Positions 1 to 64,000 of a DNA stretch of 64,000 nt are shown here, one piece after another. The translations under genes and the position numbers were made by a program. Each line of letters opens with the position of its first letter. The first letter of the stretch is position 1. A model generated the notes under the pieces. The model did not search any database and was not told the DNA's origin. It worked only from the letters and a program-made list of their open reading frames with translations. The DNA comes from a virus (taxonomy: Duplodnaviria; Caudoviricetes), in the IMG/VR virus record IMGVR_UViG_3300013901_000013, positions 25,592 to 89,591 of that record, one strand, 5' to 3'.

Positions 1-28
1 TCCTCTCTTTCTCTCTTTCTTTATACAT

Positions 29-57
29 AGTATAACACATAGGTAGCCACTTGTCAA
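29..57 (-). promoter_or_regulatory. SigA/sigma70-type promoter firing leftward out of the window
   Basis: Reverse strand TTGACA (57-52), 17-nt spacer, TATACT (34-29) with TG extended -10. Confidence 0.8.
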
Positions 58-155
58 GAGGTTTTTGTAATTTTTCTTTGTTAATTTCTTAACAAGCGAG
101 CTACTGGAAACCGCAGTTTTGGTTACGAACTTCGCTCCACGAGAGCATCAAGTCT

Positions 156-184
156 ATTATACCACAGATGTGCGGCGATGTCAA
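156..184 (-). promoter_or_regulatory. Perfect-consensus SigA-type promoter, leftward
   Basis: Reverse strand TTGACA (184-179), 17 nt, TATAAT (161-156). Confidence 0.85.
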
Positions 185-193
185 CAGGTAATA

Positions 194-292
194 TTGCACA
201 AAGATTGACTAGTATTTTTGTGCAAGGTGCTGAAAATATTCTTTGTGCAAAGTGACGAATTTTGGGAAGTGAATTGAAATATTTTTGTGCAA
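194..292. repeat. Four copies of TTTGTGCAA (operator-like array)
   Basis: 194-202 inverted; 217-225, 242-250 and 284-292 direct; each direct copy preceded by a TATT-containing flank; lies between divergent promoters. Confidence 0.7.
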
Positions 293-300
293 CTTTTTGC

Positions 301-330
301 TTGACAAATTGTTGTAGTTCGTGTTATACT
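301..330 (+). promoter_or_regulatory. SigA-type promoter, rightward
   Basis: TTGACA 301-306, 18-nt spacer, TG-n-TATACT 322-330. Confidence 0.75.
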
Positions 331-336
331 TGAAAT

Positions 337-392
337 TCGGGCCTAAGCCTGCGCTCACGGCCCGAGGATTTGACGAGCGCGTCATTACTTTT
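337..392 (+). ncRNA. Candidate small structured RNA (H-type pseudoknot)
   Basis: TCGGGCC 337-343 pairs with GGCCCGA 359-365; loop GCGCTC 351-356 pairs with GAGCGC 375-380; begins 7 nt after the -10 box; followed by a T-rich tract. Confidence 0.45.
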
Positions 393-518
393 TATGTATT
401 TTTCTCAGATAAAATTGAAATGAAAATGGACTTGAGGTTTCTTTTACCCGGGGGTATATTTCGTGAAAAAAATTTTTTTAAAATCGAAAATCGTTTTGCT
501 CTGGACAAAACTCTTTTC

Positions 519-573
519 AAAGCCATTTTGGATTTCAGATTACGAGAAAAAGCCATTTTGGATTTCAGATTAC
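519..573. repeat. Two 25-bp direct repeats (AAAGCCATTTTGGATTTCAGATTAC), 30-bp period
   Basis: Identical copies at 519-543 and 549-573. Confidence 0.9.
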
Positions 574-593
574 TGATTCTTAAATCCATTTTA

Positions 594-887
594 TCAATCT
601 TTGACAGGGCTTGGGTTAGTAGCTCCCTCAACGCACCTTAAATCTTCCACGTCTTTATCTAATTCATCAATATGTTCTTTAACCCACTCAGTTAATTTTA
701 AATATCCAGCATCATTAATCTCAGTAGAAAAACCCCTAAAATCAGTTCGCGCAGGAACACCCACATTAATATTTCCATCATCATCTTGTTCCACAAGCAA
801 GCACCATCCAAAAGCGTGTAAAAATAAATTTGTATACCAAAGCAATCCACTATCTTTAAATTCTTTCCAATCTTTAATTTCTACCAT
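594..887 (-). CDS. Hypothetical phage protein (97 aa)
   Basis: ORF with AAGGAG RBS and natural composition; last gene of the leftward operon. Confidence 0.75.
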   Translation of the reverse strand: MVEIKDWKEFKDSGLLWYTNLFLHAFGWCLLVEQDDDGNINVGVPARTDFRGFSTEINDAGYLKLTEWVKEHIDELDKDVEDLRCVEGATNPSPVKD

Positions 888-901
888 AATTATCTCCTTT
901 A

Positions 902-943
902 TAGGAAAAGGAGAAACGCATTCGCATCTCTCCCATTTTCCTT
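902..943 (-). terminator. Long hairpin immediately upstream of the 594-887 RBS (terminator or 5'-UTR structure)
   Basis: Imperfect inverted repeat AGGAAAA-GGAGA...TCTCC-TTTTCCT. Confidence 0.45.
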
Positions 944-1034
944 AATTTTTATATAACATTAAAGCATTTTCTTCGTTTTCGTTATCAGTAATTTCTCAGT
1001 AAAAATAACACAATAAGTGGAACAATAATTCCAA

Positions 1035-1262
1035 TCATTCTTTATTCTCCTTTACCTCAAATCCCAACAGTAACTTAAACATTTTTCTTTGTAACCAATT
1101 AAATTTCTTATTGCATGGTAAAATAAAAAATTCTCTTCCATTATCATCTACCAATACAATTTTATATGGTGTGGGTTTCGGTTGATATACCTTACAGCTG
1201 TACGGCGAACTCAGTATCTCCTGCGGTTTTACCTTTATTTTTTCTATTATCTCTTTTTGCAT
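1035..1262 (-). CDS. Hypothetical protein (75 aa)
   Basis: ORF within the co-oriented operon, GAGG upstream of ATG. Confidence 0.6.
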   Translation of the reverse strand: MQKEIIEKIKVKPQEILSSPYSCKVYQPKPTPYKIVLVDDNGREFFILPCNKKFNWLQRKMFKLLLGFEVKENKE

Positions 1263-1362
1263 CCTCAGCCTCTTTCTTCATCTGATAATCAAGTTTTGCC
1301 ATGCGGCTTCTCATAATCTGAAATTCTGTTCTTTTTGCTTTCTTACTTTTATTTTTGCCCAT
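1192..1362 (-). CDS. Small basic hypothetical protein (56 aa, MGKNKSKKAKRTEFQIMRSRMAKLDYQMKKEAEDAK...), below the ORF-track cutoff
   Basis: AAGGAG RBS before ATG at 1362; overlaps both neighbouring genes. Confidence 0.5.
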   Translation of the reverse strand: MGKNKSKKAKRTEFQIMRSRMAKLDYQMKKEAEDAKRDNRKNKGKTAGDTEFAVQL

Positions 1363-1600
1363 TCTTTTTATTCTCCTTAATTTCTTTTAATTCTTTTTCA
1401 ACTGACTCTAAAAGTCTAATTGCGGATTCATCATCCAAATAATCACTAACATTTATCGTATTTGGAATTGCAATAACATGTTTGTCAGGAAATACTTCTG
1501 AGACATGTTTAAATACTCCATAAACTTCATCTATATCATTTTCACCAAGAGTATAAGTGATTATTATAAAATCTTTTCTCTCTTCCGTCTTAATTTTCAT
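1349..1600 (-). CDS. Hypothetical protein (83 aa)
   Basis: ORF with ATGA-type 4-nt overlap with the upstream gene. Confidence 0.7.
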   Translation of the reverse strand: MKIKTEERKDFIIITYTLGENDIDEVYGVFKHVSEVFPDKHVIAIPNTINVSDYLDDESAIRLLESVEKELKEIKENKKNGQK

Positions 1601-1896
1601 CTTATAATCACCGTACCATGTTTTCCCTCTCTTTTCAGCTTCTCCAAAACTGGATGGCGCAAATTTTTTTCATTCATAAATACAATGGCGAAATCAAGTT
1701 CCTTAATATAATCATTAAATGCGCCGAAAAAATATCTTTTGCCGGAGCCGTTATTTTCTGCCCATTTATCTCCCAAAGAATTGGGAGAGCACACAATGTT
1801 AAATAAATATGTTCCCTTTATTTCAATAAGCTCATTCAACTTCTTATCTAAAAGGTCATAATCATCAAGTGTGCCTCCAATTATTCCTACATTCAT
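1597..1896 (-). CDS. Possible SLOG-superfamily (YspA/DUF2493-like) protein
   Basis: N-terminal hhIhGG strand followed by DYDLLDKKLNEL helix and GDKWAENNG motif; translationally coupled to the Thg1-like gene. Confidence 0.45.
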   Translation of the reverse strand: MNVGIIGGTLDDYDLLDKKLNELIEIKGTYLFNIVCSPNSLGDKWAENNGSGKRYFFGAFNDYIKELDFAIVFMNEKNLRHPVLEKLKREGKHGTVIIR

Positions 1897-2762
1897 GCGG
1901 TTGGCTCAATAAAAATTAATTTATCAATATAATCTCTATCTGCGCCTTTAAAAATAGGAATTTCGTAATCAATCTTCCATTTGCGGCGAACAATTATTTT
2001 TTCTCCAATTTGTTCTCCAAAATAAACATTTGGTTCTTTAATTGTCTCCCGCTCTTCAGTTTTAATACAACAACATCCTCTTTTTTCTGGAATTGAATAA
2101 TCATTCCAATTAATGCCTTTTTCCTGAAAAAGCATTTCCTGTATATCTTCACAAGTCTTGTGGTCAAGACGCCCCTGACTGAAGTTTGCCTGTCCCACCA
2201 TCTGAATACTGTTGCGCGTCGCGTCTAACTGCCGCCAATAAATAAGATTTGTTACTTCCTCTTTTGGAATATTAAAACATCTTGCATCAAAGCAAGCTCC
2301 CTGCCGCATGGCTCTTCTTAAATTATTAGCGTATTTTTCGCCATCAGTAGTAAGAATAAAACCTGTGCGGTCAAGGTATCCAATATGACTATTGGCATAC
2401 ATCTCAAATGCGCGGTTAAAAGCCATAGTTGCCATACTTGCGGCTACAGATGTCATCTTCTGGACCTGATAATCAAACCAGGCATCAGTACGAAAAGTCT
2501 GATAGTCTACAAGAATTAATGTAATTTCATCTGACTGAGTATATCCAAGAACACAGCCCTGAATATTCTCACAAAGATACTGCATTGTATCTGCCATTGA
2601 ATTCATAAGTACCTTATCAAAAGGCTTTTTAAATCCACGAGTAAATGTATGAAAAGCTTTTCCATCAATGCGGATAGCTACTGGCATGCGGCGAAGTAGC
2701 TGAGTTCTTGCAGGTTTTTCATAAAGCTCTTTCATTCTGATACCAAGTTCACTATTATCCAT
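1893..2762 (-). CDS. thg1: tRNA(His) guanylyltransferase Thg1-like protein (3'-5' polymerase)
   Basis: Hallmark motifs RIDGKAFHTFT, YTQSDEITL, FDARCF and WRQLDATRNSI. Confidence 0.93.
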   Translation of the reverse strand: MDNSELGIRMKELYEKPARTQLLRRMPVAIRIDGKAFHTFTRGFKKPFDKVLMNSMADTMQYLCENIQGCVLGYTQSDEITLILVDYQTFRTDAWFDYQVQKMTSVAASMATMAFNRAFEMYANSHIGYLDRTGFILTTDGEKYANNLRRAMRQGACFDARCFNIPKEEVTNLIYWRQLDATRNSIQMVGQANFSQGRLDHKTCEDIQEMLFQEKGINWNDYSIPEKRGCCCIKTEERETIKEPNVYFGEQIGEKIIVRRKWKIDYEIPIFKGADRDYIDKLIFIEPTA

Positions 2763-2804
2763 TTCTTTTTCCTTTTCTTTATTATTTATTTTATATATAT
2801 ATAT

Positions 2805-2833
2805 ATTATAATTTAATTTTTAAATTTTGTCCA
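2805..2833 (-). promoter_or_regulatory. Promoter upstream of the Thg1-like gene
   Basis: Reverse strand TGGACA (2833-2828), 17 nt, TATAAT (2810-2805). Confidence 0.6.
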
Positions 2834-3135
2834 TTTTGGTCTTTTACTGTAACTTCTGTGCGGTTTTCAGTAAGATTTGTTTCTTTTAAAAACCAATGCC
2901 ATACATAAGGTTTCTCAATGGTAGTTCCAATATATTGGGTATTTTGTAACACTTTTTCAGGAATCGGCTGTCCAGTTCCAATAGGGTTTACAAAAAAACT
3001 TCTTATCGGAGCAGAAGTATCAGTTAATGCCCAAAGATAAGTACGTCCTTGAATTGCTTTTACTTCAAGAAATTGTACAAGTGGTAGTTCAAGAACTCCA
3101 ATATCATTTAAACAATATTTAAGAATTCTTTTCAT
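2806..3135 (-). CDS. Hypothetical phage protein (about 109 aa; start reassigned to ATG 3135)
   Basis: GGAGG RBS precedes ATG at 3135 (MKRILKY...), not the track start at 3201. Confidence 0.7.
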   Translation of the reverse strand: MKRILKYCLNDIGVLELPLVQFLEVKAIQGRTYLWALTDTSAPIRSFFVNPIGTGQPIPEKVLQNTQYIGTTIEKPYVWHWFLKETNLTENRTEVTVKDQNGQNLKIKL

Positions 3136-3385
3136 TAATTTTATCCTCCAGCTCATCTGGAATATCTGCGCCGAGCTCTTCAAGTATTGATTTTGCAGCA
3201 AGATATTTTGGGTCTACACCATCTGCTACAGAAAGTGCGATATACATTTTTCCATCTAAATCAAAAGTAAAGAATTCAAGTTCTTCATTGTCACGCATAA
3301 ACATTCTATCTCTTAAACCTTTTGGAAGTGTAATTCTTCCAAGTGAATCTAATCTTCTTCTTGCATTTTCTGGTCTTAATAACAT
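3119..3385 (-). CDS. AbrB/MazE/SpoVT-family transcriptional regulator
   Basis: RRLDSLGRITLPKGLRDRM matches the AbrB swapped-hairpin signature RxhDxLGRhxhPxxhR. Confidence 0.85.
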   Translation of the reverse strand: MLLRPENARRRLDSLGRITLPKGLRDRMFMRDNEELEFFTFDLDGKMYIALSVADGVDPKYLAAKSILEELGADIPDELEDKINEKNS

Positions 3386-3399
3386 CTTATTTTATCTCC

Positions 3400-3633
3400 T
3401 TAATTAAATTTAATATTATCATCGTCGCTACCATCCCAATTATCACCCATTAAAAGGTCTAAAGCCCATGTGGCAATATTTGAAATGAAAAATGCGGGAG
3501 CTGTTACTAAAAATATTATAAGTACAATGAACATTTCTGCCCAATCTAATTGATACAGCGAATCCGCAGATTGAATAGCTAAAGATAAAAACATAAGCAT
3601 CCACAAGACATAAATAATTATACTTAAAATCAT
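3400..3633 (-). CDS. Small membrane protein with two hydrophobic helices
   Basis: Two long hydrophobic stretches and an acidic tail; GAGG RBS. Confidence 0.75.
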   Translation of the reverse strand: MILSIIIYVLWMLMFLSLAIQSADSLYQLDWAEMFIVLIIFLVTAPAFFISNIATWALDLLMGDNWDGSDDDNIKFN

Positions 3634-3671
3634 ATTTCTATCCTCTTTATTTTTACCTTTAATTTACTAAT

Positions 3672-3734
3672 ATAATATCAAAAAATTTTAATGTTGTCAA
3701 TGGATTTGACTTTGTCCAAGTTTTGCGATATAAT
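3672..3734. promoter_or_regulatory. Back-to-back divergent SigA-type promoters
   Basis: Minus: TTGACA (3700-3695)-17-TATTAT. Plus: TTGACT (3706-3711)-17-TATAAT (3729-3734). Confidence 0.8.
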
Positions 3735-3757
3735 GTTCTTAATACTGGAGGTAAATT

Positions 3758-4816
3758 ATGATTAAATTAGATTACACTATACAATCTCCAGAAGAAAGAA
3801 ATGAGTTAGTAAAGAAAATTTTAGAAGAAACTCCTGAGCCTAGTGAGCGATATTTAGAAATTTTAGCAGACTATCTCGTTCTTTGTATGGAGAAACAAGA
3901 AAAGAAACAAAAACAAATCTTGACAGAAAATCGTATGACTACTGTTAATAAAAGAGAAACTTCTTATGAGGGTCTTGTTTCCCAATTAGAAAATGGCGAA
4001 GATGGTATCTATAATTTAATAAACGAAAGTAAAACTACAATATTTCAACCAAAAGTGACAATAACAAAAAAAGATTTAGAAGAAATACCTTATTTAAGAC
4101 AATTACGTGATGCTATTAATAACTGGGAAATGAAACTTAAAAAGGCGCAAGGACGTGATGCCTATATAATTAAAAAGGCGTTGATTGAAATGCGGAAAGA
4201 CCAATATGTAATAAAAAATGCTTACCGCAAACCAATCATATTCAATAAAATCAGTCGTTCTAATTTTGCTTCTAGATTAGTTGAAGGTTTTACTTTAGAC
4301 GAAAATAATTATATCGTCCCTAGTGGAGTTTCTTTATGCGACCCAGCAGTTTGTTCATTAATTCTTTGTAATTATTCTCAACTAAAAGAGGAAGGCTGGG
4401 GAAGATTTGAAGGTGACTTATGGTATCTTATGGAATCATTTGATAATGTCGCTACAGAAGCATTACAAGAATTTCCTTTATATGAAGAAATTGTTAAATG
4501 TAAAATAGATGGATTGCAGAATATAGAAATTCAAAAAATTTTAAAACAAAAATATAATACTACGCATAGTTTAGAATATATTTCGAGTTTGTGGCGTAAA
4601 AAAATTCCTAATCTTATCGCTTCTAAGGCAGAAGATATAGAATTGAGTTGGTATTTTTTGAATACTGAAAGAGGCAAATATAAAAGATGCAGTCGATGCG
4701 GGAAGATTAAACTCGCACATAATAAATACTTTAGCAAAAATAAAACTAGCAAAGATGGTTGGTATTCTATTTGCAAAGAATGTAGAAATAAAAAAAATAA
4801 GGACAAAAAGAAATAA
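3758..4816 (+). CDS. Putative DNA-binding regulator with HTH-like segment and C-terminal Zn finger
   Basis: IVKCKIDGLQNIEIQKIL...YISSLWRKKI resembles a sigma region 4/LuxR HTH; CSRC...CKEC Zn finger; first gene of the late module. Confidence 0.5.
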   Translation: MIKLDYTIQSPEERNELVKKILEETPEPSERYLEILADYLVLCMEKQEKKQKQILTENRMTTVNKRETSYEGLVSQLENGEDGIYNLINESKTTIFQPKVTITKKDLEEIPYLRQLRDAINNWEMKLKKAQGRDAYIIKKALIEMRKDQYVIKNAYRKPIIFNKISRSNFASRLVEGFTLDENNYIVPSGVSLCDPAVCSLILCNYSQLKEEGWGRFEGDLWYLMESFDNVATEALQEFPLYEEIVKCKIDGLQNIEIQKILKQKYNTTHSLEYISSLWRKKIPNLIASKAEDIELSWYFLNTERGKYKRCSRCGKIKLAHNKYFSKNKTSKDGWYSICKECRNKKNKDKKK

Positions 4817-4860
4817 TAAGATTCAGGTTTTCTTTATCCTTTATAAAGGAGGTATGATTT

Positions 4861-6063
4861 ATGGCAGCAAATAATAATGATACATTTTTCTGCGATAAAT
4901 GCCAGCGTACCATGAGAGGAACTGAATTTTATGGTTCTAATAATTTAGAGAAATATCCAGAAGGCAAATTGCATCAATGCAAAAAATGCCTTACAATGCA
5001 TGTAGATAATTGGGATTCTAGCACATATATGTGGATATTAGAAGAATGTGATGTTCCTTATATTCCAGAAGAATGGAATAAATTATTACAAAAATATGCT
5101 GGTGAAGGCAAGACGATGACAGGTACAACTATTATTGGTCGTTATCTTGCTAAAATGAAATTAAAACAATTTAGAGATTATCGTTTCAAAGATACAGAAT
5201 TTCTTCAGCAAATGGCAGACCACAAGATGGAAGAAACTATGAAGCGACAAGGATACGAAGCCGCGGAAATAGCTAAAGTTATTGAGCAAAGTCATGTATC
5301 TGCACCAGAAAGACCAACTATAGCCATTCCAGAAACACCTGAAGTTCCACAAGATTCTTTTGGAGTTGATGATTATTTTGCAGAGCAAAACGCAGAATAT
5401 GATATTGACATTGCGGCAGACCTCACGGATGATGATAAACGTTATTTATTACTTAAATGGGGTAAATCTTACACACCAGAAGAATGGGTTAAACTTGAAC
5501 AGCTCTATAATGAAATGATGCAATCTTATGATATTCAATCCGCAGGTCATATTGACAACTTGAAACTTTTGTGCAAAACCTCACTAAAATCTAATCAGCT
5601 TTTGGATATTGGTGATGTTGATGGTGCGCAAAAGATGCTTCGTATGTATGATTCACTTATGAAATCAGGTAAATTTACTGCGGCGCAAAATAAAGCTGAA
5701 TCTGGCGAATATGTAGATTCTATTTCAGAACTTGTAGCTATTTGCGAAAAAGAAGGATTTATACCTAGATATTATATTGACCAACCAGGAGATAGGGTAG
5801 ATGAAACAATCGCAGACTTAAAAGGCTATACTCGTTCTCTTGTTGTAGATGAAATGAATTTAGGTAACTTAATTGAGAGTGCGGTTAAGACTATGGCGCG
5901 TGAAGAGGCTAAAGAAGAAGATGAAGATATCGAAGATGAGATTCTTAGTCTTGAAGATGTTGACCAAATTAAAGATGAAGATTTTGAAGAATTTAATGAA
6001 TTTGAAGAAGATGAAGAAAAAGCTTCTGAGGAAGTAATGAAAGAGTATCTCGAGGAGGAGTAA
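4861..6063 (+). CDS. Zn-finger protein, putative terminase small subunit (positional call)
   Basis: CDKC...CKKC N-terminus, acidic C-terminus, directly upstream of terL. Confidence 0.4.
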   Translation: MAANNNDTFFCDKCQRTMRGTEFYGSNNLEKYPEGKLHQCKKCLTMHVDNWDSSTYMWILEECDVPYIPEEWNKLLQKYAGEGKTMTGTTIIGRYLAKMKLKQFRDYRFKDTEFLQQMADHKMEETMKRQGYEAAEIAKVIEQSHVSAPERPTIAIPETPEVPQDSFGVDDYFAEQNAEYDIDIAADLTDDDKRYLLLKWGKSYTPEEWVKLEQLYNEMMQSYDIQSAGHIDNLKLLCKTSLKSNQLLDIGDVDGAQKMLRMYDSLMKSGKFTAAQNKAESGEYVDSISELVAICEKEGFIPRYYIDQPGDRVDETIADLKGYTRSLVVDEMNLGNLIESAVKTMAREEAKEEDEDIEDEILSLEDVDQIKDEDFEEFNEFEEDEEKASEEVMKEYLEEE

Positions 6064-6067
6064 ATAA

Positions 6068-8058
6068 ATGGCATTACAAGATTTATTAGCTCTTTCTCAG
6101 TCTCGAGATAAGATTGGCTTATCCGAGGAACGTGTCAATGCTATTATTCCAGTAGCAAGACAATACATAAGTTTCTGGAGAGAATATCCAGATATTTTCA
6201 TTGACTTCTTATTAAAAGACCGCAATCCGCAGAATTTTAAGTTTTTCTTTTATCAAAGAGTATTCTTGCGGATTTGTATGCGTCATCAATATGTGTACGC
6301 GGTTTTCCCACGTGCATATTCAAAATCTTTCTTATCTATGATGGTATTAATGTGCCGTTGCGTATTATATCCTGGATGTAAACTATTCGTTACATCTGGC
6401 GGTAAAGAGCAGGCTGCGGCAATTGTAAAAGAAAAAGTTCAAGAGATTTGTACACTGATACCCGCATTTAAAAATGAAATCGACTGGAATCGTGGTGTAA
6501 CTCTTGAAGGTAAAGATTATTGTAAGTATGTATTTAAAAATGGTTCATACTTTGATAATATTGCGGCTAGGGAGAGCTCCCGTGGTAAGCGTCGTCATGG
6601 TGGACTTATAGAGGAATGTGTAGGTGTTGATGGACAAATTTTAAGTGAAGTAATAATCCCTAGATTTTGGGGCCTAGCAGCGTGAGCTGTTAGCGCAAAC
6701 GAGGTGAACCCGTGGTAAAGGGGTGTCTATTTTAAGTAGGCTAACGGGGAAGAGTCAAGAATCCCGTGCCAAGCCTAATTATATTAATTAGGAAGGTGTA
6801 GAGACTATCGGTGATGAGTGTAGCCGAGTAGGAGAAGAGTTTACCATTTCTTCCAAGCGCCTCGCAACTATTAACTTAGTTGATGATATAGTCCAAGAGG
6901 AAATTGAATAATTTTCTCTTGACAATGAACATTTCCCGTATGTGTATGGATGGGTCAACCCATCCAGAGGAGCAGCTCAATAAAAGCCAGGTTTATATTA
7001 CAACCGCAGGTTATAAGAATACATATCCTTATGATAAGCTTATTCAGCTTTTAGTGTGGCAAATAGTTAAACCAGAAAAATCAATGATAATGGGTGGTAC
7101 TTATCGTATCCCTGTATTGGTTAAATTGCTTGATAAAAACTTTATCAAAGACTTAAAAATGGATGGTACTTTCAATGAAAGTTCCTTTGCTCGTGAATAT
7201 GAATCCGTTTGGTCTGGTACTATTGAAGATGCCTTCTTTAGTTCTGAAGCATTTGACCGCAATAGAATTCTTAAACAGCCAGAAAAAGAAGCATCTGGTC
7301 GTTCAAGCAAAAATGCCTATTACATACTATCTATGGATGTTGGTCGTAAAGGTTGTGATTCTGTAGTATGCGTAATTAAAGTAACTCCACGTTCTCAGGA
7401 TGTATCTATGAAGCAGTTAGTTAATATTTATACATTCCATGATGACCATTTTGAAGACCAAGCTATTAAAGTAAAACGTTTATTTTATAGATACAAAGCC
7501 CGCAGATTAGTTATTGATGCTAATGGTATTGGTATTGGACTTATGGATTATTTGGTCAAATCTCAAATTGACCCAGACACTAATGAATTTTTTGCGGATT
7601 TTGGTGTTTATAATGATGAAGAAAAATTTTATAAGAAGTTCCAAACTGTTGATTGTGAACAAGATGCGATATATATGATAAAAGCGAATGCACCTATAAA
7701 TACAGAAGCGCATGCTAATATGCAATCACAGCTTTCTTCTGGTAAAATTAAATTCCTTGAGGATGAACGTATTGCAAAAACTAAATTACTTGGTACTAAA
7801 ATTGGACAAACCATGACTCCAGAAAAACGTGCTGAATATTTAAGACCTTTCACATTAACTTCTATCCTTAAAGAAGAACTTATGAATCTTCGAGAAGAAA
7901 ATGAGGGTGTTAATATTATCCTTAAACAAGCTAATAGAGCAATCAAAAAGGATAAATTCTCAGCTCTTGAATATGGTTTATATTATATAAAAACAGAAGA
8001 AGATTCTAAAAAAAAGAAAAAACGTTTTGTTGCAAGCGAATGGAAATTCTTTAATTAA
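6068..8058 (+). CDS. terL: Terminase large subunit, spliced (exon 1 6068-6661, exon 2 6922-8058; 576 aa)
   Basis: Walker A-like PRAYSKS, Walker B-like GGLIEE and RNase H-like LSMDVG...KKDKFSA motifs; removing the intron gives a continuous EVIIP|TMNISR reading frame. Confidence 0.92.
6662..6921 (+). ncRNA. Group I self-splicing intron (IA-like, no internal ORF) in terL
   Basis: P1 with U6661-G6669 wobble; P2 with GTGA loop; P3 CGAGGTG/CGCCTCG; P4 ACGGG/CCCGT; P6a; P7 GACTA/TAGTC; extra helices between P7 and P3'; P8; P9; terminal G6921. Confidence 0.92.
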
Positions 8059-8082
8059 GATAAAAGTGTTGGGTAAAATATG

Positions 8083-8123
8083 TTTATTGCTACTATTAAT
8101 TTTTCAGTAATAGTAGCAATAAA
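8083..8123. repeat. Perfect 16-bp inverted repeat
   Basis: TTTATTGCTACTATTA-9 nt-TAATAGTAGCAATAAA. Confidence 0.85.
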
Positions 8124-8143
8124 ATGCGAAAGGAGGATAATGG

Positions 8144-8500
8144 ATGCGCGCTTCTAGAGGAGAGATTAAAATAGAAGAGATATTACAAAAAGCAGAATTA
8201 AATTTTAAAGAAGAATATATATTTCCAGAACTTAAAAGCTCTAGTGGTAGACCGTTACGCTTTGATTTTGTAGTTTTTGATGATGATGGTAAAATTGATT
8301 TTCTTATTGAATATCAAGGAAAGCAACATTATGAAGCAAGTTCAAAATTTGGCGGTAAAAGAGGATTGTACCAACAGCAGTTCAATGATAATAAGAAACG
8401 TAGATTTTGTGCTTTACATGGACTTACTTTGATAGAAATTCCTTATACAGAAGAACATCTTATATCCTACGATTATATAATGGAAAAAGCTGGATATTAA
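8144..8500 (+). CDS. Vsr/DUF559-like PD-(D/E)xK endonuclease
   Basis: SRGEIKIEEIL, LRFDF, IEYQGKQHY and DNKKRRFC..HGLTLIEIPY motifs. Confidence 0.8.
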   Translation: MRASRGEIKIEEILQKAELNFKEEYIFPELKSSSGRPLRFDFVVFDDDGKIDFLIEYQGKQHYEASSKFGGKRGLYQQQFNDNKKRRFCALHGLTLIEIPYTEEHLISYDYIMEKAGY

Positions 8501-8508
8501 GGAGGTAA

Positions 8509-10155
8509 TTGGTCTTGATAGATAGACAAAGACAAGAACAAATTCGCTCCAAAGGCTTTAGTATAGTAGATACAAGACGTGGAAATGAAGCACCAATAGA
8601 ATATGGTAGAATTAAGGTTGGAGCTAAAACGCTAGATGACGCAACATTAAATTTAGGTTCTCTTAAAAAGATTAATCCTATGTTTGCGGATAAGCGTTGG
8701 ATTTTAAAGGCTTTAGCTGAAAATAATGTTCCTGTTCTTCGTGAAATTTCTAATTACTTTTATAGAACTAGTGGTATATATTCTCGTGTATGTAATTATA
8801 TTGCCACTCTATATAGATACGATTGGTATATCGTACCAGAAGTATTAGATGATAAGGTTAAAGAAGAAAAAATCTTAAAAGAATTTAATTACCTTTTAGA
8901 TTATTTGGATAATACTCATATTAAGAAAATGTGTGCGGATATAGCTTTAGCTGTCGTTAAGGATGGCGCTTACTATGGCTACTTGGTAGATGGAGCGGAT
9001 GGATTAATGCTTCAACAGTTACCTATTAATTATTGTCGTTCAAGATATAATGTAGGTATGAATCCAGCAGTTGAATTTAATATGAAATTTTTTGATGACC
9101 ATTTTAGAGATATTAATTATCGTATGCGAGTACTTAAAATGTTTCCTAAAGAATTTCAAAAAGGATATTTACTTTATAAGCAAGGAAAACTTCCAGTAGA
9201 TAACATGATGGACCCATTTGGCACATGGTATTTACTTGACCCAGATTCAACTGTTAAATTCAATTTTAACAACAATGACATTCCTATGTTCGTAAATGCT
9301 ATTCCAAATTTACTTGATTTGGATGCTGCACAGGACTTAGACCGCCGCAAGCAAATGCAACAATTATTAAAAATTGTTATTCAAAAGCTTCCATTAGATA
9401 AAAATGGGGATTTGATTTTTGATGTGGATGAAGCAAGAGATATACACAATAATGCGGTTGAGATGCTTTGTCGCGCTATTGGTGTAGATGTATTGACTAC
9501 ATTTGCGGATGTCAGCGTAGAGGATATGTCAGATAGTAATACTACCACTACTAAAGATGATTTGGAAAAAGTAGAAAGAACATTATTTAATTCTCTTGGT
9601 ATTTCTCAAAACATCTTTAATACTGATGGTAACTTATCTCTTGAGAAATCTATCTTAAATGATGAAGCAACTACTAGAAATATTCTTTTACAGTTTCATA
9701 TCTTTTTTGATAGGGTTACTCGTGCTAAATGTAGCAATAAAAGAAAATTTGTATTTAAGTTTTTCATGCTAGAAACTACTCAGTACAATTATCAAGACTT
9801 ATCTAAAATGTACAAAGAACAAGTACAAATTGGTTATTCTAAGATGTTGCCGCAAATTGCGCTTGGACATTCTCAGAGTTCTATTATTCATACTGCTCAT
9901 TTTGAAAATGAAGTATTACATTTGAGTTCTATTATGATTCCACCATTAATGAGTTCTACACTAAATGGAGAAGATATTTTGGGCACAAATAAGCAAGATA
10001 ATACAAATAAAAATCAAAATAATACGACAAATAATTCTGGAAAAAATGCTAATCAGCAAAAGCAACAGCAGTCTAGCGGCGAAGCCGGTAGACCAGAAAA
10101 AGCTGATAGTCAAAAAAGTGAAAAAACAATTCAGAATCGTGAATCAATGAGCTAG
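8509..10155 (+). CDS. Probable portal protein
   Basis: 548 aa, located between terL and the protease/scaffold gene; C-terminal G.P/EK tail typical of portals. Confidence 0.7.
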   Translation: MVLIDRQRQEQIRSKGFSIVDTRRGNEAPIEYGRIKVGAKTLDDATLNLGSLKKINPMFADKRWILKALAENNVPVLREISNYFYRTSGIYSRVCNYIATLYRYDWYIVPEVLDDKVKEEKILKEFNYLLDYLDNTHIKKMCADIALAVVKDGAYYGYLVDGADGLMLQQLPINYCRSRYNVGMNPAVEFNMKFFDDHFRDINYRMRVLKMFPKEFQKGYLLYKQGKLPVDNMMDPFGTWYLLDPDSTVKFNFNNNDIPMFVNAIPNLLDLDAAQDLDRRKQMQQLLKIVIQKLPLDKNGDLIFDVDEARDIHNNAVEMLCRAIGVDVLTTFADVSVEDMSDSNTTTTKDDLEKVERTLFNSLGISQNIFNTDGNLSLEKSILNDEATTRNILLQFHIFFDRVTRAKCSNKRKFVFKFFMLETTQYNYQDLSKMYKEQVQIGYSKMLPQIALGHSQSSIIHTAHFENEVLHLSSIMIPPLMSSTLNGEDILGTNKQDNTNKNQNNTTNNSGKNANQQKQQQSSGEAGRPEKADSQKSEKTIQNRESMS

Positions 10156-10165
10156 GAGGATAATA

Positions 10166-11722
10166 ATGCATACAAGTGTTCAATTAGAAACACCATGTGA
10201 GATTATTAATGTTATTCCACTTAATCCTCTAATCTCTAAATGTCAGATTAAAGTTTGCTACGTAGGGGATAACCCAAACCGCAACAAATCTGTCATTACA
10301 AAAGAAGTAGCTAAACAAATGGCTAATTCTTTGCCAGGAAGTCCGATTGTAGGTTTTTACAACGAGGCTTCTGGAGATTTTGAGGAACATAATAGAAGCA
10401 TTGATATTTCTAATGGAAAAATTGTTGTGCGTGACACAACTAGACCTTATGGATTCGTTGACTTGAATGCTAAAGTTTGGTTTCAGAAATATCTTGACGA
10501 TGGTAAGTATGAAAGAGAATACTTAGTAACTGAAGGATACTTGTGGACTGGACAATATCCGGAATGCCAACGAATCATTGATAATGGCAATAATCAATCT
10601 ATGGAATTAGATGATGTTAGTTTAGATGGAACTTGGACAAACTTTAATAATGGAAAACTTAAACTTTTTATTATTAATGAGGCGATAGTATCTAAACTAT
10701 GTATTTTAGGTGAAAATTGCGAACCTTGTTTTGAGGGTTCTAATATCACACCTACTCAATTTTCTTTTGATAATGGATTTAAACATAAGATTTATTCCAT
10801 GATGCAAGAATTAAAAGAATTAAAAACTATTTTAAATAATAATAAAGGAGGAACACAAGTGTTTACTAAATATTCAGTAACAGTTGGCGATAATCTGTGG
10901 AATCAACTTTACAGCAATATTGACCATGAGAATTATTCTCTATCTAATGTATTGCTTGAGGGTGACCAGTTATTTGCTGTTCTTCAAAGTCGTTCTGATA
11001 ATTCTAAATATTCTCGTGTAAACTTTAGTTTAAATGAGAATAAAGTAGAGAATATGTCTGAAGTCGAAGATATGGCAGGGTTTGTTCCGTTAGCTGAAGC
11101 TCAGTTTGCACAGGCTGATGTTGAAGCATTTGAAGCTTCTTTCAAGAAAAAAGAAGATGATGACAAGGACAAAAATAAACAAACAAATGACCCTAATTCT
11201 GATAAAAATACAGAAGGAAATACTTCAAAATCTGGTGATAACAGCAAAGATGATGAAGGAAATGGGGATAATAACTCAAATCCAGATGATGATGAAGACG
11301 AAAAAAAGAAAAAGAAAGGTAAATATGCTCTTGAAGAAATTCCAGAATATGTTGAACTTTCTAATAAATATTCCGCACTTCAAGCTGATTATGACGCTCT
11401 AAAATCTGAGGTTGATGGTTTAAGAGAATTTAAACTCGCAAACGAAAGAACTCAGAAACAAGAGATGATTGATAAATTTTATATGTTATCAGATGAGGAT
11501 AAAAAAGATGTTACAGAAAACATTGATAAATATTCTCTTGATGATATTGAAGCAAAACTTTCTGTAATTTGTGTTCGTAATAAAGTTAATTTTAACTTAG
11601 ATGATGATGAACACAAAGATACTCCACCAACAACATTTAATTTTAATGGTGAAGAATTTGATGACGTGTCAACTCCAGCCTGGGTAAAAGCAGCAATGGA
11701 AGTTGAGAAAGAAATGAAATAA
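10166..11722 (+). CDS. Probable prohead protease fused to a scaffolding domain
   Basis: Globular N-terminal half plus acidic low-complexity/coiled-coil C-terminal half; between portal and capsid genes. Confidence 0.6.
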   Translation: MHTSVQLETPCEIINVIPLNPLISKCQIKVCYVGDNPNRNKSVITKEVAKQMANSLPGSPIVGFYNEASGDFEEHNRSIDISNGKIVVRDTTRPYGFVDLNAKVWFQKYLDDGKYEREYLVTEGYLWTGQYPECQRIIDNGNNQSMELDDVSLDGTWTNFNNGKLKLFIINEAIVSKLCILGENCEPCFEGSNITPTQFSFDNGFKHKIYSMMQELKELKTILNNNKGGTQVFTKYSVTVGDNLWNQLYSNIDHENYSLSNVLLEGDQLFAVLQSRSDNSKYSRVNFSLNENKVENMSEVEDMAGFVPLAEAQFAQADVEAFEASFKKKEDDDKDKNKQTNDPNSDKNTEGNTSKSGDNSKDDEGNGDNNSNPDDDEDEKKKKKGKYALEEIPEYVELSNKYSALQADYDALKSEVDGLREFKLANERTQKQEMIDKFYMLSDEDKKDVTENIDKYSLDDIEAKLSVICVRNKVNFNLDDDEHKDTPPTTFNFNGEEFDDVSTPAWVKAAMEVEKEMK

Positions 11723-11742
11723 ATTTTTAAGGAGGATATATA

Positions 11743-12522
11743 ATGCTTAGTGATTTCTTAAAGAAAAATATTAAGAGCCAGGCATCATATGTTGAGTATG
11801 GTTATGGACAAGTAGAACCAAACCATTTATCTGCTCAAAGAACTGCACAGATTTATGCTCAACTACCTGCTGATAGTAAAATTAATGTTCTTGAGCAAGG
11901 TCAGTTTGTAAAATATGATTATGCTTCAGGACTGGTTAATTTCACTGGTAAAGGTGAATGGATGCTTGTTTATAATGAAACAAAATTATATAGAGAACAT
12001 CAGATTGATTGCGAATTCGCAATGAGAAAAGATGATTATCAGGCACGTATCTATAGTCCATTTGGATATGGAGTAGATAAAGATGGTAATCCAACAGCTG
12101 GTGGTGATGAAGCTTTCGATAGACAGTCTCGTTACTACAACGGTGTAGATGCCGAAGGAAAAGATTCTATTAAGATTGGTTCTAAAACATATAAATATGA
12201 TGATGTTACTGCCGGACCAGATATGTATGAGATTCATTACAATGAAGACCCATTCCATATCGTAGGACCTTACAAAGAAAAGAAAATGCCAGAGGGAACT
12301 ACAATGGTACCTCGTGTTTTCAAAACAAATGTAGGTGACATCTTTACTACTAATACTATTAATGAAACTACTCTTACTGTTGGAGATATTCTTACACCTC
12401 AGGCTAAAGATGGTATTCTTGCTAAAACAGGTGCTGAAGATGCTGATATGCAGTGGCAAGTAGTTAAAGTTTATACAATGCCAGACCACCAAAAAGGTGT
12501 TAAGGTAATGCGTATTAAATAA
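11743..12522 (+). CDS. Probable head decoration/minor capsid protein
   Basis: Immediately upstream of the MCP; beta-rich sequence. Confidence 0.5.
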   Translation: MLSDFLKKNIKSQASYVEYGYGQVEPNHLSAQRTAQIYAQLPADSKINVLEQGQFVKYDYASGLVNFTGKGEWMLVYNETKLYREHQIDCEFAMRKDDYQARIYSPFGYGVDKDGNPTAGGDEAFDRQSRYYNGVDAEGKDSIKIGSKTYKYDDVTAGPDMYEIHYNEDPFHIVGPYKEKKMPEGTTMVPRVFKTNVGDIFTTNTINETTLTVGDILTPQAKDGILAKTGAEDADMQWQVVKVYTMPDHQKGVKVMRIK

Positions 12523-12540
12523 TAAGGGGGGAAGAAGATA

Positions 12541-13647
12541 ATGTTAGATAGACAAAATCTAGTTCAGTTAATGAAAACAGTTGCAAAGGCTGACCCTTCC
12601 GCTCCTACAGCTTATAGCTTTGGTGGACAGAACCTTAGTTATGACGCATTAAATGAAACTCTTCGTAGAGAGCTTAATGAGTTAGCTGGTACATACTCAC
12701 TGTATCGTGAAAATAAAAATACAATTTTCTCAATTATTGAGGAAACATTAGATGAAGTTCTTCCAAAGAAAGTGGTAGAACAGTATAATCAGTTTGCAGA
12801 AACCCGCACATTTGCGCAGGGAGATAAAATTCTTTTCAGACGTAAACTTACTTCTAATAATCGTGCTAAACAGTTTATTACAAGAGTAGGTCTTGCAGGT
12901 ATTTACGAAGTATTTAAACTTGGTAAAAACGAAGAGAGCTTTGAAGTTCGTACATCTGCTATTGGTGGAGCAGCTCAGATTGGATTTGAGGAGTTCCTTG
13001 ATGGTCGTGTAGATTTCGCTGAAGTAACAAGAATTGTTATGGAAGGTATGGACGAATTAATCTATAAAGAGGTTGGAGCTGCACTTAAAGCTTCTATCAA
13101 CCAGTTACCTCCTGCAAATAGAGTTGCCGCAACAGGATTTGATGAAGCAGCTTTTGATAAACTTCTTACAATCGCTTCTGCTTATGGAACACCTACTATT
13201 TATTGTACATACGAATTTGCAGTAAATATGATTCCTAAAGAAGCTTGGAGATATACAGAAGCCATGAAAGATGAGCTGTGGAGAACAGGACGTCTTGCTT
13301 CTTATAAAGGTCACAAAGTTATCATCCTTGAGCAGGGATTTGAGGATGAAACTAATAGCCGCAAAGTAATCGACCCAGGTTATGCTTGGATTATTCCTAG
13401 TGGTGCTGACAGTAAACCTGTTAAGATTGCATTTGAAGGAAATACTATTGTTGATGAGTACACAAATGCAGACCGTTCAAGAGAGATTCAGGTTTATAAG
13501 AAAGTCGGAGTCGTTTGTATGTTAACAAATGATATCTGCGCTTATGTTGATACTTCACTTATGGGCCAGATGGATACATGGAAACTTGATGGCATCACAG
13601 GTAAAGTTATTACATTAGATGGCCGCAAAGACGGTACAATCGCGTAA
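12541..13647 (+). CDS. Probable major capsid protein
   Basis: 368 aa, canonical position, strong RBS, followed by a terminator. Confidence 0.75.
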   Translation: MLDRQNLVQLMKTVAKADPSAPTAYSFGGQNLSYDALNETLRRELNELAGTYSLYRENKNTIFSIIEETLDEVLPKKVVEQYNQFAETRTFAQGDKILFRRKLTSNNRAKQFITRVGLAGIYEVFKLGKNEESFEVRTSAIGGAAQIGFEEFLDGRVDFAEVTRIVMEGMDELIYKEVGAALKASINQLPPANRVAATGFDEAAFDKLLTIASAYGTPTIYCTYEFAVNMIPKEAWRYTEAMKDELWRTGRLASYKGHKVIILEQGFEDETNSRKVIDPGYAWIIPSGADSKPVKIAFEGNTIVDEYTNADRSREIQVYKKVGVVCMLTNDICAYVDTSLMGQMDTWKLDGITGKVITLDGRKDGTIA

Positions 13648-13678
13648 TCTATACTCGGTAATTTAATATAAAAAACTG

Positions 13679-13714
13679 GGGGAGAGGGAGAAGCTTCCCT
13701 CTCCCCTTATTTTT
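13679..13714 (+). terminator. Rho-independent terminator
   Basis: GGGGAGAGGGA/TCCCTCTCCCC 11-bp stem plus T tract. Confidence 0.85.
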
Positions 13715-13738
13715 GTTTGAGATAAAGGAGATAATATA

Positions 13739-14320
13739 ATGGAAAGTTCAAAAATTCTTAAAGTTAAAAATAGAAGTGCAAGTTTAGCTGTATATTCAAT
13801 TCCGGAGATTAATATTCGTAGGGAATTTGCTCCTGGAGAGACAAAAAATATCACATATGGTGAGTTAGAGAAACTTTCTTATCAGCCTGGTGGTAGAGCA
13901 ATTATGCAGAATTTCTTGCAGATTATTGACCCTGAGGCTACAGGAGATTTAGGTATTAATCGTGAACCAGAATATGATTTAAGTGAACAGCAGATTGTAG
14001 ATTTAATGAATAATGGTTCTCTTGATGCTTTTCTTGATTGTCTTGATTTTGCACCAGTAGGTGTAATTGATTTAATCAAGAAATTTGCAGTTTCACTACC
14101 TCTGAATGATATTAATAAGAGAGATGCTCTGAAAAAGAAAACAGGCTTCGATGTAACAGTAGCTCTTGCTAATATGCAGAAAGAAAAAGAAGATGCGGAT
14201 GCTCCAGCAGTAGAAACTAAAGAGCGTCGTGTAAAAACTGAATCCGCACCAGAAGGTCGTAGAACAACACCTAAATATAATGTAGTCCAGACTACAACAA
14301 CAGCAAAATTAGATAAATAA
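13739..14320 (+). CDS. Hypothetical head/neck-region protein
   Basis: ORF with RBS directly after the MCP. Confidence 0.6.
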   Translation: MESSKILKVKNRSASLAVYSIPEINIRREFAPGETKNITYGELEKLSYQPGGRAIMQNFLQIIDPEATGDLGINREPEYDLSEQQIVDLMNNGSLDAFLDCLDFAPVGVIDLIKKFAVSLPLNDINKRDALKKKTGFDVTVALANMQKEKEDADAPAVETKERRVKTESAPEGRRTTPKYNVVQTTTTAKLDK

Positions 14321-14336
14321 TCAGGAGGATTATATA

Positions 14337-14954
14337 ATGGAAGGTCAGAGAAAAGGTACACTTTTTTCTGCTATTTATAATCGTTTTCTTGGTAAAATTA
14401 CAGACGATATGTATATAGAATTAACCCCAGAAGACACCATTAAAGATTTGCAAAATCTTTTGATTGATGCAATTCCTGGATTTGAATTTCCAAGACAAGA
14501 TATCTCCAACTATACTATACAAGTAGTACAGATTAAAGAAAATGAAGTCCTTGATGGGGATTTCATTATTGGTGTCGTATGGGATGGGTTAGAAGAAAAT
14601 ATCGTCGAAACTCCAGACGTATTAGTTGACCGTTCTTGTTTTAATGCAAATCTTACCTCTGAAGAAATAAATATATTGGCTTTGTTAATGAAACAAAGCT
14701 GGGTTCAGAGACAAGTTAATTCAATAGAAAATACCAGAATGAAATATTATGGAAGTGATTTTAAAATGACTTCCCAAGCAAACCATTTATCTAAATTAAT
14801 GAATTTGCTTGAAACCGCAAAAACGGAGTCATTTCATATGCAGCGTTTATATAAACGCAGAAGATTAGATGATAAAGGTTATTATCATTCTAATTGGACT
14901 GTATTGCGGGAGAGGAGTGCACTAGATGCCAACGGGTACCATCCTCCTCGATAA
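14337..14954 (+). CDS. Probable head-tail adaptor
   Basis: Position; helical sequence with EEINILALLMKQSW motif. Confidence 0.5.
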   Translation: MEGQRKGTLFSAIYNRFLGKITDDMYIELTPEDTIKDLQNLLIDAIPGFEFPRQDISNYTIQVVQIKENEVLDGDFIIGVVWDGLEENIVETPDVLVDRSCFNANLTSEEINILALLMKQSWVQRQVNSIENTRMKYYGSDFKMTSQANHLSKLMNLLETAKTESFHMQRLYKRRRLDDKGYYHSNWTVLRERSALDANGYHPPR

Positions 14955-15237
14955 ATATAATATTGGTTTTTCTAATGAAGATATAATTAAAAATGTTCAA
15001 CGTTTAACTAATCAGTTATGGAAATTAATTCCAATGCGTGAACATAAAGAGGATTGGTCAAAACAACTTGATACTGTTATTATAGAAATTGCTGGGCTTA
15101 ATGAAATTTTCATTGGGCCTACTTTTTTACAATTACTTAGTAAATTAGAGGGCTTGCGAGTTAAGGATACAACATTTGAGCTATACCGTAAGACTATTTT
15201 TGAATGCATAAGTCTTTTACAGGAGCTAAACGGATGA
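14926..15237 (+). CDS. Hypothetical neck-region protein (103 aa)
   Basis: ORF with GAGG RBS overlapping its neighbours. Confidence 0.6.
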   Translation: MPTGTILLDKYNIGFSNEDIIKNVQRLTNQLWKLIPMREHKEDWSKQLDTVIIEIAGLNEIFIGPTFLQLLSKLEGLRVKDTTFELYRKTIFECISLLQELNG

Positions 15238-16358
15238 CAAGTTATAAGGAAGACAGCAACCCCTCTTTAAATTTAATGCTAAGACGTTTAGGAGTTTTTA
15301 ATAATTCAAAGCCAACCAGCGCACCTCTAGAGCGTCCAAACCCGCTAAAAATGCGAGCACAAGATAATATTGAAGGTGTAACAAATATCGCTGGTCGAAT
15401 GAAAGTAAATGGCGGTTATTATCAACAAGAAAGAATGATTTTTGACAAACGCCGCAGTTTGGAAAGAGCTTTATTGTATTCTTATCAAAGTGCGAATGTT
15501 AAAAAACTCACTCAAGACTTGGAAGATTTAAAAGAAGAAGGAATAGTTGAAACTAGAGTTTTAATTAATCCTGATAAAACAAAACAAAGCTATGATGATA
15601 AAATTTTATCTGGATATTATGAGGATGGTTGGAAACCAGGAGATGTATTTGAATGGACTGGTACTCAAACTCATTGGTTAATATATTTACAAGATACAAC
15701 TGAATTAGCCTATTTTAGAGGAAGTATAAGACGTTGTAGTTATACTGTTAATTGGGAAGATGAAGATGGATTACATTCTAGTTATATGGCGGTTCAAGGT
15801 CCAGTAGAAACTAAAATTGATTATATCCAAAAGCACGAAATTAGTATTGATAGACCAAACTTTTCACTTGATATATTGATGCCCGCAAATGAAGCTACAG
15901 TTAAATATTTCCGCAGATATGCTAAATTTTATTTAAAGGGACTAATTGCGGGTTCACCTGATGTCTGTTGGAGAACAGAAGCAGTGGACTGGATTAGTAC
16001 TCCTGGAATAATTAGAATTCATGCAGTTGAGTATTATATTAATAAAGAAGAAGATGATGTTGAAAAAGGATTAGTTGGGAGTTTAATAACTAAACCAGAA
16101 AATCCAAATTCAGAAAACATCGAACAAATGATAGAGGGACCAGCTTTTATCAAACCTAAGATTGAATATGAATTTACTTGGACTGGTACTTCTGGAAAAC
16201 AATGGTCTGTAGATAAACGAAAATATCCAGTTAAACTAATAATAGATGATGAAGACCCTAAGAAATGTAAGGTTAAATGGATTGCTCCTATTAGTGGTCA
16301 ATTTGAGCTTACATGCGGCAATATAACAAAAACTATTATCGTAGAGTCTTTATTTTAA
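15234..16358 (+). CDS. Probable head-closure/neck protein with C-terminal Ig-like domain (start reassigned to ATG 15234)
   Basis: AGGAG RBS before 15234; beta-rich C-terminus; position. Confidence 0.5.
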   Translation: MTSYKEDSNPSLNLMLRRLGVFNNSKPTSAPLERPNPLKMRAQDNIEGVTNIAGRMKVNGGYYQQERMIFDKRRSLERALLYSYQSANVKKLTQDLEDLKEEGIVETRVLINPDKTKQSYDDKILSGYYEDGWKPGDVFEWTGTQTHWLIYLQDTTELAYFRGSIRRCSYTVNWEDEDGLHSSYMAVQGPVETKIDYIQKHEISIDRPNFSLDILMPANEATVKYFRRYAKFYLKGLIAGSPDVCWRTEAVDWISTPGIIRIHAVEYYINKEEDDVEKGLVGSLITKPENPNSENIEQMIEGPAFIKPKIEYEFTWTGTSGKQWSVDKRKYPVKLIIDDEDPKKCKVKWIAPISGQFELTCGNITKTIIVESLF

Positions 16359-16376
16359 GAGTTAAAGGAGATTTGG

Positions 16377-16961
16377 TTGATGAAAGTAGAAAATTATAAA
16401 CCGACTAAATCAAGTTTTCTATCTATCGAAAAAGATATGTCTATAATTATAGATAGTATTTTTTCTAACAAAACTTTATTAAAGTTACTTTATTATGCGT
16501 CTAAAGATGCTCTTGAAAAGCCAGCTTTAACTGAAGAACAAAAATTAGAAATGGTAGATAAAAATATAAAAATTAGACCTAAAGTTTATGTCGACAAAGA
16601 TGTAAAAACTTATATTATAATTAGAATCAGAGATTTTGTTCCTAGCTCAAATCCAGAATACAGAAGTTGTATTATTGAATTTGATATTTGCTGTCATGTG
16701 GAGCAATGGGCAATGAAGGATTTTAAAATACGTCCTTATAGAATTGCCGCAGAATTAGACTCAATGTTTACAGATAAACACCTCTCTGGAATAGGAACAT
16801 TAGATTTTACTGGAACTAGTGATTTGAATTTAACTGATGAATATTGCGGTTTATGTGTACAATTTTTAGCTTATCATGGCGAGGAAGATAAAAATAATGT
16901 ACAGCCTAAAGAAAATCCAGCGCATGTTCAAGATTTCAAAGATGTTATAGAGGACTATTAA
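16377..16961 (+). CDS. Probable tail terminator/completion protein
   Basis: Position before the tail tube gene; IEFDICCH...RPYRIAAELDSMF pattern. Confidence 0.45.
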   Translation: MMKVENYKPTKSSFLSIEKDMSIIIDSIFSNKTLLKLLYYASKDALEKPALTEEQKLEMVDKNIKIRPKVYVDKDVKTYIIIRIRDFVPSSNPEYRSCIIEFDICCHVEQWAMKDFKIRPYRIAAELDSMFTDKHLSGIGTLDFTGTSDLNLTDEYCGLCVQFLAYHGEEDKNNVQPKENPAHVQDFKDVIEDY

Positions 16962-16962
16962 T

Positions 16963-17688
16963 ATGGATTTACGTTTGGCTCTTATGGCGGGAACCGATAT
17001 TCCAGTGCCGGAATGCCAAGCTATTTTACATCAACCGACTATAAAAGAAATTGCTTTTATTGGAAACGAAGATTTTTTTATTGGAGTACAAACCCTTTGT
17101 CTACATAAAAGCATGTTTGTAGAGGACAAAAAAGTTCTAGAAGAAATAAATAACTTTCAGATATTTATGACAGTAATGAATGATAAAGAATGCGCTGATA
17201 AAAAACGTGATGTTATCCAAATTTTAACTTTACTTTTTCCAGGGGCGCAAATATTATTCACTCCACGCTCATTAGTTATTAATGGTCTACCTTCTGGTAG
17301 TATTACTATAGATGCAACTAATTTTGAACCGCTTCAAGAGGCTTTAAGATTAATTTTCTGTAGTAAGAATGGACCGATGGACCAACAAGCCTTCAATCCA
17401 GCAGATGATAAAGCTAGGGAAATCGCTCAAAAACTAATGCGTGGTCGCCAACGTGTCGCCGCACAAAAAGGAGAATCAAATTCCTGTGTATTTACACAAT
17501 ACGTTTCTATATTAACTGTAGGACTAAGAATACCTCCGCAGGATTTAATAAATTGTACAATGTATCAATTATATGATTTAATGGAACGTTATTCATTGTA
17601 TAATGCCTGGGATTTAGATGTGCGGGTAAGGCTTGCCGGAGGTAAGCCAGATTCTCAACCTGACAATTGGATGAAGAATATCCATTGA
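16963..17688 (+). CDS. Hypothetical tail-region protein
   Basis: ORF coupled to its neighbours in the morphogenesis module. Confidence 0.55.
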   Translation: MDLRLALMAGTDIPVPECQAILHQPTIKEIAFIGNEDFFIGVQTLCLHKSMFVEDKKVLEEINNFQIFMTVMNDKECADKKRDVIQILTLLFPGAQILFTPRSLVINGLPSGSITIDATNFEPLQEALRLIFCSKNGPMDQQAFNPADDKAREIAQKLMRGRQRVAAQKGESNSCVFTQYVSILTVGLRIPPQDLINCTMYQLYDLMERYSLYNAWDLDVRVRLAGGKPDSQPDNWMKNIH

Positions 17689-17763
17689 GCGAGTTATTTA
17701 TTTATTTTCTTTTAAATAAATAATCTATTTATATTTATGAAATTTATAAGGAGGAAATAGCTT

Positions 17764-18765
17764 ATGCGATTCGGTGTCCGCGAAATTTGTGACGTTGTAT
17801 TAAAGGCTAAATCAGCACAAAAAATCGGTAATAAAATCTTTTATGCTAATGAGCCTGTAATTTATTTTGATACACTGAAAACTTCTAGCCTTGAAGGTGC
17901 AGCTACTACTGTATATGCACAAGGTGGTAGAGGTAATGCTCGTTTAGTAGCATGGGAAGGTGAAAGAACAGTAACCTTCACAATGGAAGATGCTCTTATT
18001 TCTCCAGAAGGATTCATGATTCTTTCTGGTGCAGGACTTATCAATTCTTCTGAAAAGAAACCTATTTATCAGCATGTAACAGAAACTGTTGATGCTACTG
18101 GTGTTAAGATTTCTGGTGAAGATGAAGAATTAGAGTATCAGATTGAGCTTAGTAAGAAACCTTATCTGCCAACAGGTAAAAATGATAACTTTGCTTATGT
18201 AATGTTTATGAAAAATGGTGAAATTGTATCTGAGCCATATATTCCAATACATGAGGAAGTTGACAAAGATGATGAGGGCAATTATTTATTGAGAGTTAAA
18301 GCTCATAAAGCATACAGCGGAGTATCAGCTGGTGAAGATAATGCTCATCAGTATACTCTTGATAAATCAGAGTGGAATGCAACTACATTCGACAGTGTTT
18401 TAGTAGATTATTATGTAGAGCATGCAGGTTCTGATGCACAGCAGATTGAAATTACCGCAGATAAATTTGGTGGCAACTATTATCTTGAAGCTTCTACATT
18501 ATTCCGTGATACAAACGGTGTAGATATGCCTGCTGAATTTATTATTCCTAACTGCAAGATTCAGTCTAACTTCACATTTACAATGGCATCTTCTGGAGAC
18601 CCAAGTACATTTACATTTACTATGGATGCATTCCCAGATTATACAAGATTTGACCACAGTAAGAAAGTTCTTGCTGCAATTCAGATTATTAAAGATGCTG
18701 GAAGCCAAGACTTACATCGTCATAGTACTGCTCACGAAGCAGCTCATGATTCATTGTCTTGGTAA
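17764..18765 (+). CDS. Probable major tail tube protein
   Basis: Beta-rich 333 aa with GG.GN..L..W...TVTFT.EDAL and terminal FTFTMDA strands; strong RBS; terminator follows. Confidence 0.7.
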   Translation: MRFGVREICDVVLKAKSAQKIGNKIFYANEPVIYFDTLKTSSLEGAATTVYAQGGRGNARLVAWEGERTVTFTMEDALISPEGFMILSGAGLINSSEKKPIYQHVTETVDATGVKISGEDEELEYQIELSKKPYLPTGKNDNFAYVMFMKNGEIVSEPYIPIHEEVDKDDEGNYLLRVKAHKAYSGVSAGEDNAHQYTLDKSEWNATTFDSVLVDYYVEHAGSDAQQIEITADKFGGNYYLEASTLFRDTNGVDMPAEFIIPNCKIQSNFTFTMASSGDPSTFTFTMDAFPDYTRFDHSKKVLAAIQIIKDAGSQDLHRHSTAHEAAHDSLSW

Positions 18766-18781
18766 TTAAATAATGATTTCT

Positions 18782-18815
18782 AAGGGGAGAGATTTTATAT
18801 CTCTCCCCTTATTTT
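18782..18815 (+). terminator. Rho-independent terminator
   Basis: AAGGGGAGAGAT/ATCTCTCCCCTT stem plus T tract. Confidence 0.85.
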
Positions 18816-18834
18816 GCGTTAAAGGAGAATATAT

Positions 18835-20310
18835 ATGGCGGAAATAAGTTTTGACGAATATTTTAATTTTCCAGATACTTATAAACAAAATTTAATAGAC
18901 AATACTAAGATTATCAAAGAAAAAATTTCTTCACTAAATAGAATTAATTCTGACGAATATACAAAATTAGAAGATTATTTAAATAGTATTTTTTATCCTT
19001 CAGAAGATAATGCCGATGGAATAACTTATAGTAAACAGTTTATGGATAGGTTGCGGTCTTTATATGAGGCTAAAACTGATAAAATTATTACAAGTGATAT
19101 TGGTGATTTAACTTATAAGGCTTTAAATAAAAAACCAACTTTAGATAGAAGTACTAATGTACATAGAGCCTCTTTAAGAACTATGAAAACTCAATATGAT
19201 GCAATAGTTAATATAATTAATAATTTAGCTAATACAGAGAATGCTAAAGAGATTCAGGCAGTTTTAGATGAAGTTAATAAACAATATGGTAACGTTTTAG
19301 CTATCATTGAAGATGTATTAAAAACCTATGAAGATGAGGGTGAAACTACCCAAATTGGTAAAGGTATTGTCAAAAAACACGGCGGAGATTTTGAAAAAAT
19401 AAATGAAGCACAGAACGGATTGAGAGCTTTATATAATACTTTTAATAATGCTGGATTAATTATACTTCCTATAGACTATGGAGATTTTCTTGAATATGGT
19501 TTAGGTTTACTTTCAAATGAAATGGCTGAAGTAACAGATAATTTTGAAGATGAAGTTATTGAATATATGCAAGATAAAATTGTATTGGGCGGTCAAAATG
19601 TTGCACGTGGCGGTGGCTTAGTAGATGTAGATATGTCTATTAAATCTGACTTTAAGAAGAAAACAAAAAAAACTGAAAGCGGCGCAACTAAAATATTTTG
19701 GCAATATCAAAATATTACTCTTAGTTATGACCCATCTAATGTGACAGTTTTAAATACTGGCGTTAAAAAGCAGGGTAAAGTTGATGTAATGCTGACATTA
19801 CCAGATGCAATGGGTGGTGAAAAATTTAGGATTTCCGCAAAAAACTGGAAAACGATAGATGAATTAAGAAATTTAGGTTCTACTTCACTTCTGGATGCTA
19901 TTCATAGAAATGTAGGAGATTCAGGTTTAGATTATTACATGCTATCAATGCAAAATCCTCAAGAAGTTTATATGCAAGCTGCGGATGAGTTAGCTAAGAT
20001 TTGTGCCTTCGCGGATATTGCTATGGGTTTATCTCAAAAAGAAGGATATGCCGATACTTTAGTTATTAATGATAGAAGTGCAAAACATTTATATGTTCGT
20101 AATATTCCACAAATGATATTAGATGCAGTTAATACCAACTTATCCAAATTAGCATTAAAAGGGTATGATGTATCTTCAATAAGTAATGATGCAGAAAACG
20201 CACGAAAAGTTGCTATGAAGTTAAAAGAAGGACGCATTGAAGAGTATTTCAGAATCTTTAGAAGTCAATTAAGAAGTATTGAAGTATCGGTCCAGTTTTT
20301 AGCTCCGTAA
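18835..20310 (+). CDS. Hypothetical protein with possible PD-(D/E)xK nuclease domain
   Basis: GKVDV...FRISAKNW motif in the C-terminal third. Confidence 0.4.
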   Translation: MAEISFDEYFNFPDTYKQNLIDNTKIIKEKISSLNRINSDEYTKLEDYLNSIFYPSEDNADGITYSKQFMDRLRSLYEAKTDKIITSDIGDLTYKALNKKPTLDRSTNVHRASLRTMKTQYDAIVNIINNLANTENAKEIQAVLDEVNKQYGNVLAIIEDVLKTYEDEGETTQIGKGIVKKHGGDFEKINEAQNGLRALYNTFNNAGLIILPIDYGDFLEYGLGLLSNEMAEVTDNFEDEVIEYMQDKIVLGGQNVARGGGLVDVDMSIKSDFKKKTKKTESGATKIFWQYQNITLSYDPSNVTVLNTGVKKQGKVDVMLTLPDAMGGEKFRISAKNWKTIDELRNLGSTSLLDAIHRNVGDSGLDYYMLSMQNPQEVYMQAADELAKICAFADIAMGLSQKEGYADTLVINDRSAKHLYVRNIPQMILDAVNTNLSKLALKGYDVSSISNDAENARKVAMKLKEGRIEEYFRIFRSQLRSIEVSVQFLAP

Positions 20311-20319
20311 TTTAAAAAT

Positions 20320-20348
20320 TTGACTTTGTTATTTTTTTCCGGTACAAT
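20320..20348 (+). promoter_or_regulatory. SigA-type internal promoter
   Basis: TTGACT-17-TACAAT. Confidence 0.75.
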
Positions 20349-20387
20349 TAACATATAAAACAAGTAAAAAAGGAGAAAAAGGTCAGA

Positions 20388-20915
20388 ATGGCTAAAGTAA
20401 CTTTTAACAAATTAAATTTAACTAAAAATACAGAAACAAATATTATTAATATAAATGATAATGAGATAGAAGTTAGACAATATTTACCAGTAGAAGAAAA
20501 ACTTGAATTAATTTCTTATATTGTAAATATGGCGCATGATGAAGATTATAATTTCTCAAATCCTGTAAAAGTTGAAGTATTTGCGGGAATTGGTATTGTT
20601 AAATATTATACTAATATAACATTTACTGAAAAGCAACTTGAAAATCCAGCAAAGATTTATGATTTATTAAATTCAAACAATGTTATTAATAATGTTATCG
20701 CGGCAATACCAAGCAATGAATATGATGAGATTCGCGCAGGAATTGAGGAAACTATTAAATCTATTTATCAATATCAAAATAGCGCGCTTGGAATTCTTGA
20801 CACTATTGGTCAGGATTATTCGGATTTAAATCTGGAGGCTGAAAGTATTAATGAAAAACTTAGTAATCCAGATAATATGAAATTGCTTCGTGATGTGTTA
20901 GCCAAATTAGGTTAA
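20388..20915 (+). CDS. Probable tail assembly chaperone
   Basis: 175 aa, directly upstream of the tape measure gene. Confidence 0.55.
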   Translation: MAKVTFNKLNLTKNTETNIININDNEIEVRQYLPVEEKLELISYIVNMAHDEDYNFSNPVKVEVFAGIGIVKYYTNITFTEKQLENPAKIYDLLNSNNVINNVIAAIPSNEYDEIRAGIEETIKSIYQYQNSALGILDTIGQDYSDLNLEAESINEKLSNPDNMKLLRDVLAKLG

Positions 20916-20951
20916 TTATACTACTTTAGAAATTAAATCTAATAGGAGTTA

Positions 20952-20988
20952 AGGGAAGAGTTATTTATTAACTCTTCCCTCTTTTTTT
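20952..20988 (+). terminator. Rho-independent terminator
   Basis: AGGGAAGAGTTA/TAACTCTTCCCT stem plus T tract. Confidence 0.85.
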
Positions 20989-21041
20989 ATTTTGCGCAAG
21001 ATAAGAAGAGAAATTAACGGAGAGAAAGGAGTAAAATAAAA

Positions 21042-24000
21042 ATGGCTAAAAAGTTGAATGTTGAGTTAGGTTTTTCGGTTAATAATTCATCTGCTAAAAA
21101 GCAAATAGATGATTTAATTAATCAGCTTCAAAAAATTCAAACAACTCCTTCTAAAGTTTTTGATGACAAAGATTTAAAAGATGCGAGTAAAGCCGCACAA
21201 GAATTACAACAGCATATTAAAAATGCTGTTAATACTGATACAGGTAAGTTAGATTTAACTAAATTTGCTACAAGTTTAAATAAATCTAATACTAATCTTG
21301 AACATTTTAGAAAAGAACTTGAAAAAGCGGGTACTAGTGGAACTAATACATTTTCAAGTTTGGCAAATGCAATAGCGCAAGCCGATGCACCAATGGTAAA
21401 ATTAAATGGTCGTTTAGGGGAATTTGTAACAACTTTAAAGAATTCCGCAAGATGGCAGATTTCCTCAAATATTTTACATGGATTTGAGAGTGCTCTTGGT
21501 TCTGCTATTGGATATGCGAAGGACTTAGACGAATCTTTAAATAATATTCGTATTGTAACTGGTAAAAGTACAGATGATATGGCTGCTTTCGCTAAAGAAG
21601 CTAATGAAGCTGCAAAATCATTAAGCACAACTACCACAACTTATACTGATGCCAGTTTAATTTACTACCAGCAAGGTTTATCTGACGAAGAAGTAAAAAA
21701 GAGAACTGATATTACTGTAAAGATGGCAAATGCCGCAAAAGAAAGTGCAGAAGAAGTTTCTCAATATATGACTGCAATTTGGGAGAACTATGCAGATGGT
21801 TCAGAATCTCTTGAATCATATGCGGATAAAATTACAGCTTTAGGTGCTGCAACCGCATCAAGTTCTAAAGAAATTGCAAATGGTCTTGAAAAATTCGTTG
21901 CTGTTGGTGACCAAATTGGTTTATCATACGATTATGCAACTGCTGCATTAACTACTATCTTGGCTAAAACTCGTCAAAGTGAGGATGTAGTAGGTACTGC
22001 ATTAAAGACAATTTTCGCTCGTATCCAAGGTTTTAATTTAGGTGAAACTGCGGATGATGGTGTTACATTAAATAAGTATTCATCTGCATTAAAAGCTGTT
22101 GGTGTTGATGTATTAGATGTTAATGGCGAAATGAAAGATATGGATACTATTCTTGACGAATTAGCATCTAAATGGGGCACTTTAGGTAAAGCGCAACAAA
22201 ATGCTTTGGCACAGACTGTAGCAGGCGTTCGCCAATATACACAACTAGTTTCTCTTATGGATAACTGGGATTTCTTTAAAGATAATCTTAAAACCATAGA
22301 AGACTCTGAGGGTGCATTACAAGAACAACAAGATATTTATGCTGAAGGATGGGAAGCTGCAAGAAAAAGAGTTAAAGCTTCTTGGGAAGGTTTATATGAT
22401 GATTTAATTGATGAAAATAGTATTGAGAAATTAGATAATGCTTTGGCTGATGTTCTTGACACTCTTGGTGGAGTAATTGATGGATTTGGTGGATTGTATG
22501 GTATCTTAACTACTATTGGTGGTTTTGTTGCACAAAAATTCGCTAAAGAAGTTCCAAATGCATTAAATCAAATTACATCTTTTTTATCTTTTAAAACAGG
22601 TAATGCACAAAAAACAGCCCAAGATATTCAAGCTCAAAATGCAAGACAAATGCAAAGTCAAGCCATGAATCAGGCAGGTAGTGAAGATTTGGCGGCAACT
22701 TCGCAGATACAAGGCTTAGCTAAGATTAGTAAAATGAAATCTGAGCTAACCGCAGTTAGTGGGAAATTATCTGAAGCTGAAAAAGCAGAATATCAACAAA
22801 GAATAGAAAGTACTCAATCTATTTATGGTATGATTACTGCGCAAGCAAAATCTATTCAGCAATCTAAACAAGAATTGCAGGCAAGTAAAGAAAAGATAAT
22901 TAAAAATGCTTCTAAAACTACTGTTTCTGATACTGATGAAAATGGACAGAAAAAAACAAATACTAGATATAATGCAGATGTTAAGCAAGAAGAAAAAGAT
23001 GTTACTGAATTAATTGATAAATACGAAGAATTATCTGTTGCTTATGGCCGTATTCAAACAGTTAAAAATAAATTCGGTAAACAATCTGATATTTGGAAAA
23101 ATGAAGAATTAAGCATTGATGAATTAAGAGAAAAAGCTTCTCAAGTATATGATGTTTTAAATATGCTTAATGAAGAGAAGAAATTAAAATTTACAGATGA
23201 AGATGGAAATTCAGTTGAATTAGTAACAGATGAAGCTCTTGCTAACTTAAAACAATTTATAGATGAGGGTCCAAAAGCAAATCAAACCGCAGAGGAATTT
23301 AAACAACAGTTTCAAGAATTGGCAGATACTTTTGCAATGACTAGTGGAACTGGTGTTGATGTTGATTTTGCAGAAGAAATAGGAAAACTCCGAGAAGAAT
23401 TAGATTTACACGACGTAGACACTTCAGCTTTAGATGAGTATATTAAAAAAATAGTAGAATTAACCAATAATCAAGACGGATTAGAACAAGTATTAGGACA
23501 ACAAAATGACGCAGAAGAGGAAAGCATTCAACATACAACTAAACTTTCTGAAGCTTTTGTTTCTATGACTGGTTCTTTATCTAGTGTAGTTGGTGCAGCT
23601 ACTTCTCTTTCTAATGCTTGGCAAATTTTAAATGACGATGAAGCTACAACTGTTGAAAAGATTACTGCAATTATTTCTGCTCTTACTTCTCTTGGATTCG
23701 CTATTCAGAGTGTAGGTCAAGCGGTTACTGTTTTAAAAGATTTGCGTGCAGCGAGTGCTGCAGCATCTGCGGCAAATACAGCAGCTATGACTGCGGAGGC
23801 AGGTAGTGCCGGAATTTTAACTGGTGCTCTTGGTAAATTAAAGACTGCTTTTACTGGAATTGGATTAGCTGGTAGTATTTTTACTGGTGTTGCTGTTGCA
23901 ATAGGCGTGGCTACAACCGCGATTAGTCTTCACAATGATGCAGTACAAAAAAGTATTGATGCAAATAAAGATGCTATTGAAGAAGCTAATCAAAATATTG

Positions 24001-27000
24001 AATCTTATGAAAGCCAAAAACAATCTCTTGATGATTTAGCTAAATCTTATAAAGAAGCTAAAGAGGCTTATGAGACAGATAAAAGTACTGAATCAAGAAA
24101 AGCTTTTGAAGAAGCTGCTAAAGCTTATGGGGATGCTATTAATGAGCAAAATGAAGCTTTAAGAGAAAATGGTATTCATCTTGAAAATGTAACTACTAAT
24201 TTAGATATAGTTACTGGTAAGTATGAAAATATTGAAAGTGCAGCTAAAAAAGCTACCGATGCAATTCTTAAAGAACAAGAAACTGAAGCTAATACAGCTA
24301 AAATTAATGCTGAAGATGAATTTAAAACAGAAATGCGCAAAGGGCGTGGTCATGTTATCGGCGATAAATATACTGCCGAATGGAATAATATGACCTCTTC
24401 TGATGATGATAAAAGTGATGAATATTTAAGGAAGGCTTTTAAATCAGTAAAATCAGATTATGTTAATTATACTGAATATAAAGATGAGTATGGAAATCGA
24501 ACTGGAGATGACCATATTACTTTAAGTTCTACAGAAGATGCTCAAGAAATGGCAAAAGCTTATGCCGATATTCAAGAAGTTATTAAACAGGCCGAAGAAA
24601 ACGCTAATGCAGCTGGTGATGATGCTTTAAAGGCTCTTCAAGATTCTACTACTTATCAGCAATTAACTGATTGGTTAGATAAAGCATCTGAAGGATATAA
24701 AAATCTTACTGATGCTACCGAAAAATATAACTCTATTGCTGGTCAAAGAAAATTATCTGAATTAAATATTTCTGATGATGATATAACTTCTACAAATGAT
24801 TATATAAATGCGGTAAATGAACTTTCAGAATCATTGGCTAAAGAACAATTAGTCAAAGACAAAAAAGATACTGATGAAGAATCGGTCAAAGAAGAAGCTA
24901 AAAATCAAAAGGAATTAGCTGAATCTATTTTAAGTAGTTCTGACGCTTGGTCTGAATACGCTAGTAATTATGAGGCTTTTAAAGAAAAGACTGCGGATAT
25001 TAAAGATAAAGATTGGCTTAATACAATTACTGAATATTATAATAAATTGCCAGAAGAAGATAAGAAATTATTTTTAGAATTTGACTTAGATTTAGAAAAA
25101 TCTGAAAAAAATCTTGATGCTCAAAAGAATGAGCTTAAAGCTTTAGAAGAAAATGATACAGCATCTAATTTTGGTAGTACAATTATTAGTAATGTAAAAG
25201 CTATTAAAAATGGTAAACGTACTGAAGCAGATTATTCAGGTATTGATTGGGGCAATGAGGAACAAGGAATTATTGAATTTAATGAATTTCTTGAAAAATC
25301 AGCTTCTGAGCAAGCTTTATATTTACTTAATTTGAATAGAGAATTAGGTAATAACTTAGAAGAAAATAAAGAAGAATCTCTTAATAATTTAAAGAGTTCT
25401 CTTGCGGAATATCAAAAAGAATATGAAGAAGCAAGTAAATCTGGTGATACAACTACAGCTAATAATTTAGATACTAAAATACAAGAAACTAAAGATGCTA
25501 TTAAAGATTTACAGAATTCTCAAGCAGATTATTCTAATGAAGTAAATGAAGATTTTCTTGATTTATTAAATGATTCTGAAAAATTTGTTACTTTAATGAC
25601 TACTACTCAGCAGTTATCAGGTGATTTACAAACAGAATTAGCTAATATGATAGTTGATTTGGATGGAGCTTCATTAGACCAAAAACTTGAATATTTGTCT
25701 GTAGCCTTTCAAGCCGGCAAAGTAGGAATAGCAGATTTAAAAGGCGCTTTAAGTTCTCTCATTGAAGATGGAGACATGTCTTTAGAGAAATTAAAAGATT
25801 TCTTTTTAAATGAAGATATGTTTAAAGATAGTAAAGAAGCTTTAGAAACCTATCGAGAAAGTCTTGAGCAATTAGCTGCAACTTATGATAACTGTGAAAA
25901 AGAACTATTAGATTATAAGCAAGCTTTATTAACTGGTAATGAAGAAGTAATTGAAGCCGCGCAATCTCAGCTTGAAATGTCAACTAGAGCTGGTGAAGAT
26001 GCTGAAAAATATGACATAGAAGCAGACCGTATTGAAATGCTTGCTAAATCATATTTAAGTGCGGCCGAAGCAACAGATGCGGTTAAGAATGGACAAGCTG
26101 ATGCCGCAGAAATTGCAGAAGATATGGCTCGTGCAGAAATTCGTCTTAATGATGCTATTGATGATTTGTATAATAATTGGGATGATTATGAAAAAATCAT
26201 GGATGTATGTAATGATACATCTGAAGCTGGCGTAGCGACTGCAATAAAAGAAATTTCTACCAATAAAAAATTATCTGCATCATATGCTAATTTAAAAGAA
26301 GATATTGCAGGAATGTTAGATACAACATCTGACCTTTTGGGCGATGATTGGATTGTATCTAATATGAATGATGTTAAAGCTGCCGCAGAAGGTGACGAAG
26401 AGGCTCTTTCCAGATTAAGAGAAAATGCTGTAACAGAAATTCTTGTAAATAGTAATCTTCAAGATTTAGGATATGACGTTGATGCTTTGTCCGAAAAGAT
26501 TAATAATATTCCTGACGGAGAATTAAATTTAGATGATACTCAGTTTGTACAAGAATTAGTTTGGGCAATGCAACAAGCTGGTTTGGCGCAAGATGAGATT
26601 GAATCTAGATTATCTGGAATGGGTATTTCAGTAGACCTTGAACCTCTTGTAGACCAAATGGGACAAGCTATTTCTGTATCGGATGTTATGGGTGGTACTG
26701 CTGGTCAAGCTTTTGCTGATGCATATGCTGCTAGTGCTGGTGTAGATAGTGAAATTACTTCTGAAACAAAGGAAGATAAAGACCAGAAAACAATAACTGG
26801 TTATACTTCTCACCTAGAACCTGTAACTGCTCATGGTAGTATTACAGTTCCTATGATTGACCAACAAGGCCAGCAATATGCTACTATGGTACAAGATTTA
26901 CCTTATGAAGTTTACAGTCAAATTACTGACCCAACCTATACGGAAGCAGAAGACACTAAACAAACTACTACTAATGCTTTAAAGGTCAAATCTGCCAATA

Positions 27001-30000
27001 AACAATCTGGTGGTAATATTTCTATTGCTAATAGACCTGGTGGCTCCAATAGACAGCCAAGAGAAGCTAGAACAAGAACCACAAGAAGCCCTCGTTCAAG
27101 TTCAGGTTCTCGCTCAACCCCAAGAGCAAAAACATTTAGACCTTCTCGTGAGGTTAATGTTTCTGACATTGTTAAAGATGATAAAAAGAAACTTAAAGAT
27201 GAGAAAGAACGTTACCATGTAATTAATAATCAATTAGAAGATATTTCTCATAACTTAAATGATATTGCTCAATTAAAAGATAGAGCATTTGGTAAAAATA
27301 AATTAAATGCTTTAAAGGCTGAAAATAAAGAACTTCAAGCTCAAGCTAAAGCGCAAGCTAAATTAGTTAAAGAAACTGAAAAATATTTAAAGACTGACAA
27401 AGCTGCGGTTCAGGCATTAGGCGCGACTATAGGGTCTGATGGAACTATTACTAATTATGATGCTTTAATGACTAATAAAGTCAAGTCTTATAATAATTCT
27501 GTATTAACTTATGCTAAGATGCAGAAAGCCGCAGAAGATGAATACAATAAAGCAATGCAAGCCGCTACTAATAGATACAACGCTAGTGGTAGAACTGATG
27601 CGGATAGTGCTATTTATGATGCGGCAGCTGAACGAGCTAAAGAACGTAAAGATGAAGCAGATAAAGAGGCAGAGAGATATAAGAAACAAATTGATGAAGA
27701 TTATCAAGATTTTGTTGATAAGATTGACCAATATGAAGAAACTTATGATAAAATGCGTGAAGAGAAATTAAAAGAGCAACAGATTCAAGACCAAATTTAT
27801 GATAATGAACTTGAAACTATTCAATATGAGGTTGAAATTAAAGTTGATGTTGATGAAGATACTCTTAAATTTTTAAATGAACTCTTTGACCAAATGGGTG
27901 ATAGCGCAGATTATGCGGCAGACCGCATTGCCAATTTAACTAAGCAAGCTAAAGCTTATAATAATGAAGCCAAAGCTTATGAGAATGGTATATCTAGTAT
28001 TCTTAAACATGCTGGTGCAGACCAGGAGCTTATCAATGGATTTATTAATGGTAATTTAACTAGTGACCAGATTAAAGAAATGGGAGCTCTTGGATTTACA
28101 GAGGGAGATGCTGAAGCTTTAAGAGACTATAGTGATAAGTTAATTGAACTTAATAAAAATTATAGAGACCTTAGAGATACAATGATTGACCAAGTAAGTG
28201 CGGCATTTGATGAGTATATTGAAAAACTTGAAGATGCTTCTGAGAAAATTGAGAAACTCCAAAAGGTTACTGAAACTTATAAGAGTATTATTGATGTAGT
28301 TGGAAAGCGCATTCTTGACCCTACTGGAAAAGTTACAAAAGCTTTAGATGATGCGGCATTTAATTCCGCAAGAAATTTAACTAAGTCAAATAAAGCTACT
28401 TTAGATTTTGCGGAAAATGCATTAGCTGAAGCTAAGAAAACCAGAGATTCATTAGCTAAACAATATGGTGAGGATAATGAAACTGTTAGAAAATGGGATG
28501 AGCAAGTTAAAGAGCTTGAAGACAAACGTGATGAGGCTTACTCAAATTGGTTAGATGCTTGGGAGGCTGAATGTGAAGCCGCAAGAACTACTTTTGAAGA
28601 TACATTAGAGTCTATTGTAACTAATTTTGAAACTAAGATTTCAGGATTAGCTGGTAGTCTTGATATGTTGAATGATGCTTATGAGCGTCAATCTAAAGTA
28701 GATGAAGTGTATGTTGATGACTATGAGAAGATATATCAATTATCTAAGCTATCAAGAGAAATAAGTAAATCTATTGATGATACGAGTCAAGTAAAAAATA
28801 AAGAGAAATTAAAAAAATTACAAGACGAAATAGTTAAGAAACAAGAGCAAGGCGTAAAATTAAGTCAATATGATTTAGACTATCTTGAGAAAAAATATCA
28901 ATTAGAATTAGCTAGGCAGCAGTTAGAAGAAGCAAAAAATGCAAAAACGCAAGTTACAATGAAACGTGATTCAGAAGGTAATTATGGTTATGTGTATACT
29001 GCGGATGCTAGTGCAGTCGCAGATGCTGAACAGAATTATGAAGATAGACTTCATGAATTACAACAGCTGAATAGTGAGTATATTAAAACTTTACAAGGTG
29101 ATATTATACAAATCCAACAGGATTTAGAGAATGACCTTAAAAATTTTGCAGAGAATTTTAAAGGTACTCAAGAAGAATATGAAAAAGGCGTTGCTGAAAT
29201 TACAGAAAAGTATAAAACTTTAATGGAATATAAACAACAACAAATGCAGAATGTATTAAGTAATAATCGTGATTTATATATGAACGATTGGAAATCATAT
29301 TCTGAAGCAACTGGATATAAGCTATCTGCGGATGAAGATTATCTTGATAAATGGGAAGAAACAAACTACGCTATTATTACTGGATATGGAACCCTTGAAG
29401 ATGCAATGGATGCTTGGCGAGATGGAGTTGACCAAGTAACTAATGATGCTATTCAAGCTTATAAAACTTGGTATGAACAAACTAGCGAAGCTTTAGGAGA
29501 TGGCGGAACTTCCATGGATAATTTCGCTTCTAAAGCTGGAGAAGTTGCAGGTGAAGTTACTGGTCAAACAGATAAAATTGCTGAAAGTGCACAAGAGATG
29601 GCAAAAACCTTTGAAACAAGTTTTGATGGTATTCTTGAAAATGCTAAGACTTTTTCTCAGCAATTTGAGGATGTTATTATGGGAATTATTGATTCTAATA
29701 CAAAACTTGCAGATTCCATTAGAAAAGTATTAGCAGAAGCTTCTAAAGCTTCTAGCTCAACTAATTCTGGTACTAATGGAAGCTATACAGGCGGGACTTC
29801 TGACAGTGTTAGTGGAGGTGGCTCTTCTACTGGCGGTGGTCAAACTGGAAATAGTACAGGAACTGGCGCAGATGCAAGTGGTTTAGATTTCTCTGATGGA
29901 ACTAAAGGCGGCCGAGGCGGTAGAAGAGGTAGTAAAACAACTAAGCTTGATAATAAAACTAAATATGGTGTTGCTTTAGCTATTATTGAAGGTACTTATG

Positions 30001-30521
30001 GTTGGGGTGATGACCCATATCGTTCTGGAAAACTTACTAAGAAGTTTGGAGCTAATAATGGTATTCAAGCTATTGTTAATAAACTCTGGGCTGAAGGTAA
30101 AGTATTCAGTGGTGCTTGGGAAGGAGCTTATTATGGTTTAACTTCCAAAGATATGCCTAAGTATGCTTATAATAGGTTTAATACTGGTGGTTATACAGGC
30201 TATTGGCCTGGAGATACTGGTAAATTAGCTTTCCTTGATAGTAAGGAAATCGTTCTTAATAAAGATGATACAGCTAATTTCCTTAGTGCTGTAGATATTG
30301 TTAGAGATATTGCTAAGACGATTGATTTAACAGCATCTAGTGCAAGTAATAGTTTTTCTAAATTATTTGCGGCGGCAGGTATTAAAACCGCAGCTACTAC
30401 GCTTGAGCAACAGGTTCATATTACAGCAGAGTTTCCAAATGCTACTGACAAGAATGAAATTCTTGATGCTTTTGATAATGTTATTAATCTTGCTACTCAG
30501 TATGCAAATAGAAATAAATGA
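21042..30521 (+). CDS. Tail tape measure protein (3159 aa)
   Basis: TP901-type TMP core (NNIRIVTG...VVGTALKTIFARI), hydrophobic segments, long helical repeats, canonical position. Confidence 0.92.
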   Translation: MAKKLNVELGFSVNNSSAKKQIDDLINQLQKIQTTPSKVFDDKDLKDASKAAQELQQHIKNAVNTDTGKLDLTKFATSLNKSNTNLEHFRKELEKAGTSGTNTFSSLANAIAQADAPMVKLNGRLGEFVTTLKNSARWQISSNILHGFESALGSAIGYAKDLDESLNNIRIVTGKSTDDMAAFAKEANEAAKSLSTTTTTYTDASLIYYQQGLSDEEVKKRTDITVKMANAAKESAEEVSQYMTAIWENYADGSESLESYADKITALGAATASSSKEIANGLEKFVAVGDQIGLSYDYATAALTTILAKTRQSEDVVGTALKTIFARIQGFNLGETADDGVTLNKYSSALKAVGVDVLDVNGEMKDMDTILDELASKWGTLGKAQQNALAQTVAGVRQYTQLVSLMDNWDFFKDNLKTIEDSEGALQEQQDIYAEGWEAARKRVKASWEGLYDDLIDENSIEKLDNALADVLDTLGGVIDGFGGLYGILTTIGGFVAQKFAKEVPNALNQITSFLSFKTGNAQKTAQDIQAQNARQMQSQAMNQAGSEDLAATSQIQGLAKISKMKSELTAVSGKLSEAEKAEYQQRIESTQSIYGMITAQAKSIQQSKQELQASKEKIIKNASKTTVSDTDENGQKKTNTRYNADVKQEEKDVTELIDKYEELSVAYGRIQTVKNKFGKQSDIWKNEELSIDELREKASQVYDVLNMLNEEKKLKFTDEDGNSVELVTDEALANLKQFIDEGPKANQTAEEFKQQFQELADTFAMTSGTGVDVDFAEEIGKLREELDLHDVDTSALDEYIKKIVELTNNQDGLEQVLGQQNDAEEESIQHTTKLSEAFVSMTGSLSSVVGAATSLSNAWQILNDDEATTVEKITAIISALTSLGFAIQSVGQAVTVLKDLRAASAAASAANTAAMTAEAGSAGILTGALGKLKTAFTGIGLAGSIFTGVAVAIGVATTAISLHNDAVQKSIDANKDAIEEANQNIESYESQKQSLDDLAKSYKEAKEAYETDKSTESRKAFEEAAKAYGDAINEQNEALRENGIHLENVTTNLDIVTGKYENIESAAKKATDAILKEQETEANTAKINAEDEFKTEMRKGRGHVIGDKYTAEWNNMTSSDDDKSDEYLRKAFKSVKSDYVNYTEYKDEYGNRTGDDHITLSSTEDAQEMAKAYADIQEVIKQAEENANAAGDDALKALQDSTTYQQLTDWLDKASEGYKNLTDATEKYNSIAGQRKLSELNISDDDITSTNDYINAVNELSESLAKEQLVKDKKDTDEESVKEEAKNQKELAESILSSSDAWSEYASNYEAFKEKTADIKDKDWLNTITEYYNKLPEEDKKLFLEFDLDLEKSEKNLDAQKNELKALEENDTASNFGSTIISNVKAIKNGKRTEADYSGIDWGNEEQGIIEFNEFLEKSASEQALYLLNLNRELGNNLEENKEESLNNLKSSLAEYQKEYEEASKSGDTTTANNLDTKIQETKDAIKDLQNSQADYSNEVNEDFLDLLNDSEKFVTLMTTTQQLSGDLQTELANMIVDLDGASLDQKLEYLSVAFQAGKVGIADLKGALSSLIEDGDMSLEKLKDFFLNEDMFKDSKEALETYRESLEQLAATYDNCEKELLDYKQALLTGNEEVIEAAQSQLEMSTRAGEDAEKYDIEADRIEMLAKSYLSAAEATDAVKNGQADAAEIAEDMARAEIRLNDAIDDLYNNWDDYEKIMDVCNDTSEAGVATAIKEISTNKKLSASYANLKEDIAGMLDTTSDLLGDDWIVSNMNDVKAAAEGDEEALSRLRENAVTEILVNSNLQDLGYDVDALSEKINNIPDGELNLDDTQFVQELVWAMQQAGLAQDEIESRLSGMGISVDLEPLVDQMGQAISVSDVMGGTAGQAFADAYAASAGVDSEITSETKEDKDQKTITGYTSHLEPVTAHGSITVPMIDQQGQQYATMVQDLPYEVYSQITDPTYTEAEDTKQTTTNALKVKSANKQSGGNISIANRPGGSNRQPREARTRTTRSPRSSSGSRSTPRAKTFRPSREVNVSDIVKDDKKKLKDEKERYHVINNQLEDISHNLNDIAQLKDRAFGKNKLNALKAENKELQAQAKAQAKLVKETEKYLKTDKAAVQALGATIGSDGTITNYDALMTNKVKSYNNSVLTYAKMQKAAEDEYNKAMQAATNRYNASGRTDADSAIYDAAAERAKERKDEADKEAERYKKQIDEDYQDFVDKIDQYEETYDKMREEKLKEQQIQDQIYDNELETIQYEVEIKVDVDEDTLKFLNELFDQMGDSADYAADRIANLTKQAKAYNNEAKAYENGISSILKHAGADQELINGFINGNLTSDQIKEMGALGFTEGDAEALRDYSDKLIELNKNYRDLRDTMIDQVSAAFDEYIEKLEDASEKIEKLQKVTETYKSIIDVVGKRILDPTGKVTKALDDAAFNSARNLTKSNKATLDFAENALAEAKKTRDSLAKQYGEDNETVRKWDEQVKELEDKRDEAYSNWLDAWEAECEAARTTFEDTLESIVTNFETKISGLAGSLDMLNDAYERQSKVDEVYVDDYEKIYQLSKLSREISKSIDDTSQVKNKEKLKKLQDEIVKKQEQGVKLSQYDLDYLEKKYQLELARQQLEEAKNAKTQVTMKRDSEGNYGYVYTADASAVADAEQNYEDRLHELQQLNSEYIKTLQGDIIQIQQDLENDLKNFAENFKGTQEEYEKGVAEITEKYKTLMEYKQQQMQNVLSNNRDLYMNDWKSYSEATGYKLSADEDYLDKWEETNYAIITGYGTLEDAMDAWRDGVDQVTNDAIQAYKTWYEQTSEALGDGGTSMDNFASKAGEVAGEVTGQTDKIAESAQEMAKTFETSFDGILENAKTFSQQFEDVIMGIIDSNTKLADSIRKVLAEASKASSSTNSGTNGSYTGGTSDSVSGGGSSTGGGQTGNSTGTGADASGLDFSDGTKGGRGGRRGSKTTKLDNKTKYGVALAIIEGTYGWGDDPYRSGKLTKKFGANNGIQAIVNKLWAEGKVFSGAWEGAYYGLTSKDMPKYAYNRFNTGGYTGYWPGDTGKLAFLDSKEIVLNKDDTANFLSAVDIVRDIAKTIDLTASSASNSFSKLFAAAGIKTAATTLEQQVHITAEFPNATDKNEILDAFDNVINLATQYANRNK

Positions 30522-30525
30522 TTTT

Positions 30526-30559
30526 TAGGGAAGAGTATTTATACTCTTCCCTATTTTTT
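30526..30559 (+). terminator. Rho-independent terminator
   Basis: TAGGGAAGAGTA/TACTCTTCCCTA stem plus T tract. Confidence 0.85.
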
Positions 30560-30579
30560 ATTTGGGCAAATGATATGAA

Positions 30580-30608
30580 TTGACAAGTTAAAAAAATTAT
30601 GATAATAT
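30580..30608 (+). promoter_or_regulatory. SigA-type internal promoter
   Basis: TTGACA-17-TAATAT. Confidence 0.6.
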
Positions 30609-30636
30609 AGAATAAGGAGTGAAAGGAGGCCATCAA

Positions 30637-33600
30637 ATGGCAGATAACGTGAAAGCTTTGGACGATATATTTAAGTCTATAGATATTATTATAGATGGTA
30701 GACTTCAAGGGTTAAAATTTGATAAGACTATTACTTGTTCCATTTTAAGTAATAAGAATGCCGCTCGAGGCGAGTATACTGTTACAGATGGCGCAACTAC
30801 CTTTAAAGCATATTCTGATGTTACGACATATCAAGTTAATCAATATGTTTATGTCAAAGTGCCTAATGGTAGTTTTAATAATAAGAAAATAATTACAGGA
30901 AGGTATGTAGAAGAGAATAGTGAATATTATACATATGTACCTCCTTTAGATAGCTTTATAGATATGAGCCATAATCTTATTGATAATAGTATTAGTGAAA
31001 TGGGATTGGTGGCTAATGGACAACAAAAAGAAATTGTAGTGTGGGAAAAACATAATTTACACTACAATGATTACGATAGAATTGGTATTCGCGCGGGCTT
31101 TAAAACTTGGCTTAATCAATATGATTTAGTCAAAGGAAATTATGGCTTAAAGCTTTATGTCGCGATTAGACGTGGTAAAGATAATGAACCAGTTGAGAGT
31201 CAAGATATTTTTTCTGTATATTTTACTTTAGATACTTCTGATTTTTATGGAAGTTTGTATAATTATGAAACTTTTTATAACCAGGAGAAAGTATTTGATA
31301 TAGGAAAATATATTGATGATAAGCATTATATTTCTGATATAAGATTAGTATTCTTTCAAGACAGTGATTTTGAAAACGCTAAAGGAAATAAAATTGCTAG
31401 TACAATGCCAGGTTCTACAACTGAATTACCAAAAAATATTTTTATGGCAAGTCCATATATAGGAATTGGTTATAATAAAAATAAGTATCCATCAGATACA
31501 GCATTATTATACACCTTTGATTCTTTGGATTATAAGGCTTTATTATCAGATGAGGATAAGGCTAATTTTATTGCGGCGTTAGATACAGAGTCTGAAACAT
31601 ATTTGCAAGACAGAGATAATATACTTTATGATGCGGCGACAGCGAAAAAACTTTTAAGTCAGCTTAATAGACGTAAATTGCAAGCTCGATGGATTCATTT
31701 TGATGAAGATATGAACCCAAGTGTACTTGAGCAAAATTCTGATTTACCTGAAACCGCGCAAGTACATTGGTATAGATATTTCCTTGAAGAGGGCCTTTCT
31801 GATAAGTTAGCAGGAGCCTTTTGGAAGGAAATTGAAACCCCAAATAAAAATTATTTTGAGTATAAAGATTTTGAGCCTGATATGAATCGTCAGCATGATA
31901 TGCTTAAAGTAATTATTGAATATCCTTCTCGTGAAACTATTGCAAAACAAATTTATGATTTAAGTCTTGAAACTGGGGAGAAAGAAAATCCTGAGACTGG
32001 AAAAACAGATAAAGTGGGTGATTTACTTTATTCTTTTTTGCCCGCAGATAAAAAGCCAGATGATAAGACTTATTATGAATATATAGAAGAAGCTAAATTA
32101 AATTTAACTAATGCAATTCAGAAACTTGATGATTTACTTGAAGATTATGAATTACAAGCTAATAGGGTTGATGAATTATACAAAGAGTTAGATGAGAGAC
32201 AGCAAGAATATAAAGCTGCGCATCCAGATAAAACAGATGATGATTTAGCTACTGATAAAGAATATTTAGCTATTGCTACATATTTTAATGACCAGGTTGA
32301 TAACTTAAAAGATAGAACTAATGAAAAACGTGATGAATTACAAGCTATTAGTAATGAAGTAAGCGCTTATGAAGCTGAAATTAATTACTATTCTTCTAGT
32401 GTGGTAGAATTTAAAAATTCTACTAATGTAATTGATAACACTTCTGTCGATTTAATTAGTGGTCTTGATATTGTATGTGACCCAGAAGGATATAATGGAG
32501 TATATAGAATTTATGATGATAATGGTGACATCATGAGTTCTAGTGAAAGTGTTAAGAAAAGAACTTTAACTGCAACATATGAATCTTTAGTTACTGGTGA
32601 TAAGACACTTGATACTGCGGAAAAGATTTATTGGTATATTCCAATTAATAATACAATGATTCAGTATCCAACAGAAGGAACAGAATATTCTTATTATACA
32701 CAAGTTGATGTAACTGATAGTGAATATAACGCAGCGATGTATAAAGATAAATATTTTATTAAAGATTTATCTGGTATTTATCATCCTGCAACTTCTAAAT
32801 ATTCTAATACTGAAAAATATTATGAAAGAAATACAACCTCAACTTCAAAAACTAAGGATGGAAATTATTTTGTTATTTGCAGAAGTGGCGTAAGTATTGA
32901 TTCTGAAGCTGGAACTGCAGAATCTAAAAATGATAGTCAAGTATTTAGAATTAAATCTTATTATAGCCAAAGTGCGGTAAATAATACCATTAGATGTATT
33001 ATCGAAAAAAATGGACGTAAATTTGAGAAAGATATTACATTAGTATTTGGACCAACAGGAATAAATGGTACAACTTATACTTTGTCTTTGGAATTTGATA
33101 ATAAAGTTCCTGCGGTGACTGTTGCGGCAGATGATGGGAAAAATGGAAGTGGAATTTACAATTCAGTTAAGGTAATCCCGCATTTATATGATTATCAGAA
33201 TAATGATGTAACTGCGAAATTTGCTTCTGCGGGAAACATTTCTTACTCTTGGTATTGTCAAGGTAACGAGGGATTAGGAATTTCTGACCCAGATGAAACA
33301 GATGGTTCTGTTGAATTATTTGGTAAAAGTGCTAATATTGAAGATTATAAATATTATATTCTTCAGTGTTCAGTTAAAGATGCTACTGAAATTGTCCCAA
33401 ATAACAAAATTACTTTAACAGCATATTTACCTATTCCTGTTAGAGCAAGTGAAATATATACTGCATTTGATGGAGTTACCAAGATTACTTATGATTCAGG
33501 TGGTGGAAATCCGCAGTTTTATAAAGATGGTTACAAGATATATAAGTTTAATAATGATACAGGCAATAATGAACCTGTTACTAATGCAACTTGGGAAATG

Positions 33601-36600
33601 TCTTTAGGTAAGGATACTACTGGTATTGAATTAGATAAAGAATATAATATAACATCTGTAATTACTCAATATTATCCAACCGTTACATCTGAAGGTGTGT
33701 TAAGTGCACCGGCGATGTTTTTAGAAGATAATGGAAAGCAAGTTGGAGTATCTTGTAAAATAAATGATGAGATTGTTTGGTTTCAGCCTTTATATATTTA
33801 TCAGAATTCTTATTCATCCTCTCTGCTCAACTCATGGGACGGTAGTTTGACGCAGGATGAAAAAAATGGTACTATATTATCAACAATGATAGGAGCCGGA
33901 AAAAAGGATAGTTTTAACCGATTTAATGGTGTGCTTATGGGTGATATAAGTGCAGCAAATAATCAGCGTGATATTGGATTATATGGATATCATGAAGGCG
34001 TTCAAAGCTATGGACTGAATATTAACGGTACTGCTTTTATTGGTAAATCTGGTAGAGGTCAGATTAAATTTAATGGAAATTCTGGATATATTCAGAGTGG
34101 AAATTATGGTAAATCTGGCGCAGGTGGAATGCAGATTGACCTTAATAATGGTATATTAAAAATCATTGGAGAAAAATTTACTCAAGCACAGATTAAAGCG
34201 AATGGTAGGATATTTCAAGGTGTAGACCAAGCTTATGCAGCTCAAAGAGATTATTATGATTCAATTAAAAAGAATTTAAATAATCAAGTTACATATTGTT
34301 CTAACAGAATAGATAAGTTAAAAACTTTACAAAAAGAATATCAAAATAATGCTGACGGTTATGAAAACGCTATAAATGGCGATAATGGTGAAAATAAGGT
34401 TAAGCAAACTGCTCAATCTAATTTAGATATATTAAATGGAACTGGAACAAATTCTATTAAATATGTACAGAGCCAGATAACTAAAGTGCAAGAGCAAATT
34501 AAAAATAAGAAGAAAGAATTAACAAACGCGCAAAAGAGTTCGTTAAAAGCTTCTGAAAAGATGAAAAAGATTTCATCAATTAAAAGTGAAATTTCTAATT
34601 TAAACTCACAATTAAGTGGTTATCAAACTAGTTTAAAGCAGAAAAAAGCTGAACGTGACGATTTAAAAGCTACAATAACCGCTTGTGATAGTAAGATTAA
34701 GACTTATATTCAGAGAAAGAATTTTTATACAAAACGAATTAAAGAATTAACGGATGAGATTGCAACTTTAAGTGCCAATAAAACAAAATATGAAAAACAA
34801 ATTACTAATTATGAGACTTTAATTAAAAGTCTTAATGATACAATTAGTAAGTATAGTGCGGCAACCGATGATGAAAAAGTAAAATATGAAAATTCTATGG
34901 TGAATTATCTTAGAGAAAATTTACCTGATAGCTTTGAAATAACTACACAAACTACTGGAAGCCAAATTATAATTTCTTCTTTGAGCCCTTATTTAAAAAT
35001 TGTTTCTAACAGTAATAAGACTTTATTAAATATAGCAGATAGTAGTTATTATTTGCAAACAAATGATTTTATTCAACACGTTTTTGACAGTAAAACAAAT
35101 AAATTTACCACGCCTGGGGAAGGTATGAAGATTGATTTACAGAAAGGTAAAATCACTTCATATAACTTTGATTTGATAGCTTATGATTCTAAAGGAGATA
35201 ATGCAGGTTCCTTTGTACAGATAAGTCAAAGTGGAAATCCTTATCTAAGAGTTTATTTTAAAGATTCTACTCGAAATTTAGACATTTTTAGATTGACTAA
35301 AACAGAATTTTTCTTAAATTCCCATGATTGGGTTGCAGGTAAATCTGGCATGAAATTAGATTTATCTAAAGGCAGCATTACTGCTTTTAATAATTTTAAT
35401 TTGAAAGCAACAATAAATACTAAAGATGAAGATAATGAACGATATAATGGTTCTTATGTACAAATAAAAAGTGGTAATCCATTTTTTACTGTTCATTTTA
35501 AAGATTCTGATTCTAAATCTCAAACACAAAGAGATGGTTTGGACCTTATTAAAATAGGAACTACACAATGGCTTATGCAATCTCAAAACTGGGTAGATGG
35601 AAGCCAAGATATTACTAAAGGGTCTGGAATTCAATTTAATATGGCAACAGGAAAAATTACAGCTTATAGTTTTACGATTAAGGCATATAAAAGCGCTGAT
35701 AAATATATTTATATAAATAGTGCAGCTAATGATAATCCCTTGGAAATAGGTAAAAAATTTAAAGTAAATTGGGAAGGCGAAGTAACCGCTAGTTATATTA
35801 CTGCTAGTGGCGGAAAGATTGGCCCATTTACTATAGATAATACAAGTCTTTATATTAAAAGTGACTATGGTATTGGAATAGACACTGCTGAAGTATATTT
35901 AGGTGAAGATGGCTTAAGCGTAAATTCAGGAGGATTTGTAGCTTATAAAAAATCTAAAACTGGAAATTTCCCAACATTTAGTTTAAAAACTAGTAATGGA
36001 CGTAATGTTGGTATTATTACTGATACCAGTAAAACTTTCACTTATTCTACTTACATTAAAGGTGGAATACTTGTAAAAGAAGGCGGAATGAAGATAGAAG
36101 GTTCATTATATACTTCTGGGACAACAACCATTGGTTCAACTTTGTATGTTACAGCAAATACGTATGTAGGTGGTACTTTAACCACTATGGGTACCTTAAC
36201 TATAAATGATACTGCTTATATAAATGGTGGAACTACTATTAACGGTAATTTAACAGTTAATGGAAATATTACTGGTAAAAATTGGGGAGTAACTAATAAT
36301 AATGGTGCTACTCAAAGTACTCAAACTTTTGGTAATATTGCTGCTACAGGAGGAAATATTGGTGGAGAAAATGGTTGGATTATTCAATCTGGGTATTTAA
36401 AAGATAAGAATAATAAAATTATTTTAAATGCAAATGAAACAAAAATTAGCGTTGGAACAATAACTATATTTCAAAGTAGCACTAATGCTGGTCAAATAAA
36501 TTTTGGAAATAAAGCTTACATGTTTGGCTCTACAGAGAAAGAAAGTGTATTATTCATAGAGGCTAAAGCTATAATACAAGGGAATTTAAAAATACCTAGA

Positions 36601-37245
36601 GATATAAAATTTTATATACAATCTTCAGTAAACACAAATGATGTTAATACCTATAATGGTGGTTATGAAAATAATGAAAAATTAATTATTGGTATTAAAG
36701 GACTAAAAGTTACAGATAAAGATGGTACTGAAGCTAATACACATTATTTTAAATTAGGGGCAACAAATGACGGGGCTCCAGGTACTTGTACCTTAACATT
36801 AGGTAAATTAGCATTCGCAAATAACATAAAAAAAAAGTTTAACATAAGTTCCGTAAATTTTGATTTTTGGTATAAAGTAGATACTCCAGACGCACCTTCT
36901 TTATCTACTCAAAATTATGCTCCTTGGTCTGGTTCTTATATAACAGCAAGGTCATATACTTCTACTAGAACTAGATATATATGCTATAATAAAGAAGGTG
37001 GATACATAGGTGAATATGACTCTCCTATTAGTGGCGCTATTAATGCAGCTTACCCAGTATATGATGTAATTTATGTTGTACAAGGAGATGTTTCTACACC
37101 TTCTGTAGATTTCTCAACAGTAGAACAATATGGATATACTAAAAAAAGACTAGCTTTATCTAAAGAAGGTACTAAAGAAGTTGAATTTGGACCTAGTGAT
37201 TCGAGTTCAGATACAATTACATTAACTAATGTAGATTTTTCTTAA
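30637..37245 (+). CDS. Large tail-tip/baseplate-spike protein (about 2200 aa)
   Basis: Follows the TMP; coiled-coil inserts, repeated beta modules and a T/G-rich beta-helix-like segment; GGAGG RBS before ATG 30637. Confidence 0.6.
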   Translation: MADNVKALDDIFKSIDIIIDGRLQGLKFDKTITCSILSNKNAARGEYTVTDGATTFKAYSDVTTYQVNQYVYVKVPNGSFNNKKIITGRYVEENSEYYTYVPPLDSFIDMSHNLIDNSISEMGLVANGQQKEIVVWEKHNLHYNDYDRIGIRAGFKTWLNQYDLVKGNYGLKLYVAIRRGKDNEPVESQDIFSVYFTLDTSDFYGSLYNYETFYNQEKVFDIGKYIDDKHYISDIRLVFFQDSDFENAKGNKIASTMPGSTTELPKNIFMASPYIGIGYNKNKYPSDTALLYTFDSLDYKALLSDEDKANFIAALDTESETYLQDRDNILYDAATAKKLLSQLNRRKLQARWIHFDEDMNPSVLEQNSDLPETAQVHWYRYFLEEGLSDKLAGAFWKEIETPNKNYFEYKDFEPDMNRQHDMLKVIIEYPSRETIAKQIYDLSLETGEKENPETGKTDKVGDLLYSFLPADKKPDDKTYYEYIEEAKLNLTNAIQKLDDLLEDYELQANRVDELYKELDERQQEYKAAHPDKTDDDLATDKEYLAIATYFNDQVDNLKDRTNEKRDELQAISNEVSAYEAEINYYSSSVVEFKNSTNVIDNTSVDLISGLDIVCDPEGYNGVYRIYDDNGDIMSSSESVKKRTLTATYESLVTGDKTLDTAEKIYWYIPINNTMIQYPTEGTEYSYYTQVDVTDSEYNAAMYKDKYFIKDLSGIYHPATSKYSNTEKYYERNTTSTSKTKDGNYFVICRSGVSIDSEAGTAESKNDSQVFRIKSYYSQSAVNNTIRCIIEKNGRKFEKDITLVFGPTGINGTTYTLSLEFDNKVPAVTVAADDGKNGSGIYNSVKVIPHLYDYQNNDVTAKFASAGNISYSWYCQGNEGLGISDPDETDGSVELFGKSANIEDYKYYILQCSVKDATEIVPNNKITLTAYLPIPVRASEIYTAFDGVTKITYDSGGGNPQFYKDGYKIYKFNNDTGNNEPVTNATWEMSLGKDTTGIELDKEYNITSVITQYYPTVTSEGVLSAPAMFLEDNGKQVGVSCKINDEIVWFQPLYIYQNSYSSSLLNSWDGSLTQDEKNGTILSTMIGAGKKDSFNRFNGVLMGDISAANNQRDIGLYGYHEGVQSYGLNINGTAFIGKSGRGQIKFNGNSGYIQSGNYGKSGAGGMQIDLNNGILKIIGEKFTQAQIKANGRIFQGVDQAYAAQRDYYDSIKKNLNNQVTYCSNRIDKLKTLQKEYQNNADGYENAINGDNGENKVKQTAQSNLDILNGTGTNSIKYVQSQITKVQEQIKNKKKELTNAQKSSLKASEKMKKISSIKSEISNLNSQLSGYQTSLKQKKAERDDLKATITACDSKIKTYIQRKNFYTKRIKELTDEIATLSANKTKYEKQITNYETLIKSLNDTISKYSAATDDEKVKYENSMVNYLRENLPDSFEITTQTTGSQIIISSLSPYLKIVSNSNKTLLNIADSSYYLQTNDFIQHVFDSKTNKFTTPGEGMKIDLQKGKITSYNFDLIAYDSKGDNAGSFVQISQSGNPYLRVYFKDSTRNLDIFRLTKTEFFLNSHDWVAGKSGMKLDLSKGSITAFNNFNLKATINTKDEDNERYNGSYVQIKSGNPFFTVHFKDSDSKSQTQRDGLDLIKIGTTQWLMQSQNWVDGSQDITKGSGIQFNMATGKITAYSFTIKAYKSADKYIYINSAANDNPLEIGKKFKVNWEGEVTASYITASGGKIGPFTIDNTSLYIKSDYGIGIDTAEVYLGEDGLSVNSGGFVAYKKSKTGNFPTFSLKTSNGRNVGIITDTSKTFTYSTYIKGGILVKEGGMKIEGSLYTSGTTTIGSTLYVTANTYVGGTLTTMGTLTINDTAYINGGTTINGNLTVNGNITGKNWGVTNNNGATQSTQTFGNIAATGGNIGGENGWIIQSGYLKDKNNKIILNANETKISVGTITIFQSSTNAGQINFGNKAYMFGSTEKESVLFIEAKAIIQGNLKIPRDIKFYIQSSVNTNDVNTYNGGYENNEKLIIGIKGLKVTDKDGTEANTHYFKLGATNDGAPGTCTLTLGKLAFANNIKKKFNISSVNFDFWYKVDTPDAPSLSTQNYAPWSGSYITARSYTSTRTRYICYNKEGGYIGEYDSPISGAINAAYPVYDVIYVVQGDVSTPSVDFSTVEQYGYTKKRLALSKEGTKEVEFGPSDSSSDTITLTNVDFS

Positions 37246-37285
37246 TTTAATATAGATATTTTATATATAAAGGAGATAAAGGATT

Positions 37286-37684
37286 ATGCAAACAACAAAA
37301 ACTTTAAAAAATGGTGAAATTTTTGAAATGGCAACAAATTTAATTGAAGCTTTTCAACAGGACACAGAATCTGGCGAGAAGACTTATCCAATTAAAGTTT
37401 TGTTCTATCTTAGAAAAAATATGAAAACTCTTACAGAGCTTGCTCAGGACATTGAGAAAGCAAGAGTTGAAATTATTAAAAGATATGGGGCTCCATCTGA
37501 GGAGAATCCAGAGCAGTATCAGTTTGAAACACAGGAAAAAATTGATGCCGCAAATAAAGAATTTGAAGAACTGTTCGGTTTAGAGCAGGAAGTTACTATT
37601 TATACAATTCCATTAGAGGCTTTCAATGACATGGAACTCACTGAAAAACAGATGGATGCAGTAATGGAAATGATTGAGGAGTAA
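37286..37684 (+). CDS. Small helical phage protein (DUF1617-like, tentative)
   Basis: TLKNGEIF...PIKVLFYLRKNMKTL pattern. Confidence 0.45.
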   Translation: MQTTKTLKNGEIFEMATNLIEAFQQDTESGEKTYPIKVLFYLRKNMKTLTELAQDIEKARVEIIKRYGAPSEENPEQYQFETQEKIDAANKEFEELFGLEQEVTIYTIPLEAFNDMELTEKQMDAVMEMIEE

Positions 37685-37690
37685 AAAGAT

Positions 37691-40432
37691 ATGGCTAAAT
37701 TGTATCCTCCAAATATAGGAGGAACAATTCCAGCCTTCTGTCGAAATTCTAGTGGGACTGTTAATTTAACAGTCCCTTTTTCTATGAATAGAGCAGTTGC
37801 AAGGGCGGAAGTTGCTGGATTTGTTCTAAAATTAAAAACTGTTAATGGTACATTTCTAGCAACTATTAATGCCGTTATTAATAATACAACTGGAACTCCT
37901 TATGATATTATTGATAGAATGGAAGTTGATTTTGATGTTACCAATGTAACAGGATTAAATGTTGGACAATATTATAAAGTCCAAATGGCATACATAAATC
38001 AAAATAATGAAGTTGGCTATTTTTCTACAGTTGGCGTAGCAAAATATACTGTACAACCGCAAGTAACTATAAAGAATCTTTCTTTTGGTAAGATTAATTC
38101 ACATGAATATCAATATACTGGTGTTTATAGCCAACTTAATGGTGACCCATCAGAGAAAATGTACTCATGTAGATTTAAGTTATTTGATGAAGATGAAAAT
38201 ATAATTGAAGATAGTGGCGATATAATTCATAATACCATGAATGATGATTTACGTTATGAGTCACATGAAGTATTTACGATTTCTAGAGATTTATCTTCAG
38301 AGAAATCATATTATATCGTTTTTACAGTTACAACTAATAATGAATTAACTGTATCTACTTCTAGATATAGAATAATGCAAAGACGTTCAATTAATCCAGA
38401 AATTATGGTTGATTTAAAAGCTGAATTAAATTACGATAATGGTTATATTAAATTAACTATGAGTAATGAAGAAGATTCAATTATTTCTGGAACTTTTTTA
38501 ATTGCGCGAGCTTGTAGTAAAGATGGCTATGTATGGGAAGAATTTAAACGCTTTGATATGCAGTCTATGGTTCCTAGTATGTGGAGTTTAATGGATTGTA
38601 CACTTGAGCAAGGAGTAACTTACAAGTATTCATTACAACAATATAATAATAATGGAGTATATTCTGACCGTATAGTTTCAAATGAATGTTATGCGGATTT
38701 TGAAGATGCCTTTTTATATGATGGTGAGAAGCAACTTAGAATCAGATTTGACCCGAAAGTATCTAGCTTTAAGAATGATTTACTCGAATCTAAGGTGGAA
38801 ACAATTGGAAGTACTCATCCATTTATTATCCGCAACGGAAATGTAAACTATAAAGAGTTTCCAGTAGCAGGATTAATTTCTTATCAGATGGATGAGGACG
38901 GACTATTTTGTTCTAAAAAATCTTTAGGCATTTCCGCAAACATAACAGACTTAACAAGTGAAAACATAAAAGCAGAAAGAGTGTTCAAACTTAAAGCATT
39001 AGAATGGTTGACTGATGGAAAGGCAAAACTATTCCGTTCCCCAACAGAGGGTAATTATATTGTACGTCTGCTTAATGTTTCCCTTTCACCTAATGACACT
39101 CTTGGACGTATGTTACATAGCTTTTCCGCAACTGCATACGAGATTGCAAAATTTAATACCCAGAGTCTTAGCGACTATAAGTTAATCGACACCGCAGAAA
39201 ACCTGACAACGCAAACGAGATGGGCTTCTACAGATTTGCGAGAATTTTATACGAAACTTAAAAAAGAAGCTGATGCAAATAAAAAGTCTCTAGGTAATAA
39301 ACTTGGACCAATTAATACTAGACAAGTATATTCAGTTACTTTTACTGATATGATGCCTGGTTCAATAGTTTATATTGGAGATACTTCCATTGAGATTGGT
39401 GCTACTGGAGCTTATATGATAGAGAGTAGTAGTCCAATTACTTATTTGGGTGTAGATAATTTCTCTGCGCAGCAAGGTGGAATTTGTACTTATAGTTATC
39501 AAACAAAAACTGTTAATGTGTTTAGTACAATTACAGAAGTTGAAGTTGAAGATATTCCTTGTGAACAAATTATTGGACAAGATTATTTATATAAATCAGA
39601 TGATTTAATTACTTCTTTAACTGATACAAGAACTCATATACTTCAAGTTCCTTTTGGAAGATTTATTAAAAGAACTATTCAGGATATTTATATTGATATA
39701 GATAGCCCAAATGATGTATACATAGGAATTAAAGATTGTCATTACTTCTGGGATATGGATGGTAAGGATATGATTGAAGAGTTTGACCCTTTAACTTTAT
39801 ATCATGTTAGATGTCATCGTACTGCGGGAAGTAGACAGGGATTTTTAAACGAAGGCTATTATATAGATGCAAATAATGATGTTTTTGCCCCTTATACAGA
39901 TTTTATTATAGACGGTAATCATCCTAGTGAATTAATTAAAATTACTGATGATATATTTTATTTAGAGATTGGCGATGAAATTATTGATTTGGATGAAACT
40001 GGAAAGTATACGCTTAAAGACGTAAATAATTATAGTTTAAAAATTAAACCGCATCTTGGTGTAATATCTGAAATTAGTTATTCACGTCAGATAGCTAAGT
40101 ATTCTTTTGAAGAAGAATCTGCCACAAGCGAAGCCTATGATAAAGTCTATAAAGCTAAACAAGCTTATGACCAAATTGCTAATGATTATGAACGTAATAG
40201 AGGTGGCGGTACAGATGCAGATACAAGCTATTCAGTTGAAGGAGTAAGTTATAATTTTAGAATTCATTCTACTAAAGATGATTCTCCTGATATATTATTA
40301 GCACAGATGAAAACAAGAGATGTTGGACTTAAAGGGCTAAAGAAGATGGCAGATGCTAAATATAAATATTATATTGAATGTTTAGATGCCGCAATTAAAT
40401 ATTATAAGAAAATAAATGGATTGGTGGAATGA
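37691..40432 (+). CDS. Tail/baseplate structural protein
   Basis: 913-aa beta-rich ORF in the tail-tip cluster. Confidence 0.55.
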   Translation: MAKLYPPNIGGTIPAFCRNSSGTVNLTVPFSMNRAVARAEVAGFVLKLKTVNGTFLATINAVINNTTGTPYDIIDRMEVDFDVTNVTGLNVGQYYKVQMAYINQNNEVGYFSTVGVAKYTVQPQVTIKNLSFGKINSHEYQYTGVYSQLNGDPSEKMYSCRFKLFDEDENIIEDSGDIIHNTMNDDLRYESHEVFTISRDLSSEKSYYIVFTVTTNNELTVSTSRYRIMQRRSINPEIMVDLKAELNYDNGYIKLTMSNEEDSIISGTFLIARACSKDGYVWEEFKRFDMQSMVPSMWSLMDCTLEQGVTYKYSLQQYNNNGVYSDRIVSNECYADFEDAFLYDGEKQLRIRFDPKVSSFKNDLLESKVETIGSTHPFIIRNGNVNYKEFPVAGLISYQMDEDGLFCSKKSLGISANITDLTSENIKAERVFKLKALEWLTDGKAKLFRSPTEGNYIVRLLNVSLSPNDTLGRMLHSFSATAYEIAKFNTQSLSDYKLIDTAENLTTQTRWASTDLREFYTKLKKEADANKKSLGNKLGPINTRQVYSVTFTDMMPGSIVYIGDTSIEIGATGAYMIESSSPITYLGVDNFSAQQGGICTYSYQTKTVNVFSTITEVEVEDIPCEQIIGQDYLYKSDDLITSLTDTRTHILQVPFGRFIKRTIQDIYIDIDSPNDVYIGIKDCHYFWDMDGKDMIEEFDPLTLYHVRCHRTAGSRQGFLNEGYYIDANNDVFAPYTDFIIDGNHPSELIKITDDIFYLEIGDEIIDLDETGKYTLKDVNNYSLKIKPHLGVISEISYSRQIAKYSFEEESATSEAYDKVYKAKQAYDQIANDYERNRGGGTDADTSYSVEGVSYNFRIHSTKDDSPDILLAQMKTRDVGLKGLKKMADAKYKYYIECLDAAIKYYKKINGLVE

Positions 40433-43004
40433 TGTTATGAATCCATTAGCAGATAAAGATTTCTTAAGAGAGCTAGATCAAAACAGAGAACGTGAGGTCT
40501 TTGCTAAAATAATTTCATTAAATTATGACGAAAATCCAATAGAAGAAATAACAGGTCGTGTAAGTTCAGGTACGGTTACCATAGATGGCTCATCATCTGT
40601 GCGCCGTTCCTGCTCTTTGAGCCTAATCGCGCAAGAGCTTAATATCCATGACTTCTATTGGGGTTTAACAACTAAGTTTAAATTATATGTAGGATTAAAG
40701 AATGATATTAATTCTATATATCCAGATATTATCTGGTTTCCTCTTGGAGTATATGTAATATCATCTTTTAACACTTCTCAGAATACAAATTCTTATACTG
40801 TTTCAATTCAAGGTAAAGATAAGATGTGTTTACTCAATGGCACTCTTGGTGGTACTGTAATGTCTTTAACCGCAGATTTTGGAACTGAAACTATAGAAGA
40901 TGAAAGCGGAGAATCTTATAAAGAAGATTTGCCAATTAAAAATATTATTCGGGAAGTAGTTCATGAGTATGCGCGAGAGCCTTATCATAATATTATTATT
41001 AATGATTTGGATACTTATGGATTGGAATTAATGGAATATCGTGGTTCATCTCCTATGTATATTCTTATTAATCAAGCTGATGAAGCTATAAATATTCGTA
41101 TGGATTTACACATGGAAGATATGTATTTGGGCAAATATCAGAATGGTCGATATATCTGGAGCATAAAGACTGGAGTATTTTTAGATAAACCAGACCAGAT
41201 GGAAGATGGATTCAGTCTAGTAACTGTTTATGATACTAGATTAGAATCTCTTGATGTAGAACAGCACCCAGACAGAATATCCACTCACCGCAATGGTAAA
41301 GATGATAATGGTAATGATAGTTATTATACAGTAATGAAAGCTGAATATGGTTCTTCTGTTGGTTACAAAGTAACTGAACTTACTTATTCAGGTGACCTAA
41401 TCGCGCAAGTTGGTAGTCCGGTAACTACTGCGGTTTTAGATAAAATAGTTTCTATGCTTGGGGATTTTGAGTACTTTTATGATTTACAAGGTAGATTTAT
41501 TTTTCAGCGTAAGAAAACTTATATTAATACTTCTTGGAATAATATTCGTTCAGACGCAGAAGATAAACAAGTTTATGTGGAATCCGCAGCTTATACTTCT
41601 GAAGTGACTTATTCATTTGAAAATTCTACTTTAATCACTTCATTTCAAAATAGTCCAGATTTTGATAATTTAAGAAATGACTATTCAATTTGGGGAACTA
41701 AAACTACAGTGAGTGGAAATGAAACACCTGTTCATTTAAGATATGCTTTAGATAAAAAACCTATTAGATATATTAATTATGAAGGAGATATTTATTCTAC
41801 TAGCGAAGATAATGAAATATTTATGGGACAAATTAATTGTGATTGGCGTGAGTTAATATATCAAATGGCTTCTGACTATATGAAGCATAATAGAGATGAT
41901 GATTTTTTAATTCGGGTGGGGAAAAATAATCCAGACTATTATCCTGATGGATATACAGGGTATGAGGTATATTACACAGATATTTATAGTTTTTGGAGAG
42001 ATTTATATAATCCAGATTATGAAAGCACATATTCTATTTGTTATGTAACCAAAAGTAACTATGAAGAAGCAATGAAAGCAGGAAAACCAGATTATTACTG
42101 GTATGACCAGTGTACAGATAAAACCGCATATCTACCAGAGAATGATTATTATTATAAAGATGCTTATGGTATATTCCAGAAGGTTCATTCAATGACTGCG
42201 GAGAAGCTAAAAAATAATACCTCATATTATTATACTTTGATTCAGTGTGATGCATCAATGCCATATGTAAATGGTAGAGATTATTATATAAAATCAGAGG
42301 GAGATTATATAACTTTAAAAAATTATAAAGATTTAGGAACTTCAATTAATAATATAGGATGGAATATTAATGTGATTAAATTCCCGCAACAGTTGAATTT
42401 TTGGTTCGATTTTTTATCTACTGAGGGCGAATTAGACCAATATTCTGTACGTAATATTGGAACTAGGCCGAAAGCTGAAAATGATTCTGATGTAAAAGCT
42501 ATTTATTTTAGAGATATTCCTACAATTTTATTTTTGGGTGTTGAGGATACTAAAGAGCAAATTAAAAGAGATTTAAAAATTAATTATGAGAATTATGGTC
42601 TTACCAAAGAAAAAGTTGAAGCAATGTCAGACGCACAATTAGAGGACTATATTACACAGAATAATTTAATTTCTAAATTAATTGCAAAACAAAAAGATGA
42701 AATGCCTGGTTATGCTTTTATTCAACTGCCAGATTATTTAGAAAATCTTTTTACAATAAGCTCGCAAGGTAAATGCGCCAAAGATTCACTTGACTCTTGG
42801 CTGTATAAGTATACTTATTGTACTGAAACTGTATCTTTAACTTCAATTCCTATTTATTATTTAGAGCCTAATACTAGAGTTTATATACATGATGATAATA
42901 GTGGAATAGATGGGGAATATATAGTTGATAGAATTTCTTTACCGCTTCAATATAGCGGTACAATGAATATTTCAGCTACTAAAGCGGCTGAAAGAATTTA
43001 TTAA
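40416..43004 (+). CDS. Probable baseplate hub/Tal-like tail protein
   Basis: GTVTIDGSSSVRRSCSLSL N-terminus and C-terminal IVDRISLPL...MNISA hub-like strands. Confidence 0.55.
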   Translation: MDWWNDVMNPLADKDFLRELDQNREREVFAKIISLNYDENPIEEITGRVSSGTVTIDGSSSVRRSCSLSLIAQELNIHDFYWGLTTKFKLYVGLKNDINSIYPDIIWFPLGVYVISSFNTSQNTNSYTVSIQGKDKMCLLNGTLGGTVMSLTADFGTETIEDESGESYKEDLPIKNIIREVVHEYAREPYHNIIINDLDTYGLELMEYRGSSPMYILINQADEAINIRMDLHMEDMYLGKYQNGRYIWSIKTGVFLDKPDQMEDGFSLVTVYDTRLESLDVEQHPDRISTHRNGKDDNGNDSYYTVMKAEYGSSVGYKVTELTYSGDLIAQVGSPVTTAVLDKIVSMLGDFEYFYDLQGRFIFQRKKTYINTSWNNIRSDAEDKQVYVESAAYTSEVTYSFENSTLITSFQNSPDFDNLRNDYSIWGTKTTVSGNETPVHLRYALDKKPIRYINYEGDIYSTSEDNEIFMGQINCDWRELIYQMASDYMKHNRDDDFLIRVGKNNPDYYPDGYTGYEVYYTDIYSFWRDLYNPDYESTYSICYVTKSNYEEAMKAGKPDYYWYDQCTDKTAYLPENDYYYKDAYGIFQKVHSMTAEKLKNNTSYYYTLIQCDASMPYVNGRDYYIKSEGDYITLKNYKDLGTSINNIGWNINVIKFPQQLNFWFDFLSTEGELDQYSVRNIGTRPKAENDSDVKAIYFRDIPTILFLGVEDTKEQIKRDLKINYENYGLTKEKVEAMSDAQLEDYITQNNLISKLIAKQKDEMPGYAFIQLPDYLENLFTISSQGKCAKDSLDSWLYKYTYCTETVSLTSIPIYYLEPNTRVYIHDDNSGIDGEYIVDRISLPLQYSGTMNISATKAAERIY

Positions 43005-43019
43005 GGAGGATAAGGAGAA

Positions 43020-43388
43020 ATGGCTAATAGAATTAGACAATATCGTTTTTATAATAATAAAAACGGAGCTAATAAGAATTATCCAGCTACTATTATGATT
43101 AATACTGTCAGTACAGATGTTACTCTTGACCATTATACAAATGGTACAGTATTTGAAAATAATTTTCCTATTCTACAGCTTGGTATTCAGGCTCCTCCTG
43201 GAACTAAGTTTAGAATAAATAATGGTGATGATATTATTATTGGAACTACTGGAATTTTTGAATTAGATTTAGAAGGAAAAACTGAGATTACAAGTCTTAT
43301 GTTTGACGCGGTCTCAATGGCATTTATTAATGCTAATGATAATCTAAGTTTAATTGTTGATACAATATATGATGATGGAAAGGAGTAA
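43020..43388 (+). CDS. Small beta-rich tail protein
   Basis: LGIQAPPGTKF.IN....IIIG.TGIFE motif; RBS present. Confidence 0.6.
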   Translation: MANRIRQYRFYNNKNGANKNYPATIMINTVSTDVTLDHYTNGTVFENNFPILQLGIQAPPGTKFRINNGDDIIIGTTGIFELDLEGKTEITSLMFDAVSMAFINANDNLSLIVDTIYDDGKE

Positions 43389-43392
43389 ATAA

Positions 43393-46300
43393 ATGGGATT
43401 TTATGGTAATATAACAAATACTTCAAGAACTTCTTTCCAGTTTGACAAGACTTATTCAAGTCGTTATGTTATGGACCAAGCTGTAGCAAGTGATGGTGTT
43501 TTTATTGGACGTTTTGTATTAATAGAATATGATAAGAATATCAATAAACTTGATTATATAACAGCTTATAAAAGAGTTGAAGGAAAACGACCTATTTTTG
43601 GTATAGGATTTGGTAAAAATGGAGCTTTAAACAGATTTATAATTGGGAAGACTACTGCGGACAGCGCAATTACAGATGGTACTGTTATTAGAATTCCTGG
43701 CAAAGAAAAAGATGGAACAAATTATTTTAATCATACCTATAAAGAGATAGGTTTAACTAAAGATTCTTATAAATTAAATACATATTATATTTATGATGGT
43801 GGGGAATTTGTTTTATCTAAGAAACCATATGATAGTTCTGCAATTTATTTTGAATTAACATATGGTGAAAGTGATGAATACTATATTGCACATGGTAATG
43901 TTGGTGAAGAAGCACAATTTACTAGAATTAAAACTACTGCCGCAGATGCTAATAGTACAACATATACAAATTATGTATTTAACTTTAATCTAGATAATGA
44001 AGTATATGGTGCAAGTAGAGGATATGATTCTACTGTGTGGCAAAAAGTGTATACAGATAACGTACAGAAATATGTAATGGTAGCAGAATTAAATTCTGTT
44101 GTTCCTACGTTTGATGTATCCCCAGATGCTCCTACATTAGTGCCTATGGTTCCTCACTTTGATACTGATAGCACGAACGTATATTATAAATTACATTGGC
44201 AACCAGCTTGGGGGTTAAGAGTTAAGTCTTCTCTTAATAATTTGCGTTCAACCCAACTTAATCCAGATGGCACCGCAGTTAATGGTACAAGTATTCTTAT
44301 GTCTGATAATTTAAAAGAATATCCATCAGATGTAACAACTACATGGATTAAACAAGAATATGACCCAGAATCTGGCGATATGGTTTCTAGTTATCTGAGT
44401 TATGAAGAGCCAGATAATGATTATGATAACAATGGTATTTGGAAACAACAACTTCAAGATGAAGAAATTACACCTATACCTGCCGCAATTTATTTCAATA
44501 AAGCTGGTTTTAACCAAGATACAGTTACCTATAGTAATGACAAAGATTATGAAGGTTGGGGAAAAAGTAAAAAAGTTACTGATGAAATTAATGTTCTTCC
44601 AACAGGTAAAAGTGGACATCAATATAATCCACATGATGGCACTGTAGATAAACAATCTAAAGTAGATACTCAAGAAATTGAAGTAATGCTTCCTTCTCTT
44701 GGAGATAGTGTAGCTAAGATGTGGGATTTAGTTTATGGCGGAAGAGATACTACTGAAAGTATTAAGAAAACCAATCGCCGCAACACTGATATAAACTGGG
44801 AAGATGGATATGCAGTTTTAAATCGTCAAGGTCTTCGTATGGTTAAAGATACTAATGAAGCAATGACTTACATTAAAGATAAAGGTGATAATAAATATAA
44901 TAAATCTGCGGTTAATACTCTCGCGGGATGTATTAATTCAGTTCATGACCTTATGGGTATGATTATTATGCCTAAATCAGGAGACGAAATAACTGCTGAT
45001 ATAGAAAAGTATGATGAAGATAAAATATACTATAACACTAATACACATCAGTATTATAGAAAACATCAGACTTATACCTATGATGATATTCCATTTAATT
45101 CAGAAAATTACACTATGAAAGTAGTAGATATTGATGCTAATAATTATACACCAGGTTTATATTACATTAGTACTTCTACTGGAAGCAACGTAAAACCAGA
45201 GAATTGCTCTGTTTCTGATGGAGCTTATGATTCTAGTAAAACTTACTACATGAAGCAACTAAAGAAAGAAATTTCTGATGAAGAAGTTATAGTAGATAGT
45301 AATTTATTAGATTTTTCCAAAGGCGATTATTGGTTTGGCGAGCAACCTACTGGTAAATATATTAAAACTAATGTACCATTTCAGAATTATGTTAAGGAAG
45401 ATACATACCATAAAGGTAAAACTTATTTTACAATTAAAAATCCGACTAAAGAAGAATTAATGGATGATTATGAAAAAGGAACTCTTTATACTCATTTTAA
45501 TTCTAAATCTTTTTATAATGCTACTCTTGATAAACAAGAAGTTTGGACTAATGGTTATGAACTATGTTGGGATGAAAAATATTCTGATGGTAAAGAATAT
45601 TATAGAATTAATAAAGTTTATTCTTTAAAAGAGGCTAATTTTGATGGTATTTATTTGCCAGGTGTATTTTATTATAAAGCAAAAGCTGATAGTGCAACAA
45701 GAGAACCATGGACTTCTAAGGAAGATGGAGATTTTGTTTATGCCCTTGATACTACTCTAAGAGGTACTGGTACTGAAACTAATACTACTGAAAGAACTCA
45801 TTACGCCATCACTGCTGAATCAGCATCGGGCGGAGATGGAAATACTTTTATTCTTGTTACTGAGTACCGCAAAGTAACATTGACAGAAAAGAATTATGCA
45901 AAAGGTAAATATTATTATTATGTAAATGGAGCTGCCACTCCAATTAATTATGATAAATTAGGCGATGTTCCTGATAATATTAAAAATAATGCTTATGAGA
46001 AATTATTAGTTTATAAACGTGCAGATACAGAAACTGTAGTAATTAATGAAAATAATCCATTACAGTTAAGACCATATGATGAATCTGAGCAATGGTATAA
46101 ACGTTTTGTGGACACTAAAACAAAAGAAGTATTTTATGGCTTACTTGATATAGATAATGTTGATAGGTCTTGTACTGAAGACTATTATACTTTTACAGAC
46201 CCTTCTAACAAAGCAGCAAAACCAGACCTTGAAAAAGTTGATAGATTCTATACTCCTAGCAAGTATTATTATAAGATTACTGATAAAAATAGTAAATTTA

Positions 46301-48795
46301 AAAATAGTTATTTAATTGATAATCAAGAACATATTGACCGTGATGAAGATGTTGAAGATTTTTATTATACTATCAATCCTAATTCTATTACTTTAGTTGG
46401 TGGGGCAGATAAATTTTTTGACCCTACTACTTACTATGATGAAAATGGTAATTTAATTGATAATGATTTGGTTCCCGAAATTAAAAAGGATGATAAGCTG
46501 GTTGCCATGTTAGAAGAATTGCAGAATGAACCCGCGAATGGAACAACCATATACAAAAAACGTGACGTATATGTAGTTAATGACACTCTTGGTAAATATC
46601 CAAAAGGAACTCCATGGAGTAAAGATGTGCTGTCTGTACCAGCTTCTATTACGCTTGGTATTCGTGATGATGCATATGATGCTAAACCTTTAGAGGGATT
46701 TGCGGATACACTAAATACAATTCATGGTTTAATTCTTCGTATCAATAATATTTTAGAAGCAGAAGATGAGCTTACAAGAGATACTGATACAGTTCAAGGT
46801 TGCATTAATCGCATGAAAGACATTCTTGTTAAAATTGAAGCTTTGAATCCATCAGAGATGGTTGTTGTTGACGCTTATGGAAGAATTCATAGTGCAAAAT
46901 ATAGTACAAAACAAAGTGCAACTGCGGATGTAGTTAAAGAGACTAATAGAGATGATGGCATTAAAGGTGATAAATTTGCTAAAACCGCAAGTCTTGATAC
47001 AATGAAAGACCAGTGGTTGACATTATATGTTAATGATAATCCATCCAATCCTACCATTTCTTTAAGACATAATTTCCAACCAGTAGAAGATACAGATCAT
47101 TCTTCTAACTTGAACGAGTTACAAAAAAATTCTGTTGATTTATATACTCCAAAAGTAGATAAAATGGGACACGTGGTTGGTAAACATATTGAAACTATTA
47201 CTTTACCTTATGGATTTAAGACTATAACGAGTAATGGTCGTGGTTCATCCACGGGCGTTAATACAGGTGATGTAAGTAAATCCATTATTACCGCAGGAAA
47301 TACTCAAGATAGTATAGCTATTAATTCTGGTAATAAATGGATTAGAATTGATGGAAATACAAATAATAAGAGTCTAACTATTGCACATGATATTCATGAA
47401 TTTAGTAGTGGAAAAGCTAATACTCAATATGGTTTAATAGCTAGTAAATCTATTACCGAATTAGATAAAGATAATACATTTACTATTCCTTATTTTAAGT
47501 TTGATGAAGCTGGCCATATTACTGAAGCTGGTGATAATACAGTTACTATCCCAGAGGTATTCACAAAGATTTCAGTTACCACAAGTACTGATACTGGTAA
47601 TTCAACTGCGGGTACAGCTGGCTCTTGTGAAGCAGATAGTTTACAAGATATATTAACTTTAGCCGAGGGAAATAAATGGATTAATTTAATTGCTGATGCA
47701 GACAAAGATAAAATTACTATTTCTCATTATGTTAGTGCATTTTCACAAACAAATAATTCTATTGATTTCAATGGAAAAAATGCTGCAAGTACATTTGATG
47801 TTCTAACTATTGAATGGGATAAAGCAGGTCATTTAATAAGTAGTGTTAAAAATACTTTTACTCTTCCAAACGCATTTTCGAGTATAAAAATCGGAAGCTC
47901 CTCCTCAACTGGAATTGCGGAAATAGCAGCCGCAAGTGGCACAGTGGATGCAGGCTCAATAAAAGATGCTGTAACATTTAGTGTAGGAAATAGATGGCTA
48001 AATATAAGTGTAAATCCTGATAATAAAACTATCACTTTCGCGCACACAGCGCCAGATAGTAATAGTACTTCTACAGCAACTACTATAACAAATGAACAAA
48101 CTCCTGCGTTTGATGGAACCTTTAATATTCCAGTAGTGAAATATGACCAAATGGGACATATCTTTGCTGTTGGAACTACTACAGTTAAAATTCCTAATAT
48201 TAGTTTGTCTGGTAACGGTACTGGTAATGTAGTTACTGGTTTAAGCTATAGTAATGGCGCATTTAGTCTGTCTAAGGCAAATATTGGTACTTTGGCAATT
48301 ACAGGATATAGTCCAGTTGCTAATGGCTCTTTGGTAGATTCAGATACATTAAATGGAGCTTTGAATAAGCTAGATTCAGCTATTGTAAGTGAAACATCCA
48401 ATAGAACTAAAGCAATCGAAGCATTAGATATGGCTGAAGTTACTGCGGGTAAAGGTAAAATTATTAGCACTATTAAACAAGTTGATGGTGAAGTTACTGT
48501 AACAACTCGTGATTTAGTTAAAGAAGATATTACCCCTTTACTTAGTGATTATAGCACATCAACCCAAATTGCAAATACTTATGCAACTAAGGGCTCACTT
48601 GGAACTATGTCTAGTAAGAATGCAGATTCTTATTATACAAAGACAGAAATTGACGGAAAAAATTATTTAACCGCAGATTCTGAATTTGAATATTCACAGG
48701 ATGTAGAAAACCCTGTGACAATGACTATTGCAGGATTAGTTCAAAAAGTAGCCGAGTTAGAAGCTAAGATTGCAGAATTAACTCCAACTGTTTAA
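43393..48795 (+). CDS. Tail fibre-like protein with internal repeats (1800 aa)
   Basis: About 110-aa GN(K/R)W...GH repeats, Tyr-rich modules, C-terminal coiled coil. Confidence 0.65.
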   Translation: MGFYGNITNTSRTSFQFDKTYSSRYVMDQAVASDGVFIGRFVLIEYDKNINKLDYITAYKRVEGKRPIFGIGFGKNGALNRFIIGKTTADSAITDGTVIRIPGKEKDGTNYFNHTYKEIGLTKDSYKLNTYYIYDGGEFVLSKKPYDSSAIYFELTYGESDEYYIAHGNVGEEAQFTRIKTTAADANSTTYTNYVFNFNLDNEVYGASRGYDSTVWQKVYTDNVQKYVMVAELNSVVPTFDVSPDAPTLVPMVPHFDTDSTNVYYKLHWQPAWGLRVKSSLNNLRSTQLNPDGTAVNGTSILMSDNLKEYPSDVTTTWIKQEYDPESGDMVSSYLSYEEPDNDYDNNGIWKQQLQDEEITPIPAAIYFNKAGFNQDTVTYSNDKDYEGWGKSKKVTDEINVLPTGKSGHQYNPHDGTVDKQSKVDTQEIEVMLPSLGDSVAKMWDLVYGGRDTTESIKKTNRRNTDINWEDGYAVLNRQGLRMVKDTNEAMTYIKDKGDNKYNKSAVNTLAGCINSVHDLMGMIIMPKSGDEITADIEKYDEDKIYYNTNTHQYYRKHQTYTYDDIPFNSENYTMKVVDIDANNYTPGLYYISTSTGSNVKPENCSVSDGAYDSSKTYYMKQLKKEISDEEVIVDSNLLDFSKGDYWFGEQPTGKYIKTNVPFQNYVKEDTYHKGKTYFTIKNPTKEELMDDYEKGTLYTHFNSKSFYNATLDKQEVWTNGYELCWDEKYSDGKEYYRINKVYSLKEANFDGIYLPGVFYYKAKADSATREPWTSKEDGDFVYALDTTLRGTGTETNTTERTHYAITAESASGGDGNTFILVTEYRKVTLTEKNYAKGKYYYYVNGAATPINYDKLGDVPDNIKNNAYEKLLVYKRADTETVVINENNPLQLRPYDESEQWYKRFVDTKTKEVFYGLLDIDNVDRSCTEDYYTFTDPSNKAAKPDLEKVDRFYTPSKYYYKITDKNSKFKNSYLIDNQEHIDRDEDVEDFYYTINPNSITLVGGADKFFDPTTYYDENGNLIDNDLVPEIKKDDKLVAMLEELQNEPANGTTIYKKRDVYVVNDTLGKYPKGTPWSKDVLSVPASITLGIRDDAYDAKPLEGFADTLNTIHGLILRINNILEAEDELTRDTDTVQGCINRMKDILVKIEALNPSEMVVVDAYGRIHSAKYSTKQSATADVVKETNRDDGIKGDKFAKTASLDTMKDQWLTLYVNDNPSNPTISLRHNFQPVEDTDHSSNLNELQKNSVDLYTPKVDKMGHVVGKHIETITLPYGFKTITSNGRGSSTGVNTGDVSKSIITAGNTQDSIAINSGNKWIRIDGNTNNKSLTIAHDIHEFSSGKANTQYGLIASKSITELDKDNTFTIPYFKFDEAGHITEAGDNTVTIPEVFTKISVTTSTDTGNSTAGTAGSCEADSLQDILTLAEGNKWINLIADADKDKITISHYVSAFSQTNNSIDFNGKNAASTFDVLTIEWDKAGHLISSVKNTFTLPNAFSSIKIGSSSSTGIAEIAAASGTVDAGSIKDAVTFSVGNRWLNISVNPDNKTITFAHTAPDSNSTSTATTITNEQTPAFDGTFNIPVVKYDQMGHIFAVGTTTVKIPNISLSGNGTGNVVTGLSYSNGAFSLSKANIGTLAITGYSPVANGSLVDSDTLNGALNKLDSAIVSETSNRTKAIEALDMAEVTAGKGKIISTIKQVDGEVTVTTRDLVKEDITPLLSDYSTSTQIANTYATKGSLGTMSSKNADSYYTKTEIDGKNYLTADSEFEYSQDVENPVTMTIAGLVQKVAELEAKIAELTPTV

Positions 48796-48798
48796 TAG

Positions 48799-48828
48799 AT
48801 AAGTCTGGCCGCAAGGTCAGACTTATTT
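48799..48828 (+). terminator. Hairpin terminator with GCAA tetraloop
   Basis: ATAAGTCTGGCC/GGTCAGACTTAT stem. Confidence 0.7.
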
Positions 48829-48883
48829 AATTTTATTTTTTAAAAACTAAAAATAAATAGAGAGAACAAAGGAGGTATTTGTT

Positions 48884-49795
48884 TTGGCTTACACTACAAA
48901 ATTAGGTGGATATGTTAAATTTCTACGTGGTACGCCAAGCAACTGGGCTGCATTAAGTAATGCAGAAAAAGATTCAGATACTCTTTATTTTATCTCTGAA
49001 CCTGATGGGAAGGAAGGAAAACTTTATTTAGGTCCTAAACTCATTGCCGGAGGTGGCAGTGGTTCTTCAGCTAGTTCTTTGAAGGATTTAGAAGATATTC
49101 TTATTTCCGAAAACGTAGACGCTGGCTCTTTTTTAGTTTATGACAAAGAAAAAGAGAAATGGGTAAATAAAGCTGCTTCTCAGGTTTTAGCATCTGTTAT
49201 TGCTGTAATGAAAGGTGCTACAGCTGATAAAGATGGAGAAGCTGGATTAGTTCCAGTTCCAACTCAAGGACAGCAAAATCTTTTCTTGAGAGGCGATGCT
49301 ACATGGGCTGACCCAACTGTTGAATTAAAAGCTACAGTCGCAGCTTTAATTGCTGATGACGCTGATAAATCAATTAGAGAAATAGCTAGAGATGAATTAA
49401 AAACAGTAATTGGTACAGCAGATGAAGCATTTGATACTTTAGGTGAAATTGAGGCTTGGATTAAGAATCATGAAGATACTTCTGATATCCTCAAATTAAC
49501 AAATAAAGTAACAAACTTGGAAAACGTTGTTAGTAATGGTATTCCAGGTACAGATGGGGAAATAAAAACCCCAAGTTTAGTAAAACAAGTTGGAGATTTA
49601 AATGAAAGTTTTAAGAAGCTAAATGAGACAGTTAATGGTACAACTGATGACCCAACTTCTGGTTTAGTTTATGTTACGAGTGACCTTAAAACTAAAGTTA
49701 CTGCTCTTACTGAAACAGTTACTGAACACACTAAAGAAATTAGTGAAATTCAAGAGAAACTTCGTTGGCAAGATTTGGTTATTGCTGACGAATAA
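48884..49795 (+). CDS. Tail fibre/adaptor protein
   Basis: KFLRG...DTLYF N-terminus and GLVPVP....FLRGDATW fibre motif; coiled-coil C-terminus. Confidence 0.65.
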   Translation: MAYTTKLGGYVKFLRGTPSNWAALSNAEKDSDTLYFISEPDGKEGKLYLGPKLIAGGGSGSSASSLKDLEDILISENVDAGSFLVYDKEKEKWVNKAASQVLASVIAVMKGATADKDGEAGLVPVPTQGQQNLFLRGDATWADPTVELKATVAALIADDADKSIREIARDELKTVIGTADEAFDTLGEIEAWIKNHEDTSDILKLTNKVTNLENVVSNGIPGTDGEIKTPSLVKQVGDLNESFKKLNETVNGTTDDPTSGLVYVTSDLKTKVTALTETVTEHTKEISEIQEKLRWQDLVIADE

Positions 49796-49814
49796 TTAAA
49801 AGGAGGAAATAAAT

Positions 49815-51416
49815 ATGGCTAATGTTGGTTTTAAACTTGGTACCCAAGCCAGTGTTGATACCTTACTGAAAACTCCTGGTACGTCAGTCGTAGAAGGTAG
49901 TTTTTATTTAACCAGTGATACTCATAGACTTTATATTGGACAGAAAGCAACAGCTGCTGACACAAATGCGCAACTATTTCCAGTAAATGAAGGTGTTATT
50001 ACAGTTGCAAATGTAGCTGACCTTCCTACTGTTTCTGGGGATGATGCAGCTGTATATGCAGGACGTTTTTATTATGTAACAAATGGTAATATCCTTTGCG
50101 TTTACAATGGTAAATCATGGGTACAAATTAATACTAATACTGATACAACAATTAGTTCTCACTCTTATGCGGTAAGTGGCGGAACCATTACAGATAAGAT
50201 TGGTCTTTCTAATGGTGGCAATAAAGATGCTTCATTTACTGTAGCAGGAGCTAATGGTGTACAGATTACTGGTACTGGCTCAACCTTAACAATTACTGGA
50301 GATAAATATACTTTATCTAGCACAGTAGCTAATAATAAAGCTACAGTAAAATTAGATTCTGCTAATACAGAAAATGATACATCTATTGTTATTGCAGGTG
50401 GTTCTAACGTAACTGTATCCCAAAATGCTGATACAAAAGAAGTTACAATCGCTTCTAATGATACAAAGCTTACTAAATTAACAGGTGCGGCTGCCGCAGA
50501 AGGATTTACCATTTCTGGTACTAATTCTAATGGTGGCACAGTAACTGGCGCGAATGCAGCTACTATCAATCCGCAAATTAAAGTTGGTAAAACAACTCAG
50601 TCTACTGTAAAATTTGTTAATGGTACAGCTACATTAGATGTATACAGCTCTAAAGACATCGACGATAAGATGAAAGCTCTTAATGCGATGGTTTACAAAG
50701 GAACATTAGGTACAGATGGTACAGTAAAAGCTTTACCTACATCTAATATTTCTATTGGTGATACATATTTAGTATCAACAGCTGTCACAATTAATGAGCA
50801 TACAGTATATCCTGGCTCTCTTGTAATCGCAAGAGGTACTGAAGATGCTTCTGGATTTATTACAACTGCTACTCTGGTATGGGATATTGTAGAAAGTACT
50901 CAGGATTCTGATACTCAATATTCATTCCAGTCTATTGCCGGCGGTGTTAAATTACATGCTAGCACAGGTGGAGACGTAGGCCAGTTAGTAATTAACGGTG
51001 GTACTGATGTATCTGTTGCTACTTCTAAAACAGATTCTACTGCTAATCAGACATTAACACTGAACCATAAGGCAGTTACAAGAGCTGATTCTACTGATAC
51101 TGCTTTAACTCAGACAAAAAATGCTAGTACAGATGTAACTGTAGTAACAGGTGTAACAACAAGTGCTACAGGACATATTACTAGTGTTAAGACTAGAAAA
51201 GTAACTCTCGTAGATAGTAATACAAAACTTAGTAGTCTTACTAATGCAGTTGCAGCTTCAAATAACGTAGCTACAGTGACTTCTACCGTTAAAGGTACTC
51301 TTGGTGCTGGTGGAGAAACTTCTGCAGCTGGTACTTTTAAGATTGGTAGCTCAACCATGGCTGTAACAGGCTCAGGTTCTCAAGTAAATATTGATTTAAC
51401 TTGGGGCACTTTCTAA
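49815..51416 (+). CDS. Thr/Gly-rich tail fibre protein
   Basis: EGSFYLTSDTHRLYIG N-terminus, VYKGTL..LPT..IGDTY motif, beta-rich shaft. Confidence 0.65.
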   Translation: MANVGFKLGTQASVDTLLKTPGTSVVEGSFYLTSDTHRLYIGQKATAADTNAQLFPVNEGVITVANVADLPTVSGDDAAVYAGRFYYVTNGNILCVYNGKSWVQINTNTDTTISSHSYAVSGGTITDKIGLSNGGNKDASFTVAGANGVQITGTGSTLTITGDKYTLSSTVANNKATVKLDSANTENDTSIVIAGGSNVTVSQNADTKEVTIASNDTKLTKLTGAAAAEGFTISGTNSNGGTVTGANAATINPQIKVGKTTQSTVKFVNGTATLDVYSSKDIDDKMKALNAMVYKGTLGTDGTVKALPTSNISIGDTYLVSTAVTINEHTVYPGSLVIARGTEDASGFITTATLVWDIVESTQDSDTQYSFQSIAGGVKLHASTGGDVGQLVINGGTDVSVATSKTDSTANQTLTLNHKAVTRADSTDTALTQTKNASTDVTVVTGVTTSATGHITSVKTRKVTLVDSNTKLSSLTNAVAASNNVATVTSTVKGTLGAGGETSAAGTFKIGSSTMAVTGSGSQVNIDLTWGTF

Positions 51417-51460
51417 TAATTGATTAAAAATAACTTTTAATTCTATTAGAGAGATTGGAA

Positions 51461-51499
51461 CGGAAGAGAAATGTTGTTTCATTTCTCTTCCGTTTTTTT
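51461..51499 (+). terminator. Rho-independent terminator
   Basis: 13-bp stem CGGAAGAGAAATG/CATTTCTCTTCCG followed by T7. Confidence 0.88.
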
Positions 51500-51532
51500 A
51501 CTTTATATAAAAAGATAGAAAGGAGATACCGC

Positions 51533-54500
51533 ATGAATCCAAGTTTTAGACCTATACGTGGTACAGAAGAAAAACTTCTGGCAACACCATATCAGGAAGG
51601 TTATATATATTTTGCTATTGACACTGGTAATATTTACATGGATGCCAATAATCAAGCCAAAATACCGCTTGGAGGTAGAGGAGCTGCAGTATTATATTCC
51701 AAAGTAAAAGGAATACAAAATTCTGGCGATGATAATTATACTCTTTATCAAGAAGGGTTAGAAGATTCAAACCAGACTGTAAGAGAAGGCGATTTAATTA
51801 TTAATACTGCTGATGGCGCATTTTATAAAGTTCTTGAGATTAATTCTGTTGATGAATCAATTATTTGCGCTAGAATTGCCGTAAGTGGCTCTGGTGGTGG
51901 TGGAACTGGTGGAGAAACTGGACCAGTGACAAAAAGAGGTCGTTTGACAGTAACTAACAATGGTGAATCTGATTTATTGAATGGTTCAACTTGTACCTTT
52001 ACTATTACAACAACTTCTGCTACAGAAGATGATAAACCTATTGATGATGAATTACAGTTAGCTATTACTTATATGTTAACTGATTCAAAGCAAACTTTCT
52101 ATACAGAAACTTTATCTGTTGAGCATGGTCAGACTTTTATATATGATGCAACTGAATTTTTGAGAAGCTCATCAGATATTACTATTGATTTTAAATTAAC
52201 AGGTAGTGCATCTAACTCATTCTATAATAGTGGACAATTACAAAGACGTGTTAGAACTCATGATTTAAGTATTGAATGGGTAGCTAGCCAGTTTAGTAAT
52301 ATGAAATACTTCACTGAATCTATTAATACATCAATTCGTTTCTCCACTGGAGCTAGACGTATTCTTGATGTTTATTTTGATGATTCATTAGTTTATACAA
52401 AAATTTATTCTGCGGAATCCGCAGATGCAAGCGCCGCACCTATTATTACAAGAAATTCTACTGTATATAATACAGATGGAAGTTCTACTGGTGAAACTCT
52501 TGGAGCAGCTTACTCTCATGGTAGACATACCATTAGTGCTAGATTAAGTCTTGCTAAAGCAGATGGTAGCCGTGGTAGCGGAACTGATTTAATCAAAAAA
52601 GAAGTAGCTCTTTATCTTGATGAAGGTTATCCTCTTATTTGGTTTGGTGATATGGAATCTGTTTATTACGAGTATGATAATCCATTAGTACCGATTCGTG
52701 TATATGACCCACACGCTGGAGCAACTGGCGCAGAAGTATATTTATATATTGATGGTTCAGATGCTTTAGATGGTTCTTGCTACACAATCTCTAATGATGC
52801 TTCTAACTATTTATATTGGACTTTGACTAAATTAGCAGCTGGTCAAACAACTGTATATCAGGTTCGTGTAGGTGAAGATAAATATGAAACTTGGGAAACT
52901 GTACCAGAATTTGAGGTATTAGAAGACCCAAGAAAAATGGATGTTGCAAGAAGTTCTCTTATTGTTGATTTTGATTCAAGAGGACGTTCTAATTCAGAAG
53001 TTGCTCAAAGACGTTCACAGTTAAAAGTTGGTGATGCTTATGCTACATTAACAGGATTTAACTGGTATAATAACGGTTGGGTAATGGATGAAAATAATGT
53101 AACTTGTCTGAGAATTAGTAATGGCGCAAGTGTTTCCTTACCAATAGGAGCTATGTCATTTGCGGGTAATGTACCTTCTCATACTATTGAAATGAGAATG
53201 AAAATTCGTAATGTTCAATCTTATGATAAACTTATTACTAACTATACTCGTTATCAAGTAATCAGTGACCCAGATAAATTATCTAGTCCTGATATTGATA
53301 GAAGTTGGTCAGATGAAGAAGTGTTTGCGGAGTTTTTGGCTCAAAAAGCTACAGGGCTTGCTAGTTACGATGCTTATCTGACAAAACGTCTTCCAGAGTT
53401 AAGAGAAAAAAATAAAACAATTCCTACTTATGAAGATTTGGAATTTAGTTATTTATATCGTGCATATGACCTTGCTTCTGCAATGGTTAAATATATCGCG
53501 AATGAATCTAGCCCGCAGACTGAAGCAGCTATCTGCCTCGGACCGCAAGATGGTTATTTCTCTAATGGAACAAATGCTGTAACAGTAGATTACGTAGAAG
53601 ATAAAATTATTAATTTAACTATCGTTTATGATAATGGTACTGGTACAAATAACCTTGGAAATAACAAATTAATGAAGTTCTATCTGAATGGTATGTTAAC
53701 AAGCGTTGCTCGTTCACAATCCGCAGGTAGTTGGGCAATTAATGCGCCAAACTTTATTATTAGTTCTGGTGGATGCGATGTTGACCTTTATAAATTTAGA
53801 GTTTATAATCGTGCTTTAGGACTCAATGAAGTTCTTAAAAATATTGCATATGATGATACAGATACAACCGCATGGGATTTAGCAGAACTTTATGTTGCTA
53901 ATGAATCTATTGGTGAAGATTATCAATTCTCTTATAATAAGATGATTGAATATAATAAAAACCATCCAGATGGTTATATCATGCCTTATATCATCTTTAC
54001 TACTGATGATACTGACAACTCTACTGGTGGTAAACTGCCATGGAGAAAAGATACACCTGTAACTGCGGGAGTTGAGTTTGTTAACACTGGGCTTGATAGA
54101 GCTTATGACAACGGTGATTTGGCCGCTGAAGCTAAAGCCGCAGGAATGGAAATTGAAGATTACTACTTACATCATTGTCCTTCTTGGATTTCTGATGGAG
54201 CTACACTTAGTGTTCAGGGTACATCTTCTGAATTCTATCCACGCCGCAATTACAAAGCAAAAACAAAAGTTAATGTTGATAAAGTAGATGAAAATGGTAG
54301 TACTTCTACTGATGAATTTGGCGATGTAATAACTGATACAGTTTATACAATGAAGTGCCATAAAGGACCTTTTAAAGAAAAGTATGATGCAGGACAGGCT
54401 AAATCTCAGAAATTCTTCTACTATGACAATGATACCGTTGGAACTAATAAATTTACTTTAAAAGTAGATTACATGGAATCTTCTGGTACTTATAATATGG

Positions 54501-57500
54501 GTCTTGCGAATTTAGTTAACACAGCTTATTCACACCATCCATTAAGAGATTACAATAGTGCAAATGCTTTTGTGAGTGGCACAACTGGTAAAGAAGAACT
54601 TATTACCTCTTATCCTGCTGATGGATTATGCTGGTATAGAAACCATAAGGGTAACTGGAAATGCGCTTCTACAGGTAATGCTGAGAAAGATAAACAATTA
54701 CTTGGTGCAAATTATGACAATGTAATTGGTGATATTTCTTGTACAAATGCCGCGGATTTTGCAAAAGGACCATGGCAATTAGCTAAGGAACAAGGACAAA
54801 CTAAAATTCTTGGCGGAGCTAAAAAGACATTGCCAGATTCTCCTGATGATGTTGAAGCTATTAAGACTAATATTAGCACTAATAGTGAAAATGGAACTTA
54901 TGATGACCTTAAAGGTTATATTAATAAATGGTATGTATATACCCCAGGTTCAATGTCTCCTACAACTGTAGGTAATTTAGGTGATTACAGAACTTCTGTT
55001 CAAGGATTTCCTACTTTAGCATTCTGGCAGACAAAGACTGGAAAAGAAAATAAGCAAGAACCATTATTTATTGGACGTTATAATATGCTACTTGATAAAG
55101 GTTCTGCTGAAGCATATGGATTTAAACTTGGAAGTAGCTATAAACAAGCATTTATTGATGGCAATCCAGCAGTAGCTGATATCGCCGAATGTTGGGAATT
55201 TGAGAATAACTCTCGTGGATTCTGTTCATTTAGAGACCCATGGAATCGTAAGGAACTTTCCTTTAGAGCTCCAGTAGGTCAGACTAATGAATTTACAGCT
55301 AAAGGTGCACCTATTGTTGCGGATTACTTTGAATATAGATATAATGCTAATGATGATTATATTGATATGCTTTATAGTATGAATACTTCTTTCGAGAATC
55401 CTAATACTGTAAAGAAATTACAGAAACAGTTCGGCGCAGATAAAATTACTGATATTGCTTCTGGACGTGAAAAATTACTTGACTTATATAGTAATTGGGA
55501 AAAAGCAGTGGCTTGGGTATGGTCAACCGCGACTGATGCTGTAATTGATGGAAAAGCTGTTCCTACTCTTGGTTCATATAATGAAATTGAATTATATGAA
55601 TATGTATTTACGCCAAATAAATTCTATATTGAAAATGAAGATGGCGGATACAAATTTGCTGCTGAATACAAAGATGGCATTTCTTATTACTTATTGAATA
55701 GTGATAAAGAATACTATGGAGTTACAGTAACAAATGAAGCTAGCAAAGTATATGTAGCTAACAAATATTATACCTTGGAGAATGATAATTACGTTCTTGC
55801 TGAAGGTGAATATGATGCTAGTGAAGTATATTATGAATTAGTTCAAGACACAAGTAAAATTGATGAGTTCTGGAGACTTACAAAACCAGTAACTTATGGA
55901 ACAACAACTTATGAATATGATACACAAGAATATCGTTTAGCTAAGTTCAAAAATGAAGTTGAGGACCACTTTAATATTGAATATTTAGTAACATATTTCG
56001 TAATTACAGAGGTACTTGAATGTTATGACTCTCGTGGAAAAAATGCAATGTTTGCTTCATGGGGACCTCAGAAAGAAAAAGGAGATTATATCTGGTATCC
56101 TATTTTCTATGATATGGATACACAATTAGGTATTAATAATACTGGTATTCCTTCTTTTGAATATAATATTGATGCTACCGAAGATGGAACGTTTTCTACT
56201 AATGATAGTGTTCTTTGGAATAACTTATATGCTTTATTTAAGAACTTAATTACAGATAAATATGAGCAATTAACAGGAGTTCCTAGTGAATATTTTGGCG
56301 GAAAACTTTCAAATCCTCCTTTTGTTAATGTAGACACTATTCAAAGTTGGTATACATGTGACCCTAAATATATTAAGAGCTATTCAGTAAAAGGTATTAG
56401 ACCTTTACTTGCACTTAATCTTGATGAACAATATAAATATATCTCTATTACCAATAGTAAAGTAGGTTATCCATATCAGAATGGTGAAATAACTCAGGAT
56501 ACAAGTAACACTTATTTCTATGCTTTGCAGGGTGATAGAAAGTTATCTAATAACCAATTCTTAACGAACCGCTTGAATTATATTGATTCATGGCTAGCTG
56601 TAGGAAACTATAAGCGTGGTGGCGCAAATAGAATTCGTTCTCGTGTTTCTGCGAACAATGCGCAGAATACATCAGATAAATGGATTGAGGGTACTTCTAC
56701 TAATGGTGCTACTGGTCTTGTTATCAATACACCTTATTATAAAGAAGATGGAAAAACTAAGACTCATTTATTCGATGGTGAATATTGGATTACAATGACA
56801 CCTGTTCGTAATATGTATGTAACTGTTGGTACTGATGCGGCGAACTTCCCATCACTGAAATACTCTGGTACTCCGGTACGTTTTGAGACTTCAGACCTAG
56901 AGAAAGGTGTGCGCGAGAGTGGTAACTATCGTGAACAGTTGTATTACATTTATGGACTTGACCAAATGAAATCACTTGGAGATTTAAGTAGACTATATTT
57001 CCAAGAGTTTGAACTTTCTGGTAAAGCTTCTAAGATGGTAGATTTACTTCTTGGATATGATGGAACTGATGAAGAAGGAAATCAATATAAAAATAGTGGT
57101 GTAAATGACTGGACAATTCCAGCAGCCGCAGGTACTCTTACTGGTGGTATGCCATTATTGAGAGAGGTTAATTTAAGTAATATTACTTTTAAAAACCAAA
57201 CTCCTACATTTGATTTCTCAAGTTGTGAAAAACTTGAAAACTTCCGTGATATTGGTTCAAATATCACTCAAGTTACTTTTGCTGATGGCGTTGCTTTAAA
57301 TACATTGTATTTATCTGACTCTACAGTGAACTTAAAACTTGTTGAAGCTAGACTGCTTACTGAATTAGTAACAGATGAAAAAGCTCCAATTACTAGAAAT
57401 GAACAAGATAATACACTTACGGCTAAACCTGGTTTATTTATTGATGGTTTAACTAATGGTAAGAAACAAACTAAGCTTATTACTTTTGATATTCAAGGTG

Positions 57501-59410
57501 GTAATTTAGGATATAATAGCTACAAGTTATTGAAGCTTTATACTGAAGCCGCAAATAATACAGATGCTAATGCAACTCGTAGAATTAATCTGACTGATGT
57601 TCAATGGAGTCCATATGTTAAGGTTACAGACCCAGATTTAGGATTCAGCAATTCCGCAAGTTATTTTAAAGATGATGGTCACTTTGGTTTAACCGCATTT
57701 ACACAAGATGACTATAGCAAAGTTGGATTTTCTGGTTGGTCTCAATTAATTAATAATGGAATGATTTATGAATATACTCCAACTGCAGTAAAAGGTATTA
57801 CCTTAGATGAATCTAGTGGTGTAACTAATATTACTGATACAGCTCTTCTTGAGGAACTGGTAAGCAATGTTCATTACAATAGTACCGCAGAAGCTGATAA
57901 TGAAGTACCTAATATTACAGGTTATGTTTATATTAATAATGAAACAGCCATTGACGAAGGAAGAATTCAAGATACTTTAGCAAGTAAATTCCCTGGATTA
58001 ACTTTCTTCTTCAACAAAGTTGACAAAGGATATGCGGCTAGATTCGTTATTCTTGAAAATGGCGTTGAAACATTAATTGGAACTGATAAAATTAGTAAAC
58101 AGAACTCTAGTAAATTCTTTACTAACCCTCTCGAAAGAACTGAAACAGCATTTAGTTCTAGTAGAATTAATGCTTTAAGACCTACCAAAGACTTCTTAGG
58201 ATGGTCTACAACAAATGATAGAAGTGGTTTAGTAGAGACCTATGATGATGTTGCTACTGGTCTTGGTGTTCCTGCAACTCACTTGTGGAAAGATATGAAA
58301 CTAGAAAAGAATCAATATGACTATACTTATTATGCCGTATTTGAGGATCACTATTGGAATATTTCTTTCTACGTAGTTGAAGCTGATGGAAGTTATACTG
58401 AGATTACAAAGGATGTTTATACTACTGGTAGTGGCGGTAACACTATTGTAACTAAAACACCAATTTCTTACAAGGCAGTACATGGTAGTATTTTACATGA
58501 CCCAGGAGTAAACGTTGCTCGTAGCGATGAAGCTAATTTGGCTAAGGAACAACGTTATAGATTTATTGGATTTACTAGAAAAGTAAATGGTAAGAATGTT
58601 TATGCAGCTGAAAATGCTGTTAGTGTAGTAGATTTTTCTAAAATAGTTGCTACTTCAAATACAAGCTTTTATGCAGCATTTGTTGAAGAAAGTGTTTATG
58701 ATAAAACTACTGATGATAAATATTTTAATTATGTTGATGTTGAGATTGATGGAACTTCTGGTTACAGACTTGAACTTAAATCTCAATATTGTAATTCTGG
58801 TTTTGGTGGTAAAATTACTTTACCAGTAGAATATAATAGTAAACCAATTATCCAGATTAGCGGATTTGGTGGTTCTACAAATCATACAGATATTACTTAT
58901 GTGTTCTTTAAAGGAACACCGCAAGTTAAGTCTATCGCGCCTTCTTGTTTCCAGAATTGTAGTAAATTAAAATATTTCCAATATCCAAATTCAGTTACTG
59001 AATTGGGTGCTCTTAGTTTCCAACTTACAAGTTCACTAGAATTCTTTAGACTGAATAAAGGATTACAAACTATTGGAGATAGTGCATTAAACCAAGCATT
59101 CTCTAATAGTTCAACTTCTTCTTATGAATTATATATTCCTGGCACAGTAAGTAGGATTGAGCAATATGGTCTTGCTTACCTGTTTAGCACTATTAATTCT
59201 ATTACTATTGGCGGCCCTGGTGATGGAACTCAATTAGAGTCTCTCGGATATCAATGCATGGCTCAAAATAGCAATGGTAAAGCCAAAACGATGTTTGTTT
59301 ATTCAAATGGCGAAATTTCTAGCGCAGTTAAAGAATTCCTGGATACTAATTCCTATGGAGGAGCAGGTTTCTTACAAGATAATGTAAAAATTAGCTACTT
59401 AAATGCATGA
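51533..59410 (+). CDS. Giant multidomain virion-associated protein: LamG-like, CotH-kinase-like, LRR, InlB-B-like and BspA-type LRR regions (about 2625 aa)
   Basis: AGGAG RBS before ATG 51533; VQGTSS..YPRRNYK, FIGRYN...DK, DSRGKN and WYPIFYDMDT CotH-like motifs; FLGWST/FIGF repeats; F.NC..L...SF C-terminal LRRs. Confidence 0.75.
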   Translation: MNPSFRPIRGTEEKLLATPYQEGYIYFAIDTGNIYMDANNQAKIPLGGRGAAVLYSKVKGIQNSGDDNYTLYQEGLEDSNQTVREGDLIINTADGAFYKVLEINSVDESIICARIAVSGSGGGGTGGETGPVTKRGRLTVTNNGESDLLNGSTCTFTITTTSATEDDKPIDDELQLAITYMLTDSKQTFYTETLSVEHGQTFIYDATEFLRSSSDITIDFKLTGSASNSFYNSGQLQRRVRTHDLSIEWVASQFSNMKYFTESINTSIRFSTGARRILDVYFDDSLVYTKIYSAESADASAAPIITRNSTVYNTDGSSTGETLGAAYSHGRHTISARLSLAKADGSRGSGTDLIKKEVALYLDEGYPLIWFGDMESVYYEYDNPLVPIRVYDPHAGATGAEVYLYIDGSDALDGSCYTISNDASNYLYWTLTKLAAGQTTVYQVRVGEDKYETWETVPEFEVLEDPRKMDVARSSLIVDFDSRGRSNSEVAQRRSQLKVGDAYATLTGFNWYNNGWVMDENNVTCLRISNGASVSLPIGAMSFAGNVPSHTIEMRMKIRNVQSYDKLITNYTRYQVISDPDKLSSPDIDRSWSDEEVFAEFLAQKATGLASYDAYLTKRLPELREKNKTIPTYEDLEFSYLYRAYDLASAMVKYIANESSPQTEAAICLGPQDGYFSNGTNAVTVDYVEDKIINLTIVYDNGTGTNNLGNNKLMKFYLNGMLTSVARSQSAGSWAINAPNFIISSGGCDVDLYKFRVYNRALGLNEVLKNIAYDDTDTTAWDLAELYVANESIGEDYQFSYNKMIEYNKNHPDGYIMPYIIFTTDDTDNSTGGKLPWRKDTPVTAGVEFVNTGLDRAYDNGDLAAEAKAAGMEIEDYYLHHCPSWISDGATLSVQGTSSEFYPRRNYKAKTKVNVDKVDENGSTSTDEFGDVITDTVYTMKCHKGPFKEKYDAGQAKSQKFFYYDNDTVGTNKFTLKVDYMESSGTYNMGLANLVNTAYSHHPLRDYNSANAFVSGTTGKEELITSYPADGLCWYRNHKGNWKCASTGNAEKDKQLLGANYDNVIGDISCTNAADFAKGPWQLAKEQGQTKILGGAKKTLPDSPDDVEAIKTNISTNSENGTYDDLKGYINKWYVYTPGSMSPTTVGNLGDYRTSVQGFPTLAFWQTKTGKENKQEPLFIGRYNMLLDKGSAEAYGFKLGSSYKQAFIDGNPAVADIAECWEFENNSRGFCSFRDPWNRKELSFRAPVGQTNEFTAKGAPIVADYFEYRYNANDDYIDMLYSMNTSFENPNTVKKLQKQFGADKITDIASGREKLLDLYSNWEKAVAWVWSTATDAVIDGKAVPTLGSYNEIELYEYVFTPNKFYIENEDGGYKFAAEYKDGISYYLLNSDKEYYGVTVTNEASKVYVANKYYTLENDNYVLAEGEYDASEVYYELVQDTSKIDEFWRLTKPVTYGTTTYEYDTQEYRLAKFKNEVEDHFNIEYLVTYFVITEVLECYDSRGKNAMFASWGPQKEKGDYIWYPIFYDMDTQLGINNTGIPSFEYNIDATEDGTFSTNDSVLWNNLYALFKNLITDKYEQLTGVPSEYFGGKLSNPPFVNVDTIQSWYTCDPKYIKSYSVKGIRPLLALNLDEQYKYISITNSKVGYPYQNGEITQDTSNTYFYALQGDRKLSNNQFLTNRLNYIDSWLAVGNYKRGGANRIRSRVSANNAQNTSDKWIEGTSTNGATGLVINTPYYKEDGKTKTHLFDGEYWITMTPVRNMYVTVGTDAANFPSLKYSGTPVRFETSDLEKGVRESGNYREQLYYIYGLDQMKSLGDLSRLYFQEFELSGKASKMVDLLLGYDGTDEEGNQYKNSGVNDWTIPAAAGTLTGGMPLLREVNLSNITFKNQTPTFDFSSCEKLENFRDIGSNITQVTFADGVALNTLYLSDSTVNLKLVEARLLTELVTDEKAPITRNEQDNTLTAKPGLFIDGLTNGKKQTKLITFDIQGGNLGYNSYKLLKLYTEAANNTDANATRRINLTDVQWSPYVKVTDPDLGFSNSASYFKDDGHFGLTAFTQDDYSKVGFSGWSQLINNGMIYEYTPTAVKGITLDESSGVTNITDTALLEELVSNVHYNSTAEADNEVPNITGYVYINNETAIDEGRIQDTLASKFPGLTFFFNKVDKGYAARFVILENGVETLIGTDKISKQNSSKFFTNPLERTETAFSSSRINALRPTKDFLGWSTTNDRSGLVETYDDVATGLGVPATHLWKDMKLEKNQYDYTYYAVFEDHYWNISFYVVEADGSYTEITKDVYTTGSGGNTIVTKTPISYKAVHGSILHDPGVNVARSDEANLAKEQRYRFIGFTRKVNGKNVYAAENAVSVVDFSKIVATSNTSFYAAFVEESVYDKTTDDKYFNYVDVEIDGTSGYRLELKSQYCNSGFGGKITLPVEYNSKPIIQISGFGGSTNHTDITYVFFKGTPQVKSIAPSCFQNCSKLKYFQYPNSVTELGALSFQLTSSLEFFRLNKGLQTIGDSALNQAFSNSSTSSYELYIPGTVSRIEQYGLAYLFSTINSITIGGPGDGTQLESLGYQCMAQNSNGKAKTMFVYSNGEISSAVKEFLDTNSYGGAGFLQDNVKISYLNA

Positions 59411-59425
59411 TAACGGAGGTTTAAC

Positions 59426-59638
59426 ATGACTAAAGTTAAATTATATGTATATCTGGGGACTAATGGAACTATTGAGTCCCCAGTCCATCTGGAAGATATA
59501 TTCTATACTACTCGTTATCGTCTTATAGCAGATAATGACAAAGTTCTTACTAAAGATGGTAAGAACTTTGTTAATTCTACAACTATTCCAGAAGATGAAG
59601 TAGACGAGTGGAAAGAAGTTCCATCTGGACAAAAATAA
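59426..59638 (+). CDS. Small hypothetical protein (70 aa)
   Basis: GGAGG RBS; follows the giant protein. Confidence 0.75.
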   Translation: MTKVKLYVYLGTNGTIESPVHLEDIFYTTRYRLIADNDKVLTKDGKNFVNSTTIPEDEVDEWKEVPSGQK

Positions 59639-59751
59639 TTATAAGCAATAATTTATCTTTCAAATTATTTTGAAAGAAAATACAAGCGGTTTCTGGTTGT
59701 GCTTTGCGCCGACTGGAAGCCGCAATAATATAGAAAGGATTGGGCATTTAG

Positions 59752-61917
59752 ATGATTACAAAACAGACTAAAGAGTATGGTGACCTTTTTAGACAAGCAT
59801 CAGAAGACCTTAAAAAGTATAATACCAGCTATCAGTTAATCTCTGACCCAAATACTCAAGATAAAACACCAATTTTAAAAACAAATTATGTTGTAATTGA
59901 GTTAACTGCGGATGACTATGTTCCAAAAACATATTACATCCAAAAGAGTGAAGGTGTCTATGAGATTGATAATAGTCTTACTTTTACTCCTGGTCAGACA
60001 TATTATTATGATGCTGCTGAACAGATTACCAGTTTGGATGAGTATTTTTCATATATTGAAGACTTAAATCATATTAATCGTAAATATACCATTCTTCCAT
60101 TAGATGAAGAGCCTTTTGTAATTGATGCTAATACAAGAACTATTACAGTTCCTAAATCTTTTAAAGATAATGGTATTAGTGTTCAAGGTGACGAAGCCGC
60201 AGAAACAATCTACTTTAAGATTGATAGATTTTTTGATGCAACTGACCTTGATATGATGGATATTTATGTTCAGTGGCGTTCCTCTGAGCTTGATGAAGAA
60301 GGAAATCCAGTAGAAAAGGTATCTCCAATTTGGGTTAAAGACATTGAAAGTCAGCCAGGTTATATTATTTTTGGTTGGCCTATTAGTTCTAAAGCCACTA
60401 CTACTGATGGAAAGATTCAATTTTCTGTTCGTTTTTATAAATATGATAGAGAAGAAGAAAAACTTACTTACAGTTTATCTACATTAACATGTACAGCTGA
60501 GATTAAACCTTCTCTTAATTTTGACCTTCCGGGAATTATCAAAGATGGAAAAGAAAGAATTGATGATGCAACAAATTTAATCAACAATAGATTTGTTAAT
60601 TCTACTGGGATTACGGGCGGAACACCTGCCGCAGAGCCTTTATTTGTTAAAGACCTCGAGGGAAATTCATTTGTTGATGAAAAAGGTAACAATGTTAAAG
60701 AAGCATTCCTTGATAAGAAAACTGGAATCCGCGAAGATTCAGTTGAAGCCGTTTCTACAGATGGTGGCGCGATTACTTATACATGGAAGAAATATAATAT
60801 TGATACCAATGAAAGAATGCAAGGATTAGATTCTAATGGTCAGGATGTAATGCCTTATGAAACTATTCATGTAGTATCTACAGATAAAGAACGTAATCCT
60901 AATAAACTTTATTATATAGCTTCTACTATTTCTGGTGGCGCAACACCTGTATATACTTTATATAAAGGCGCAATTCCTCCGGAAGATGAAGAAACAATTA
61001 TTTATGAGAAAGTATCTCAAGGTACTATGAATTCTGTTGGTAAATATATTGTTACTTCTACAAACCGTGTTAAACAAAGTAGAAAAACCGCAGATAGTAC
61101 AATGGTTTATATTAAGAGACCATCTGAAGTATCTGTTGAAGAAAGTTTTAAAGACAAACTTAGTGCTATTATTCCTGCACAAGAAAAAGATTCTGACGTT
61201 CCAGGTAGTGTAATTCTGAGTGTTAAAGCTACTACTCAAGATACTGTAGACAAGAAACCTAATGATGTTACTTATCAATGGTATAAGAAACCTATTACTG
61301 CTAAACCAGATGATGAAACTGAATGGACAAAGATTACACCTGGTGGAATTGGAAACAGTTATACTGTAATGGGTTATGATGCTGTTGTAGGCGGAGTGCA
61401 TGAGGGTGATGGTTATTATAAAGCTATTGTAACTAACACACTTAATAAAGAAACTACTTCTACAGAATCTAAAGTATGTCGTGTTACACATACTGCTTCA
61501 ATTCCTGCTATTAAAGAAACTAGTGACCTTTCTAAGCCAGTAAGCTTGGCTAAAAGAATTGGTTTCTCTATTGAAGGAAGTATTCCAGTAGAAGCTGGTG
61601 AAGCAGGAAGAACAGATGATGATACCTTTGAATATCAATGGTTTATTTATAGATATAGTAATATCAATAAACTCCAAGAGGATAGAGAAAAAGCAGAGAA
61701 GCAAGAATATCTATTTGACAAAGACCTTGAGATTGTTGGAGCTACTAAAGCTAAGATTAAACTTGAGGATTATACAATTCCTGCGGCTGCGGATTCTGAC
61801 ACTTGGGCTGGCTTAACTATCTTCTGTCAAGTAACTAATGTATATAATGGAACTAAAGCAGTTCGTTGTTCTAGATTCTTTGATATCCTTCGTGATGCTG
61901 CGGCAGATGGTGAATGA
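59752..61917 (+). CDS. BppU-like baseplate/fibre-anchor protein with Ig-like domains
   Basis: FVIDANTRTI...ETIYFKIDRFFDATDL domain; VTYQWYK and FEYQWF Ig-like strands. Confidence 0.55.
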   Translation: MITKQTKEYGDLFRQASEDLKKYNTSYQLISDPNTQDKTPILKTNYVVIELTADDYVPKTYYIQKSEGVYEIDNSLTFTPGQTYYYDAAEQITSLDEYFSYIEDLNHINRKYTILPLDEEPFVIDANTRTITVPKSFKDNGISVQGDEAAETIYFKIDRFFDATDLDMMDIYVQWRSSELDEEGNPVEKVSPIWVKDIESQPGYIIFGWPISSKATTTDGKIQFSVRFYKYDREEEKLTYSLSTLTCTAEIKPSLNFDLPGIIKDGKERIDDATNLINNRFVNSTGITGGTPAAEPLFVKDLEGNSFVDEKGNNVKEAFLDKKTGIREDSVEAVSTDGGAITYTWKKYNIDTNERMQGLDSNGQDVMPYETIHVVSTDKERNPNKLYYIASTISGGATPVYTLYKGAIPPEDEETIIYEKVSQGTMNSVGKYIVTSTNRVKQSRKTADSTMVYIKRPSEVSVEESFKDKLSAIIPAQEKDSDVPGSVILSVKATTQDTVDKKPNDVTYQWYKKPITAKPDDETEWTKITPGGIGNSYTVMGYDAVVGGVHEGDGYYKAIVTNTLNKETTSTESKVCRVTHTASIPAIKETSDLSKPVSLAKRIGFSIEGSIPVEAGEAGRTDDDTFEYQWFIYRYSNINKLQEDREKAEKQEYLFDKDLEIVGATKAKIKLEDYTIPAAADSDTWAGLTIFCQVTNVYNGTKAVRCSRFFDILRDAAADGE

Positions 61918-61944
61918 TTAATTAAGTAAAGGAGGTCATTAAAA

Positions 61945-62535
61945 GTGATTACAACTCCACAAGAATACTATGACTTACTTTACAGAATTCAGGATGAAAA
62001 TAAACCAACTCTTGCGTTATTACTTCCTAGTGATGAAAAAATCTTTGAGATAGATTTGAACACGCGTAAGATTGATGCTCCTAAATATTTAAGCGTAGAA
62101 TTAGACCATAAGGCTGAGACAATTTATTTTAAAATCGCAAGATATTATGATAATATTGATTTGGCTAATATGACTTGTATAGTTCAATATATCAATGCTA
62201 AAGGAGAGGGCCGCATTTATGCGGTTCCTTTCTATGATGTTGAAACTTATGCTGATGAAAATATGATGCTTTTCCCTTGGTGTATAGATGGCGAAGCTAC
62301 CAAAACCGCAGGTGATGTACAATATTCCGTGCGGTTTTATGATATAGATGAATCAGGAACTTATTTACGCTATAATATTAGCACTCTTCCTTCAAAAAGT
62401 GAAGTATTGCATGGTATTGCACCAAAAACTGATATAGATAATTCCAATGATTATTTAGCTAGTTTTAAAGACCAGTTATTTGCAGAAATTAAGAAAATTT
62501 CTGAATATGATTTACATTGGGAAGACCACTTTTAA
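61945..62535 (+). CDS. BppU-like protein, paralogue of the domain in 59752-61917
   Basis: FEIDLNTRKI...ETIYFKIARYYDNIDL...VQYSVRFY. Confidence 0.55.
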   Translation: MITTPQEYYDLLYRIQDENKPTLALLLPSDEKIFEIDLNTRKIDAPKYLSVELDHKAETIYFKIARYYDNIDLANMTCIVQYINAKGEGRIYAVPFYDVETYADENMMLFPWCIDGEATKTAGDVQYSVRFYDIDESGTYLRYNISTLPSKSEVLHGIAPKTDIDNSNDYLASFKDQLFAEIKKISEYDLHWEDHF

Positions 62536-62542
62536 CTCATAT

Positions 62543-62581
62543 AGAGAGGGTGACCTGCGGGTTGCCCTCTCTTTTTTTTTT
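62543..62581 (+). terminator. Rho-independent terminator
   Basis: AGAGAGGGTGACC/GGTTGCCCTCTCT stem plus T run. Confidence 0.88.
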
Positions 62582-62672
62582 GGACAAAAATAATTAAATT
62601 GAAATTAGATATTTTTATATTTTCATAGAGATATAAAAAACTTAAATGGAAATGAGAAAAAGGAGGTTAGAC

Positions 62673-64000
62673 ATGGCAGATAATGAATTAGCTACTTCCC
62701 TTAAATTTTTAAGAGGCGATGAAGCAAAACTACCTGCGGATAAATCTAAAGGTCAAGTATATTTTGCCTATAAAAATGTCGGCACCGCTGAAAAACCTTC
62801 ATATACCGGTGCTATTTATATGGATGCTCCTATAGGTGGAGCTCAAACTAGAGTAAAAATGACCGCAAATGCGGATATAGCAAATTATGCTAATAAAGCT
62901 AATTTAGATACTAATGGTAATCCTATTTTAGGGTATTTAAGAACTGCCACTTTAGCAGGAAACGCGAATACTCAAACTTTTACTTTTTCAGCTCCTAGTG
63001 GTTCAAAATATAATTTAACATTAAATGGTGTAACTGATACACAAGCAGGTTTAGTTACTTCTGGAAATCAGACTTTTCCAGGATATAAAACCTTAAAATT
63101 AAGAGCTAAACCTAGCGCTACAGTTGGCTCAAATACTGCGAATACAAGTGGTTGGTATAAAGTAGCTACTTGTACAATGTCTGGTTGGGGTAATGCCAAT
63201 ATTTTATATTATATTAGAAATGGTTATAACCAAAAAGCAGCTGGTATTTTAAATTTTGAAATGAGAAGTAATAATACTAGTATTGCAAATTGGGCTTGTG
63301 ATTGGTTAGTTAGAAGTTCTGGTTTATCAGTAGGAACTATTCGTGTTGTTATAAGTGGAATGACTTGGACAATGTACGCTTACCAATCTATCGGACAATA
63401 TGGTCGTGTATCAATTACTGAGCTTTCTAACACAAATATTGATGGTGATAGTCCTTCTTGGAATATTACTTATTATAACTCATCTACTAAGGAGACTACT
63501 GAACCAAGTAGTGCAATTTCTTCAGTGGATGGCGGTCAAGTATATTTAGCAAATAAAGCTACTTTTGATGTTAACAGTCAGAATATCGTTAATACTTATA
63601 TTAAGTCATTAGCTTATTCAACCGATGGTAAACAATTAATAGCTACTAGAGGCTCGGGCGATACCTCTTTAAAACTTTCACTGCCAATAGCAAGTGCAAC
63701 TAAAGCTGGTATTGTTACTACTGATACTCAGACTTTTGGTGGAACAAAAACTTTTGCTACTATTAATACGACTAATTTAAATATAACTGGTGCTAGCGGT
63801 TTTAATTATAGTGGTATTGAAACTGTCACTGGAAATACTGCAAGACCAGTTTGGTTTGCTTATGATGGTGTAAATGGTAAACCAGTAATTAATACAAATT
63901 TTACTTATAACCCTTCTACTCAAACCCTTACAGTGGCAAATTTATTGGGAACCGCAGATAAAGCTAATAAAGATGCAAGTGGACAAGAAATTAGAGGAAC
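62673..64000 (+). CDS. Tail fibre/receptor-binding protein, 3'-truncated by the window (absent from the ORF track)
   Basis: AGGAGG RBS; open frame MADNELATSLKFLRGDEAKLP... to the window end; SGWYKVATC and AGIVTTDTQTFGGTKTF fibre motifs. Confidence 0.75.
   Translation, partial: MADNELATSLKFLRGDEAKLPADKSKGQVYFAYKNVGTAEKPSYTGAIYMDAPIGGAQTRVKMTANADIANYANKANLDTNGNPILGYLRTATLAGNANTQTFTFSAPSGSKYNLTLNGVTDTQAGLVTSGNQTFPGYKTLKLRAKPSATVGSNTANTSGWYKVATCTMSGWGNANILYYIRNGYNQKAAGILNFEMRSNNTSIANWACDWLVRSSGLSVGTIRVVISGMTWTMYAYQSIGQYGRVSITELSNTNIDGDSPSWNITYYNSSTKETTEPSSAISSVDGGQVYLANKATFDVNSQNIVNTYIKSLAYSTDGKQLIATRGSGDTSLKLSLPIASATKAGIVTTDTQTFGGTKTFATINTTNLNITGASGFNYSGIETVTGNTARPVWFAYDGVNGKPVINTNFTYNPSTQTLTVANLLGTADKANKDASGQEIRG

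Follow-up and report, generated by a model that had tools for sequence, protein, structure and literature searches.

What purpose does a strong predicted promoter serve when it lies in a non-coding gap, points at an operon approaching from the other side and is followed by a GC-rich hairpin? This question is raised by positions 301–392 of the window, i.e. the whole 64,000-nucleotide stretch of DNA analysed here, which comprises bases 25592–89591 of the 89.6-kb virus record IMGVR_UViG_3300013901_000013 (G000). The record has a G+C content of 33% and is about 46% complete according to CheckV. IMG/VR contains more than 170 close relatives of its capsid protein; complete related genomes measure about 155–200 kb, most of them near 195 kb, and several end in direct terminal repeats. 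The nearest named phages, all distant, are Phass-1, Enterococcus EF1-type phages and SPbeta-like phages. The 25-kb arm to the left of the window is made up of small leftward genes, nearly each of them with its own consensus sigma-A-type promoter, and dozens of ordinary promoters in this early arm run directly into a ribosome-binding site and ATG.

Positions 1–593 of the window are non-coding; besides the rightward promoter P_F they contain strong leftward promoters at 184..156 and 57..29 as well as four TTTGTGCAA boxes. Genes at 594–3201 run leftward, toward the 301–392 element, and a P_F transcript would indeed face them, as a first, sequence-only reading had stated. That reading had also noticed that no credible ORF follows the promoter, and no conserved ORF was found: the 106-aa GTG frame at 321–641 was rejected as coding sequence, being broken by indels of 2 nt and 22 nt in the close relative L001. 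A scan of the window for tRNA and tmRNA genes returned none. The features on which the argument turns are, in window coordinates:

156..205, minus strand: leftward promoter at 184..156 (12/12 match) with an inverted TTTGTGCAA box at 197–205; back-to-back partner of P_F, corresponding to P_L of the canonical module described below
284..292, plus strand: TTTGTGCAA box, 8 nt upstream of the −35 hexamer, common to the cassette promoters
301..330, plus strand: promoter P_F, with −35 TTGACA at 301–306, TG at 322–323 and −10 TATACT at 325–330
331..337, plus strand: spacer TGAAATT (family consensus GGAAATT; A9, A10 and T12 are invariant in alignment A3)
337..365, plus strand: GC-rich stem-loop (hairpin 1) of the minimum-free-energy fold, with lower stem 337–343/359–365, a small internal loop, apical pairs 346–348/353–355 and tetraloop 349–352 (CUGC)
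350..381, plus strand: proposed pseudoknot helix, 350–356 with 375–381, in the window sequence only
371..393, plus strand: terminator-like hairpin 2, TGACG-AGCG-CGTCA at 371–384 followed by TTACTTTTT at 385–393, flagged by the terminator scan
493..518, either strand: AU-rich hairpin GTTTTG/CAAAAC (493–498/506–511), T-rich on both flanks, conserved in the relatives L001 and L005 (−3.5 kcal/mol)

Several further features lie close by. Between the promoters at 184..156 and 57..29 the minus strand holds an ORF-less leader of about 90 nt (window 60–150) that is richer in G+C and conserved in L001 and L005, with hairpins GCUC-UCGUG-GAGC and UUGUUAA-GAAA-UUAACAA; it may be transcribed into a further non-coding RNA or form a structured leader. 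An A7T7 palindrome (aaaaaaattttttt) is located at 465–478 in the non-coding gap, a region conserved with small changes in the same two relatives. Just past the stop of a 97-aa leftward gene there are two copies of a 23-bp direct repeat, AGCCATTTTGGATTTCAGATTAC, with a period of 30 bp (521–573); L001 has a single degenerate copy. L005 (IMGVR_UViG_3300045988_131786) carries an insertion of about 800 bp at 480–1300, between the cassette and the 97-aa gene, with a leftward, cysteine-rich small ORF. Farther to the left, the minus strand of G000 at 12,000–25,600 (L116:500–14100) contains dozens of TTGACA-17-TGnTATAAT promoters with one small early gene each. Many of these promoters have their −35 hexamer in the loop of a short hairpin (e.g. 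ggggcTTGACAaaccgcaagcccc), a composite reminiscent of the PeSLs introduced below.

The 301–392 element has many counterparts. A BLAST search with window positions 280–420 against 50 related records matched 30, mostly over the promoter and the start of the hairpin. The matches share one plan, consisting of a TTTGTGCAA box, TTGACA-17/18-TATAAT, a GGAAATT spacer and a GC-rich hairpin, the arms of which vary in sequence from phage to phage and among the copies of one genome. A covariance model (R1; '−10 box, 7–8 nt spacer, hairpin') built from a MAFFT alignment of 17 copies detected between one and eight copies per record in 20 of 20 related IMG/VR records. Within each of these 20 records all copies are on one strand and 1–4 kb apart. 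In the three records whose genes were mapped this strand opposes the early genes, and the copies of relatives with mapped genes sit at operon boundaries; some complete genomes possess six to eight cassette promoters. G000 itself has about eight units, at 12298(−), 12895(−), 15437(+), 18686(+)/18780(−), 20822(+), 24360(+) and 25892(+), the last of which is the element at window 301–392. The single, isolated small RNA of the sequence-only reading thus turned out to be one truncated copy of a multi-copy early-region cassette. In the complete relatives G009 and G020 cassette copies are located within 1–6 kb of a contig end. This position, together with the terminal repeats, fits a terminal early region of the 'host-takeover' type.

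Model R1 found no cassette in the cultured or described relatives Phass-1, Enterococcus phage EF1 and Bacillus phage Kirov. Likewise, a nucleotide search of window positions 1–1000 against a phage collection gave no match, and viral contigs did not contain the exact 29-mer of hairpin 1. Among the public sequencing runs listed, none is recorded as RNA. Rfam models returned nothing over 301–392 when window positions 1–3000 were searched, even at E values up to 10; searching 37.5 kb of cassette-rich loci yielded only matches below the gathering score (STnc230, 36 versus 50 bits), which fell on the terminator segment. That the sequence-only reading could match the element to no familiar riboswitch or ribozyme family is in line with these searches, which produced no match at gathering score, and our comparisons support the view of a promoter-driven, ORF-less structured element that has no Rfam family.

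P_F scores 11/12 in a promoter scan and combines an extended −10 region with an 18-nt spacer between the hexamers. Near-consensus hexamers are kept in all nine relatives of the window's subclade, contigs that come from IMG/VR (three) and from metagenomes (six), as well as in 41 distinct cassettes of other records, in agreement with the strong promoter recognized originally. The −10 box and the stem are separated by 7 nt in 29 of 41 cassettes and by 8 nt in another nine. Because of this fixed spacing, transcription is predicted to start at about 335–338, at the foot of the hairpin. Other hairpin-type promoters of the same genome, and also of relatives, have a TTTGTGCAA box 8–9 nt upstream of the −35 hexamer. 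A palindrome, TTTGTGCAAATTGCACAAA, which is a perfect inverted pair of the box, is present twice in the same genome, in both cases adjoining a terminator (L116:~4030–4060 and L116:~7290–7320). The box looks like an operator half-site. In the window, four such boxes lie between the back-to-back promoters (194–292).

The helix that had been proposed to pair 337–343 with 359–365 (stem 1) is present in the window as seven perfect base pairs with a possible additional U336–G366 wobble. Folding of 337–395 gives −21.2 kcal/mol (z = −2.47), a value equalled or exceeded by 4 of 200 shuffled sequences, and it is the comparison with relatives, not the window sequence alone, that lifts stem 1 above chance. 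Pairing of the 8-bp stem amounts to 91% in the MAFFT alignment of 17 copies, as compared with 29–42% when the partners are slid against each other. With 48 distinct copies, 92.2% of the cells are paired versus 29–40% in slid registers, in a model alignment that is fitted to the structure and leans toward it and with which the independent MAFFT result agrees; none of 500 shuffles matched the observed score. All eight stem pairs change on both sides (65 cells in the 48 copies), and the first helix is thus maintained in homologues. Taken together, these comparisons establish a repeated promoter-hairpin cassette whose sequence bears the marks of selection, including a fixed spacing.

The geometry of the hairpin is nearly constant, with 38 of 41 copies having 8-bp arms around an 11-nt apex. 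Within the apex of the 48 copies, position 3 is C in 41, position 7 is C in 40, position 8 is G in all 48 and position 9 is a pyrimidine in 46. The resulting motif, C-RNNC-G with an invariant G, corresponds to a C-G pair closing an RNNC tetraloop, and the pair beneath it covaries (AU 14, GC 10, GU 8). In the window, C348–G353 closes the tetraloop CUGC, whose first base, C349, replaces the usual R and is the one deviation from the motif. The basal pair C338–G364 is lost through C338A in six of the nine subclade relatives. G-U and A-C cells are about equally rare in the lower stem (9 and 8, respectively, of 383), and these wobble counts give no sign of selection specifically on the strand of the P_F RNA. 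Sense and antisense fold energies are alike over 34 copies.

The arrangement of the cassette was read in two relatives, with 19 kb mapped in each, and at 18686/18780 in the window's genome. From left to right this canonical module comprises P_L, a box, P_F, the hairpin, a leftward promoter P_R, a second box, a bidirectional terminator and the end of the upstream leftward operon. The TTTGTGCAA box marks the module promoters P_F, P_R and P_L and is absent from ordinary early promoters, a pattern that fits an operator for a dimeric regulator of one promoter class. The −35 hexamers of the leftward promoter and P_F are 117 bp apart in the window, with two extra boxes between them, versus 59–60 bp in relatives. 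In 28 of the 48 distinct copies the hairpin is followed, after 2–4 nt, by the −10 box of P_R, so that P_F would fire head-on into P_R. The −35 hexamers of these two promoters are separated by 93–96 bp in 11 modules, and the −10 boxes by about 45 bp. Transcripts from P_R should start inside the 5′ arm of the hairpin, and the overlap of the two RNAs should essentially equal the hairpin. In the relatives examined, canonical bidirectional terminators are found about 65–85 nt past the hairpin, and a strong canonical terminator of the upstream operon about 45–50 bp before P_R; these calls were made with RNAfold and a terminator scan, a stricter finder having missed terminators flanked by A/T. The P_F transcript of the canonical module is thus predicted to be some 110–120 nt long (about 111–118 nt by the positions of the scan), to have the complete hairpin at its 5′ terminus and to stop at the terminator.

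The window departs from this plan. No reverse promoter occurs within 75 nt of its hairpin, and P_R is absent from nine of nine subclade contigs, in which hairpin 1 is followed by GGATT, the 5-bp hairpin 2 and a T tract. By this comparison the window's subclade has lost P_R. The segment 371–392 that stands in its place is part of a structure proposed in the sequence-only reading, an H-type pseudoknot alternating with a terminator-like hairpin and acting as a conformational switch, a ribozyme or a nuclease-resistant RNA. Positions 350–356 (TGCGCTC) can indeed form six Watson-Crick pairs and one G-U pair with 375–381 (GAGCGCG), overlapping hairpin 2. However, a complementarity of at least seven pairs between the loop and downstream sequence arises in 9–10% of shuffles. 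Moreover, the central pair requires C378, a position occupied by A in all nine subclade relatives, and the loop partner CGCTC has become CGTCT in these relatives with no compensating change. As these differences extend to all nine, the 7-pair pseudoknot exists only in the window sequence; the second helix was not kept in the covariation check, and we judge it not to be a real feature. As regards hairpin 2, the TGACG/CGTCA hairpin and the T tract described originally are there and pass a lax terminator scan, the hairpin being weak (−4.3 kcal/mol) and the tail interrupted (UUACUUUUU). G372A, again uncompensated, reduces hairpin 2 to −0.5 kcal/mol in three of the nine relatives (L087, L152 and L154), and the segment is missing from cassettes outside the subclade. 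With the competing hairpin confined to the subclade and broken in three of its nine contigs, and with the Rfam search empty, the switch reading is already contradicted by the comparative data, and we give it almost no credence.

How the P_F RNA of the subclade would end can be predicted from the same region. It probably ends after about 55–60 nt at hairpin 2 and its T tract (371–393), or else farther on near 493–518. The AU-rich hairpin at the latter site is possibly a weak bidirectional terminator which would serve both as a back-stop for the P_F RNA and as the end of the incoming leftward operon.

Among characterized systems, those with convergent promoters come closest. Lambda OOP RNA is a cis-antisense RNA of the face-to-face promoter type. 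In Shigella, RnaG and icsA combine convergent promoters with an antisense RNA, and both interference and attenuation are established (PMC2879508). The pR/pL switch of coliphage 186, mentioned in PMC3675496, is another case of face-to-face promoters. The cassette, as predicted from its sequence, resembles such units in having a strong promoter directed toward a nearby convergent one, transcripts overlapping at their 5′ ends and a short, terminated, non-coding stem-loop RNA, and the action to be expected is the same, namely transcriptional interference plus antisense pairing. It differs from them in that its promoters are much closer together, with one shared GC-rich hairpin filling the overlap, and in that it is repeated up to eight times per genome, operon by operon, with a stem that differs in each copy. 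The window copy is further set apart by having no convergent partner; a promoter overlapping the P_F transcript is recognizable by sequence in the 28 of 48 family copies mentioned above.

A second group of relatives by design are the promoter-early stem-loops (PeSLs) of T4-type phages, characterized as composite promoter-terminator motifs (PMC4122927, which cites Arbiol et al. 2010, PMC2839356). Like PeSLs, the cassette is a short repeated unit of a host-type early promoter and a stem-loop, scattered over a plastic early region of small genes. By contrast, the stem-loop of a PeSL is the terminator of the preceding gene and precedes a promoter co-oriented with the genes, whereas the cassette hairpin follows, at 7–8 nt, a promoter aimed against the genes, and its stems are not conserved between copies. 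The aprE leader is a Firmicute example of a 5′-terminal stem-loop which stabilizes the mRNA downstream of it (PMC3997798). The 7–8 nt spacing would likewise put a stable hairpin only a few nucleotides from where the P_F RNA is predicted to begin, but no coding sequence follows the cassette hairpin. In our comparison the cassette is thus nearest to face-to-face cis-antisense units and to PeSLs, and a member of neither class.

Taking into account these data, we propose, tentatively and with slightly less than even confidence, that window 301–392 is a truncated ('orphan') copy of a cis-antisense, transcription-interference cassette. The copies, their geometry, the covariation of the stem and the convergent promoter sequences are observed; from these we infer that P_F fires, where its RNA starts and ends, and each of the functional steps that follow. 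P_F, aimed against the early genes in the three records with mapped genes, would yield a non-coding RNA with the hairpin at its 5′ terminus. In the commonest form of the cassette this RNA would cross the convergent early promoter P_R and end at the bidirectional intrinsic terminator, and we therefore read the cassette as a cis-antisense, interference unit that would oppose P_R through interference, antisense pairing or both. The terminal hairpin may protect the 5′ end of the RNA, and its conserved loop may pair with the complementary P_R leader or be bound by a protein. As the window copy has no P_R, it has no target in cis; it may be vestigial or may be doing something else. Given that the wobble pairs of the lower stem carry no strand signal, the hairpin may also work on both strands, insulating or terminating transcription, or function as DNA. 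In view of its fixed geometry and of the asymmetry and conservation of its apex, it may in turn bind a protein.

How well do these other roles account for the data? That the hairpin is a strand-neutral insulator or terminator between the promoters, stopping polymerases from either side, with P_R transcripts starting in the 5′ arm and escaping and the P_F RNA a by-product, seems to us unlikely, if worth serious attention. The equal rarity of G-U and A-C cells suggests selection on both strands, and the similar fold energies of sense and antisense strand and the location of the P_R −10 box merely 2–4 nt from the stem point the same way. In addition, two copies were flagged as terminator-like on the leftward strand, where the hairpin is followed by AATTT, and several copies with a promoter 2–3 nt from the hairpin have a true T tract after it (TTTTTGTGCAA). 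However, a second terminator seems unnecessary where the upstream operon has already been ended by a strong one about 45–50 bp before P_R. The tails after the hairpin are poor in U (CCGAAUUAUA, AAUUUCC), and insulation leaves unexplained both the asymmetric conserved apex and the near-consensus promoter situated 7–8 nt from the hairpin in 38 of 41 cassettes. The apex is better accommodated if the hairpin RNA acts in trans, as an abundant, 5′-protected small RNA whose apex is recognized by a protein of phage or host, with the RNA serving as decoy, regulator or polymerase-binding element, and whose many promoters provide dosage. This comes close to the decoy or antitoxin-like RNA that the sequence-only reading had suggested. 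We regard it as distinctly unlikely. It would agree with the constant 27-nt geometry and the C-RNNC-G-Y apex with its invariant G on a drifting stem, with the six to eight dedicated strong promoters of some complete genomes, with the retention of orphan copies such as the window's, in which the promoter is intact, and with the bias at the apical pair (G-U 8 versus A-C 4). On the other hand, known families give no match, the window apex is off motif at C349, and descent from one duplicated cassette could equally account for a constant geometry. A more far-reaching reading, which we likewise consider unlikely while taking it seriously, holds that the 27-nt stem-loop is an undescribed phage RNA motif that acts through a specific partner, for instance as a decoy or ligand of a protein of phage or host, or by making host RNA polymerase park or pause on the early promoter next to it. 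Produced from up to eight dedicated promoters per genome, which point against the early genes where these were mapped, it would provide modular timing of early operons in large Firmicute-type gut phages.

Alternatively, the cassette might act as DNA, be it as a PeSL-like recombination point that shuffles early genes or as a site of the cruciform or origin type. Repeats about every 1–4 kb at operon boundaries of a region dense in small, individually promoted genes would suit this role, as would the insertion of about 800 bp that directly adjoins the cassette in one relative and the lack of strand bias in the wobble pairs; modular shuffling is mediated by PeSLs (PMC4122927). However, the arms differ among the copies of one genome, which leaves less homology, not more, and covariation means selection for pairing, which homologous recombination does not need. 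The hairpin, moreover, lies between convergent promoters, where, by the established twin-domain model, positive supercoiling prevails and should oppose cruciform extrusion, and the multiple copies speak against a single origin. A DNA-level function thus strikes us as improbable. Other candidates were discarded or set apart on direct comparison. A CRISPR-repeat mimic (solitary repeat or RNA anti-CRISPR) was rejected since the stems differ among copies and only the structure and a 4–5 nt apex motif are kept, and a tRNA-like minihelix with 3′ CCA was rejected since the CCA that follows many of the hairpins is the complement of the GG following the reverse −10 box. Promoters of the N4 type have a hairpin with a 5–7 bp stem and a 3-nt loop upstream of the start, whereas the cassette hairpin is larger and lies downstream of a sigma-A promoter; no virion RNA polymerase domain was found in the four giant ORFs of the window, which look like tape-measure and tail proteins, in this record of about 46% completeness.

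With respect to the element as originally described, the value of our analysis is mainly corrective, in that the element is not unique and its pseudoknot switch not a real feature. Beyond this, it adds an RNA motif that is supported by covariation and contained in no database. If the proposed cis-antisense, interference role is true, a large and widespread clade of gut phages would control each of its early operons by one compact module, in which an operator box, two leftward promoters and a third that opposes them are combined with a shared hairpin and a bidirectional terminator. Each copy has a stem sequence of its own, possibly to keep the copies orthogonal, and the family would then represent a clear natural case of repeated convergent-promoter control.
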